Shown here one piece after another: positions 1-64,000 of a DNA stretch of 64,000 bases. Numbering within the stretch: position 1 is the first letter of the stretch; every line of letters starts with the position of its first letter. Both the position numbers and the translations under genes were made by a program. Where the stretch lies: assembly GCA_009103225.1 (NCBI GenBank), contig RHPI01003116.1, positions 173,356 through 237,355 on the forward strand, written 5' to 3'. Source of the stretch: Chlorokybus atmophyticus. Lineage: Eukaryota > Plantae > Mesostigma and Chlorokybus algae. The notes below the pieces were generated by a model, which worked only from the letters and a program-made list of their open reading frames with translations, was not told the DNA's origin and made no database searches.

Positions 1-3000
1 CTTTGACCCGCTCGTGTGCACTGTCAGTGACTTTGCGAATGTGAATGTAAGCACGCACAATACCAATCATCATTGTACTTGATGTTGCCCTTTGTTAGAC
101 AATCAGAACCCTCTAGGTGCCATGCACATGGTGGTGTGGTGCAGAGGGTGGAGGGTGCCCACCTGCACAAGTGTAGGAGACAGCGGGCGCATGTGCATGT
201 GTGCGTTTGCGTTATACAAGTGACTATGAGTATACAACAACGAAGTTCAAGAAGTACATAACACATCATCGTATACAGTCCAAGACAAACACCAAGTCAA
301 CCTCTTATACACACACACATACCTGCGCAACCCTACCACTGCATCCCCTTCCACACTCCCCCCTCCCCATACTGCCAGTGCCAATCTCACAACTCTCACA
401 ATTCTCCCACTCCCACTCCCACTTTCCCCACCAACCCAACCTCCCCTCCCCTCCCCTCACGCGTACGCCCCCAGCTGCCTGTACACCCACTGCTTGATGG
501 CGACCGCCCCCGCCCGCACCTCCTGGTCGGCGCGTTTCGGGCGGAGGGGGCACGCGCGGGAACGGGAGGTGTAGCGCTGGGTGTTGTACACCTGGACGGG
601 GAGAGCAGTGCGAAAGGTTGAGTGATGAGGTTAGGTTAGGTCGTGCGAGTAAGTGCGTGCCTGCGCGCGTGCATGTGCACCCACGTGTGTCTGTATATTC
701 AGATACACATACATGCACACACGTGCACACTCACTATGCATGCACACATCCTCTCTCAAAAAGTTCTGCGCATGTGCTATCACGGACATGTGCACATGCA
801 CACGCACACGCTTGTGACAGACACACACACCCCTCACCTGCACGCTCCCGACGACGAACGTGCTCTTATGCCCATATACCCGTCCGATCCACCCCTCCGC
901 TTCCGCCCCGTTCCTCAATCCCATAGGGTACATCCCCCCTCCGAACACCTCCGAATGCGTGGTGACGTGCACCAGGGGGTGGGATGTGACGGAGGGGGAG
1001 CGGAGGTCGAGGGGGGAGGAGACGCCGAAGGAGGGGCGGAGGGGGTTGGAGAGGAGGGAAGCGAGGAGGAGCTGGGGGAGGGATACAATGAGTGAATGTG
1101 TGTGTGTGTGTGTGCGTGAGTGTATTGTCGCAGAACGACTTCAAAAATTGACACCTTGACACACGCACACATACGCGCCCACGCGCACGCGCACACGCAC
1201 GCACGCACATGCGTAACCCTACACGCACACAACATCAACTGCTTCCCTGCTGACTTCAGACTCCACTCAACACTTCTCACACCTCAACTCACACCACCCA
1301 CACCACCCACACACGACACGTCTCCCCACCCCTCTCACCTGCGTCCACACCTTCCCCGGTCCCGCCGGATAGAACTCCGTATCATCGTGCGCGGCCATGA
1401 AGTACTCCGCTCCTTCCTCCCTCGCGATGTCGAACAACCTGTTCCACACGTACGTCGTACTCCCGCTCTTCGCCATCTGATACATCCTTACACCGATGTT
1501 GGGTGTGTCATCTCCCCCCAACATGGCCGATATCCGCTTGGAGAGGCGGTCTCGTTTGTGTGGATCGCCGTAGACGGCGTCGCCGATATCCACCCCAACG
1601 TAGATGAGAATGGTATCAGTGTTGGTGTTGGTGTTCTCTAAGCAGGCTAATAGCGAGGGGAGGAGGACGTTTAGTAGTGGCAATGCGTCTGGGGAGACTA
1701 TCTGGGTGTTGGCGGTTGTGCTCGGCACGCCGATGGCGATGGTGGTGGTTGTGGGTGATGTTGTGAGCGATGTTGAGGTGGGAAGGGAGAAGAGAAGGGT
1801 GGGGAGAGTTGAGGGAGGGGCCGAGGCGGGCTGCATGAAGGAATACATTGTGAGTGTGTGTGTGCGCGTGTGGAAGTGGAGATGCATGTATGTTGGGTGT
1901 AGTGTGGGTATGTTGTGTCGGGTTTTGCGTACCTCGAGGAGGGCGATGTCGCATTCGTAGCGGGTATCAGAGGCTGTTGAAGACTTTTTGCTCCATTTAG
2001 CTTTATCTGAAGAGGTGAAAATAGCCCAATATAAAGAATGTTGAGCAGCATGTGTCGTTGTACAAGAAGTTGTTGGGCACAAACAGTTCATCAAGCTCAT
2101 CAAGAGTCACATACCTGATTGGCCAAATACAGATGCACCTGTTGCTTGCCTCTCATCCTCCTCACCCATCTGTACACAGCGACACAACACAACAGTTCAA
2201 CAACCCAACATCTGTTGTCAGCACTCAATTCAGCACCCCAGGCAAGGGTTGCGACTACTGTGTTGCCACATAACGAACACAACAACCCAAACCTCGAACA
2301 AGAAGTTCGCAGCGGGCCGAATGGGTATCGCCTCGTCCTCTGCAACATCAGTCTCCTCTGCCACTCCCCCGCAAGAAAGCAGCTGCCTTTCCAGCAACTG
2401 CAGCGCAGATACAATCACATACACGACATAAACACCTTGAAAGCAAGACACCACAACCACCACCACCACCACAACAACAACCAGTTCTCACCTTCAAGCC
2501 AGCTCGACTCGTTGTCGAGTACCCTCGCACGCCATCGATCACCACCCCGCTCTGCCCCAACGCAACAACAACAACAACATCAACCTTCCACCCACCCACC
2601 ACCACAACCCTTCTCCCAACCCAAGCCACCATCCCTCCCCCACCACACAACTCCCATCACACCTGCGATCGTAGTACGAGCGTCCCGTCCAGCTGCAGCG
2701 CCTTGACGGCGTTGTCGACCCATCCGGCGAGGTGGGTGCCGGGACGGAGGTGGAGGGCGTGGGAGTGGGAGTGGAGGGAGTGGAGGAGGAGGGAGGCGGA
2801 CTCCTGGGGTGAGGGGGATGTTGATGTAAGTGGTATATATCACATGATATATGCACATGCACACACACGGGTCCAGACACAGAGCGCGCGCGTGCGCATG
2901 CGCATGCGTGTGCGTGTGTGCACCTGCTGCTGTTGCTGAACAGGTTGTGAGCATTTGGTGGCTGACGGATACTGGGTTGTTGCCCACAGCACAGCTGCAA

Positions 3001-4045
3001 ACACAATGGACACCTTTGTCCTCAGCTCTCTCGATAAGTACATTAACTTGACACATGCAGGTCAGCGGTATTACATGTACACTTTCTCTCTCTCTCCCTC
3101 TCACCTGTGTCTATCGGCATCAGCTCCACCCCTCGCCAAAGAGATATTTCCGACGCATCTGCCGCAGATATCTCCCCCACCTGTATCGACAAAATCAGGG
3201 AAGTCAAACATGGATCGCGCCCGTGTGCGTGTGCGTGTATGTGTGCGCGCGTGTGTATGTGTCTGTATGAATTTGCATGCGTGCGTGCGAGCGTGCGCGC
3301 GTGTGTGCGCGCGCTTGAGCTTCTTTCGCACACATGTGCTATGCACTATAATTATGTGATATGTATTCAGCAAACATCTGCTTGAGCCACAGTACAATGA
3401 GCCTTGCCTGGTACAGCCGGATCTGAAGCTCGGGATGCCAGTAATGAACGCTTCCCACAAGCTGCCTCACCTCCACCATCTGCACAAACACCAAGACACA
3501 TAAACAACATGTAACGAAACATAACAATCTACAAGCCATCCAACACTGTTCAACACTCACTAGCGAGGATGAAGCGGTGGATATCAGCAGAGGCATCTCC
3601 CTCTCATAAACCCGCGGGACGGGCCGGTCATCGCTATAGAAAGACTCAAACTCCGAGTCTGATACACTGCTGGCCTGCATTGGATACAACGATACACAGG
3701 TATCATAACACATGCCATAGGACTTTGTCCCAACCCCACTACAACAAGCCACTATCTTACATTGGCTGATGATTCCTTCTCATGCGTGTTTGAGGCAATG
3801 AGAAGCGTCCGACCAGATGCGATGTTGTCGCCATCGCTGTCATCCAGGAGGAGAGGGATGTCATTGTTGATGATACTTTTGTCGTTGATGTTCTTGAGGA
3901 GGTAGGAGACATCGCCGCTGCTCAAGGAGGAGGTGGAGGTGGAGACGGAGAGGACCCAGTTGACGTTGACGAGGAAGAGCAGGAGGTTCACCACCAAGAG
4001 GCCGCCAACCGTCGCACGGACCATCCTGCTCACGCTACGCCGCAT
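1..4045 (-). CDS. Multi-exon type II membrane glycosyltransferase-like protein (GT-A/GT2-like domain); 3' end uncertain, may run off the window
   Basis: ATG at 4045 gives MRRSVSRMVRATVGGLLVVNLLLFLVNVNW (N-terminal TM anchor). The exon at ~1350-1840 encodes IAIGVPSTT...LLNVLLPSLL...ILIYVGVDIGD...VWNRLFDIAREEGAEYFMAAHDDTEF. Exons ~838-980 (VHVTTHSEVFGGGMYP...WIGRVYG) and ~463-592 join in frame across GT-AG introns. Confidence 0.7.
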
Positions 4046-4186
4046 CAGGAGGAGGACTATGACGACAGCGACGAGGAGGAGGAGGAGGAGGAGGGCGGCG
4101 GTGGCGACCAGGCCATATACATGCGACAGACAGCTAACCCCCACGTGTATGATGATACACCCTGGGATAAACCTGTGCAAACAGCG

Positions 4187-6870
4187 ATGGCGGCGAGCTC
4201 TGGGACGACGCCCTCAACAACGCCGCCGCCTCTGCCGTCGCCGCCGCCAACGGGCGCTGCTTGCACAGTGTCCATCTTTTGGATGGTGTCACGTGACTTG
4301 CGCACAAGCTTGCCTGCTGCTTGTGCGCTGTCGCACAACGGACTTGTGCGCCACGACCAAAGAAAAAGTGACATGGCATGAAGCAAAAACTTTCCTTGTG
4401 TTACAGGGGCTTTAGCTGTTTGTGTGTGCCACCTCAGGTGTGTTGTCGCCAAGGGTTGTATTGTTGATATACGCATGCTATACGGCTGTATCAGTGGTTC
4501 CTGAGTATTGTTGGTAGGTGCTCAAGCGGCGTTGGAGAGATCTCATAACCTGCTGTGATAATATTTCCATAGTAGCCTCTTCCAAAGCCCATCCCATTGA
4601 CTTGACATCAGTATCCCCGTATTGAACTAACAGAATTTCATCGTTGGGGGCGGTTTCACTCTTAAGGTACTATCTCAAGCTAGCTGATCATCGGTTGATG
4701 TATGTCCCAAAGCTCTGTCTGCAAGGGCATCCTTGCAAGCAACAACAAAGACACTCACCAGAATACGCATGGCACATGTTCTTTTCCAATGCTATTATTA
4801 CTATTTCTGCCTCGCTTCACTTTGCAATATTCACGAACAGATTATTTATGCACAATTCTTTCACAAATGGTTAACCAATATTTACCCCCATTCATGATTT
4901 GATCTGTGAGGCTGATGCATATACTGCAGACATGCACCAGTCTTGCCAGCAGATGCTTGGAGTTGTTACTACATATGTATACCAAAGAGAGTTCTGGTTG
5001 TATCTGCTACATTTTACATTATTTGTACCAGAGTTTCATCATTCAATATAAGCACAATGATGCAGATATCTGTTCGCTTGTTTGCGCGTATACACATGTC
5101 TGTATGTGCGCGTGTGCGTGCGTCCTCATGCACACACATACACAGCACGCGCACACACACTTACACACACACGTGCACGCCGCCACGCACGCATGCACGC
5201 ACGCATACAAACTATTGACGCGCATACAGAGTGAGTGCAAGTATTTGTCCATGTGAGTGCCGAGCCACAATCAACATGTAGAGCAACGCCAATCCACGTG
5301 CATGCATTCTATACGCCTTGGCCCTTGCAACCACCCCGCCCACACCCACACCCACACCCACCTTGCCCCACCTACCCACGCCATTCCTCTCACCCCTCCC
5401 CACAGGCTCCCCACACAGAAGAACTCCTCCTCCCATGCCTTCCCCCAACAACCCAAGCACCCACACCCACACCCACACCTCCCTCTCGCTCTCCGACAAG
5501 TACCACCTGGACGCCGTCGCCCGCCTCGGTTTCGCTGACCGCAGACCCGACGACCACCACCATGTGGAGAATGAGGGAAGGGAGTACGTGCCGGATGGGG
5601 ACGTGACGGGGAGGTGGAAGGTGAGGATGTGGGAATGTGGGGGTGGGTGGGTGGGTGGGTGGGGGTGGGGTTGTGGGGGTGTGCTTGGTCACTGGTGATA
5701 GTCAGCTAGTTCAGTGGTTCGTGTGCTTTGAACCCGAAAGTGACGCCCTTGTCTGTGTTCTGCGTGTGTTTATCTGTTTTTGCAGGCAGTCTTCTTCGAC
5801 TTTGATGTGAGCATGAGGAGAGAAAGGGACACACACACACACACACATATTGCATGCGTCCCTCCATATTCTCACCCGCAGGGCACCATCGCGGACACCA
5901 ACGGCGTGAAGGACGACGCCTTTGCGAAGATATTCGAGGCGTGCGACAGCGACGTGTTGCGGCAGATCATGGACTACCATCGGGCCAACGGAGGCGTGTC
6001 GCGGATCGCCAAGTTCAGGTGGGAGTTAAAGTGTCACCATGTTGGGTTGCTTGGTTGTTGGGTGTGATTTGTGGGTGAGTGATCGACTGGTGTGGGCAGG
6101 CACATCTATGAGCACATATTGCACAAGGAGCTGCCTGACAGCGAACTGGATGATCTGGCGGCAAGGTTTGTGATGCTGGATGAACTTATACATACAGTGT
6201 GTGTTTATGTTAATCTGCATGATGTGCGTGTGCGTGCGTGCAAGTGCACGGGTGCATGCCTGTGCACGCTGTGTGTGCGCGTGCGCAAGCGTGTGTGTGC
6301 ACATGCGTATGCACGCGTGTATGGGTGAATGTTTCCATACGCGCGAGTGTGCGTGCACTTGTGTATGTGCTGATGTGTTTCAGTATGCGTGCGTGCGCGT
6401 GTGTGTTTGTGTGTAAATCCTTGTTTGTTAACTCCTACCTTCACACCACCCAGGTTCACTGCTTTGGTTGAGGACCGTTGCATCGCGGCGGGCAACATAC
6501 CGGGTGCAATGGAGACCATACGCGCCCTCTACGAAGCCAAGGCACGACACTCTAACTCTACTACTACTTTACCAACGTACACACATGCACACGCACATTT
6601 ATATCCACCACATACACACATTTGTGTCATGATGTCCACAGGTACCCATGTTTGTTGTCAGCGGGACGCCTGAGGACGAGCTCAAGCGCATCGTCCACGC
6701 AAGGGACTTAGACAAGTAAGTGCGGACATGTATGGCAGTCGTAACAACCTGCACACCGCGTGGTGTTTGATGTAAGGACTGAATCCTCACTATCACCGAT
6801 GTAGGCTTACAATGTACTTTCTGTGGTGATGAGTAACTCAATAACAACAAGCTTCACACACTCACACACG

Positions 6871-6902
<32 letters not shown>

Positions 6903-7170
6903 CCCCTCTCCCCCCAGGTTCTTCCTCTCCGTCCGCGGTTCCCCTCCCCCCAAGCCCCTCCTCGTCTCGGACCTCCTTGACCTCCACTCCCTCTCCCTCG
7001 ACGCCCGGGCGCGCTGCCTGCTCGTCGGGGACGGGAGTCTCGACCAGGAGGCCGCCAGGGTGAACGGGGTCAAGTTCCTGGGAGTGGTTGGGAAAGGAGT
7101 GAATGGGTTTGGGGATGGGGTGGCGTGCTGTTATGGGGAGGTGGACTTGCATTGTGCGCCGAGGGAGTGA
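4187..7170 (+). CDS. HAD-superfamily hydrolase (phosphoglycolate-phosphatase-like, bacterial type) with an N-terminal extension of unknown domain
   Basis: Spliced exons 5786-7170 read AVFFDFD|GTIADTNGVKDDAFAKIF...YHRANGGVSRIAKF|...|VPMFVVSGTPEDELKRIV|...GSPPPK...LLVGDGSLDQEAA, which covers HAD motifs I-IV. Upstream exons (4187-5620) are plausible but their boundaries are uncertain. Confidence 0.8.
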
Positions 7171-7362
7171 GAGGGGGGGAGGATCCGCACGTGTGAAGTG
7201 CGCTGTGACAACCCGAGAATTGCGCATCCGTCTAGTCATGCATGCATGCGCATGTGCGCGTGCGTGGCTGGCGTGTGTAGTAGTCTGTGGATCTGTGTGC
7301 GAGTTGCATGTGAGTGAGATTGGTGTTTGCCGGAGGGCGTTTGGTTTTTGCAATGCGCACAG

Positions 7363-8348
7363 CTCCGAGCCAGCTGTTGTTGTCCTCCACTGCAAACGCA
7401 CTATAAAGCTGAGGGCGCACAATAGGTGCATGCATGCAGTCATCTATGTATGCACAAAAAGCAATCCACAGAGGTAAGCCAAGCAGACCAAAGCACTAGT
7501 TGTTACCTCGGAACAAGCCAACAGCAAGCAAGCAAAGACAACAAGCAAAGGGCTGGCCCCTAACGATTTCAAACTCAAACAAAAGTTTCAACACCCACGC
7601 AAACAACTATAGAAACTTGAGGTACGGTACAGGCAGGGCAGGAGGGCACTGGCAGCAACCACAGCTTGCATAGCAGCCCACCTGAAATTAAAAGCGCCAC
7701 GTGTTAGCAGCTGCCAGGAGTGGGCAGTGCTAATCGTGGCGGCCCCGCACTTTGGGTCCGAAATCGCCAGCTTGCTACTGTCACAACACACAACGGCTGC
7801 AGGCTGCGAAGTGAGCAACGGACGCTTCTGGCAAGTGCCATGTACAATGCATTGGCGCATGGCAAGTGAGTGCAGAGCATGCAGGGGACTACGCAGATGA
7901 AGGGACCAACGGCAAGCGATGCAAGAAGAGCAAGCAGCTTAGCTGGATCATAGAAGAGCAAAATTAGCAACCATGGGACTCATGCTCCCCGCAATAGCCG
8001 AACCTTAGCTGTATCATGTGGTATAGGTACTTGGCGGAGACTCTGCACAGTCCTCCAGCTATGTGTATAGCAGATGCAGCTGGAAATCTCGTGCATGAAA
8101 GGTCATACACCACAGTGCTGTCATGCACACGCGTACCACATGTGTCATGCACACACGTGGTACGCATGTGCTTGACACACCCGTACCACACGCGCGCGCG
8201 CGCGCATACGCACACATGTGGTAGGCGACGCCACTCTGTGCGGGTACTTGACTGTAGCTACTTGTGCTCGGCAGCAAACAAGAACATACGTGTCTATGAC
8301 ACGCATTTAGAAACTGAAATCGTTGCCAGATGTTTGCAATTATTGTAG
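7363..8348 (+). CDS. Downstream coding exons, probably a C-terminal extension of the HAD gene
   Basis: Phase-2-consistent exons (7363-7473, ~7708-7830, ~8027-8100, ~8225-8348) read SEPAVVVLH...|SCQEWAVLIVAAPHFGSEIASLLLSQH...|YLAETLHSPPAMCIADAAGNLVHE|RRHSVRVLDC...RCLQLL*. Confidence 0.45.
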
Positions 8349-8376
8349 ATAACTCGTTGCTACGCACATAGCAACG

Positions 8377-11325
8377 CTATTCTGTCTTTTTGGACTCAGC
8401 TTCTGAGTCGCTTCTTGCTTTGGACTTATCATCATCGCCTGATGACTCATCAAACTCCAGCAACTATGCAGAGCGGTTGATTAGAACTCCGACCAGTTTT
8501 CAAGTGCACAGCAAAAGTGTTCAAGAAGTTGACGCGTATCGTCAAAGACCAATTGCACGAGAGCTTACCTGTTTCAACTCTCCGTTCTTCAGACAGTGCA
8601 CGGTGACAAACCCGATAACCCCCGGGACAATGTACAAAAGCGCGGGTTGCGCAGCCTGTAACAACAGTAACAACAAACCACCCATCAATTCAACCATTGC
8701 TAACTTTACTAACAAAGACTGTCCTGTTGACCAAAAGTACAATGCCCGATGGTGTCAGCTCTCCTTACTGTACGGTTAAAAGCTGTGCTTGCATACAGTT
8801 ACACATAACTCGAATGCTTACCTGGAAGATGTTCATCACCGCGATGGTCGTGCCAAGCCCCGCAGCGTAGCCAGCGAATGCAGAGTAGAAGTAATGTCGC
8901 CTGCCCTTGCTGGCAATATCATACCTCAACACCAACGCAACGAAAATGCCTGCATATAACACAGGTATAACACGAGTTGAAAAAGGTAGCTTGAATCACA
9001 CAGCAAGCACAGTTTAGGCTGATATCTGGAACCAACTTCCGTTTATGTCCCAACCGAAGGCGAGGTGATCAAACCGGTGCAAAGCAGCAGAGTGGATGCA
9101 CGACACGGACTACACAATCACGCACATGCACGCGTGTGCATGCTCATGTATCCATGGATGAACAAGAATTGCATTAGTGAGAAGATACCTGGTATGACAA
9201 TATCGCCCAGGCCCAGCATGGAGAACGGTCGCGTGGCATCCGCGCTGACGGTCGGGAACAGGAGCTTGATCGGTGCGTCGAAGGACTTGGCCACGGACAC
9301 CATCACGGGCGTGCAGAACACCCAGAAGACATCATACACGAACAGCCCGCACAGCAGGATGCACCCGATCTTGAAGCTCCCTAGCGAAAGAAACTCAATG
9401 CCCTGAACGCAATGCGCCATGTTGGTTTGCACGCATAATGTTGAGCAAGTCATCCCTTGCGAAAGCACGTGCATGTGAGTGCGTGCTCGTATATGTGTGC
9501 GTGTGCGTAGTTGTGTGCACATGTGTGGTACCTGTATTGAGAATGCGAGGCCGAGTGTGTTGTTGGCGAGCCAGTGCTTGGCTTGGTAGTACCACAAGCA
9601 GAACATCAAGCTGAGAGCGCCCGCTATCGCCTGAGGGCCTGTCAGCTCTATCTCTAGTGGTTCTGCAGAACAATGTGTGACGCATAAATAAACATGTGAC
9701 ACGTAATGAGGTACATCTGCACAACAGGCGAGGTAGACAAGCATTGCCAACTAAATGCTTCCTGAGTTGGCAAGCAAGTGTGGACGGTGCACATCGGTTC
9801 ATACAATGGGGTATACAATGGAATAACAACAGTTGCTCACCCATACTACAGCACAAGTAACTCTTTTACACAAGGAGTTATGCTCACACAAGCAAAAAGA
9901 TTTACCTTTGCTCACGTAAGGTAATTGGAGTCGCCATGGCCCCAGCACACGGTTTCTCAGGGAGGCAGGCATTGCGGGAGCTAATAGAGGACTTAGCGTG
10001 GCCCTGAGTGAGCAGTTACACATCGTTGGTGCACATGAAAAGAACACAAGAAAAAGATGCCAAGCCATTCGTGTCAAAGACATACACACAAACCTGAACT
10101 TACGTCAGAGCTAAGATGCCAAGGAAGACAAAGTAGGCGGTAAGGACGGCGTTGACCAGCTCCTTGGGCACAAACTTGAAGAGCAGGAACAGCGAGAACA
10201 GCACGGCGCTTCCAATGAACGGGAAACGCATCGCGTCGTGTTGGGACATCGTTTCCTGCAAACAAGCACCGTACAGGTTGCTTGTCAAGTGCAACCAATT
10301 GTGTGCATTCTTAACCGTTTTGGGGTCACAGAATGCGGGTACACTGCACATGATGTGACCATCCTGCAGTAATGTGCTTTTATACAGCAGTTGCTTCATG
10401 CAATTGGCTGAAATGTCAACCAGCTAGAGACGATACTATCCAGATACCATGCAATACTATGCCGAGACATTGTGGCTTGACATGAAGTGCACAGGATCAG
10501 AATAGCACATGCGCCTGCTTGCTCAAAACTTACTTACAAAAATCCTGTAACTTGGCCACGTGTACTAGTGTAGCCATGTGTGCTTACATGTGCATAACAT
10601 GTGTTATGTCTGTCTGCATGCATCCCAACTGGGAAAACACACCCTGCAAGGTACTAACAGACGCTGCAAGATTGCCATTTCCAACATGTGCATACCGTTG
10701 GCGCTGTCAACTTGACGGATCTGTGCGCGCCAATGTAGACGGTCAGGCAGGCGGTGACCACAATGTTGATGTTGCTGTTGACCGGAACCACGAGCGGTGC
10801 TGCTGCCACAACTGTTGCAACACCCAACAGTTAACCTTACAGTTCCTGCATCTGAAGCCTATGCTGACTGAATTTCTACCATTGCTGTGTATTTTTTCAA
10901 ATAGAGCTGACTTTGAACTGATCATTTGCACGCATTGCCAAACAGCAGTGAAAAACTATGCCATGTGCACAGCGACATAGTGCCCAACCAATCCAAGCAA
11001 TTCAAAACAACCTTTTTTCGTGTGTCAAACAATTGAAGCCAAGAATTACAAAGCGCATTGCCCTGTGTTACAACCAATGTGACGCCAAACGTGCTTGCTG
11101 TCAATGTGTATGCCGTCGGACAGCCTAACCACCACTAAGTAAGGTAAGAAGATGAATAGGCAACTGTGCTTAGTAGATGTACATTGACGCAGTGAATGGT
11201 GTCCTAATGTAATGGGATGCAATGAAGACAGAAATTAGGTTTGCCAATGCACTAAAACCGCGCTTGCTGCTTGGGTACAACTCACCCGCTAGCAGCAGCT
11301 GCTCCCAAGCCATGGGGTAAACCAT
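8377..11325 (-). CDS. SPP: Signal peptide peptidase (GxGD intramembrane aspartyl protease)
   Basis: Exons give APLVVPVNSNINIVVTACLTVY|ETMSQHDAMRFP...|KHWLANNTLG|GIEFLSLGSF...LFVYDVFWVF...MLGLGDIVIPG|...QPALLYIVP, with the YD, LGLGD and PAL motifs and an ER-retrieval KKTE* end. Confidence 0.95.
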
Positions 11326-12183
11326 GGCTGTTAAGAGCTTGTAACTCCGCTCCGCTCGCACGCCCAAATCAGGACATTAACACCAAGCGCACCAGATTGC
11401 CACTGATGTGACCTCAACTCCGCCAAGACCGGCGCCTTCCTCGCCGCCGCCGCCGCCGTCGCCGCTGCCGCCGCCAAACACGGTTAGTGCGCAAGCCACA
11501 GCGCCGCCGGAGACGGTTAGTTGCCAAATGGCAGCGTGGCTCAACCAGCAGTTGTTAACCAGGCATGCTAACTGAGGCGGTGCCAACGTGGTCAGTGGCG
11601 TGGGCGGCGACGTCGGCGGTGGCGACGGTGACGTTGTCCCCCTGCGCAGCTGGCAGGTGAGCTGCTGTTGCGTGCAGTGTTTGACTGTAACCGCGATGAT
11701 TGTTACGGCGTATCAAGCATGCAACCGAGTAGAGCTCCGGTGCTTGGCTTTGTCCTTTGCTGCTGGCTTGGCTTAGCTTTCGCACTTGCGCCAAGGTTGC
11801 AGCATGCTGCGACTTGTGTTGAAGCGTCAGTCTTCTGGTTACACATTTTCAGTGTGCAAATAGCATGTGTACGCGTAGCATGAGTTGCTGCTGCGGACGT
11901 GAGCGTGGGTTTAGTCTCTGGCAACAGCATGCTGCTCTGTGTGGCTCCGCGCTTTGTTGTGCCTGTGTTTGCAAAGCTCAGCGCTAATTACGTGTGCGTG
12001 CGTGCGTGCGTGCGTGTGGGCATGCTTAGTAATGTTTATTGGCATGCAGCAAACCTGCGCGTGCAGGTTTCATGTGCCATGCGCTTGCCAGGACTAAACT
12101 TGGTTATTGTTGTCGCAGTATCTATACGTCAAAGACAAAGGTTGCTAGCTTGTTGATTGGTGGCGGTGTCCGGTCAAGGAGGT

Positions 12184-14673
12184 ATGGATGGCGGTGCAAG
12201 CCAAGTAAATGAAGCCACCCTGGCGCTATTCTTACAAATCACAGGGGCAGACTTAGCACAGGGGCGCAACATCCTTGAGGTAGGTTAAGTTGTGACTCCA
12301 TAATCACCACAACAGCAACAACAACCGATATTCAACCAACCACTGCGCGCGCATACATGGGCGGTTATCAAGAGATCACTTCATTGCGCTTCGCAAGTGA
12401 ACCTTGTAGTTTATGGCCGAGTGCATGTACAGCTTCAACACAACACATGATGTGAATTAATTTTACTTCACCCTTGGCTCACAGGCGGCCAATTGGCAGC
12501 TGGAATCTGCTGTCAACTTGTTTTACATCAACGCAGCAGATGGCGGTGGACCAACAGCTGGTGTCGCAACATCCACAACTTCCAGTGAGCCCCAAACGGT
12601 GCCAACGTACGTGCAGCTACTTGTCTTGTAGTGCACATGTGTGTTTGTTGATGTTACCCGCATGCCAACGTCATTCTGTTCTGATCAGCTCGCGCGAAGA
12701 GTTTGTGAGAGCACCCATCCCAGCAAAGCGTGAAGTACTCTACCAAGAAGAGTACTTGGCTCCAAGGTACTGCGTGCATAATATTTGTTCAAACCACAAA
12801 ATACGTTGCCAACTGTGCATCTCTTACCTATCTACACCATGTTCCTCGTCGCTCGACTACTGCCACCATGTATGTTAAACATCCACAGCTGTATTGGTGG
12901 TTCATTGTGGCAACATCCCTAATGAATGCTTTCTCTGCAGTTTTCGTGCATCAGCATCTGCGCCACAGGTCACTGTGGATGCATTCAGAGATTTCAGGGC
13001 GGAGCAAAATGGTGCTGCTAGTGCTGATGGCAGCGCGGAGGCCAAAGGGCTCGCTGCGCTGTTCAAACCACCCACAGAGATTCTGTTTGCAGGCAATTTT
13101 GAACAGGTGCATTTGACATCTGTCTATGCCTGAACATGTGGGCATGTCATCTTAGCTGACTTACTAACTGAAGCCGGTATCTGTCGGACATGCGGGTATT
13201 CCATTGCAGGCGAAAGCAAAAGCCGTGGAACTTGACCGATGGCTCCTTGTGAATATCCAGTCCGTAAACGAGTTCGCCAGCCATCTCGTGAGCATAGTCA
13301 TTGCATGCATTGTTGCACAGTCGACAATCTCCATCCTAGCTGATTCCTGTTAGTGGGCTTGAATATAGGAACTTACGAGTTGGCCTGTGCCTCATGTTTG
13401 CAGCTTAACAGAGATACATGGTCGCACTCCGCTTTGAAGAACATCATTAGTTCATCATTTGTATTCTGGCAGGTATATACACCTACTCATCCCCTTCCAA
13501 CAGTGTCTACTCTGTGCCTCACTTTTTGTGTATGCCATGTTGGACATCAGAGGGATCAGAGCTCTGAGGAAGGCGCAAAGTTGTCAACGTTCTATCGCAT
13601 CACTAACACCCCCGTCACGATGGTCGTGGATCCCGTCACAGGACGCAAGCTGCGGATGTGGGAAGGTGTTGTGGAACCAGAGCGCTTGCTAGAGGTTGGT
13701 AGGATCATGACATCTAACGCATGCGTGCCAACCCTATCAGGCAGTCGCTTGCTCTTGACTTGTCTACTTAGTGTTGAGTTTCTCCCCAGTGGATTTGTGC
13801 AAGCGCACGCTGGACATGGTCCATCATGGTCTGCTGTGTTTCATTGTCACTGGTTGTTGTGCCGCTGAGACAGCTCGATCTGCTTGCAACATTTTCAGCA
13901 ATGCAGTCGTTTCTGCAGGATATGGTGCAGTACCTTGATCATGGGCCTATGAAGAACCCGAAGCGGTTCAAGGATGGTTCCATCCCGCCACCGCGCGTAC
14001 AGGCAACAACAACTGCCTCTACTCCTGCTCTTGCGTCCAGCAGCAAAGCTCTTAGCGAAGACGAGGAGCTTGCACTTGCACTAGCTGCCAGCATGGAAGG
14101 CGCAAGCGGCTCAGCACCCGCCCCCATTGCAGGTAGGAAACAATGCAGATGAGTCAGTATTACATTGCCCACACGCGCGCATGCGTACGCACGCACATGC
14201 TCGTGACTTGATACCATTCCTGGCATGCAGAGAGCCCGCCAAGCGTAGACCCTGAGGAGCTGCGCAGACAACAGGCTGCGGCGCTAGGCGAGGAGCCGAG
14301 CGCCTCGGACGCCAACGCGTGCACCATTGCTGTTCGGTTACCTGACGGCCAACGCGTCCGAAGACGGTTTCTCAAGGCCCGACCTTTGCAGGTAACTCGA
14401 CATTACAAGCACAGAACACTCATCTTCTAAACAGTTATCTGGTGAATGGCCACTGGTGGTACGGTGTGAGTACTTATCTTTACTGTTCACTTTCTGTTGT
14501 GTGTGCAGGAGTTGGGGACATATTGCCGCTCGCTTACAGCGGATGCAGCTGCGGGCCGAGCGTTTCGTTTAGCTCCATCCGTGCCGGGGTTAGCGCCGTT
14601 GGATCTGAATAGCAACCAGTCGCTGGATGTCGCAGGGGTGGCTGGCTCGATGTTGGTCATGAGCTGGGCGTAA
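12184..14673 (+). CDS. PUX7: Plant UBX domain-containing protein 7-like (UBA-like, UAS/thioredoxin-like, UIM, UBX); CDC48 adaptor
   Basis: Exons give MDGGASQVNEATLALFLQITGA...|AANWQLESAVNLF; VRAPIPAKREVLY; LAALFKPP; WLLVNIQSVNEFASHL|LNRDTW; DPVTGRKL; EDEELALALAASM; IAVRLPDGQRVRRRF; and end AGVAGSMLVMSWA*. Confidence 0.9.
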
Positions 14674-15215
14674 TGTGTATAGGCGATCGCACTGGGGCAG
14701 AGGGTAGGGTCACTCGACACCATGAATGCAATCTGTGCAATGTGGCAGTGCAACGAGTGTGGGCTCAGGGGGGTCACACGCACTTTGGCGCAGCTGCTGG
14801 CTGCCTTGTTGCTGATGCACGTCCTGGTTGGTGTTGTCGCGATGTCTTTCAGTCATGCTGTAGATCAATTACCACAACCGACACTGCACCTTCCATTAGG
14901 AGTATCTGATGTCATGAGACACATCCCTTTCATTCATTTCTCATTTCGTACATGTGAGCGCATTGGCTGGATTGCTTGCACTGCACTGTCTGCTTGTGCG
15001 AACAAGACCAGTAGGCACCACGGTATCCACTAGTGCGTTGCCCAAATCATGCAGCTTTCTTTTCCATTGGTCAAAAGGTTGTCACACAAACAGCATCATA
15101 CATGGATGTGCGTGAGCCGCAACCGTGAGCGTGACTGTATCTATGAGATAAGTTGGCATGACTTATATGCATATGCAAACAGAGTCTGATGATACTCTGA
15201 TGCACTCACCAAATT

Positions 15216-15494
15216 GCAAGGTTGAAAGATGCCTGCTCTGTAACAACTCTGCAAATATGGACGTTGCCCATGGTTGCCAGTATTGCCATATCCTGCACTG
15301 AAGCACTCACAAAATAAAACTGCGTACAACCCATGTGGGCAGATATCGAACCACTCGCAAGGTTGAAAGATGCCTGCTCTGTAACAACTCTGCAAGTAAA
15401 GACGTTGCCCATGGTTGCCAGTATTGCCATATCCTGCACTGAAGCACTCGCAAAATACTGCGTACAACCCGTGTGGGCAGGTGACGAACCACTC
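15216..15494. repeat. Tandem direct duplication, ~141 bp x2
   Basis: Units start at 15216 and 15357 (GCAAGGTTGAAAGATGCCTGCTCTG...) and differ by a few substitutions and a small indel. Confidence 0.9.
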
Positions 15495-15874
15495 ATCCAA
15501 ATGTATGTATACCTCACGGCGAGGTCTAAAGTAGTTTAGTGTTGTAGGCTTGACCAAGCGGTGTATATAACCCGATGATGGTGTGTTGGAGAGTGTGTAG
15601 GATATGTGCAGTGCTGTGTGGCACGCGCTGTGCTTGCATGCTGGTTAGTATGCTCCTGGTGGTGTCATGCATTTCTACAACTGCCTCGCGCATATCCTTT
15701 GTACACAATGGGGTCACATGCATAGCATTGCATATACGCTACACACATGTCCACTTGCAAAGCAAGCTGAAGTGCCTGGCGATGGGATCTGGCAGCTGGC
15801 AATTGCCAGACTCGCAGTGCTTGACTGCAACGGGTAGCACCCACTTGTGACGACATCCAGGGTAGCTAACCAAC

Positions 15875-15939
15875 ATATCACCATTCCATAATTTGCTTGC
15901 CAGACAATATCACCATTCCCATAATTTGCTTGCCAGACA
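15875..15939. repeat. Tandem repeat, ~32-33 bp x2, downstream of RPS11
   Basis: ATATCACCATTCC(C)ATAATTTGCTTGCCAGACA occurs twice in tandem. Confidence 0.85.
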
Positions 15940-16008
15940 AGCGCACAACACGCATGCGCAACACAGTACTCATCTTTAGAAGCCCAGCATGGCAAAACAA
16001 TGTACAGC

Positions 16009-17225
16009 TTAGAATGCAGCAAAAGCCTTGCCGCTGACCGCGCGATCTGACGCAGAGCCGGCGGGAATAACCTTCAGCACATTAAAACGCACAGTCTTGG
16101 AGAGCGGCCTGCACACAACGAGTTGGTCAACAACCCATATATACAATACGTTGGTCTCCACACATAGTTCTAAGCACACATAGCGTGCAACAAACAACCC
16201 ACCTGCACTGGCCAAGGACAACCTTGTCGCCCTCCTTGGCGCGAAAGCAAGGGGAGAGATGCGCTGGGATGTTGGTGTGCCTCTTCTCGTACCTGCAGGG
16301 GGAGCAACCAATCAGCAAATCACTCCCTGCTGGTCTCTGAGACAATTGCTTAAAAGCAGAAGTTGCTGTTACTGTTACTCACCTCTGGTACTTGGGGATG
16401 TAGTGCATGTAATCGCGCCGAACGATGATAGTGCGCTCCATCTTGGTGGAGTACACTGTGCCGGTCAAGATGCGCCCGCGGATGCTCACATTGCCAGTGA
16501 ATGGGCACTTCTTGTCAATGTAAACGCCTGTGAGGCGGAACAGCTAGAGTAAGCTGCCATACCTTGATTGCCTATATACAATGCGATTCACTCAAATTGC
16601 TCTAACATGCCTGACACAATTTTTCAGTGCGGATGCAGATAAACTCCAGAGTAATGCACAAGCCACGCACTGCCTACTTGACATTCACCACAAAGCTACG
16701 GTGCACGTGTCTAACGTGCCTTGCCCTAAGCGAGCTGAGTGCGGAGAACACCAGCTGGCGTACACAATGGCAACGTTTCTAGGGGGAGGTAGTCCCATCA
16801 CAAATGCGCGATCGCTACACTTGGCACGACCAGACAAGCACTATCTGCGACTGGATTGTGCCTTCCACCTGTTACCTACACATGCCCACCCTAATCAACG
16901 ACTGACAACACTGAGCATTTCAACAAACAGGACGCCAGCTGAGCTAAACGACTAGCAGCGACAATCACAACAGGTTTAGACCTGCCTCATTACGAGGATA
17001 CCAAAGCTGCAAATTGCGGCGCCTCCAAAACCTGACTATCACGATCCTTCAGATCTTACCTTCGATGGCCTCGCGGGGGGTCTTGAAGCCCAGGCCAATG
17101 TTCTTCCAGAAGCGGTTGCCATTCTTTCCCGGGGCCTTCTTCTTCAGGGCGCCCTTGCCGGCGAGGAACACGCCATGCTGCTTTTGGAACGCCTTCTGCG
17201 TCTGCTCCGCCGCCGCCGACGACAT
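16009..17225 (-). CDS. RPS11: 40S ribosomal protein S11 (uS17), 4 exons
   Basis: [21 protein letters not shown]...[18 protein letters not shown]|[21 protein letters not shown]...YIPKYQR|[17 protein letters not shown]...GQCR|[13 protein letters not shown]...FAAF*. Confidence 0.97.
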
Positions 17226-17329
17226 CTCGGAGCGCTATCGCCTCACCGGCAACCCCCGCTCCTCGCTCCTCCCCGAGAGACGACGACGACGCCCGCAGCG
17301 GCGGCGGCGGCGACACAGCCAAAGAGACC

Positions 17330-17338
17330 AAACCCTAA
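17330..17338. promoter_or_regulatory. Telo-box (AAACCCTAA) upstream of the RPS11 start
   Basis: Exact motif ~105 nt 5' of the RPS11 ATG. Telo-boxes are an established element of plant ribosomal-protein gene 5' regions. Confidence 0.6.
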
Positions 17339-17652
17339 CCCGCCGCCGCCACTTCAAACCTAAAACGCCGATCCGGTTCTGCGTTGAAACATCAACCCGA
17401 ATAGGTGGACCCCTAATTAACACAATCGGCGTAAGCAGCTATAGGCATATGCGTATATGCAGTGCGTTCTGCATGCAGCGCTGAGCTCACGCAAGGCTGA
17501 GGCTGCGGCGGCGGCGGTGACGGTGGCGGCGGTAGTGGTGTCGTGGAACTTAGGGAGGCGGTAGGTGAGGGTGTGGGGTGATATTGGTCGAGCTAAGTGG
17601 ATCTTCAACTTCGTTTACGAAGATTTGGCTATATCGTGTTGGAAGAAGCGAC

Positions 17653-18630
17653 ATGCAGAGAAAGGCCCTGCGTCAGGTTCAGGGGCGGCGGAGGGCAAGG
17701 GCAAGGGCAAGGGCAAGAGTAAAGGCAAGGGCCGAGGCAAGGGGAAGGCTTGAGCGCCTGAGACATATAAACTCTACATGTATAAGGTGTGCTGTTTTGC
17801 ATGCACGCTGTGGTTTTTTCGTGTCATATGTGTGGATGCATGTCCCGTCCAGCAAGTTGAGCTGTCCCGTCATGCTTATGCATGCAAGCCAGAGGGCATA
17901 CCTAGGGTTGGAAGTTGATGCTGAATTAACTAAGAAGCTACAGCCTTATCGAAATCATAGTCAGGCTATGCATTATCATAAGTTGACTTTGCGGCTGTGG
18001 ACTGCAGGTGCTGAAGTTGGTAGCAACCAACGCTAAGTACTGAATCTTAAGAACTCAATTGTACAATGTGATCGTGTCTCGGCAACTCTTCTGTGTGCAC
18101 ACAGTGTCACTCTGTATCTGCATACAGCGACATGCTGTCAAGTAGTTAAGTACCAACGTCATGTTTTACAATGACCGGCAGTGCCTACCGACTAAACAGT
18201 CTCCTGCCAGCTTGCAAAACCAATTGGTTTGCACGGGCTGCAGCCCCTTCGTTGCAACAATGGCACCATACCTCGTGCAACCGTATATATGCATGATCGT
18301 TTGGTGGATAAGTGCTGTGTGATGAGTGTTGGTCATCATAATGGATAGGTGTTGGGTGTAAACTCCATTACTGAGTCATGGTCCCCATCAACTGCAAGTT
18401 TTAAAGCAAGTGCACCCCGACACGGGCATCAGCAGCAAGGCAATGAGCATCATAAACAGCTTCATCAATGGAAGCTGGCGACAGATAAGTTCCGCTTTGC
18501 GCGCTACAACTAGAAGCCCACAATTTCCTTGCGCGAGATCCAGACAGCTGTCCGCCTCATCCTTCCTGGCGAGCTCGCCACGCACGCCGTCTCTGAGGGA
18601 ACTCAAGCTGCCAAGTTCACCACAGCTTGA
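17653..18630 (+). pseudogene. H2B: Histone H2B pseudogene (short Lys/Gly tail, one intron)
   Basis: Reads ...GKGKA*APETYKLYMYK|[24 protein letters not shown], then a 10-nt deletion (frameshift), EKLATD...[38 protein letters not shown]. There are two in-frame stops and a frameshift, plus a probable -1 just after the ATG. Confidence 0.9.
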
Positions 18631-19229
18631 GAAAGAGAAACACATGCAGGTAAAAGGGCGGTGCACTGATTGTAGGCAGAGTGAAGCCCGGCTTTGACCA
18701 TTATGTTCAACAATCAGTTACAATGATCCCTTTGGTAGCGTGCAGCTGCCAGGCAGTTCTTCCTAAATTTCTGTAGGACGCATTGGTGTCCGCATTTGCT
18801 AATAAATATCACGAGATGTGTGTATTCTCCCTCTGTTAACTCTTACGCCCACCTTGCTGCTCGCTTCTCTTCATCCCGTGCTGCTGGCATAACTTGTTCA
18901 GCACAGGCTAAATATCAAGTATTCAGCAGTATCAATCAGTATCCAGTCGTGGCTGAACTGCACAGTGTTGATTTGAATGCGATGTCGCCCATTAAATCGG
19001 CCTTATGTCAAGCACAATTGTTGCAATGATTGTAGGTGCTTATAGCTGATCAGTGGGGTGCTTGACTCAAGAACTCGATGTGTATGTTGTTGTGGAGCTG
19101 TAGCTGTATGTCTCTTCTCACATGTCATACAAGCCTCACAACCGTTATGATGGCTTATTGCAATGCTTGTAGTATCAATATTGATATAATTGTTTGTCTG
19201 CGTTGCAGGTTGCACCAAACGCAATACAT

Positions 19230-20490
19230 AATTGTTGAACTGCTTGTGTCCATGTGAGAGTGTTTACAACATGCCATTATACTTGTAGCTTATTGTATGT
19301 ACACCTGTATATGTATGCATATAATTAAATACCCATCCATACAATAAAATCCTTTGTATATTTATGTTACAGTTGTTAACCGGATATGACTACATAAGTC
19401 ACTCAATGCAATGTTGACCGTACATATACACGCGCCGCGTGTATACGAGGTGTATACATCAATGTGATATACATGGTATGGGACATATATGAGGCATTTG
19501 GCTCCCCCTATGGCAGCGACTTTTGCTGGCGTAGCCTAGTGGATAAGACGCCAATGTTATGGTTAACAATACCTAGCCAATATTAAGTGATCCAAGCGTG
19601 TGCTTTGATAATTTATTAAAGTATTCGTACTTACGGATTGTTGAAAGCTTAAGTTGAATATGTTAACAATGATGTAACTTCAATTGCAACTGACGCTATC
19701 ACCATAACATATCAGATATAGCATACATAATTACACTCATGTATAGCAACTTATTGTTCATAATCATACATAATTACCATTCATTCATTTATGCATTAAA
19801 ACCAAGCATTATGAGTTTCACGCATGTACGGCAACAATCTTAAAATCAATTCAAATGATGCATGCAGGAACATACACGTCTTTCATCGAAAATATATTCG
19901 ATGTTAAAGTTCCACAGGGGTGCATGTTTTTGTGCGCCTTGTCACTGAACGTATTCTATAATTGTTGTTACTCAACGTTTGTACACCGTGCATACACACA
20001 TGCAACCATGCCTGCACCAAACGATCCTACCATCGTACAAAACATTATTAAAGTTGCTCAAGCTTTCAGTTGGACATGTACTATTGATGAAGAATTGCAA
20101 GCTGTTGCTGAGCTGCCATTCCTTCAGACCACGTTGGAAGGGATTACCAAGCGTATTGATGACCTTGGCAAGCTGGTCGACGCAAATCATAACGATGTCA
20201 AATATGCCACAATTTAGAGGGATATGGCGAGAAGCATGCAGAGTTTTGCGTATTGTTGCCATTGCAGCAAGTAATTAGCAATATGTGGTATATATCGCAT
20301 ATCTCAAATCTGCATCTGTGCACAAATAGCGGGGTGAAAAAAAGTTTTATATTTTTTAAAGTAAAATGAACAAGAATATTTCTTTAAAATGAAGTCAGTG
20401 ATAGTTTCTAAGTGTATCAGACGTCAGGTATTTCAAGAGACTTTTATGAGTGTCCCTTACACATCAATTGTATGAAAATAATCAAATCTA
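19230..20490. other. AT-rich island, possibly a transposon relic
   Basis: Visibly more AT-rich than its flanks and lacks the CA/GT intron repeats. It contains a 10-bp hairpin (19425-19445), a Pol III A-box-like TAGCCTAGTGG (19532-19542) and a short ORF (20008-20217). Confidence 0.4.
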
Positions 20491-21286
20491 GTGCAAGGAT
20501 TGGTGTGCATGGCGAGAGTAAGCCCCATTGAGTTGGTGGGTTGTCTCCCCACTGGCGCACATCTCTGTGCTATGGCGAGCTACTGCACGGGAGCCTCAAG
20601 TCGCGACCCGAGACCCTGACTGCAGGTCCTGCCCTTACGGGATGGCACTTTCTGCCTCATCGCCCGGGGACTTTCTCTCGGTCATCGAGATAACCGTATG
20701 CGCCTTTCACCATGCACAAAAACTGCAATATGCCCGCACTTAGCATTCCATACCCAATTGCATCGATGCAATGCGCAACAGCTGGTGCGGTGTAAGCCGT
20801 CAAGGTGCGCATCTGACGGTCAGTAATAACTGATGTCAGGCAGGTGTCTCTGGCTGCGGCCCGAGTCATGCGGCATGACAGGCCCTCAGGTCCATGGAGG
20901 CAGCCGCAGGCGCGGGTTTTCACCTCAGGTTGGCCAGCCGATCTCTCCACTCACCCTCTGAGCATGCACGCAAGCAGTGGCAGTGCAAAGCAGCGAAAAG
21001 CAGGCACAACTTGTGCCGCACAAGGCTGCCATAGCGTGCTTGCCCTGCCCCGTTGCCGTTGCTCAAAAGAGGCTGTTGCATTTGTTTGCGCCTACGTCAC
21101 ATTGCAAGCTGTCACTGCAGCTGAGAGCCCTCAGCTTGCCTTGAGCTCTCAACGCCAGCTGGCCTTGAGGTTGCCAAGCCTGGAGCAGGGCGTCGCAAGG
21201 GAAGGAGTAGCAAGTGATAGAAGAGCGGTGAGGCTGCTCACAAGGCTTGTTTACTGCAGTTTGCTTGCTTAGCTGGTTGTTTGGTT

Positions 21287-22593
21287 ATGGGCAACATGGA
21301 TGCGGAGGGGGCGCCCACGTCGGATGAGCTGCCTGGAGGTGAGGAACCAGAAGAAGGATCACCAGGAGGTGGAGCTGCGGAGGAGGAGGAGGAGGAGGAG
21401 CATAGGGAAGCTGAGGCCGAGCATGAGCACGAGGAGCACATGGAGCATGCCGCACCAGCCGGCGGCTCGCCTCCGCCTGCGGCCGGCCGGCAGGGGCCAG
21501 GCAGGGCGGAGAAGAAGCCTCCGGCGCAGCCGCATGGCAGGAGGTCGGCCAAGCGGCGGCCAGGCCGGCCGGCGGGGAAGTCCAGGAGGCAGGAAGGCGG
21601 CGAGGGGGAGGGCGGCGCCAGCAGAGGCCGCCCTAACCGCCGCCACGTCAAAGCCGAGACTTGGAAAATCTACATCTACAAGGCCAGTCAGACTGCAAGC
21701 CGCGTATACTGCAGCAAGTGCGTGTGTTGGTACACTGTTTGCATGTAGCCGCTGCATGTGACACATGCAGCGGCTACAAAAGATGTTGGCCTGACGTGCA
21801 TGCATCGCATTCACAACTTCGGCAACCAGGCCCTAATCAGTGCATGCTTGCAGGCAAAGGGCCGCTTTTTACTTATAGTTCAAGCCAAAGCTTAGCTTTT
21901 GTAAGCATGCACGCAACTTGGGACTGTCTACACTGTCTACACTGTCCTCAGCTAGTGGTACTCACGACATAAACTGCTACCTCGCTAGTCGTTAAGCCTA
22001 TTGACAACAGACCGTAGCTGTGAAGCTGCTAGCAGTAATGCAGCTGCGGTCAGCCTATGTGCGATAGTCGCACTCTGGAAGTGGTGGGCCCCGCTACGTA
22101 CAAACAGAGTGAGGGTCACAAGCAGCGTGTATTTCGTGGCACAGCGGTGAATGCTTGTGGCTGCCAGCAAGCAACATATGCCTGGTGACTTGGGCCAAAA
22201 AATGCTTTCAAATTTCAGGTGCTGAAGCAGGTGCACCCAGACATGGGCATCAGTAGCAAGGCGATGAGCATCATGAACAGCTTCATCAACGACATGTTCG
22301 AGAAGATCGCCACGGAGGCCTCGCGCCTTGCTCGCTACACCCACAAGAACACTCTCACGTCCCGCGAGATTCAGACCGCAGTCAGGCTTATCCTTCCAGG
22401 CAAGCAAGATGAATTACTTTCAGTCTAAACATCAACATCTCCTCTCGTGTGTGACTTTACACTAGCATAATATAAAGACTGTGTTGATACTGTAGTACTG
22501 TCTTCATACTTACGTGCAAATGCAGGTGAACTGGCCAAGCATGCGGTGTCTGAAGGCACAAAGGCGGTGACCAAATTTACATCTTCAGCATGA
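21287..22593 (+). CDS. H2B: Histone H2B variant with a ~130 aa acidic/His-rich then basic N-terminal extension; 3 coding exons
   Basis: [15 protein letters not shown]...[20 protein letters not shown]...[11 protein letters not shown]...[11 protein letters not shown]|[14 protein letters not shown]...RLILP|[22 protein letters not shown]. The frame is open through both introns, which use GC donors. Confidence 0.9.
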
Positions 22594-23281
22594 TGATGCA
22601 CCCAACCAGTGCGGTACACGACCTGTACTGCGTTGTTGTAACAATAAGCGAGCTTTCTTGTACAGCGCGTGAGTTGTATACAGAACAGTAAGATGTGCTG
22701 CCTGTTGTTTTGCAATGCAATAAAACTTGTTGTGCCTCATCTTGCGTAGGGGACATGGTGATCACTGTACACATCGAACATGGCGGCACTGCACGCCACA
22801 ACAGCCATATTCCCACGCACAATCGTATACACACGGCAACAGTCAGATTGTTGCCAACGCAACAGACTGTTGCCATTGCAAGAGAACACACTCAGAAACC
22901 GCACAATTATGTGGAACAATGCACAAAGTACAGGTACTGCAAGCTGCAACCACGAATGCGGTGGTTGATAAATGTAATGTTACATCGCGCGCTATACGTC
23001 TGTTACCCAACTATAGGAAAGGTCATCAGACGCTATGTACTGTCAAGTACTGTCTTCTCTACAGACAGGCATTTGCCTGTCATCTACAAAGCAAGCTGGC
23101 AAGAAGGAAGGAGAGGAAGCACATGGTGCTTCCTCTTGTCCTTCCCGCACAGCTTGGCAAAAGAATGAGCAAAAGAATGCGCAAAAGAATAAGCCACTCC
23201 TAACTAACTCCAACTTGCTTTCCCACTAACAATGTTCTAGTCTACGCGAAGCATAAAAACCTTTTGTTACTTTCCTTTTGT

Positions 23282-26200
23282 TCAGCTCCAAGTCGTGTGC
23301 AAATTGTCCACCTGGCTGAGTGCCAGTGTCTGTTGGTCGCCGGCGGTGGCGGCGGGGCCGGCGGTGATGGCACCGGGAAGGGCCAGGAGTGGGGAGGCCG
23401 GGTTGGAGGCGTAGAGCTTATGCCACGTGGCGCCGTTGGGGCTGTACTCCGCCGTGACTACTGTCGTCGTTACGCTCAAGCGCAGCCACACCGGGAAGGT
23501 GCTGGCGACTGGGCCTGCAAGGATAATGAGGCTAGGGTTAGGGTTTGTGTGGTGGGACGGACGTGTGCACTTGTGTATGTATGCTTGTTTTGCATAGAGT
23601 CAGTGTTGTATGCGTTTGCTGCTAAGCTGCAACGTTTGTTGCAAGCTGGTTTGGATTGCTATGCTGCTCAATGGAGCTGTCAGCTGCGACCAATCGTGTG
23701 TCACATATTGGAACACTGTTGTGCAAAAGTTTCTGAATGCCTTTGGTATAACCCTGCGACTGGTGCGTGCGTGCGTGCGTGCTGCGTGAAGTGACAGCCA
23801 AGCAGTACTTAAACTGATGTGAGCAGTCAACTGTGGTGAGTGGTATGTGACAGGAAGGGATGACTGTGCACCGTAGTAAAGCATTGACACAAACTGTGCG
23901 CATGCACACGTGCTCACAATGAAGTGTAGGAGAGTGACATGCATGCGCACTCACCGGCAAGGTTGGCGATTCTGGTGCCATAGACGCTGCGCACGTCCAG
24001 CTCAATGCTGCCGTCAGCGTTGGTGAAGAGGAAAGCTGCAGGGGCACGCGAGAGCCCAGGCGAGCCCAGACGCACCATCAGACCCGCTTTGCCCGTGGTG
24101 CCCCGGGAGAGCGACAGCACGCGAGCACTCATGGTTAGGCTGGAGGCGCGGAACTGAGAAGTAGAGCAAACAGGGTGAGATGAAGGGCATGTGGCGTGAC
24201 TTGTGTACATGCTTGTGTGCAGATGTGCACGCCAGTGCGTGCGTGCGTGTGTGCGCAAGCACGTGTGTACGTGTATGTGTGTGTATGTGCTCGCATGCAT
24301 GTTCGCATACTGATTGGTAGACGAAGTTGAACTGGTCGACGGTGCCACGGACGTCAAGCCCGCCTGATGTCATTGTGTATTTGCCGTTCAAGTAGTATGC
24401 GCCACCTGGCAACACGCCCGTGTATGTGTCCGCGCCTATATCAGCTTGCGCAAACCCGCTGGGCAGCGCTCCTAAGCGTAGCAGTGTTGGTATAGTTCCT
24501 GTATCAAAGTGCATGCACACACACGCACATCCTAAACTCAGGCACCAACCTGTGCCAGCAGCTGGCATTGCAATTGTATAGTAGGCTGTGTAAGCCGTTG
24601 AGCTGGCTTTCACCAGTTGCGTGCTCGGGCCAGCATTTGACCAGCCTGATTGAGTTGACCGCAGATAGAATGGTTGCTCAACGCGCCAGTGAATGAATGC
24701 CAGCATAAATACCAGTGTGTGTGACTTACCCGCAAAGTTCATCTTCATGCCGCTCCATGTGGCGGTTGCGGGCGCGACCAAACGTACCATGGATCCATCC
24801 GCTGCTTGTGTGGTCATTGTGCCGGATGAGGTCGTCAACTGTCAAAAAGGACTTGAGTGAGTACTGTTATGACAGGAGCCACTGGTGCAGGTATTGTGAT
24901 GTGTTCGTGCACGCACGCCCGTGCACATGTGTGTGCACCTTTGCCCATGCAATTGTGCGTTACCTTGCTATTGGCGCCCACTCCAGCAATTGCAACTGGC
25001 GCGGTGATCACTTTGAAGGTGAGCATGTGGACCGGAGGTGCGGAGTACCTGGCAACCACTTCGGTGGCGGGTCCCACCGCAGCACCTGAGGTTGTAGAAT
25101 CATGCAGTAAGCCAACCTGCATCTTCATGTACAAGTACATTGGTTGCATCCAGGAACCGAGCTTACGTGTGGGCCATGCGATCGGCTGCGTGTTCCATGT
25201 TGGGATGCCGTCAACCCTTGCAACTGTCGGAAGCGAGAAGCGGAACCACCGTGCCTTCACTGCGTCACCAGCGTTGTCCACCAAAACACTGAAGGTGATT
25301 TCCCACGTGCTTGAAGCCGGCTCAAAGTCAGCCTGAAAAGCAACAGCGGCTCGTCATCAGGATTATGCGCAAGTGCTGGATGTGTGCACATGTGCGTGCA
25401 CGTATGTTGTGTGTGCCCCCACATGCGTTGCACACAATGCACACACACGCGCGCGTACATGCATGTGCTTGCATATGTACGTGCATGTGTACTCAGTTTT
25501 TGCCAACAAGCTACTGCCACACACAAGTGAATACAGCTTGATACCACTGTGTGCTCTCTCTGTACCTGCCAGAAGTCCTTGCCATTGACAGCCTGGTCCA
25601 CAACAGCCCAGTTTATCCCATCATAGCTCATCTCCAGCTTTGGGTCCTTGAAGCCCGTCACACCCGCAAAGGTCATTGCAAGGTGGCTCAGTCCGCCGGT
25701 AACCGAGAATTGGGCTCGGTTAGCACCGTCAACCTGGTTGTGGATGAACAAAGGTCAGTTTATGCCTGCGGTGCAGTCGAGCAAGTATGTGCATCTTTTG
25801 AGTTTGAACCTACCTGAATCATAAGCGGGCGATCGCGCAGCATTTTGCCTGTCGTGATGATAAATGTGGGCGTGTTGAGCGCGACCTCCCGGTACATCAT
25901 GCGCCAGCTGTTCTCCCACTTGAGCAGCGCGGCTTGCATGTTGGCGTTGGGGCCGTAGTAGTCCACTTTGTACTTGGGCAGGATTACCTGCTCGATGATG
26001 CAATCGACGTAGTCGCCGGCCTTGAGAGACGTCACCGAGGACGGCGGGACCACCTCGATAATGGACACGGCCAAGTTGGGTGCGTCTGTGCCGTATGACT
26101 TGATCCCGCGCTCTGCGGCACAACCGACACACAGAGGGTGAGTACACGTACACACGAGCTTGTATGAAATGCACAAGAACTTGTTACAGACCTGCCAAGA

Positions 26201-29200
26201 ATGGGTTGGTAGGATTCCCGTTGAGCACTGCATTCCATTTTGAGATAGAGAACCCGCGCGAGGCGTCGGTAGCGCCCTTGCCCGCAGCGCCAGGGCCCTG
26301 TTGCGTTGGATTGTCACACAATGTGTGGGTCAGGCTCTTTTGCGTCCCACAACAACTATATGGTTTATACTTTGTTGGCTTTGTCGTACCTGAGTGAAAG
26401 ACACCCAATTCTTCCTTCCCTTCATCTCATAAAATGGTGTCCGGTATGCGTCTTTCCCGTTCACTGCGTGTGATGCAACATGTTTGTCCAAGTCATGCAG
26501 TAATGTGTAGCTTGTGTATGTTGCGATTATTATCACTGTCATCATTGCTTGTTGGAATGCCAAGGCACTGCACCTTGGCCAAGTAGGCTGTTCCACTCAA
26601 GGGCAAGTCCAGTCTCATCACCATACACGAAGTGGGTGCTGTATCCGTAACTATAAGCCTCAGCCGACATCTGCAAAATAGAGTGCAACAGTTGAGCTGT
26701 TGTCATCATGTTGGGCATTGTGCACGAGTGTGCGCATGTTTGCATGTGTACAGGCATACGTGGGAGCATACAGGTGGCGAGATGGTCACTCAACCAACCT
26801 GCCAGATGGGGAAGCGAACGAATGTCATGTCGGAGAGCACGTCAATGCGCAGGTGGTAAACGGCCCTTGCAGCGTCATCAGAGCGCGCGATTGAAGCGGT
26901 GTATTGAATCTTCATCATGTTGTCTTGGGACTTGCCCGCATATGTTGTCTGCAGGTAACGGGTTGTCGGTCTTAAGTCACTCTCAAGTGGCTGTTTGTGT
27001 GTGCATGCGTGTGCCCGCAAGTGCATGTGTACATGTATGCACCTCTGCCTGCGTGTGTCTCATACGCTTTTTCAATGTTTGCTTTGACTCACCTCTGTCA
27101 AGAGAGGTCCCTGTCGTTTGCGGTAGGTTTTCATCTCCACGTTGTACACGCGGTCTGTCGAGCCCGTATCGATGGCGTTGAAGTCGCCTCCTCCTACATT
27201 TGTCGTCCAACCAAACTGCTCCCTCTTGGCCTGACGTTGTTCGCACAAGGTCAGTTTCACATCCACGAGCTAACTTGGTGATGCACCTTGAGTGGTCACT
27301 CACCCCGTTGCCAAGCACGTATAGTGGCCGCATGTCGAGGACTGCCGCCCTCACGTTGCGACCCTGATCAGGCTCGTAGCAGAAGGTTTCAGCCCAGGCT
27401 CTGTGCAAGAGGCACCGTGAGTCTACGCACATGCGGTTTTTAATTCTATCCACATGCACGCACACACGCGCGCACTCATACATGCGCACGAGGTGGCCTT
27501 CAGGCATGACGATATATGCCATTGCACTGTGTTGCAGAGTTGTGATATGCGTCGTCATGAACAACACATACGAGATGGCGGCTTGGTCCCACTGAGTGTT
27601 GGGCTGATATGTGAGAGCCAGCTGCACGTGTGAGGCGGCGGGCGCCCCGCCCCAGAAGGCGTTCAGTGTCGTGTACACCATCGACCACGACGCCCCCGCT
27701 GGCACTGCCATCGCCACCATACCCCTGAACCACTTCGGGTTTGAATCCCAGTTCTTGGACACCTGTAAGAACCAGTCAAGTTACAATCAAGTGAGACAAG
27801 TGTGACATGCACGCAGACACAAGCACAGGCACAAGTGAATAGAAAGGCAACCAAGCGCACATGTACTCGCACACCTACATGCGCACGCACGACTACACCC
27901 ACACTCATGCATATCCACACACGTACACATGAACAGTGCACCTATGCACTAACATAGTGAGTACTGGGACCATCATGTTCATACTTGGATGGGGATGCCG
28001 ATGGGGTTGAGTTGGGTGTCGTGCAGGGTGGCGAGAATGCCCGGGATGAGGAAGACAGTGCCAATCTTGGAGAAGGAGAGCCTCGCGATGCGTGTGCTCG
28101 CGCTCGGGTTCGACACGGTCACCGTAACGCGCTCAATGCGGTTCCACCTCTGGTCTCCCAGCGGTTGTTGCCTGTTAAGCAAGGGGAGAACTAACCGTGA
28201 ACTCCTGTTCAATTCACCGTGTGGAGTCAGTGCATTGACCGAGTTATGTCGTTGGCTTACGCGTCGTTGCGCAGAGCAATGTCGTGCCAGCCTTGCTCTT
28301 CAACGTATTGCACGGGAAGGTTGGGGACAACCATCGGCATCGTCTGTAGCGATGGAACCACGCAAGGGTTACTTGAATCGAATGCTAGTCTCAGCGTCCG
28401 CCTTTGTTTGCATTTCAGCTTAGCAGCAGCATACCTGGTCAGCAGCAACCGTAATGGGCGTGCGCAGATTTGTCAAACCGCGCTCGGCATCGTTGAAGTA
28501 CGCCACCAAGGTAACCGTGCGCTTGGTCAACGGGAGCCAACTGGACGCGCATACAACCCAACTTAGTCAACCCATTCCAACCCAATCCAACCCAACAATG
28601 GACACAACATGCAACCCAACATGCAGCACAACACCCACGTGCTGGGGTTGCTGATCGCTTCATTGCCATTGGCAACCGAGGCCCCGGTCGACGCTGCAAT
28701 GGTGAAATCAGAGCCGAGTCCCGCTGCGCTCAGCTTCACATATATGCGAGCGGTGGAGAAGTCCCTAGTTTGCGGGGTCACGGACAACGTGAAGGCCACG
28801 CGGTCCGGCCAGACGGATACCTCAATGGAGGACTTGATCGGAGGTGTGCCGCCTGCGTGCACGTAACACGTGTAAGCGTAAGAGAGAGTTTGTGCATGTG
28901 CCTGTGCGCGCGCGTGCGTGCACAGGCAGCTTGATTGGACCACGTGAAAAGCGGGAGTTGACCAACAAGCATATTCACATGCAAGTTGACACAATGTCTG
29001 TCCCGCAACGTGTACGTGATTCACTCACTTGACCATATGAGTGAGTCGAACAGGCGGCGATTGAACCAGCGCCCGTGTTCGACAAGCTTGGCATTCTGCA
29101 CAAAGCTGCAATAATACAACAGTAAGGTGACTATCAGGATGTCGCACCTGAAAGTAGGCTGCGTGTACCCAAAGTTGATACTTACTTGCCAGACGTGCCG

Positions 29201-30064
29201 GTGGCTGTGTACACCACATTGTTGTAGTTCAACCCAAAAGTAATGGTCGCATCACCGGGCAGCCCGCTCTCAATCATCTCATTGCCAAGGTTCAGTGCGT
29301 AGGCCTCTGCGTGCGGTAGAGACACATGTTAGTCCTCAACCAACACAACAACCCAACATGTGCTTTGCTTCTCAGTCAACTCACCGGACACGCGGCGGGT
29401 GAGCTTCCCGAAGGTGAGCATTTTCAGCGTGTTGTAACTGAGTTCGAAGCCGTAGCGGCTGGTTTGCACCGCCACCATCAAGTTGGTGGGATCACGCAGC
29501 CCGTTCTTCCAGTACATGTAGGAGTAGTCTGCCACTGTCCCCACAGCCGTGTCGGGGATGGTGGAGATTGCCTCTAATGTTGTTGTTGCTGCGTTTGTGC
29601 GCATGCCACTGGTACCCTCTGGCAATAGAGTGTCCGGCTGCGGACTGTTCATCACACGCACACGCAATCAGAGTGTCATTGAATGCAGGTGCGTGGTACT
29701 GCAGCACCGATTGGCTCGCTGCATGCATGGCTTATGCGCTTGTGTGTCATGGTAAATGACAAGCGCATAAGCAACTGTGCGCGGTCAAGTGCAAGTGCCA
29801 TACTCACGGTGAGTGAGTGAGCGTGTGCGTGTGCGTGTGCGCTCAGTGCTAAATGGATGAGTGCACATTCGCAGGTGAAGTGCACTTGTGTGAGATTGGT
29901 GTGTGCACGTACTCGCGGAGGACTTCGGCGGCGCTGAGGTCCATTTTGAAGGCATCGGAGGGCTCGTAGCTGGAGAGATCTTGTTGTTGTGCGCTGGCCG
30001 GGAGTGAGAGGGTGAAAAGAAGCAGGAGGGAGACAACAGCTGCGAGAGCGTGTACGCGCGCCAT
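23282..30064 (-). CDS. Large secreted protein (~24 exons): signal peptide, bacterial-type domain of unknown function, C-terminal ConA-like (DUF1349-type) domain; copy A
   Basis: N-terminus MARVHALAAVVSLLLLFTLSLPASAQQQ. Central motifs GIPIQ|VSKNW, WGGAPAASHVQL, WTTNVGGGDF, QAVNGKDFWQ|ADFEP..WEITF. C-terminus ADIG...GGLDVRGTVDQFNFVYQ...ARV...KAGLMVR...VWLRL...AEYSPNGATW...VDNL. Confidence 0.8.
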
Positions 30065-30123
30065 AGCTATAACACAATATGTGCTCTTGAGAGGAGAGTG
30101 CGATGTTTGAATAGATATATGTA

Positions 30124-30220
30124 TTGAAGGCTTGTAATGGAGCCTTCAGATGAACTGAATGGTACAGAAGAATGTGTTGAAGGCTTGTAATGGAGCCTTC
30201 AGTTGAAAAGAATGGTACAG
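30124..30220. repeat. Two ~53-bp tandem units, each holding the inverted repeat TGAAGGCT-N8-AGCCTTCA, just upstream of the secreted-protein ATG (also at ~44412-44510)
   Basis: Direct inspection of the sequence. Confidence 0.8.
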
Positions 30221-31513
30221 ATGATTGGTTGTGTCGTTGCCAGTCTGCCAACACAACAGGAATGTGTCAGACAGGAAAGACTGAAAACAACAACAGCAAC
30301 AGAACCATCACAACCAGCAACCAACACAGCAGTAGCAGCAGCAGTCATTCTCTCAAGTATGCCAGTACTCAACCAGCCAAGCCTAATTGACAGAACCAAG
30401 AGCAAATTGAACACTCACCTCAGTTGACAGTAGTACAGAGAGCAACGTTAGGCAGCAGCAGAATGCAGCTGCGCCTGCAACAACACCACAACACGTCTAA
30501 CTGCTCTCCAATACGTAATACTAGCGCTGAGCTTTACACCAGCACAGCGAACAGCGGCATGCACTGCCGCCGCCTTATGAGGCCGCCGCCAATGTGGCGC
30601 GGGTGTGCTTGTGTGTGGATGTGTGTGTGACTCCGTCCTTGTGTACTCTTACCTCGGAGTCACAAAGCACACCCGTGCCGTGCCTTTACGATAACCCAAA
30701 ATGACGGCTGTTTATTAATACGCCGTTGACGGGCGGCTATAAGCGAGCACCATACGCTTAATCTCCCGCCGGAAAGTTGAATACCTCCAAAAGTTTTCGA
30801 GGCGGTAGGGCCAATGTTTGGCAACGCTTCGTTCCCATCAATTTTTCCGAGGACTTCCGTCATTGGAAAGGTAGGCTCCGTAGTGTTGAACGATAAGCAC
30901 TGCGGAAACGGTTTCCTGAAAATGGTCGTTGGGTGGATCGACAATTGACAAACTCTCACCCTGTACGGATTACTGTCTCCAGCATGTACAGCAGCGCCAG
31001 ATATGACGGGCACTTGTCTCAGGTGGCTGCCAGCTTGCCATCTGTGGAATCTATCTGCGACAACGAATATTTACACGACGCAGCGCAGTTGCATCTGATG
31101 GCTGACGCGACATCTCAACCTAATTCGGAAGTGGTCAACCAAATCATCTGACACTGTAGCAACAGCAAATTCAACAGCTTGCACACAGAGCAAGCTGGCA
31201 ATGCGCTTGCATGATTGGTACGCTGCTGACAAACACAGCCATTGACGTTGCAGCACCGTTCAATGACTGCCTTGTTAATTGCATGTAAGAGACTGTAAGC
31301 AACTTAATGGCGCCATCGGCTTGTCATTAACAGTCAATTTGGCTATTTGCCTTGTGGCCCAATACCATCACATGACAGGACAGATTTACTGCATTTTAAT
31401 ACAAGGAAAGCGAGCTGTAGTTTTGTTTTTTTGCAATGTATTTTACTGTATATGTTATTGTATCGTATACGTCGTACTTTACCTCGTCAGGTACCCCCCT
31501 CATCCCCCCCCAC

Positions 31514-31734
31514 NNNNNNNNNNNNNNNNNNNNNNNNNNNNNNNNNNNNNNNNNNNNNNNNNNNNNNNNNNNNNNNNNNNNNNNNNNNNNNNNNNNNNNN
31601 NNNNNNNNNNNNNNNNNNNNNNNNNNNNNNNNNNNNNNNNNNNNNNNNNNNNNNNNNNNNNNNNNNNNNNNNNNNNNNNNNNNNNNNNNNNNNNNNNNNN
31701 NNNNNNNNNNNNNNNNNNNNNNNNNNNNNNNNNN
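31514..31734. other. Assembly gap (N run)
   Basis: N run flanked by poly-C tracts. Confidence 0.99.
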
Positions 31735-32270
31735 CCCACCCGTCCGCTATAGTCCAATCCCCTTAAGTTTGAGGGTATGCAGCCAACAGACAACTACCAA
31801 TATAGTGTGCACGACCGCAACGTGATAATGCAAATACATTATAATTTGTTACGAAACAAGATGATATGATGATTGGGATGCAATTATGTAAATTCACATT
31901 AACTTTATGATTGAGCACAATGGTATAAAAATTGATGTTGCAAATGCGCAAGTAAAGATTGTACACTCACAACCACAGAGAGAACCGGGTGGTCCTGCTT
32001 ACACAGCTAGTCTACAAGTGAAACTGTATGCAGGGTAGAGTGTTTGCGCTCCACTGTCTGTCTTGACGCTGCTACCACTCACCACACTAGTGCTTGTGTG
32101 CGCACTATGTGATGACGGTGATAACGAATGCAGGTGTATCCCTAGATACCGACTGCACTATTTGATGCAGAATGCAACACACTCACTTGAGCAAAGAGGG
32201 TGACACTGTGAGTAAACAAGCCACTGCGATATGTAGTGCTGTATATACAGTTCTTTGCATGTGGCAAGAA

Positions 32271-32780
32271 TTGGGATAAATTGTGACAAACCTCACTCAT
32301 GGTAGTGTCTTTACTACTATAGCGTAGTGGTCGGGCCCTAATTGTTACAATGGTAACGGAGCTTGACGTCTCAGGTTTGATTCCCATAGGGGACTGAGGC
32401 AGATCTTAGGCAAAAACAAAACATTTGGGGCGGCTTACCCTAGGCTGGGCGCGGGATTACGACCTGCGCGTCGAGCCAGTTCAACCTAAGGCCGCGTGAG
32501 CGGTCGCGGCGCGATAGCAGGTCGCATGGTGAAAATGGCCGTTCGGTCGGTCAGGACCGTTCGTGGGACTGGATCCAACAGGCCGCGGGCAGACCATTCG
32601 TGCTGCGGGCTGAATGATCGTGCTACGATCGCAAACATGGGCTAGTGCCTCATTAGATTATAAGGAACTCATGGGTTAATTTGGGGAGGAATGCCACGAT
32701 TTGGGATAAATTGTGACAAACGTTACTCATGGTAGTGTCTTTTACTACCATAGCCTAGTGGTCGGGCCTCAATTGTTACA
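32271..32780 (+). mobile_element. Degenerate tRNA-derived/SINE-like element bounded by ~80-bp direct repeats
   Basis: A-box-like TAGCGTAGTGG (32320-32330) and B-box-like GGTTTGATTCC (32374-32384). TTGGGATAAATTGTGACAAAC...AATTGTTACA is repeated at 32271 and 32701. There is no cloverleaf pairing. Confidence 0.4.
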
Positions 32781-33448
32781 GCATGAGTGGATGACGTCTT
32801 ACACTGTTAAGTGAGGTGAATAAACAAGCAACCCAGAGATGCTATGTCCTGACTGATGCAGCAAACACACCATTGCCAAGCTCACAGCAATGACAAGCAC
32901 AGCGCACAATAAAGTAAAGCAGTCCTTGGCAACCGGGACAGTGTGCTTCCAGTTCAAGTCGCTTCACAAGCTCTTAAAGTCAGAGTCTTTACTCTTAGTA
33001 CTCACTCACAGTGTCACTAGCGAGTCTAGTGACATAACTTCGTACTTATACATGTCAAATCACGACTGTGCAGTGCCATGCGGGCACTAGGCCAACGGTC
33101 ACATCGAGGCCGTATGCTACTGCGGAAATCCCCTAAGACTCGATATAGCACACGAGCTGATAACAGATTCCCAACTGATCAGCGACGCGCAGTTCCTATA
33201 GAGAAGTCTATAGAGTAGCCCTACTTACATGCTACATGAAGTACGAAGTAGCTAGCAGTAGGCTGGGGCGCGCGCGGTCTTCATGCTGGTAGCCCGGGCT
33301 TGTGGCTGGATGTAGGCATGCTCGAGGAGGACTGGCATACGAGGGTATTTGGCATGACAATATCGTCGCCGTTGGTACAATAACCTGTTAATTCAGTCAA
33401 CGTGACGCGCGCGTGACCAGTCACGTTCTCACGTGACTTTTCATTTTT

Positions 33449-34884
33449 CGGGGACCCTCCAACGCGCTATATTAATGCCTCCCATAGAAGACCTCGTACG
33501 CACAATTAGGCCCTATACCAATCGGTGTCCGTTTTTGAAGGGCCTTCGGCGGCCATGTCACCCTCTGTCGACGGTATTAATATTGTGACAGCTACAGTTG
33601 CCGTTACCGCTACCGTCATCATCTAACTGCAAACGCGTGACTTGCAGTAACCATCACTTCTGGTTCAGGGCAAAAAATGAAATAGAGCAAATCATTTATT
33701 TTCTCTTCTACTGCGATAACTAACCATTGAATGAAAGGCGCACTCATCGACGTTTCCCATTAACTAGGAAACGTCGATGAGGGCGCCCTACACTTAGTTT
33801 ATGAGCAAGACAAAGCTGGCAAAATCATGGTGTGCATGGCGAGAGTAAGCTATCGAGTTGGTGGGTTGTCTCCCCACTGGCCGCACAGCTGTGCTATGGC
33901 GAGCTGCTGCACAGGAACCTCAGATCGCGACCCGAGACCTCACTGCAAGTCCTGCCCTCCAAGTATACGGGATGGCACTTTCTGCCTCATCGCCCGGGGA
34001 TTTTTGCTCGGTCATCGAGATGACCGTGTGCACCTTTCACCATGCGGAAAGCGCGCAGGCTGTGTTGGCCAGCAATAGGTAGCCTAGGTAGGATCGGATA
34101 GGTAGCCTAGCCGACCTCACGTAGGATAGCACAACATGAGTACGTAGCTGTGTGCTTCTCGGGGACCCTCCAACGCGCTATATTAATGCCTCCCATGGAA
34201 AACCTCGTAATCATAATTAGGCCCTATACCAATCGGTGTCCGTTTTGAACGGCCTTCGGCGGCCATGTCACCCTCTGTCAACGGTATTAATATTGTTATA
34301 AATATAGTTGCCGTCACTGCTACCGTCATCATCTAACTGCAAACGCGTGACTTGCAGTAACCATCACTTCTGGTTCAGGGCAAAAAATGAAAGAGCAAAT
34401 CGTTTATTTTCTCTACTACTGCGATAAGTAACCATTGAATGAAAGGCACACTCATCGACATTTCCCGTTTACTAGGAAATGTCGATGAGGGCGCCCTACA
34501 CTTAGTTTATGAGCAAGACAAAGCTGGCAATATCATGGTGTGCATGGCGAGAGTAAGCTATCGAGTTGGTGGGTTGTCTCCCCACTGGCCGCACATCTGT
34601 GCTATGCCGAGCTGCTGCACGGGAACCTCAAATCACGCGACCCGAGACCTCACTGCAAGTCCTGCCCTCCAAGTATACGGGATGGCACTTTCTGCCTCAT
34701 CGCCCGGGGATTTTTGCTCGGTCATCGAGATAACCGTGTGCACCTTTCACCATGCGGCAAAGCGCGCAGGCTGTGTTGGCCAGCAGCAGGTAGCCTAGGT
34801 AGCCTATATATATATACGGATCGGATAGGTAGCCTAGCCGACCATATCGTAGTATAGCACAACATGAGTACGTAGCTGTTGTGC
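33449..34884. repeat. ~711-bp tandem repeat x2 (probable TE-derived or LTR-like unit); partial third copy at 20501-20715
   Basis: Units start CGGGGACCCTCCAACGCGCTATATTAATGCC at 33449 and 34160. The segment TGGTGTGCATGGCGAGAGTAAG...TTTCACCATGC recurs at ~20501, ~33828 and ~34537. Confidence 0.85.
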
Positions 34885-35467
34885 TATACTATGATATAGA
34901 GCATGCGATAAGTCACAATATATATCGTGCGAATATACGATATATACGATGTAAGCCGCCAATAAGCGCATCTGACGGCTGTCGCCGTCAAAAACTCAAC
35001 TGATACAACACCTGAGGTGAGACGGTGTCTCTGGCCCATGCGGCATGACAGGCCCTGAGGTCGTTGAGGCAGTCGCAGACGCGGGTTTTCACCTCAGGTC
35101 GGCCAGCCTGTCTCTCCTCTCACGCTCTGAGCATGCACGCAAGCAGTGGCAGTGCAAAGCAGCGGAAGGCAGGCACAAGGCTGCCATAGCATGCTTGCCC
35201 TGCCGTTGCCGTTGCTGAAAAGAGGCTGTTGCTTCTTGCGCCTCAAGTCAGATTGCAAGCCGTCACTGCAGCCGAGAGTCTTCAGCTTGCGTTGAAAGTT
35301 GAAAGCAAGCTGGCTTCAGGGCTGCCATGCCTGGAGCAGGGTGGAGCAGGAGGCGCAAGGGAAGGAGCAGCAGAAACGAGCAGGAGCTGGAGCAACAGCA
35401 GAAGAGCGGTAAGGCTGCGTACAAGGCTTGCTTACTTCAATCTGCTTGCTTAGTTGGCTGCTTGATT

Positions 35468-36812
35468 ATGGGCAACATGGATGCGGAGGGGGCGCCCACG
35501 TCAGATGAGCTGCCTGGAGGTGAGGAACAGAAGAAGGATCACCAGGCAGAGGAGCTGCGGAGGAGGACCACGGGCATGATGAGGAGGAGCATGAAGATGC
35601 CGAGGCGGAGCACGAGCACAAGGAAGAGCCATGGAGTACGCCGCCGCAACAGCGGGCTCTTCTCCTCCGCCTGCTGCCTGCCGGCAGGGGCCATGCAGGG
35701 CGGAGAAGAATCCTCCGGCGCAGCCGCCTGGCAGGAGGTCGGCCAAGCGGCGGCCGGCGGGGAAATCCAGGAGGCAGGAAGGCGGTGAGGGGGAGGGTGG
35801 CGCCAGCAGAGGCCACCCCAACCGCCGTAACGTCAAAGCCGCGACCTGGAAAATCTACATCTACAAGGCAAGTCAGACTGCAACTTGAACAGGCGTACAC
35901 TGCAACAAGAGCATGTGTTGACACACTGTAGGCTTGTAGCCGCTGCATTTGCCACATGCACAAAAGATGTTGGCCTAACGTGCGTGCATTGTGTTCACAT
36001 CTTTGGCAACTAGGTGCATGCTTGCGGCCAGAGGACCGCTCTTTACTTATGCTTTGAGCCAAAGCCTAACGTTTGTAAGAATGCACGCAACTTGCAACTG
36101 TCTACACTGTCCTCAGGTAGTGGTACTCACAGCATAAACTATCACAAGTCGGGAAGCCTGTTGACAACAAACCGTAGCTGTAAAGCAGCAGCATTCTGTC
36201 TTGCAGCTGCGGTCAGTCTGCGTATGGTAGTCGCACTCTGGCAATGGTGGGCCCCGCTAGATACAAATCAGCAACAGAGTCAGGGCCCCTCTGACCGTCA
36301 CCAGGACGTGTATTGAGCAGCACAGCGGTGCATGTTTGTGGCTACCAGCGCAGAGTAGAGCAAGAGCAGACCTCAGCACCAGCAGAAAGATGTTGCTGCA
36401 GGTGCTGAAGCATGCATTTTGCAAGGCATTGTAAAGCAAGCAATATGCCTGGTGACTGGGCCAATATGCTTTCTCTTTTGTGCAGGTGCTCAAGCAGGTG
36501 CACCCAGACATGGGCATCAGCAGCAAGGCGATGAGCATCATGAACAGCTTCATCAACGACATGTTCGAGAAGATCGCCACGGAGGCCTCGCGCCTTGCTC
36601 GCTACACCCACAAGAACACCCTCACGTTCCGCGAGATTCAGACCGCAGTCAGGCTTATCCTTCCTGGCAAGCATCATGATGATGTACTACTTTCAATCTC
36701 AAAAACACAACACTAGCATATTATACCGACTTTCTTGATACTGTACTAGTGTCTTCCAACCTGCGTGTAATTGGCCAAGCATGCGGTGACGAAATTAACA
36801 TCTTCAGCATGA
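35468..36812 (+). pseudogene. H2B: Disabled copy of the long-tailed H2B variant
   Basis: Two frameshifts in exon 1 relative to copy A (GAACCAGAA to GAACAGAA, and a second just before ATG 35631). The exon-3 acceptor is lost, there is a 21-nt deletion of SEGTKAV, and S to F occurs in TSRE. Confidence 0.8.
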
Positions 36813-37524
36813 TGATGCACCCATCCATGCGGTACACGGCCTGTACTGCGATGTTGTAACAACAAGCGAGCTTTCTTGTACATAGTGCGTGAGTTGTACA
36901 CAGAACAGTGAGATGTGCTGCCTGTGGTAACGTAAAATAAACAGAACTTGTCGTGCCTCATCTTGCATAGGGACATGGTGGGCACTGTGCACATCATCTG
37001 GCGGCACTGCACGCCACAACAGCCATATTCACATGCACAATCGTACACACACCGCAACACTTAGACAGTCGCCGACGCAACAGTCTGTTGCGTTGGCAAC
37101 AGTCTGACTGTGGCCATCGGGACAAAACACACTCAGAAACCGCACAATTATGCGAAACAATGCACAAAGTACAGGTACTGCAAGCTGCAACCATGAATGC
37201 GGTGGTTGATAAATGTAATATTATCATTGCGCGCGCTACGTCTGTTACCCAACTATAGGAAAGGTCAGACGCTATGTATGTACTGTCAAGTACTGTCTTC
37301 TCTACAGACAGGCATTTGCCTGTCATCTACAAAGCAAGCTGGCAAGAAGGAAGGAGAGGAAGCACCATGTGCTTCCTCCTGTCCTTCCCGCACAGCTTGG
37401 CAAAAGAATGAGCAAAAGAATGCGCAAAAGAATAAGCAACTCCTAACTAACTCCAACTTGCTTTCCCACTAACAATGTTCTAGTCTACGCGAAGCATAAA
37501 AACCTTTTGTTACTTTCCTTTTGT

Positions 37525-40500
37525 TCAGCTCCAAGTCGTGTGCAAATTGTCCACCTGGCTGAGTGCCAGTGTCTGTTGGTCGCCGGCGGTGGCGGCGGGG
37601 CCGGCGGTGATGGCACCGGGAAGGGCGAGGAGTGGGGAGGCCGGGTTGGAGGCGTAGAGCTTATGCCACGTGGCGCCGTTGGGGCTGTACTCCGCCGTGA
37701 CTACTGTCGTCGTTACGCTCAAGCGCAGCCACACCGGGAAGGTGCTGGCGACTGGGCCTGCAAGGATAATGAGGCTAGGGTTAGGGTTTGTGTGGTGGGA
37801 CGGACGTGTGCACTTGTGTATGTATGCTTGTTTTGCATAGAGTCAGTGTTGTATGCGTTTGCTGCTAAGCTGCAACGTTTGTTGCAAGCTGGTTTGGATT
37901 GCTATGCTGCTCAATGGAGCTGTCAGCTGCGACCAATCGTGTGTCACATATTGGAACACTATTGTGCGAAAGTTTCTGAATGCCTTTGGTATAACCCTGC
38001 GACTGGTGCGTGCGTGCGTGCGTGCGTGCTGCGTGAAGTGACAGCCAAGCAGTACTTAAATTGCTGTGAGCAGTCAACTGTGGTGAGTGGTATGTGACAG
38101 GAAGGGATGACTGTGCAACGTAGTAATGCATTGACACAAACTGTGCGCATGCACACGTGCTCACAATGAAGTGTAAGCGAGTGACATGCATGCGCACTCA
38201 CCGGCAAGGTTGGCGATTCTGGTGCCATAGACGCTGCGCACGTCCAGCTCAATGCTGCCGTCAGCGTTGGTGAAGAGGAAAGCTGCAGGGGCACGCGAGA
38301 GCCCAGGCGAGCCCAGACGCACCATCAGACCCGCTTTGCCCGTGGTGCCCCGGGAGAGCGACAGCACGCGAGCACTCATGGTTAGGCTGGAGGCGCGGAA
38401 CTGAGAAGTAGAGCAAACAGGGTGAGATGAAGGGCATGTGGCGTGACTTGTGTACATGCTTGTGTGCAGATGTGCACGCCAGTGCGTGCGTGCGTGTGTG
38501 CGCAAGCACGTGTGTACGTGTATGTGTGTGTATGTGCTCGCATGCATGTTCGCATACTGATTGGTAGACGAAGTTGAACTGGTCGACGGTGCCACGGACG
38601 TCAAGCCCGCCTGATGTCATTGTGTATTTGCCGTTCAAGTAGTATGCGCCACCTGGCAACACGCCCGTGTATGTGTCCGCGCCTATATCAGCTTGCGCGA
38701 ACCCGCTTGGCAGCGCTCCTAAGCATAGCAGTTTTGGTATAGTTCCTGTATCAAAGTGTACGCACACACACGCACATGCACGCACATCGTAAACTCAGGC
38801 ACCAACCTGTGCCAGCAGCTGGCGTTGCAATTGTATAGTAGGCTGTGTAAGCCGTTGAGCTGGCTTTCACCAGTTGCGTGCTCGGGCCAGCATTTGACCA
38901 GCCTGATTGAGTTGACCGCAGTTAAAATGGTTTCTCAGTGAATGAATGCCAGCATAAATACCAGTATGTGTGACTTACCCGCAAAGTTCATCTTCATGCC
39001 GCTCCATGTGGCGGTTGCGGGCGCGACCAAACGTACCATGGATCCATCCGCTGCTTGTGTGGTCATTGTGCCGGAAGAGGTCGTCAACTGTCAAAAAGGA
39101 CTTGAGTGAGTACTGTTATGACAGGAGCCACTCGTGGTGCAGGTATTGTAATATGTGTTCGTGCACGCACGCCCATGCACATGTGTGTGCGCACCTTTGC
39201 CCATGCAATTGTGCGTTACCTTGCTATTGGCGCCCACTCCAGCAATTGCAACTGGCGCAGTGTTTACGTTGAAGGTGAGCATGTGGACCCGAGGTGCGGA
39301 GTACCTGGCAACCACTTCGGTGGCGGGTCCCACCGCAGCACCTGAGGTCATAGAATCGTGCAGTAAGCCAACCTGTCTCTTGTTGTACATGTTGGCTGCA
39401 TCCAGGAACTGAGCTTACGTGTGGGCCACGCAATCGGCTGCGTGTTCCATGTTGGGATGCCGTCAACCCTTGCGACTGTCGGAAGCGAGAAGCGGAACCA
39501 CCGTGCCTTCACTGCGTCACCAGCGTTGTCCACCAAAACACTGAAGGTGATTTCCCACGTGCTTGAAGCCGGCTCAAAGTCAGCCTGAAAAGCAACAGCG
39601 GCTCATCATCAGGATTATGCGCAAGTGCTGGATGTGTGTGCGTGTGCGTGCACGTGTGTTGTGTGTGCCCCCATATGCGTTGCACACAATGCACACACGC
39701 GCGCGTACATGCATGTGCTTGCATATGTACGTGCATGTGTACTCAGTTTTTGCCAACAAGCTACTGCCGCACACAAGTGAATACAGCTTGATACCACTGT
39801 GTGCTCTCTCTGTACCTGCCAGAAGTCCTTGCCATTGACAGCCTGGTCCACAACAGCCCAGTTTATCCCATCATAGCTCATCTCCAGCTTTGGGTCCTTG
39901 AAGCCCGTCACGCCCGCAAAGGTCATTGCAAGGTGGCTCAGTCCGCCGGTAACCGAGAATTGGGCTCGGTTAGCGCCGTCAACCTGGTTGTGGATGAACA
40001 AAGGTCAGTTTATGCCTGCGGTGCAGTCCAGCAAGTATGTGCATCGTTTGAGTTTGAACCTACCTGAATCATCAGCGGGCGATCGCGCAGCATTTTGCCT
40101 GTCGTGATGATGAATGTGGGCGTGTTGAGCGCGACCTCCCGGTACATCATGCGCCAGCTGTTCTCCCACTTGAGCAGCGCGGCTTGCATGTTGGCGTTGG
40201 GGCCGTAGTAGTCCACTTTGTACTTGGGCAGGATTACCTGCTCGATGATGCAATCGACGTAGTCGCCGGCCTTGAGAGACGTCACCGAGGACGGCGGGAC
40301 CACCTCGATAATGGACACGGCCAAGTTGGGTGCGTCTGTGCCGTATGACTTGATCCCGCGCTCTGCGGCACAACCGACACACAGAGGGTGAGTACACGTA
40401 CACACGAGCTTGTATGAAATGCACAAGAACTTGTTACAGACCTGCCAAGAATGGGTTGGTAGGATTCCCGTTGAGCACTGCATTCCATTTTGAGATAGAG

Positions 40501-43500
40501 AACCCGCGCGAGGCGTCGGTAGCGCCCTTGCCCGCAGCGCCAGGGCCCTGTTGCGTTGGATTGTCACACAATGTGTGGGTCAGTCTCTTTTGCGTCCCAC
40601 AACAACTATATGGTTTATACTTTGTTGGCTTTGTCGTACCTGAGTGAAAGACACCCAATTCTTCCTTCCCTTCATCTCATAAAATGGTGTCCGGTATGCG
40701 TCTTTCCCGTTCACTGCGTGTGATGCAACATGTTTGTCCAAGTCATGCAGTATTGTGTAGCTTGTGTATGTTGCGATTCTTATCATTGTCATCATTGCTT
40801 GTTGGAATGCCAAGGCACTGCACCTTGGCCAAGTGGGCTGTTCCACTCAAGTGCAAGTCCAGTCTCATCACCATACGCGAAGTGGGTGCTGTATCCGTAA
40901 CTATAAGCCTCAGCCGACATCTGCAAAATAGAGTGCAACAGTTGAGCTGTTGTCATCATGTTGGGCATTGTGCACGAGTGTGCGCATGTTTGCATGTGTA
41001 CAGGTATACGTGGGAGCATACAGGTGGCGAGATGGTCACTCAACCAACCTGCCAGATGGGGAAGCGAACGAATGTCATGTCGGAGAGCACGTCAATGCGC
41101 AGGTGGTAAACGGCCCTTGCAGCGTCATCAGAGCGCGCGATTGAAGCGGTGTATTGAATCTTCATCATGTTGTCTTGGGACTTGCCCGCATATGTTGTCT
41201 GCAGGTAACGGGTTGTCGGTCTTAAGTCACTCTCAAGTGGCTGTTTGTGTGTGCATGCGTGTGCCCGCAAGTGCATGTGTACATGTATGCACCTCTGCCT
41301 GCGTGTGTCTCATACGCTTTTTCAATGTTTGCTTTGACTCACCTCTGTCAAGAGAGGTCCCTGTCGTTTGCGGTAGGTTTTCATCTCCACGTTGTACACG
41401 CGGTCTGTCGAGCCCGTATCGATGGCGTTGAAGTCGCCTCCTCCTACATTTGTCGTCCAACCAAACTGCTCCCTCTTGGCCTGACGTTGTTCGCACAAGG
41501 TCAGTTTCACATCCACGAGCTAACTTGGTGATGCACCTTGAGTGGTCACTCACCCCGTTGCCAAGCACGTATAGTGGCCGCATGTCGAGGACTGCCGCCC
41601 TCACGTTGCGACCCTGATCAGGCTCGTAGCAGAAGGTTTCAGCCCAGGCTCTGTGCAAGAGGCACCGTGAGTCTACGCACATGCGGTTTTTAATTCTATC
41701 CACATGCACGCACACACGCGCGCACTCATACATGCGCACGAGGTGGCCTTCAGGCATGACGATATATGCCATTGCACTGTGTTGCAGAGTTGTGATATGC
41801 GTCGTCATGAACAACACATACGAGATGGCGGCTTGGTCCCACTGAGTGTTGGGCTGATATGTGAGAGCCAGCTGCACGTGTGAGGCGGCGGGCGCCCCGC
41901 CCCAGAAGGCGTTCAGTGTCGTGTACACCATCGACCACGACGCCCCCGCTGGCACTGCCATCGCCACCATACCCCTGAACCACTTCGGGTTTGAATCCCA
42001 GTTCTTGGACACCTGTAAGAACCAGTCAAGTTACAATCAAGTGAGACAAGTGTGACATGCACGCAGACACAAGCACAGGCACAAGTGAATAGAAAGGCAA
42101 CCAAGCGCACATGTACTCGCACACCTACATGCGCACGCACGACTACACCCACACTCATGCATATCCACACACGTACACATGAACAGTGCACCTATGCACT
42201 AACATAGTAAGTACTGGGACCATCATGTTCATACTTGGATGGGGATGCCGATGGGGTTGAGTTGGGTGTCGTGCAGGGTGGCGAGAATGCCCGGGACGAG
42301 GAAGACAGTGCCAATCTTGGAGAAGGAGAGCCTCGCGATGCGTGTGCTCGCGCTTGGGTTTGACACGGTCACCGTCACGCGCTCAATGCGGTTCCACCTT
42401 TGGTCTCCCAGCGGCTGTTGCCTGTTAAAACAAGAAGAGAACTAAGCGTGAGCTTCTGTTTAATTCACCGTGTGGAGTCAGTGCATTGACCGAGTTATGT
42501 CGTTGGCTTACGCGTCGTTGCGCAGAGCAATGTCGTGCCAGCCTTGCTCTTCAACGTATTGCACGGGAAGGTTGGGGACAACCATCGGCATCGTCTGTAG
42601 CGATGGAACCACGCAAGGGTTACTTGAATCGAATGCTAGTCTCAGCGTCCGCCTTTGTTTGCATTTCAGCTTAGCAGCAGCATACCTGGTCAGCAGCAAC
42701 CGTAATGGGCGTGCGCAGATTTGTCAAACCGCGCTCGGCATCGTTGAAGTACGCTACCAAGGTAACCGTGCGCTTGGTCAACGGGAGCCAACTGGACGCG
42801 CATACAACCCAACTTTGTCAACCCAATCCAACCCAATCCAACCCAACAATGGGCACAACATGCGACCCAACATGCAGCACAACACCCACGTGCTGGGGTT
42901 GCTGATCGCTTCATTGCCATTGGCAACCGAGGCCCCGGTCGACGCTGCAATGGTGAAATCAGAGCCGAGTCCCGCTGCGCTCAGCTTCACATATATGCGA
43001 GCGGTGGAGAAGTCCTTAGTTTGCGGGGTCACGGACAACGTGAAGGCCACGCGGTCCGGCCAGACGGATACCTCAATGGAGGACTTGATCGGAGGTGTGC
43101 CGCCTGCGTGCATGTAACATGTGTAAGCGTAAGAGAGAGTTTGTGCATGTGCCTGTGCGCGCACGTGCGTGTACAGGCAGCTTGATTGGACCACGTGAAA
43201 AGCGGGAGTTGACCAACATGCATATTCAAATGCGAGTTGACACAATGTCTATCCCGCAACGTGTATGTGATTCACTCACTTGACCATATGAGTGAGTCGA
43301 ACAGGCGGCGATTGAACCAGCGCCCGTGTTCGACAAGCTTGGCATTTTGCACAAAGCTGCAATAATACAACAGTAAGGTGACTATCAGGATGTCGCACGT
43401 GAAAGTCTGGCTGCGTGTACCCAAAGTTGATACTTACTTGCCAGACGTGCCGGTGGCTGTGTACACCACATTGTTGTAGTTCAACCCAAAGGTAATGGTC

Positions 43501-44352
43501 GCATCACCGGGCAGCCCGCTCTCAATCATCTCATTGCCAAGGTTCAGTGCGTAGGCCTCTGCGTGGGGTAGAGACACATGTTAGTCCTCACCCAACCCAA
43601 CAACCCAACATATGCTTTGCTCCTCAGTCAACTCACCGGACACGCGGCGGGTGAGCTTCCCGAAGGTGAGCATTTTCAGCGTGTTGTAACTGAGTTCGAA
43701 GCCGTAGCGGCTGGTTTGCACCGCCACGATCAAGTTGGTGGGATCACGCAGCCCGTTCTTCCAGTACATGTAGGAGTAGTCTGCCACTGTCCCCACAGCC
43801 GTGTCGGGGATGGTGGAGATTGCCTCTAATGTTGTTGTTGCTGCGTTTGTGCGCATGCCACTGGTACCCTCTGGCAATGGAGTGTCCGGCTGCGGACTGT
43901 TCATCACATGCACACGCAAAAGGAGTGTCATTGAATGCAGGTGCGTGGTACTGCAGCACCGATTGGCTCGCTGCATGCATGGCTTATGCGCTTGTGTATC
44001 ATTGTAAATGACAAGCGCATAAGCAACCGGGCGCGGTCAAGTGCAAGTGCCATACGGTGAGTGAGTGAGTGAGTGAGTGAGTGAGCGAGTGCGTGTGCGT
44101 GTGCGTGTGCGTGTGCGTGTGCGTGTGCGCTCAGTGCTAAATGGATGAGTGTTCATTCACAGGTGAAGTGCATTTGTGTGAGATTGGTGTGTGCGCGTAC
44201 TCGCGTAGGACATCGGCGGCGCTGAGGTCCATTTTGAAGATATCGGAGGGCTCGTAGCTGGAGAGATCTTGTTGTTGTGCGCTGGCCGGGAGTGAGAGGA
44301 TGAAAAGAAGCAGGAGGGAGACAACAGCTGCGAGAGCGTGTACGCGCGCCAT
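37525..44352 (-). CDS. Large secreted bacterial-like multi-domain protein; copy B
   Basis: Same exon chain as 23282-30064. The exon differences I checked are mostly synonymous. Confidence 0.78.
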
Positions 44353-45795
44353 AGCTATAACACAATATGTGTTCTTGAGAGGAGAGTGTGCTGTTTGAAT
44401 AGATAAATGTATTGAAGGCTTGTAATGGAGCCTTCAAATGAATGGAATGGTTCAGAAGAATGTGTTGAAGGCTTGTAATGGAGCCTTCAGTTGAAATGAA
44501 ATGAATGGTACAGATGATTGGTTGTGTCGTTGCCAGTCTGCCAACACAACAGGAATGTGTCAAAGACTGAAAACAACAACAGCAACAGAACCATCACAAC
44601 CAGCAACCAACACAGCAGTAGCAGCAGCAGTCATTCTCTCAAGTATGCAAGTACTCAACCAGCCAAGCCTAAATGACAGAACCAAGAGCAAATTGAACAC
44701 TCACCTCAGTTGACAGTAGTACAGAGAGCAACGTTAGGCAGCAGCAGAATGCAGCCGCGCCTGCAACAACACCACAACACGTCTAACTGCTCTCCAATAC
44801 GTAGTACTAGCGCTGAGCTTTACACCAGCACAGCGAACAGCGGCATGCACTGCCGCCGCCTTATGAGGCCGCCGCCAATGTGGCGCGGGCGTGCTTGTGT
44901 GTGGATGTGTATGTGACTCCGTCCTTGTGTACTTATACCTCGGAGTCACAAAGCACACCCGTGCCGTGCCTTCACGATAACCCAAAATGACGGCTGTTTA
45001 TTAATACGCCGTTGACGGGCGGCTATAAGCGAGCACCATACGCTTAATCTCCCGCCGGAAAGTTGAATACCTCCAAAAGTTTTCGAGGCGGTAGGGCCAA
45101 TGTCCGGCGACACTTCGGTCCCCATCAGTTGTTCCGAGGACTTCCGTCATTGGAAACGTAGGCTCCGTAGTGTTGAACGATAGGCACTGCGGAAACGGTT
45201 TCCTGAAAATCTGGAAAATTGTCGTTGGGTGGATCGACGATTGATAAAGTCACCCTGTGTGTGTGAATTATTGTCTCCAGCATGTACAGCAGCGCTGGCG
45301 AGACAGGTATGGCGTGCAAATGTCTCAGGTAGCTACCAGCTTGCAATTGTGTGAAACTTATCTGCAACGACGCAGCGCAGTTGCATCCGATGGCTGACGC
45401 AACCTAATTCGGAAGTGGTCAACCAAATCATCTGACACAGTAGCAACAGCTTTCACACAGAGCAATGCGCTTGCATGATTGGTACGCTGCTGACAATTAT
45501 ACAGCGAGTGACGTTGCAGCACCGTTCAATGAGTGCCTGCGTCGTTATATGCATATCAGAGACTGTAAGCAACTTAATGGCGCCATCGGCTTGTCATTAA
45601 AAGTGTCAATTTGGCTATTTGCCTTGTGGCCCAATACCACCACATGACAAGACAGATTTACTACAATCTGATGCAAGGAAAGCGTGCTGTAGTTTTGTTG
45701 TTTTACAATGTATTTTACCGTATAGATTATTATATCGTATACGTCTTACTTTACCTCGTCAGGGACCCCCCTCATCAACATGTTTGTCCAAGTCA

Positions 45796-46774
45796 NNNNN
45801 NNNNNNNNNNNNNNNNNNNNNNNNNNNNNNNNNNNNNNNNNNNNNNNNNNNNNNNNNNNNNNNNNNNNNNNNNNNNNNNNNNNNNNNNNNNNNNNNNNNN
45901 NNNNNNNNNNNNNNNNNNNNNNNNNNNNNNNNNNNNNNNNNNNNNNNNNNNNNNNNNNNNNNNNNNNNNNNNNNNNNNNNNNNNNNNNNNNNNNNNNNNN
46001 NNNNNNNNNNNNNNNNNNNNNNNNNNNNNNNNNNNNNNNNNNNNNNNNNNNNNNNNNNNNNNNNNNNNNNNNNNNNNNNNNNNNNNNNNNNNNNNNNNNN
46101 NNNNNNNNNNNNNNNNNNNNNNNNNNNNNNNNNNNNNNNNNNNNNNNNNNNNNNNNNNNNNNNNNNNNNNNNNNNNNNNNNNNNNNNNNNNNNNNNNNNN
46201 NNNNNNNNNNNNNNNNNNNNNNNNNNNNNNNNNNNNNNNNNNNNNNNNNNNNNNNNNNNNNNNNNNNNNNNNNNNNNNNNNNNNNNNNNNNNNNNNNNNN
46301 NNNNNNNNNNNNNNNNNNNNNNNNNNNNNNNNNNNNNNNNNNNNNNNNNNNNNNNNNNNNNNNNNNNNNNNNNNNNNNNNNNNNNNNNNNNNNNNNNNNN
46401 NNNNNNNNNNNNNNNNNNNNNNNNNNNNNNNNNNNNNNNNNNNNNNNNNNNNNNNNNNNNNNNNNNNNNNNNNNNNNNNNNNNNNNNNNNNNNNNNNNNN
46501 NNNNNNNNNNNNNNNNNNNNNNNNNNNNNNNNNNNNNNNNNNNNNNNNNNNNNNNNNNNNNNNNNNNNNNNNNNNNNNNNNNNNNNNNNNNNNNNNNNNN
46601 NNNNNNNNNNNNNNNNNNNNNNNNNNNNNNNNNNNNNNNNNNNNNNNNNNNNNNNNNNNNNNNNNNNNNNNNNNNNNNNNNNNNNNNNNNNNNNNNNNNN
46701 NNNNNNNNNNNNNNNNNNNNNNNNNNNNNNNNNNNNNNNNNNNNNNNNNNNNNNNNNNNNNNNNNNNNNNNNNN
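45796..46774. other. Assembly gap (N run) with suspect flanks
   Basis: N run. Both edges match sequence elsewhere in the window. Confidence 0.99.
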
Positions 46775-47866
46775 TGAACGTCTGCAACCTGAATGCTGCA
46801 ACATATGCTGACCAGCCCCCCCCTCCCGTCCGCTATAATCCAATCCTCTTAAGTTTGAGGGTATGCAGCCAACAGATAATTACTGATATAATGTGCACGA
46901 CCGCAACGTAATGCACGTATATAATAATATGTTACGAAACAAGATGATTCGATAATTGGAATGCAATTATGTGAACTCATATTTATTATTTAAATTAACA
47001 CGATGGTTTAAAATTTGATTATGTAAATGCGCAAGTAAAGATAGCAAACTCACAACCACGATCTGCATCGTTACTATAGCAGTATGTCGTTGAAACATTT
47101 AAATATACAATACCTTACAATAACAATTGTACATGCTAATTTACGTTAATTGTAATTCACACCAAAAATCGTTTGATGGCAACATCGCTGTACAAAACAT
47201 CGTCATTTATATGGATGCGCGAAGTTGAAATTCTTTCATGTGCACGAAGGCAATAAGCATGCATGCAGGTCTTAACTTAATTTTAAGCAATTGAGTTAAG
47301 TCATGCATGTCTTGAGGGAATATTGAGCAATTGTGTTATGATATGCAAAATTTAAACTCAAAGAATTTATGCACCATTGTGTCATATTGTATTGTACATT
47401 GGGTCATAAGTTACAAAAAAAGAACCAAGTCAATTGCTTCGGTATATATTGGTGCAAGCCACACGCGCATGCATACAATAGAGTATAATTCAGCAGACAC
47501 AATCATCAATAGAGCAACTCTTAGCATTCGCGATTGCGACGAAACACCCTGTTACATTAACAAGGTTAAGGTGCGCCGGCATTTTGCACGTATAACCAAG
47601 GGCCATGGACCATTAGTGGCAAGCAGTAATCACAAACGCACAAACGCTCATGTTACATCAATCAGCAAGTGTTCAGTCATATAACCAGTCAACCATGCCT
47701 ATTCCAAACACAACACAATGCTTTAATGCTGTCATGGTTGACACCCTTGAAAGTACCAGTATCGGTTCATGACTCATGCGTTAATGCGCTCTTCATACAA
47801 TTCGCAGCGTTGCACGCTTACATGTGTACACCCAACACTGTACCCACCCTACAGTGCTGTGCCAGC

Positions 47867-49892
47867 ATGGCAGCGGCGGCTTCAGCGCCGTCGTCGTCGA
47901 CGCCGTCCACGTCCTCAGCGTCCCACATGTCAGCCACGGGTCCAGCTGAAGTAGGCGGGCTGGCACCGCCGCCCTCGGGCCAGGAGTTCTGCGTGCTCAA
48001 TGGCGCCGGGGCGGCGGCCACCGGCGCCTTCATGGGCGGCGTTATCGGCATGGGTGAGCATGTGGCTGACCTCTCTTGTTTTGTTCCCGGTATCATTGCT
48101 CAAAGGTGTAGCAGAAGTGACGGAAGCAACACACTGCAGTACTATCGGGACACGGCTTCCCGCAAGGTCGCATTTAGGGTTTGCTGGTACATGCGTCTTC
48201 AGGCTTCATGCTTGCAAGACGTTAACGACTTGCAATTACAACAAGCTTTACAGCACAGCACATGCTGTTAGTGTCTAACAATGTGAAGACTAACATGATG
48301 TGGTCACTGCATGTTTGCGCGCTCATGCATGTTGAAGCTCTCTTGCGCTTGTTCTTGCAGTGCTAAGTTGATTGAAATACACCTTCAATTGCGCAGCACT
48401 TATGATGGACAAACTGATTGAAACGCGCACACTCGCATTGGGTCAAGTACGAAGTGTGGCACAATCATATATACTTTACACGTGCAAAGTGAGAGGGTTG
48501 TTACAATTGCAAGCGACCACATGCATCTTAATTCTTACTAGCATACTGTATGTTGTGTGTCATCAAAGTGCAGCGCACAAACAGTCAATACCAATCTCTG
48601 AGTGTCCATGCCATTGTGTCTTCGTATATGCACGCGTTGCTGCGACATAGTTGCTGCAAGGGACTGTGTAGCTGCTGGGTTGCTTTGAACTTTCTGGCTC
48701 TATGTGTTGGTAGGCTCGGGAATGTGGAAGACGTCTTTCAAGAATGGAGTGGGGACGATGTTGAAGGGCGGATGGGTTGAGGCAGGCAACTCCGCAAAGG
48801 TGATAACTTGACATCACTTACTTATGCGCTGTACAGACATGTGATTTCTAATACAAAACTCTGTCGGTCATATTCACACTCTCGTTGCCATCAGACTTTT
48901 GCACTCATGGGCGGGCTTTACAGCGCGGTTGTGTGCTATATGAAGAAGTTTAGGAACGCAGAGGATGGTGAGTTTATGCCTGTTGCAGGGTTTTGCATGC
49001 ATCATCTACTGCGTGTTGAGCTGTGTACCGGTCGTCACGCACTTGTGTTTATGTTACAGCTCTCAACAGCGGAGTCGCGGGATGTGCCACTGGTTTGGCC
49101 CTCAGTTGGAGTGGTACGTTGAAGCATGCTGCATGTCACTCATACAAAAGCGTGACGTGTTGGTTGACGGTCGAATTTGTTCACGCACGTGCCCNNNNNN
49201 NNNNNNNNNNNNNNNNNNNNNNNNNNNNNNNNNNNNNNNNNNNNNNNNNNNNNNNNNNNNNNNNNNNNNNNNNNNNNNNNNNNNNNNNNNNNNNNNNNNN
49301 NNNNNNNNNNNNNNNNNNNNNNNNNNNNNNNNNNNNNNNNNNNNNNNNNNNNNNNNNNNNNNNNNNNNNNNNNNNNNNNNNNNNNNNNNNNNNNNNNNNN
49401 NNNNNNNNNNNNNNNNNNNNNNNNNNNNNNNNNNNNNNNNNNNNNNNNNNNNNNNNNNNNNNNNNNNNNNNNNNNNNNNNNNNNNNNNNNNNNNNNNNNN
49501 NNNNNNNNNNNNNNNCCCCATCATGCGCATAAGCATGCACAGTCATGCTCTTTATTATCCGTGAGGACGCATGCACCACTCACACCCCTACACACACTTC
49601 TGCAGGGGGGCCTTCTGCTGCCTTGCAAGGGTGCGCGGGCTTTGGCTTGTTTTCCTGGCTGATGGATGCAATCAACCCGCCTCCTGCGCACGCGTTGGAG
49701 TTGAAACAGATGAGGCATTTGAAGCCTGGATTGCGAACACAACGGCAGAAAAAGTTGGGCTTCTGCAGGAGACAGGTCGACATCTCAACTGTCGGACAAC
49801 ATCAACATAACTGTGCAGGTCTCGGCGATGTTGTTGAGTTTTTACGCACAGGTATATCTACAATACTTGTGCGGCATCACAAGAGCACGTGA
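47867..49892 (+). CDS. Tim17/Tim22/Tim23 (PRAT) family protein, plant HP20/HP22 (TIM22-2/3)-like; 3' end uncertain; one intron holds an N gap
   Basis: CVLNGAGAAATGAFMGGVIGM|GSG...|TFALMGGLYSAVVCYMKKFRNAED|ALNSGVAGCATGLALSWS|GGPSAALQGCAGFGLFSWLMDAIN. Confidence 0.85.
49195..49515. other. Assembly gap (N run) inside an intron
   Basis: N run. Confidence 0.97.
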
Positions 49893-51417
49893 CAGTTGTG
49901 ATTGAGGCGTGTTGTTTGAGAGGATGGGAACAGTTTTGTGTTGAGTTAAGTCCTTCACTTGTACAGTATGCATCAGGGCCTTGTACGATGACGGGTCAAG
50001 TCTTTTCTAGATTGTACAAAGTATGCAGTGCAGGTATGTGTGCATGTTGCGTAATGCATTGTAGGTATGGAGGTGACGGTGCTCTGCATATGTATCAACA
50101 ACATGCACAGCGTTGTGGATTCATGCAGCAGGTGGTGATGTCAGACACAACTTGCGCATGGTCTCAAGCACATCGTCTTATGTTACTCATAGCAAACACA
50201 ATGATGAACATTCAATTGACTACCAATTACATGTCTTAGAGATGACCTGCGCAAGCCCTCCGTGCACACTCGCGTCTATGGTCAGTCTTACATCCTCCAT
50301 TATCAATGACATACAAGCGTTCCATGTCTAGTGCTGCCATACGTAGCGGCTACCATGCCCAACCAGACACAACCAACATACAACCCTACACACACAGGTG
50401 GCGCTGGTGCAGGTAACCATGACTGCAACGTGTGCATGCATGACTAACATCGGGCGTAGATGTCGGTATATAGGAGTACGTAGCTTGGTGTGACGCTGTC
50501 GCTGATCTATGTGAAAAAAATATAGGAGTAGAGTAGGTAGCACAATGGTCGTGTATATAGCAACGAGGTGAGTTTGTTCTGCAGATGATTGCATGCATGG
50601 TGTGGTCTGAATGAGCATACCCCTCGCATTTTCTGTACACCCTGTCATGCTAAGCAAGCGCCGCGTCTGCCTCAATGGTTGGAGGGCCTTAAGCCACAGA
50701 ACCCCATCCCCGCATCGCGGTCTTGCACGGTTGCGCAGATATGCAGATGTGCCAACTCGCGAGATCCCGTGCGAGAAGGCTGATAAACCTGTGCATGCAC
50801 ATGCGCATGCACAATCACTCATGCACAGCAGAACTTTTCAAGCTGTAGCACTCCACAACCTTGCCTGCTGATTGAGGGTTGTTAGTGCCTGGGATGGCAA
50901 CAACCTGCTGCAAGGACCCAGGTTGAAAAGATTCAGCTGCTGCCCACAACATGGAACTCTGAGTGCTTGTTGCGACTATGACTCCGTTGTGCCCATTGTC
51001 TTCTCGTACAGACCAATCAGGCAGCATGTGCTCGCGGCAAACACTGCCTGGATGGATCATCACATATGAGTCATAACCTCTTTTGTACAACCAAGGGACA
51101 CCAGCGCACACAATTAGACTGACTTGCCTAGTCCAGCAACATTCTTTCAGCAGGCTTCTGGTGCTGACAGCTTTGTGACAACACACGTGTCCACCAGCAT
51201 GCACATTGCTGGTGAATGGGATGTAGGTAAAGATGCTTTTCACCCAACAATACGCCCTGCCTGTTGTTTGAGTCAGGGCTGCCCTTGACATCCCTTGACT
51301 TGAATGCACGCAATGATGCACGCAAAGCCACCATGCATACAAGCAGTGCCCCGCATGCAAGGCCAGCACAAGCACCAGACAAGTCACTCCCGAGCTCAAC
51401 ACGCAATATCATACACC

Positions 51418-53961
51418 TTAAGACTCTGACTGGAAGTAAGACAGCAATGACATCACTGTTGTTATGTTGCCAGCAGTCCCTGTGATGGCAGCGTGTTCCT
51501 GTACCACAGAAGATGTCATGCTTGCAACACACATTCGTGATGATCTGAGGGTAACTGAACAGTAGTCATAAAATATAGTAAAAGACACACTCTTACCTGT
51601 ACATGAAGAAGGCGTGGAAGAAACCGCTGCAATACTTGTATTGTCCCTCCATCTGCGTCAACATGCAGCTCAGGCTCTACTTGCCGCACGATAGCCGAAG
51701 TGCCAACGTCCGTCTCACAGAACAAAACCTGCACATTCAACAGATGTCAATATAGCTTTTGGTTGCGCACATGTGAACGACACCCATGCATGCAGTTGCA
51801 TGCGTTCACGCATGCTTCAAGGCGCGGCACGCACACACGCTGATACTGACGACTGTATGTATACATACCCACGCATACGCTTTTCAGTTGTGTGCTACGA
51901 TATTCTACAAACAAGCAAGGATAACTTTCACGGTCTGCAGCATGCAGACCGTGAAAGCAGACAGCTCCTGATTAATAGATACCCTGCCACCGTTCTTTCA
52001 TATACCTGAAAGCATGAAGGACTTAACAGACAAAGCATGTCCAAACCTTGTAGCGATTTATCCTGCCCTCTCCCAGCACGCCCGCGTCATCCAGCGCATT
52101 CATAACGGCCTCCTCACTTGTGTCGTCATCAACCCGTGTAATTAGGTACACGTCCGCAGTGGCCGCCAGGTCCCGCAGCAGGTCCGCGAGGCCGGGCCTC
52201 AACTCCACCCGGGACTGTGTTGTAACAAGCTGCAGTTGAGTATGTTCACAACAACATCGCAATACAACATAAGAACACAGAACTTCTGTATTGAGAAAAT
52301 CTGTTCAACTATATGTAAAAAGACGCACGCACCATGCATACGACATGGATTGATAGACAGGCTCACTAACATACGGATAGCTGCACTGAACGTCTGCAAC
52401 CTGAATGCTGCAACATATGCTGACCAGCAGTGGCATACCTATGCCAACAACTCAAATGCAGGCGCATCAACTTGCATGCGCACAATGTAATGACGTCCTT
52501 CCATACACTGCACGCTTGGTAGCAAGCCAATAAAGCTTTGCAACACCATGATACAACCTCTACTTGACAAGGCTCTTGTTCAAGAGCATCAGCGGCAACG
52601 CAACAATTCAACGCTCTCACCTTCAAGGCTTGCGGCGTGCTCTGCTTGAAGACAACACCAAGTGTAGCGCAAGTGAGCCTGCGCACGCCGTTCAGCCTTT
52701 TCTTGACTGCCTGTCGCGTTGCGGAATTGTCGGCGGCTTCACTTGATTGCTGGTGCTGCTGCTCAAGCTGCTGCCTGCGCACGTGCAGCCCTGCTGCTGA
52801 AAGGCTGCGTGAAGGCCACACATGAGGCACAGTCAGAGTGCTGACAGATTAGTTGCTGAGACCAAAGTACCAACAAATATACCACTGTACACTGTATGGT
52901 TGACAGTATCAGCAACATGCGGTTGTGTGTGATATTTTGGTCCCAGCAGTGGGTCTGCAGTTGCATTGTTAAGAACGACATACTGTTAACATGCATACGG
53001 TGATCAGTGATATTCACCCTAGCGTACGTTACGCTAAGACATTATTGTACAACGGTCATCCAAGATCGTGAAGTACAGTGCATCACATCCATGTGATGCT
53101 TAGCGATCATGCACTACACGGAAACATGTTGAGCTGTACACCAAGAGCTGTACCAGATCACACCATAACTACAATGGTATATCAACAGTAACAGCATAAC
53201 ACAATAGCAATAACATGTAGTAGTGTGGCTCAAACTACAGTGCTTACATTGCAAGGAGGGCTCCACAAACAGATACCTGCTTGGTGGCGGTTTTCGTGTC
53301 AACGGTTGGGTTGGTCGCAGCACTCGCCACGCTGCCACAATCGCAAGCGCCAGGCCGAGAGCTGTGCCCAATGAAGATGCGTGCTGCGCGTGCAAACGGT
53401 TGGGACGTTAACCACCAAAAAACCTATCCCAGGACACTGTCAAACAACCTCAACAATATTTGTCAAGTTTTATTGACCCCACAAACGCAGTTGAGCCAGC
53501 AACACTGCATTGTCTACATGCGCACGAGCTAGGAGCGGATGCAGAAAATAATTATGAGTCAAAAGCACAAAGTGGCCAATACAAGAGATGGAGTTAAAAG
53601 ACAAGCAACAAGCCACGCAGCCATACAAGCGTCTGACTACTGTGACGAGTTGACAGCTACCTTGGTTCAGCACTCCGTCTTGTCTGTTTGGTTGTTTGTG
53701 CATTTGTATGTTCGTCTGTTCGTTTGCCTTAATCAATCGGTCGTTTAACTTGTTGGTTGAAATTGTCGTTGTAGACACTCAGGCACAGCCCACCCGAACA
53801 ACGCCCCAAGTAAGCCCAAAACCCCAACCACGCAAAGCTCAAAGCAAAGCACAGCAAGGAAAGCCACACACCTTGAAGGAGCGCAGAAGTGATAGCCACG
53901 CCGCGGCTTTGAGCGCCAGCTGGGCCACAGCGTCCCGGGCGCTCTCCACCAGCCTTTCCAT
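51418..53961 (-). CDS. PEX22: Peroxisome biogenesis protein 22 (PEX4 membrane anchor)
   Basis: MERLVESARDAVAQLALK...|HASSLGTALGLALAIVAAWRVLR (TM)|RQAVKKRLNGVRRLTCATLGV|...DVYLITRVDDDTSEEAVMNAL...|VLFCETDVGTSAIVRQVEPELHVD...RFLPRLLHVQ|EHAAITGTAGNITTVMSLLSYFQSES*. Confidence 0.88.
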
Positions 53962-54632
53962 ACTCAACGTTTGCTGCTTTCACAGCTTTGGTTTGCTGCT
54001 TTTGCTCCAATTCACTGCTGTGCTAAGATAAGGTCAGCTAAGGTAAACTAAACTAAGCCTTGGCAAGCTATGCTAGCTGAGTTTAGAGCTAAGCTCAGCT
54101 AACCTTTTCTCACGAACAAAAAAGCATGGCCAGGCTTGGCTGCTGTATGTGTGACGGAGCAGAGCAGGCCAGCACTTTACCCACGGCGACGTGCGTCCTG
54201 CAACCAAGCTGCGTGACTGAGTAAACAACTTGCGCACAAACACCAGCTCCGCCACCGCCGCCGCCAACTATGACCACAAGCAGCACATGTTTGTGTATAA
54301 GAATGACCAGTGCCCGTGTGCAACCACCTCATACAAGCATAGTATGCTACTTTCAGACCTCACTTCCTTGGTTGTAAGCGTGGTGCACTGCTTTTCCCGC
54401 CAAAAACAGTGGCTAGCTGAGGCGACGGAGAAGGCGGCGGAAGAGGTGGCGGCGGTGCTGCAGGGGTGCAGACGTGTCCAGCTTGAGCTTGTCCTGCAGG
54501 ACATAGCCGATGAGTGTGATGACGACGGCAACAACCGCTGTGATGGCAGTGGTGTGAGGCTTCAAGAAGCTGCTTGGCTTGTGCACAGACAGTACAGGGA
54601 GGGTGGTCTGTCTGCTATGCTTTACTTGAGTG

Positions 54633-57600
54633 ATGGAGTTTGATGCGGTTGTAAGCAAGAGAAGGTCCTCTGTCCATCAACACCAGCAGGGTGCAGCCGC
54701 CGACTCCACCTCCTCCAGCTGCCTGACGCTCTACCAGAGCGCGCCGGATGGAGAGGTAAGCTATACGCTTGCTTGTTTCAGGAATAGCTGACCTTACTAC
54801 TTCACATGCAACGCAAATGGCACACGTCAACGATAGCAAGTCAATTTGAGGCAGTGGCTGTATTGTAGCAGGCACCACAATCTGCAGTGCTTCGTTGGTA
54901 AGCGTTTGCAATGCAGGCTGGATGCTGGCACAGTGGTAGCCGGCACTGAGTAGTGTGTATGGATGACTTGTTATGCGCTGAATCTTCTTGACGAGGTTAG
55001 TTTCTGTGCAGGTTGCGCTTGAAGAGTTTGAGCGGTTTGCGCTCGATCGCTTGCGGGGTAATGCATGCTGAAGCTCCGCATGCTATATGTGTCATGCATC
55101 TGCACATTGTATGTGCACAACACAAGCACTCAAGATCTTGTATTGCGCAGTCTTAAAGGGTATTGAGGATACCAGGGCCAAGGGGACCAAGGGCAAAGAT
55201 TTGGGTTCTGTCATATTAGACCTCGCCAAGAAGCACTTGCAGGCCGCGACGCCAGATGACACTGCTCGCAAGGACATTATATCGCATTTTGTGCTGCGAT
55301 TAGCCTACTGCCGCAGGTAAAACTTGCAATAAAATAGTTTTTGCGTTTACAATATCACACCATTCAAATGCACACTCGCTTACGCGCACACCCACATGCA
55401 CGCAAACACGCACTGGCATAACTTGCGCATATGATTGTTAGCCGTCAATGCAAACAGTGAGGAGTTGAGGCGTTGGTTTCTTGCGCAAGAGAGCGCGCTG
55501 TTCAAAACACGATTCCAAGCCGAGCCACCTGCCAAGCAGGTCGGGCTTGATGATATGATTGATGACTCCCTTCCCTCTCTGGATGGCTGCCAGATTGCAC
55601 AGACAAAGCTATGCTCATACTTGCATCGCTGTCAACGTTCAGTTGCGCTTCCTGGAGGACAACGGCTTCCTTTACGAGTCGCCAACCGCCAAAGAGTATG
55701 AGGCAAGCCCCTATGATGGCCATTTCAATATCGCCATACCACTTGAGTAAACATTCAACTCAAGTGCTGATCAGTGACACTCCGCAAGCAGGAGATTGCG
55801 GAGGACTTGAAAACTGTGGCGAGGGCACAAAAGGACAAAGACTTCAACCAATTGGGTATGCGGATAACGTGAAGCACTTGTCAGCTGTCGTAGGGCGCTG
55901 GAAAGATTAAACCAACGCATTTTCATTTAACATGCACAGGGCTGGCTGATCCAGGGAGGCAGCATTACTTGAAGGTGACAAGAGCATAATTCAATATACG
56001 TGTTGCTTACCTTCGGCTGCTAGTTGAAAGCAGTGTTGGTACATTGTTCATCACTTTTGTTGCTTTACTTTCTCTATGCGCTTGTCCAACACGCATACTG
56101 GCATTTATGCATTGTAACTGTGCCACCCGTAAGCTTCCTCAAGCGTGTGCGTAGTAGCAAAAACTGTAGCAGCATCTATCTGCGTCCATTGTCAAACTTG
56201 CTTACTACAACAGTGTGCTTGTAGGTTCCTTTTCAAGAGGTGCCGGAACTTGTTGCCGGGCGACGCGTCCTGTTGAAAAAGGGGTTTGCGTATGTGCCAC
56301 ATGACCAGGTAGTACATTCGCCCGTTCTGCACGCACGCCAATTGCAATCCCGCTGCGTGTCCTAACAACCTGCGCTTATCATCGGCATTTTCAGCTCGCA
56401 GCACAGATTGTTGGGCATCTCAGAACGCGGCTGTCCAAAGCTCTGGCATTGACATACAGGTTTGTTGAATAACAAACACGCACACACTCTCTCTTACGTG
56501 CATACACGGGCACATGCACACACCCTAACCGCACGCACTAGGAAGTCACACTGGGCTTGTTACACACACAAGCAACTCATGCAGGCATTGGACCGCGAAG
56601 GTTGCTCCCGAAGAGCGCGAACGCTTGACTCCCGTAAGTGGTTGAGCAGCTTGCAGTCCCGTATAGACTGTCGTCCTCCAACCTGCCTTGTGGCTGTGCA
56701 AGTACTACCCTCCAATGACACACACACATCTGCATGCCTGTATCATGGTAACAATGCAAACACTGTCAGGTTGTTGAGGCCCTCAGCGCGCGATATCTCG
56801 GCGCAGACTACTCCCAAGCCAGGTCGGGCAACGGTGCGCAGTCCGTATCTTTGCGGGAGCTGGACACGCTCGCCAAGGAGTCTTTCCCACTTTGCATGCG
56901 GCATCTGCACAACAAGGCAAGCACATGCATGTGCGTATACACGCGCGTATGCGTTCATGCATGGTTGTGCGTGGGCGTGGGCGTGTGCATCATGGACTTG
57001 ATGTAATAGGCATCAATGCTCAATGCCTGCTGCAGCATTGGCCTTTATGTTGGTGTGTTGGGACAGGTGAAGGAGGAACACCACCTCAAGCACGGTGGGC
57101 GCATGCAGTTGGGGCTTTTCCTCAAGGTATATACGCCATTGCGCTTGACATGACAATGCGGGCCTTCTATATGTAATATATGATACAGCTTTTCGTGCTC
57201 CAACAACTGTCATAGTCGCAACACACGTGATAGGCTGTTGAAGAGAATGTGTGCGATTGGTATGTGCGAGTGTGAGCAAGAGTGGTGCTGTTTTTATCTT
57301 GCATGCAGGGCATTGGACTCAGTCTAGAGGACGCCATTTCTTTCTGGCGGGAGGAGTTCACGAAAAAGGTTTCGGGCGAGAAGTTCCAGAAGGAATACAT
57401 GTATGGCATCCGCCACAACTATGGCAAAGAGGGCAAGCGCGCGGTGCGTACACATCAACACACTTGCAGTAATGTTGGAGTATCATAGTTTATGTCATTC
57501 CACGCAACACACCTATGCTCCACCCAAACAATGTATTGACACCCCGTTGCCAGGATTATACACCCTACACATGCATGAAGATCATCAATGCATCGCCTGC

Positions 57601-58253
57601 AGCGGGCGATCACCATGGATGTCCATATCGTCACTTCAGGTGTGGACTTAACGTTGTATTACCATGACTACTTGTGTGGTTGCTGACACTGCTTGTGTGG
57701 TATGTTGCAGTGCGGACAACCTGCGAGCTGCATTGCGAACCATGCGCCTCTCTGCTGGTGTTGTTGATGGTGTGATGGACAAGGCCAAGAATCACCACTA
57801 TCAGGTCTGCTATCAGTTGTTATTAGTTGTTGCTTTTCTGCACTCTGCATTGGAACTGTCCTGCGCAAAGTCCACATGCATCGGTGGGATGGATGTGCTT
57901 ACGTGTTGTGCTGCCGCTACAGTTGGCATGCGCAAGCGCGTTTGAGGGCATGCACAACTGCGAGTGCGAGACCGGCATAAACCATCCCAATCAGTACTTT
58001 GAAGAGAGCCGAAAGGTTTTGGCTCCCGTAAGTGGCAGCACAATAACATATCATTATGGCACGTCTCAATTAGCTCAATGACCCTGTAACCTAGTTAGAT
58101 GGTACAGGTCTTGGCATTGTTCCTTGCTGCAAAGAGTTGGGAATCAATTGTGGCCCTTTGTGTCTGCAGGTGGAGTCTGCTCAAGCATTGCCTGAAGCTC
58201 CCGCAGCTTCCACCCTCACCGGTTCTGCTGGTACTGAGACGCAAGCGGCCTAG
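54633..58253 (+). CDS. PRIM2: DNA primase large subunit (Fe-S)
   Basis: LYQSAPDGE|[15 protein letters not shown]; [15 protein letters not shown]; [11 protein letters not shown]|[20 protein letters not shown]|GIGLSLE; [13 protein letters not shown]; [10 protein letters not shown]; HGCPYRHF; HYQ|LAC; [10 protein letters not shown]. All four Fe-S cysteines are present. Confidence 0.96.
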
Positions 58254-59183
58254 TGTGTGTATGTTGGGTTGCCACCATCCTGCACCCGCGCACAACAAGT
58301 TCAACGGCTTCATTGGCTTCATTCGCTGCCACGCGATGGTGTAGATCGTTACATGTATAGATATGCTGATGAGGACATTGCTTGTCCTTTGCATCTTGGC
58401 AACATCGCGTGTCATTGATACTGTTTATCGTGTTCATGTTCTCTTACAACATGACCATCGGTCGCACGCGATATTGATTGATGGGTCAGCCATTCTTCAC
58501 TGAACCATACTGCATGCATGCATGTGTGTGTCACGAGGTAAGGGCGTTAGTGAAGGTACGTAAGTAGATAGCAACCAACCCGGTGGTGAATGTGAGTGTG
58601 ATGGTGTAGTGTGCTGATTGTGCTGATTGTTGGCATGTGTATGACACGCTCATGCATGATACAATCCCTGCATCCGATATGTTGTACTCCTGTATGTGCT
58701 CTGCAGATAGCGTGAGATAGTGGCCGGGACGCTAGAGAACACATGTCCATTTGCGTATTTCAGTATCCCTCCTTTACAGATGGACTTGTTCACCGCAGGT
58801 ACCATCATGTATACAAACAATGCATAGCGGAATACTCATATACACTGCTCACTACTGCCATCCAGTTCCCAGATTTGCATTCAGTGTGGCGGCTTACAGC
58901 AACGCAACAAACAGCTCCCATTCACGGGTAAGTTAATCATCCCTGACATTGGTGCACCTATGCAAGCCATACATAGCAGCTCAGCGACTATGCTTGCAAA
59001 ACACCTTGCGCGTGCAGCTACTACTGAGCCATGTGAACAACCAGGAACGCCACCTATATGCAGCTAACCTACCTTCAAGTGGTGCAATGTAACTGGTAAC
59101 AATATACTGCAGTATGTACACACGCGCTGTCTTTAGTCTCAGGCGTCCCTTATGTACTATAAATGACGTCTGTGCAAGGTGCT

Positions 59184-61203
59184 TTACATGATGTTCTCTC
59201 GGCCAACCACTCCTAGAGGGTTGACCACGAAGTCCACGGCTATCGGCATGCTGTCGGAGATTGGCAGGACTTGCTTGCGTAAGATCTGGACGAATAATGT
59301 ATGTGTCAAACAACATGCTCCTGCTCTTCTGCAACCATGCCGCCAGCATCCAGTCATTTGATCGCTTGAAAAAACCAACAACAGCACACATACCGTGCGA
59401 TGTTCTGGATGTCTCGCGTACGTGTGTAGATGCTCCTCTGCAAAGCACACATTCCACTCAACACTCTGATCGTATTTTTAAGGGCCCTTACGACAGCTTT
59501 GCTCTGTTTTGTTCTTTATTCATTAACTTTTATTCATTGACTACTGGTATTAACTTATATCCACTCACCACTCGGACATCGTGCGACCAGCCCATGCGTG
59601 TATCCCTTACTTCGGGTAGAAAAGTTTGCACCTGGCACGCACACACAACAGTTGAGACATGCAACGACATGCACACAAAACGGACAGAGACAGACACGAC
59701 CAATACAGACACACCTGCAGTAATCTGCAGAACAGACTCTCCAATAACTTGCGGAAGAGATTGCAGCCGTTCCAACATTGTAGCCTCTTGTTCCGACGTC
59801 GTGCCCTCTTTTACTTTGAGCAACACAAGGTGCTCCACACCTTGATCCCAATCCTGTGCGTGGCATGCAATAGAGCATCATACAACTGTACAAAATATTG
59901 CTGGGACGAGACACCCATGAACATGGATAGAGCACAGCACAATCGCATGTAACGTACTGCACTTACATCGCCTCGTCGGAAGACTGTATTAATGTCGTTG
60001 TCGACCTCAGCTTGAAAATCGATTGCAAGAGTGTCCTGTCATCAGCAGCACACGACAATATATACATACGCAAGTTGAAACCTTCTGCTGCTTTTTGACA
60101 TGCTACAAGATGTACCTGTACAAAGGGCTTGACATATGTCTCTACGCAAGAAAGATGTGCGGGGTGCACAAGGTACCGATCCAGCGCGGCCATGTCAGGA
60201 AACCGCACGTACAGTGCATGCGTGTACCCACCCGACTGTGCAGGCGAATTTACATTCGCTCCCACCGATATTGCCAACACCGACGGACACATGTATCTAC
60301 ATGACAACGAGCACAGGCTGATGGACAATGCACCATGCATTGTCCAAGCTTGCAAGAAGTAAGGCAACACACATCATGTCCAGAAGAAGTGCATATGTAA
60401 GCATGTGAGCACGTGCACATATGCACAAAGTGACTAAGCATGCGTATCGGGGTATATGTGCGTCTCGCCCTGCATGAGCATGCACACACACAAGAGAGTG
60501 CGCACTCGGGCATGAGAATGCGCGCGAACGTGTTTACATGTAAGTGTACATACATGCAATTGCCTGCATGCACTTGAAGCAGAGGAGAGGCAGCGTGCAT
60601 GCGTTTCTTGAATTTCATTGTTGTGTGTGGTATCAGTGTGTGGAAGGGTGAGGGAGGATTTGTACTGTGAGCAGCTTTCCTTCACAACATTCTCATCAGA
60701 ATCCAACTTGCTTACTGCAAAGTGTAGAGGTTGTCGAGCATGTCAGTCTCTGCCCTGTCGTCGAAGTCCTCCCCCATCTTGAACAGGACGACGTGTTCTA
60801 CCACTCTAGTCTTGGTGGAGGACGCCATGCACTTCGTGCCGACAGGAAAAACCCTAACCCTTATCCCAACACGTGACCCTCCGCTCAAAGGCTGCACACT
60901 GCTTATCACAGTGTAATATGGTGAGCGCGAACATCACAAACCAGCTCAAAACTTCAAGACTTGAAACAATGCTTGCTGCAACCAGGACAAACATGATGTA
61001 TAAAATGATATACAAGCAGCAGTGCTGAAACCCTACAGCAAGACACTGGGCCCATCCAGCGGAATGCACCTGCGCTGCAGTTTCCGCCGCCCAGGCTGGC
61101 GCAGCGTGGCGAGTGACGGGCGCGTGAACGACGACGGCGACGATGACGACGATGGAGACGATGCCGTCGTCGGCAACGTGGCAGCCATGGCCGCCGCCGC
61201 CAT
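59184..61203 (-). CDS. Stress-response A/B barrel (Dabb) protein with two domains and a transit-peptide-like N-terminus (UP3-like)
   Basis: Ser/Ala/Arg-rich N-terminus; VVEHVVLFK...|...GYTHALYVRFPDMAALDRYLVHPAH...; EHLVLLKVK...|GANFSTRSKGYTHGLVAR...|LHTYARHPEH...IAVDFVV. Confidence 0.88.
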
Positions 61204-62848
61204 GACAACCGTCAGCGTGGCACAGCCTGCAATTGTTGTGGTTGTGGTTGCCGCCAAAAGGCGTCACGCTGAAACGTAACGCGGTGGGGAAAATCTTTGC
61301 ACGACGTTAGCAAGTTTAATGTAGGCCCAACAGGTTTCAACATAGCAAACGTACCAAATTCAAGTAGGTACGCTAGGACCTAAAGTTAGAGCCTCTCCCC
61401 ACCGGCGGGATAAGCAATGCGCAACTGCGGATTTCTGCTAATGTGAGCAGGCACCGAGTCAGCACTGGACCTGCCAGCGTGGACTGCCACCTCAGGTCCA
61501 CAGTGTGGACTCCACACGGTAATATCTGTACGATAACACGAGTCATGTGGGATATGTATGAGGTATTCGTTTTGTGCATTGCTTGGATTCAGGGCATATG
61601 TCATATCCTTGAATTCACGGCAAACGCTGTGACATGCATTTGGGGTTGTTACAAGCATAATATTTTATGTGTACAGCGCACAAGCCACGGTCATCCAATC
61701 GCTGGAGCCTCCATGCGACATTATCATTTGTGTGAAAGTCATGAGGTATGTCGAAGTAGTGCACAATAAGCATTTCAAACGGCAACATCATAATTTAGCA
61801 TCTGACTGTCCATCCTCCTATATTATGCAAGTTGGGGACACGACCTTAATGTTGCATCTTGCATTACACACAGTTAGCCCTATTAGCCATGCTTGCATAT
61901 GTATTCATGGTATCTGTAATAAAGAGCAGGAATTGGTGTGTTAATGTGTGCGCGTGTGCCGGTATGCTACATGCTATAGTGTGGGTATGCTATGCACTTA
62001 ATACGCATGAACACGCATTTGATGTATGGGCTACATGGCATATCGTATTATATGCACCACGTTACAACTTTATATGTGCATCAGCGATACAGTCCATAAG
62101 ATTTGTACAGGCAGTGTGTAGAATGCGGTGTGGTGCTTTCAATGCTGTAGGTACTCCGTGTGTGGGTATTGGAAGGCTGCGCTTGTGCACATATTGTGCA
62201 AAAATATGTGATGTAGTGATTGCGGCATGCATGACATGCATATGATCATAAGGTAGTGCATGCCACCACACGATCATATTCATCACGTCGCAAATTTTAC
62301 ACGGTGACTGACTAAGGACTGAGGGACTGACTGGTGCCTGAGCCTGCCTGAGCCTGCCTGTTGCTGCCTGAAATATTACTTTTGGACTGTTGGGTTTGCC
62401 GTTGGCTTCAGTGGACTGACGCAGACGGCCGCGGGCCAAAAGTGGTTGTTAGTGGCACTAACCGGCCGAGAGTTGTCAACCAGTTACCCTTTGGTCGATG
62501 TGCACAGACGGCCGTTAACCGGTAGTTACGGACAGCTGACAGCCATAGCCGGCAGTTTCTTTGCCGTTACACTGCTGTTAATATGTGACCCTTGCCATTT
62601 GACAAAAGTTGGCAATTCTTGCCGTAAGCCAACACTAACATGCCATGCAGCTTGTACAAACCTTGGACTGATTGTTTGGTCTTGCACCTAAAAGCCCACA
62701 ATATATACAATGTACGGGCAGTGGTGAGAGTATGTCCACTTACAACTGAGCAGCCGACTTGCGCATGAAACTATCCTATAACATTGAGTCTAGCTGTCGG
62801 ACTCATGCGCAGCTTGTCAACCCGTGGTGCCTGCCTAAGAACTCCTCC

Positions 62849-63704
62849 TCAAACCCCCTCCTCCTGTTCCTCCTCCGACGAGTCTTCTGCTTCAACGCCG
62901 GGGTCATCTTCATCCGCTGCCTCGTTCGCTGACAGTACAGCGGCTACTTCGTCCTTCAGCTTGAATGTCAGCGCCTCGCCGTGCACGCGCATGCGCTTGA
63001 TGGTCGCTTTGAGAGTGACCACCTGCATTTGGCAATGCTGTAAGAGTGGCGTGCTGCCAGAGGACTAGCCCATCAGCATACACACGCTTACCTCGTCTTC
63101 CGCTTTGTTGCACTCCGCCAGGCAGACAGTCAGCCTGCCGCGCTGCTCTTGGTTCACTCTGACCAACATGGCAATCTGCAAGCATACTGCTTAATTACCG
63201 CTGGAAACATTAAACTAGGTCATAGATTACCCGTTCGTTTAACTCCGCAGCTTCTCTTTTGCGACTTGTGAGCTCCCGCAAGTTGAAATAGGCTGTGCAT
63301 TTGCGAGATTGGTCATGCTGTTCATGTGCATGACACTGGAGGTTGTGCATGAGGGTGTGCATGTCGTATTGACAATGTATGTCAAGTGCAAGATACTTGA
63401 GGCTGTGCATGTGCAAGATAAAAGAACCCTAGCATGTGGCATTGACAGTGCATCGTAACCCACCTTGGTTATGCCAGTCTTGTTTGGTCCCTTCAATCAT
63501 GTCGCCGTGGTCGCAGCTGCTGGTGGGTCGGATTTTCTTAGAGGCAGTATTGTGGTGTGCCTTTGCCCACTCGGATGGGGAGCCCTGTAAGATATCGCCC
63601 GAGTCACTGTTGTCATTGGATGTGCCCTTGGTAGTCTTGGTGGGGTTTGACACCGAGGACACCCCTCCGGCACCCTGCCCGCCCTGTGCGAACATGGAAT
63701 TCAT
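62849..63704 (-). CDS. Small orphan multi-exon gene, coiled-coil-like with an acidic C-terminus
   Basis: Exons MNSMFAQGGQG...DWHNQ; ...RELTSRKREAAELNER; IAMLVRVNQEQRGRLTVCLAECNKAEDE|VVTLKATIKRMRVHGEALTFKLKDEV...DSSEEEQEEGV* with GT-AG boundaries. Confidence 0.45.
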
Positions 63705-63859
63705 CCCGGACCTCGACCACAATGCCCACTACGCCCCTGGCAGCGCCGCCAACGATCTTCCAAACGCCACATACCCTCGGCATCACGCCCCTGTAAGGGC
63801 ATAGCTTGGCGGAGCTATCAATGGTGTTTTCATGCGCAGGGGGACTGACATTGCCAGAG

Positions 63860-63963
63860 TTCAATGGTACGAACTGCCATTGCCCTTGTACAAAGGTACC
63901 ATTTCAATGGTACCTTTGTACAATGCCTATACCTTGGGGCAAAGGCATCTTCGTACCATTGAA
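63860..63963. repeat. Long fold-back inverted repeat (MITE-like or pre-miRNA-like)
   Basis: Outer 14-bp perfect IR TTCAATGGTACGAA/TTCGTACCATTGAA and inner 18-bp perfect IR TTGTACAAAGGTACCATT-TC-AATGGTACCTTTGTACAA. Confidence 0.8.
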
Positions 63964-64000
63964 ACGGTTCAATCAGAATATATATGTATATATATATATA

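What the first reader, a model, noticed from the sequence alone, without database searches (positions are those of the whole stretch)
21287..22593. Novel histone H2B variant with a long bipolar disordered tail
132 residues precede the first intron: a strongly acidic Glu/His block ([20 protein letters not shown]), a Pro/Gly linker and an Arg-rich block, followed by an intact histone fold with variant substitutions (ETWKIY, PDMG, YTHKNTL). Canonical H2B tails are short and Lys-rich. Seed-plant H2B.8/H2B.S is a known precedent for an H2B whose long IDR condenses chromatin. This could be an independently evolved algal analogue (gamete, resting-stage or condensate-forming histone). Introns imply a polyadenylated, replication-independent transcript. 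The start codon is uncertain, since a possible upstream exon ends near 21227.
Basis: partly seen in the sequence, partly recalled or inferred. Interest (0 to 1): 0.8.

Follow-up and report, generated by a model that had tools for sequence, protein, structure and literature searches.

The report
Histone H2B variant with bipolar tail
An intact three-exon gene of the streptophyte alga Chlorokybus encodes a nearly normal histone H2B core behind a 123-residue tail (half strongly acidic, half arginine-rich) that has no relative in public data and has evolved under purifying selection, but nothing yet shows that it is expressed.

Summary
At 21287-22593 (+) three exons encode 132 + 60 + 22 residues. 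The core is an H2B histone fold (Pfam 4.6e-17; PDB H2B about 1e-26). The 123-residue tail has an acidic Glu/His block (net -20), a Pro/Gly/Ala linker and an Arg-rich block (net +13).

- The genome is Chlorokybus atmophyticus. The locus already has a public model (Chlat1 8248, 208 aa) with the same start codon. That model adds seven residues inside helix alpha1 and reads through intron 2, so it lacks helix alphaC.
- Both introns need GC donors to give a canonical H2B.
- A decayed paralogue lies 14.2 kb downstream. Against it, the tail shows dN/dS 0.28, 23 of 38 substitutions at third codon positions, and 59 of 60 identical bases in the first 20 codons (5' flank 80%). So the acidic block is coding, not leader.
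- The tail has no homologue in 1.84 billion representatives, in JGI metagenomes or in the word index.
- The only read evidence is two low-depth unspliced contigs. Expression and splicing remain unshown.

It is not H2B.8/H2B.S, though H2B.8's disordered region is also acidic. I class it as a lineage-specific new variant of a known kind. The scan holds no other note on it.

The parts
20965..21286 (+). ATG-free leader and promoter-proximal region before the start codon
   Evidence: No ATG in 322 nt, where 4.7 are expected from composition. It is 80-87% identical to copy B, with indels. The transcription start was not mapped.
21287..21682 (+). Exon 1: 132 codons, made of the 123-residue tail plus the start of helix alpha1 (ETWKIYIYK)
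   Evidence: Translation. dN/dS against copy B is 0.28, and substitutions by codon position 1/2/3 are 10/5/23 (p = 0.001). Same start codon as public model P0121.
21287..21439 (+). Acidic Glu/His block, residues 1-51 (19 E, 2 D, 4 H, net -20), including a (GAG)7 run
   Evidence: The first 20 codons match copy B at 59 of 60 bases (P = 2.6e-5 at the flank's divergence rate). Residues 21-51 give dN/dS 0.23. Copy B still reads as a Glu/His block in a shifted frame. AF2 predicts a low-confidence helix at residues 31-52.
21440..21499 (+). Pro/Gly/Ala linker, residues 52-71, net charge 0; begins with the alternative in-frame Met52
21500..21655 (+). Arg-rich basic block, residues 72-123 (12 R, 5 K, net +13), colinear with the whole canonical plant/algal H2B tail (AEKKP..., EGG, basic run before ETY/W)
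   Evidence: The colinearity is visual only; BLAST is significant only for the alpha1 start.
21683..22218 (+). Intron 1 (536 nt), GC-AG: AAG|GCCAGT ... TTTCAG|G. An alternative GT donor at 21704 (CGC|GTATAC) is used by the public model and would insert ASQTASR into alpha1
   Evidence: Copy B has the better GC donor AAG|GCAAGT and an in-frame TGA before the GT donor. Intron 1 is 79% identical between the copies.
22219..22399 (+). Exon 2: 60 codons plus 1 nt, covering the rest of alpha1, L1, alpha2, L2 and alpha3 of H2B
   Evidence: Pfam Histone 4.6e-17. PDB H2B chains about 1e-26. 97% identical to copy B, dN/dS 0.06.
22400..22525 (+). Intron 2 (126 nt), GC-AG: CAG|GCAAGC ... TGCAG|G, phase 1
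   Evidence: This is the only junction that joins exon 2 in frame to the perfectly canonical alphaC of exon 3. The public model reads through it to a stop. 70% identical to copy B.
22526..22593 (+). Exon 3: [22 protein letters not shown]-stop. Carries helix alphaC with both H2B acidic-patch glutamates and the lysine at the ubiquitination position
   Evidence: Identical to the C-termini of the canonical H2Bs fetched.
22594..22660 (+). Probable 3' UTR with a TGTAA at 22637. An exact X1 contig ends at 22660
   Evidence: No Rfam histone 3' stem-loop hit. The poly(A) site is inferred, not shown.
35468..36810 (+). Paralogue B of the same gene (public model Chlat1 8250, 80 aa), now broken
   Evidence: The damage: a 1-nt deletion after codon 20; a second frame shift before the Met52 equivalent; Ser to Phe in TSREIQ; loss of the intron 2 acceptor; and a 21-nt deletion in exon 3.

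Best explanation
This is a functional, lineage-specific replacement-type histone H2B of Chlorokybus atmophyticus, about 214 residues after removal of two GC-AG introns.

Shown: the core is close to canonical and keeps alpha1-alpha3, alphaC, the acidic-patch glutamates and the C-terminal lysine.

Inferred: it should pair with H2A and enter ordinary nucleosomes.

Shown: the tail has three parts.
- The proximal 52 residues carry the same net charge as the ancestral H2B tail and appear colinear with it, but most lysines are replaced by arginine.
- A 20-residue Pro/Gly/Ala linker follows.
- The distal 51 residues are a Glu/His polyanion (net -20) with no counterpart in other H2Bs.

Inferred mechanism: the Arg-rich part holds DNA where the tail exits between the gyres and cannot be switched by lysine acetylation. 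The tethered polyanion projects from the nucleosome. There it either folds back on the basic tail or binds basic tails or linker histone of neighbouring nucleosomes. Either way it changes inter-nucleosome electrostatics, so it could drive self-association of the kind seen with the acidic disordered region of angiosperm H2B.8.

Inferred from the lack of transcript evidence: expression is probably stage- or condition-restricted.
For: Gene and core:
- Pfam Histone and PDB H2B matches.
- Exon 3 encodes a perfect alphaC that can be reached only through the GC donor.
- All three exons are intact.

The tail is translated and constrained:
- dN/dS is 0.28 (Fisher p = 8e-4 for synonymous against nonsynonymous).
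- Substitutions favour third codon positions, 23/10/5 (p = 0.001), with no such periodicity in the intron or upstream controls.
- Tail dS (0.24) is about equal to intron divergence.
- The first 20 codons match at 59 of 60 bases, against 80% in the 5' flank.
- The leader is ATG-free and the context is G at -3 and G at +4.
- The public model uses the same start.

Copy B kept the Glu/His character before it broke. So the long-tailed form was maintained in two copies for part of their divergence: nonsynonymous changes number 19.5, against about 31 expected if B had always been neutral.

Charge architecture.

Disorder: AF2 gives no confident fold in the tail (pLDDT 48-65), with only a low-confidence helix over the Glu/His block.

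The tail is an orphan.

Precedent: the acidic disordered region of H2B.8 drives salt-independent chromatin phase separation regardless of exact sequence (PMC9668745).
Against: - No spliced transcript or peptide was seen. In run X1 the only exact contigs (22002-22224 and 22441-22660, depth about 4) cross both acceptor sites unspliced, and exon 1 has no exact contig. These could be genomic DNA, pre-mRNA or retained introns.
- No transcript-derived protein of this variant is in the 5.8-billion collection. The cluster holds only the two gene models.
- Two GC donors in one gene is unusual. A crude motif count found no excess of AGGCAAG in this window (13 found, 10 expected), whereas AGGTAAG is enriched (12 found, 4 expected).
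- The sister copy has decayed, so the family may be on its way out.
- The selection test rests on one paralogue pair, 38 substitutions and an alignment through low-complexity sequence.
- The mechanism is inferred from charge pattern and analogy only.
Confidence: 0.55

Rival explanations
1. The gene is intact but silent. It is a recently retired duplicate that will decay like copy B, and the constraint measured reflects past rather than present function.
For: No spliced RNA was seen, only unspliced low-depth contigs. The protein collection holds no transcript-derived protein. The neighbouring duplicate unit has lost both its H2B copy and its RNase MRP copies.
Against: Copy A has no lesion in 645 coding bases. 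Both GC donors, both acceptors and the start codon are intact. Exon 3 is still perfectly canonical, whereas copy B's exon 3 has deletions. The runs available were few and of uncertain type.
Confidence: 0.17
2. The true product is the public model or something close to it. It would use the GT donor at 21704, so seven extra residues (ASQTASR) sit inside alpha1, and/or retain intron 2, which truncates the protein after ILPG and removes alphaC.
For: Public model P0121. The GT donor is in frame. AF2 runs a continuous helix through the insertion, at low confidence. X1 contig 22441-22660 contains the 3' part of intron 2 joined to exon 3.
Against: CGC|GTATAC matches the usual donor consensus only at +3, whereas AAG|GCCAGT matches it at six of seven flanking positions. 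Copy B has a TGA before the GT donor and an even better GC donor. Exon 3 would not have stayed 21 of 21 canonical if it were unused. The public model looks like the output of a predictor that does not allow GC donors; that last point is my inference.
Confidence: 0.12
3. Translation starts at Met52 (21440). The protein would then be an ordinary-length H2B (about 163 residues) with an Arg-rich tail, and the acidic block would be 5' leader.
For: Met52 is in frame, and the resulting tail length would match plant H2Bs. The transcription start is unmapped. Several frames are open here by composition alone.
Against: Codons 1-20 match copy B at 59 of 60 bases, and the one change is synonymous. Codons 21-51 give dN/dS 0.23, with 10 of 15 substitutions at third positions. 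The 322 nt upstream contain no ATG, and both ATG 21287 and ATG 21296 sit in good context. Copy B keeps a Glu/His reading in its shifted frame.
Confidence: 0.06
4. The tail works mainly by something other than chromatin electrostatics. The His/Glu block could bind metal (Zn, Ni or Cu), or the tail could be a docking or self-chaperoning segment for import or deposition.
For: Alternating His and Glu ([16 protein letters not shown]) is a typical metal-coordinating composition; this rests on my own knowledge and was not tested. The His residues are partly conserved in copy B.
Against: No family or motif match was found. Several His positions differ between the copies.
Confidence: 0.1

Closest known systems
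Canonical plant and green-algal H2B (for example P0231, P0233 and P0225 fetched here)
   Same: The fold, alphaC, the acidic-patch glutamates and the C-terminal TKFTSS lysine are the same. Exon 2 is 73-88% identical to H2Bs from many organisms. The basic part of the tail has the same net charge (+13 against +11 to +12) and a similar length and order of landmarks.
   Different: It has about 70 extra N-terminal residues, including a net -20 Glu/His block. The basic part is Arg-rich (12 R, 5 K) rather than Lys-rich (18-23 K, 0-2 R). Tyr becomes Trp before alpha1. Four changes fall in the stretch I take to be the DNA-contacting L2 loop (my own knowledge) (YNKKPTIT to YTHKNTLT), with PDMG and NDMF elsewhere in the fold. 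Two introns interrupt the fold.
Angiosperm H2B.8 / H2B.S (Arabidopsis HTB8)
   Same: Both are H2Bs with a greatly expanded N-terminal tail containing a negatively charged disordered segment. In H2B.8 that segment drives chromatin phase separation independently of its exact sequence (PMC9668745; PMC7410336).
   Different: There is no KVVxETV motif, no extended C-tail and no H2B.S-type core substitutions. The acidic part here is shorter, Glu/His/Gly/Ala-rich and strictly N-terminal. It is found in a different lineage (an early-diverging streptophyte alga), and the tail has no sequence homology to anything. This would be convergence at most.
Sperm-specific H2Bs of sea urchins and hydrozoans (SPKK-motif tails)
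   Same: Both are H2Bs with an extended N-terminus that alters chromatin packing (PMC9903204, listed).
   Different: Those extensions are basic SPK(K/R) repeats. This tail has none and carries an acidic block.
Public gene model Chlat1 8248 (Chrsp77S07675; EukProt EP00898 P008052)
   Same: Same locus and same start codon, with exon 1 through residue 132 and exon 2 identical.
   Different: The model uses the GT donor 21 nt downstream, which adds 7 residues in alpha1. It also misses intron 2, so it ends [12 protein letters not shown] and lacks alphaC.
Proteins with an acidic tail tethered to basic DNA-binding parts (for example HMGB1). This is a functional analogy from my own knowledge.
   Same: A polyanionic segment joined by a flexible linker to a basic nucleic-acid-binding segment, which allows intramolecular masking or binding in trans to histone tails.
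   Different: The family is unrelated, and nothing about it was tested here.

Membership tests
Histone H2B | Histone fold (alpha1-L1-alpha2-L2-alpha3) that scores as core histone and is closest to H2B | tested here: met
   Pfam PF00125 4.6e-17 on exon 2. The best PDB matches are all H2B at about 1e-26. The alpha1 start ETWKIYIYK is at the end of exon 1.
Histone H2B | H2B-specific C-terminal helix alphaC with the acidic-patch glutamates and the conserved C-terminal lysine (ubiquitination position) | tested here: met
   Exon 3 reads [21 protein letters not shown], identical to the canonical H2B C-termini. This requires the GC donor at 22400.
Histone H2B | Basic segment immediately before alpha1 | tested here: met
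   [12 protein letters not shown] precedes ETW. The basic block has net charge +13.
Histone H2B | Incorporation into nucleosomes with H2A | not testable with these tools
   Needs reconstitution or ChIP.
H2B.S / H2B.8 (angiosperm seed and sperm variant) | KVVxETV motif in an expanded N-terminal tail | tested here: not met
   A regex search found none. The motif definition is from PMC7410336.
H2B.S / H2B.8 (angiosperm seed and sperm variant) | Slightly extended C-terminal tail and clade-specific core substitutions | tested here: not met
   The C-terminus is canonical plus one Ala. The core is near-canonical.
H2B.S / H2B.8 (angiosperm seed and sperm variant) | Disordered tail segment that drives chromatin phase separation | not testable with these tools
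   A negatively charged, low-confidence (pLDDT 48-65) tail segment is present. Its behaviour is untested.
Sperm H2B with SPKK repeats | Repeated SPK(K/R) motifs in the N-terminal extension | tested here: not met
   No SP[KR][KR] match.
Replication-independent (replacement) histone variant | Expression outside S phase from an intron-containing, polyadenylated transcript | tested here: inconclusive
   Two introns are present. There is no Rfam histone 3' stem-loop hit, and a TGTAA lies at 22637. No usable RNA evidence was obtained.

The most novel reading that the evidence does not exclude
Chlorokybus has independently evolved an H2B with a tethered polyanionic tail that acts like angiosperm H2B.8, driving reversible, transcription-compatible chromatin self-association. 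It would be used in a particular life stage such as zoospores or desiccation-tolerant cells. It may pair with the acidic-tailed H2A variant that other agents reported elsewhere in this genome, as part of a lineage-specific set of long-tailed histones.
Probability: 0.15. Interest if true: 0.7.

Novelty: new variant of a known kind. Interest (0 to 1): 0.45.

Why it matters
H2B variants are the least explored of the core-histone variants. The one well-understood long-tailed plant case, H2B.8, works through an acidic disordered segment.

A second, unrelated H2B with a tethered polyanion in one of the earliest-diverging streptophyte lineages would be a natural test of the idea that tail charge architecture, rather than tail sequence, tunes chromatin compaction. 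The near-complete Lys-to-Arg swap in the basic half also gives a natural H2B tail that cannot be acetylated.

In practical terms, the public Chlorokybus model of this gene is wrong in two places because both introns use GC donors. Other genes of this genome may be mis-modelled in the same way.

Tried and rejected
- Word-index search with exon 1: no hit. This was partly a blind spot, because the public model is a non-representative member of a cluster headed by an 80-aa protein.
- Word search with residues 70-208 of P0121: 8000 H2Bs. The top of the list was tandem-H2B mis-annotations, and nothing shared the tail.
- HMMER of exon 1 against 1.84 billion representatives: 0 hits.
- JGI metagenome loci scan: 597 pattern matches, none confirmed.
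- ESM Atlas with the tail: no usable hit.
- Exact look-up of P0121 on contigs: not on record.
- Reads: one stretch of 2,101 letters was laid on three runs of one 2021 study. The run type is only guessed as RNA, there were no joints, and there were two unspliced exact contigs. The high-depth contigs over exon 2 belong to canonical H2B genes, with 3-6 mismatches.
- Motif count as a proxy for frequent GC donors in this genome: inconclusive.
- Upstream exon ending at 21227: rejected.
- Plant histone 'hexamer' ACGTCA at about 21094: present in copy A but not conserved in copy B, so I give it no weight.
- A full upstream exon for the pseudogene at 18392: none found.
- Literature: no paper mentions Chlorokybus together with H2B in a relevant way, or with GC-AG.
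- The joined three-exon protein was never typed, searched or folded as one sequence. Exons were used by reference, and public model P0121 stood in for a full-length protein.

Full report
**What is there.**
The + strand at 21287-22593 holds three exons.
- Exon 1 (21287-21682) gives 132 residues.
- Exon 2 (22219-22399) gives 60 residues plus one base.
- Exon 3 (22526-22593) completes a Gly codon and adds [21 protein letters not shown] and a stop.

Exon 2 scores as a core histone (Pfam PF00125, 4.6e-17), and its best solved relatives are all H2B at about 1e-26. Exon 1 ends with ETWKIYIYK, the start of H2B helix alpha1. Exon 2 begins VLKQVHPD, so the K|V junction reproduces a canonical alpha1 exactly.

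**Organism and prior annotation.**
The exon 2 search returned an 80-aa EukProt/JGI protein of Chlorokybus atmophyticus (Chlat1 8250), 97% identical. Its cluster holds a second member, Chlat1 8248 (Chrsp77S07675, 208 aa, P0121), which is the public model of this very locus. It uses the same ATG at 21287 and contains the whole acidic and basic tail.
- It splices from a GT donor at 21704, which puts ASQTASR inside alpha1.
- It reads through intron 2 to a stop (…[12 protein letters not shown]), so it lacks alphaC.

The protein is therefore already in a public proteome, mis-modelled. I found no paper discussing it.

**The introns.**
Both introns that give a canonical H2B have GC donors: AAG|GCCAGT for intron 1 and CAG|GCAAGC for intron 2. 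Both acceptors are CAG|G.

For intron 2 there is no alternative. Exon 3 encodes 21 residues identical to canonical H2B C-termini, in a frame reachable only from that donor.

For intron 1 the GT donor 21 nt downstream (CGC|GTATAC) is also in frame, but three things count against it:
- It fits the usual donor consensus poorly.
- It would disturb alpha1.
- In the paralogue it is preceded by an in-frame TGA, while the paralogue's GC donor is the textbook AAG|GCAAGT.

Eight first-reader notes claim that GC-AG introns are frequent in this genome. My crude check in this window was inconclusive: AGGCAAG occurs 13 times against 10 expected, while AGGTAAG occurs 12 times against 4 expected.

**A paralogue gives a selection test.**
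The window contains a tandem segmental duplication, about 20501-31976 against 34536-47059. Copy B of the gene lies at 35468-36810. It is broken in several ways:
- a 1-nt deletion after codon 20;
- a second frame shift before the Met52 equivalent;
- Ser to Phe in the conserved TSREIQ;
- loss of the intron 2 acceptor;
- a 21-nt deletion in exon 3.

Identity between A and B, by segment:

| Segment | Identity |
|---|---|
| 5' flank | 80% |
| Codons 1-20 | 98% (59 of 60; the one change is synonymous) |
| Acidic block | 84% |
| Residues 52-132 | 90.6% |
| Intron 1 | 79% |
| Exon 2 | 97% |
| Intron 2 | 70% |

In the tail, substitutions fall 10/5/23 on codon positions 1/2/3 (chi-square p = 0.001). The intron and upstream controls show no such periodicity. 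By Nei-Gojobori, exon 1 has dS 0.24 (about the intron divergence), dN 0.069 and dN/dS 0.28 (Fisher p = 8e-4). Exon 2 has dN/dS 0.06. Residues 21-51 taken alone give 0.23.

In its shifted frame, copy B still reads as a Glu/His block (EEDHGHDEEEHEDAEAEHEHKEE).

If B had been neutral since the duplication, about 31 nonsynonymous changes would be expected. 19.5 are seen (P = 0.017). So the long-tailed form was kept by selection in both copies for part of their history.

Caveats: this rests on one pair, 38 substitutions and an alignment through low-complexity sequence.

**Start codon.**
No ATG occurs between 20965 and 21286, where 4.7 are expected. ATG 21287 has G at -3 and G at +4, and ATG 21296 is in frame in an equally good context. 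Together with the conservation of codons 1-20, this makes a start at Met52 (21440) unlikely.

An open frame alone would not have been evidence here, because four of six frames are open for more than 135 codons.

**The tail.**
- Residues 1-51: 19 Glu, 2 Asp, 4 His, net -20, including a (GAG)7 run.
- Residues 52-71: Pro/Gly/Ala linker, net 0.
- Residues 72-123: 12 Arg, 5 Lys, net +13.
- Only 5 of the 123 residues are hydrophobic, and the tail as a whole has net -7 and pI 5.5.

Canonical plant and algal tails fetched here have 18-23 Lys, 0-2 Arg and net +11 to +12.

The basic block lines up with the whole canonical tail (AEKKP near its start, EGG in the middle, a basic run before ETY/ETW). This is visual only, as BLAST is significant only for the alpha1 start. 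On this reading the gene is an ancestral H2B tail with Lys replaced by Arg, plus about 70 new N-terminal residues.

AlphaFold2 without an alignment, run on P0121, gives pLDDT 48-65 throughout the tail. It predicts only a low-confidence helix over residues 31-52, while the fold region reaches 71-78.

**No relatives of the tail.**
Searches of the word index, of 1.84 billion representatives with HMMER, of JGI metagenome contigs, of the ESM Atlas and of this scan's own index all found nothing. Cluster representatives can hide tails, as happened with P0121 itself, and low-complexity sequence is hard to match, so absence is not proven.

**Expression.**
One study of 2021 holds part of the stretch. 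Laying its three runs on the stretch gave no joints.
- In X1, two contigs identical to the window (22002-22224 and 22441-22660, depth about 4) run from intron into exon across both acceptors.
- Exon 1 has no exact contig.
- The deep contigs over exon 2 carry 3-6 mismatches and canonical residues (…NKKPTITS), so they come from canonical H2B genes.

The run type is only a guess. The contigs could be genomic DNA, pre-mRNA or retained introns. The protein collection holds no transcript-derived protein of this variant.

The 3' UTR has no Rfam histone stem-loop hit. It has a TGTAA at 22637, 23 nt before the end of the X1 contig, which is weakly suggestive of a poly(A) site.

**Comparison with known variants.**
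H2B.S/H2B.8 is defined by a KVVxETV motif, a slightly extended C-tail, core substitutions and an angiosperm clade (PMC7410336). None of these holds here, so this gene is not a member.

It may nevertheless work in a similar way. The H2B.8 disordered region is negatively charged. It can be scrambled or replaced by unrelated disordered regions of similar negative charge, and it drives salt-independent phase separation of nucleosome arrays (PMC9668745).

SPKK-type sperm H2Bs are excluded.

**Verdict.**
The gene is real, intact and constrained. Its tail is unusual and has no known relative. The gene is lineage-specific and has a dead sister copy. Its function and even its expression remain inferred. 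I class it as a new variant of a known kind and set interest at 0.45.

**Rule compliance.**
The joined spliced protein was not typed, searched or folded. Exons were used by reference, and public model P0121 stood in for a full-length protein.

Noticed in passing
window 20506-20717 (-): RNase MRP RNA gene (Rfam RF00030, 89.6 bits, full-length model match), 570 nt upstream of the H2B variant and divergent from it. Two 87%-identical copies at 33828-34045 and 34536-34755 do not reach the Rfam gathering score and look decayed.
   Followed up: partly
window 20501-31976 versus 34536-47059: Tandem segmental duplication of about 11.5 kb with mosaic identity: about 80% over the H2B gene but 96.7% over 22564-29841 against 36783-44099. 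This suggests gene conversion or a composite history. A small extra tandem lies at 33445-34156 against 34156-34885.
   Followed up: partly
window 18392-18627 (+): 5'-truncated H2B pseudogene of canonical type (YN*KPTIS, frameshift, no intron 2). Its homology starts exactly at VLKQ, the same point as exon 2 of the variant. It sits in a lower-GC stretch.
   Followed up: partly
window 21743-21779: Perfect palindrome (15-bp stem, 3-nt loop) inside intron 1. It gives a weak sub-threshold miRNA-model hit on both strands and is partly deleted in copy B.
   Followed up: no
window 36392-36430 (copy B intron 1): An 86-nt insertion in copy B's intron 1 contains a short duplicate of the acceptor plus the start of exon 2 (…CTGCAGGTGCTGAAGCA). 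The public 80-aa model (Chlat1 8250) starts at an ATG inside this insertion.
   Followed up: no
window 45600-47000: AT-rich block (GC 26% in 46001-48000) with ORFs of 340-430 codons open in five frames. This looks like low-complexity or repeat sequence and lies within copy B's stretch of the duplication, whose matches are interrupted there (45776-46821).
   Followed up: no
window 9121-9750 (-) and 13353-13865 (+): Ordinary host genes nearby: a signal peptide peptidase exon (PF04258, 2.9e-35) and a weak, sub-cutoff thioredoxin-like match (4.9e-05). The locus does not look like transposon cargo, unlike several histone H3-like genes reported elsewhere in this genome.
   Followed up: partly
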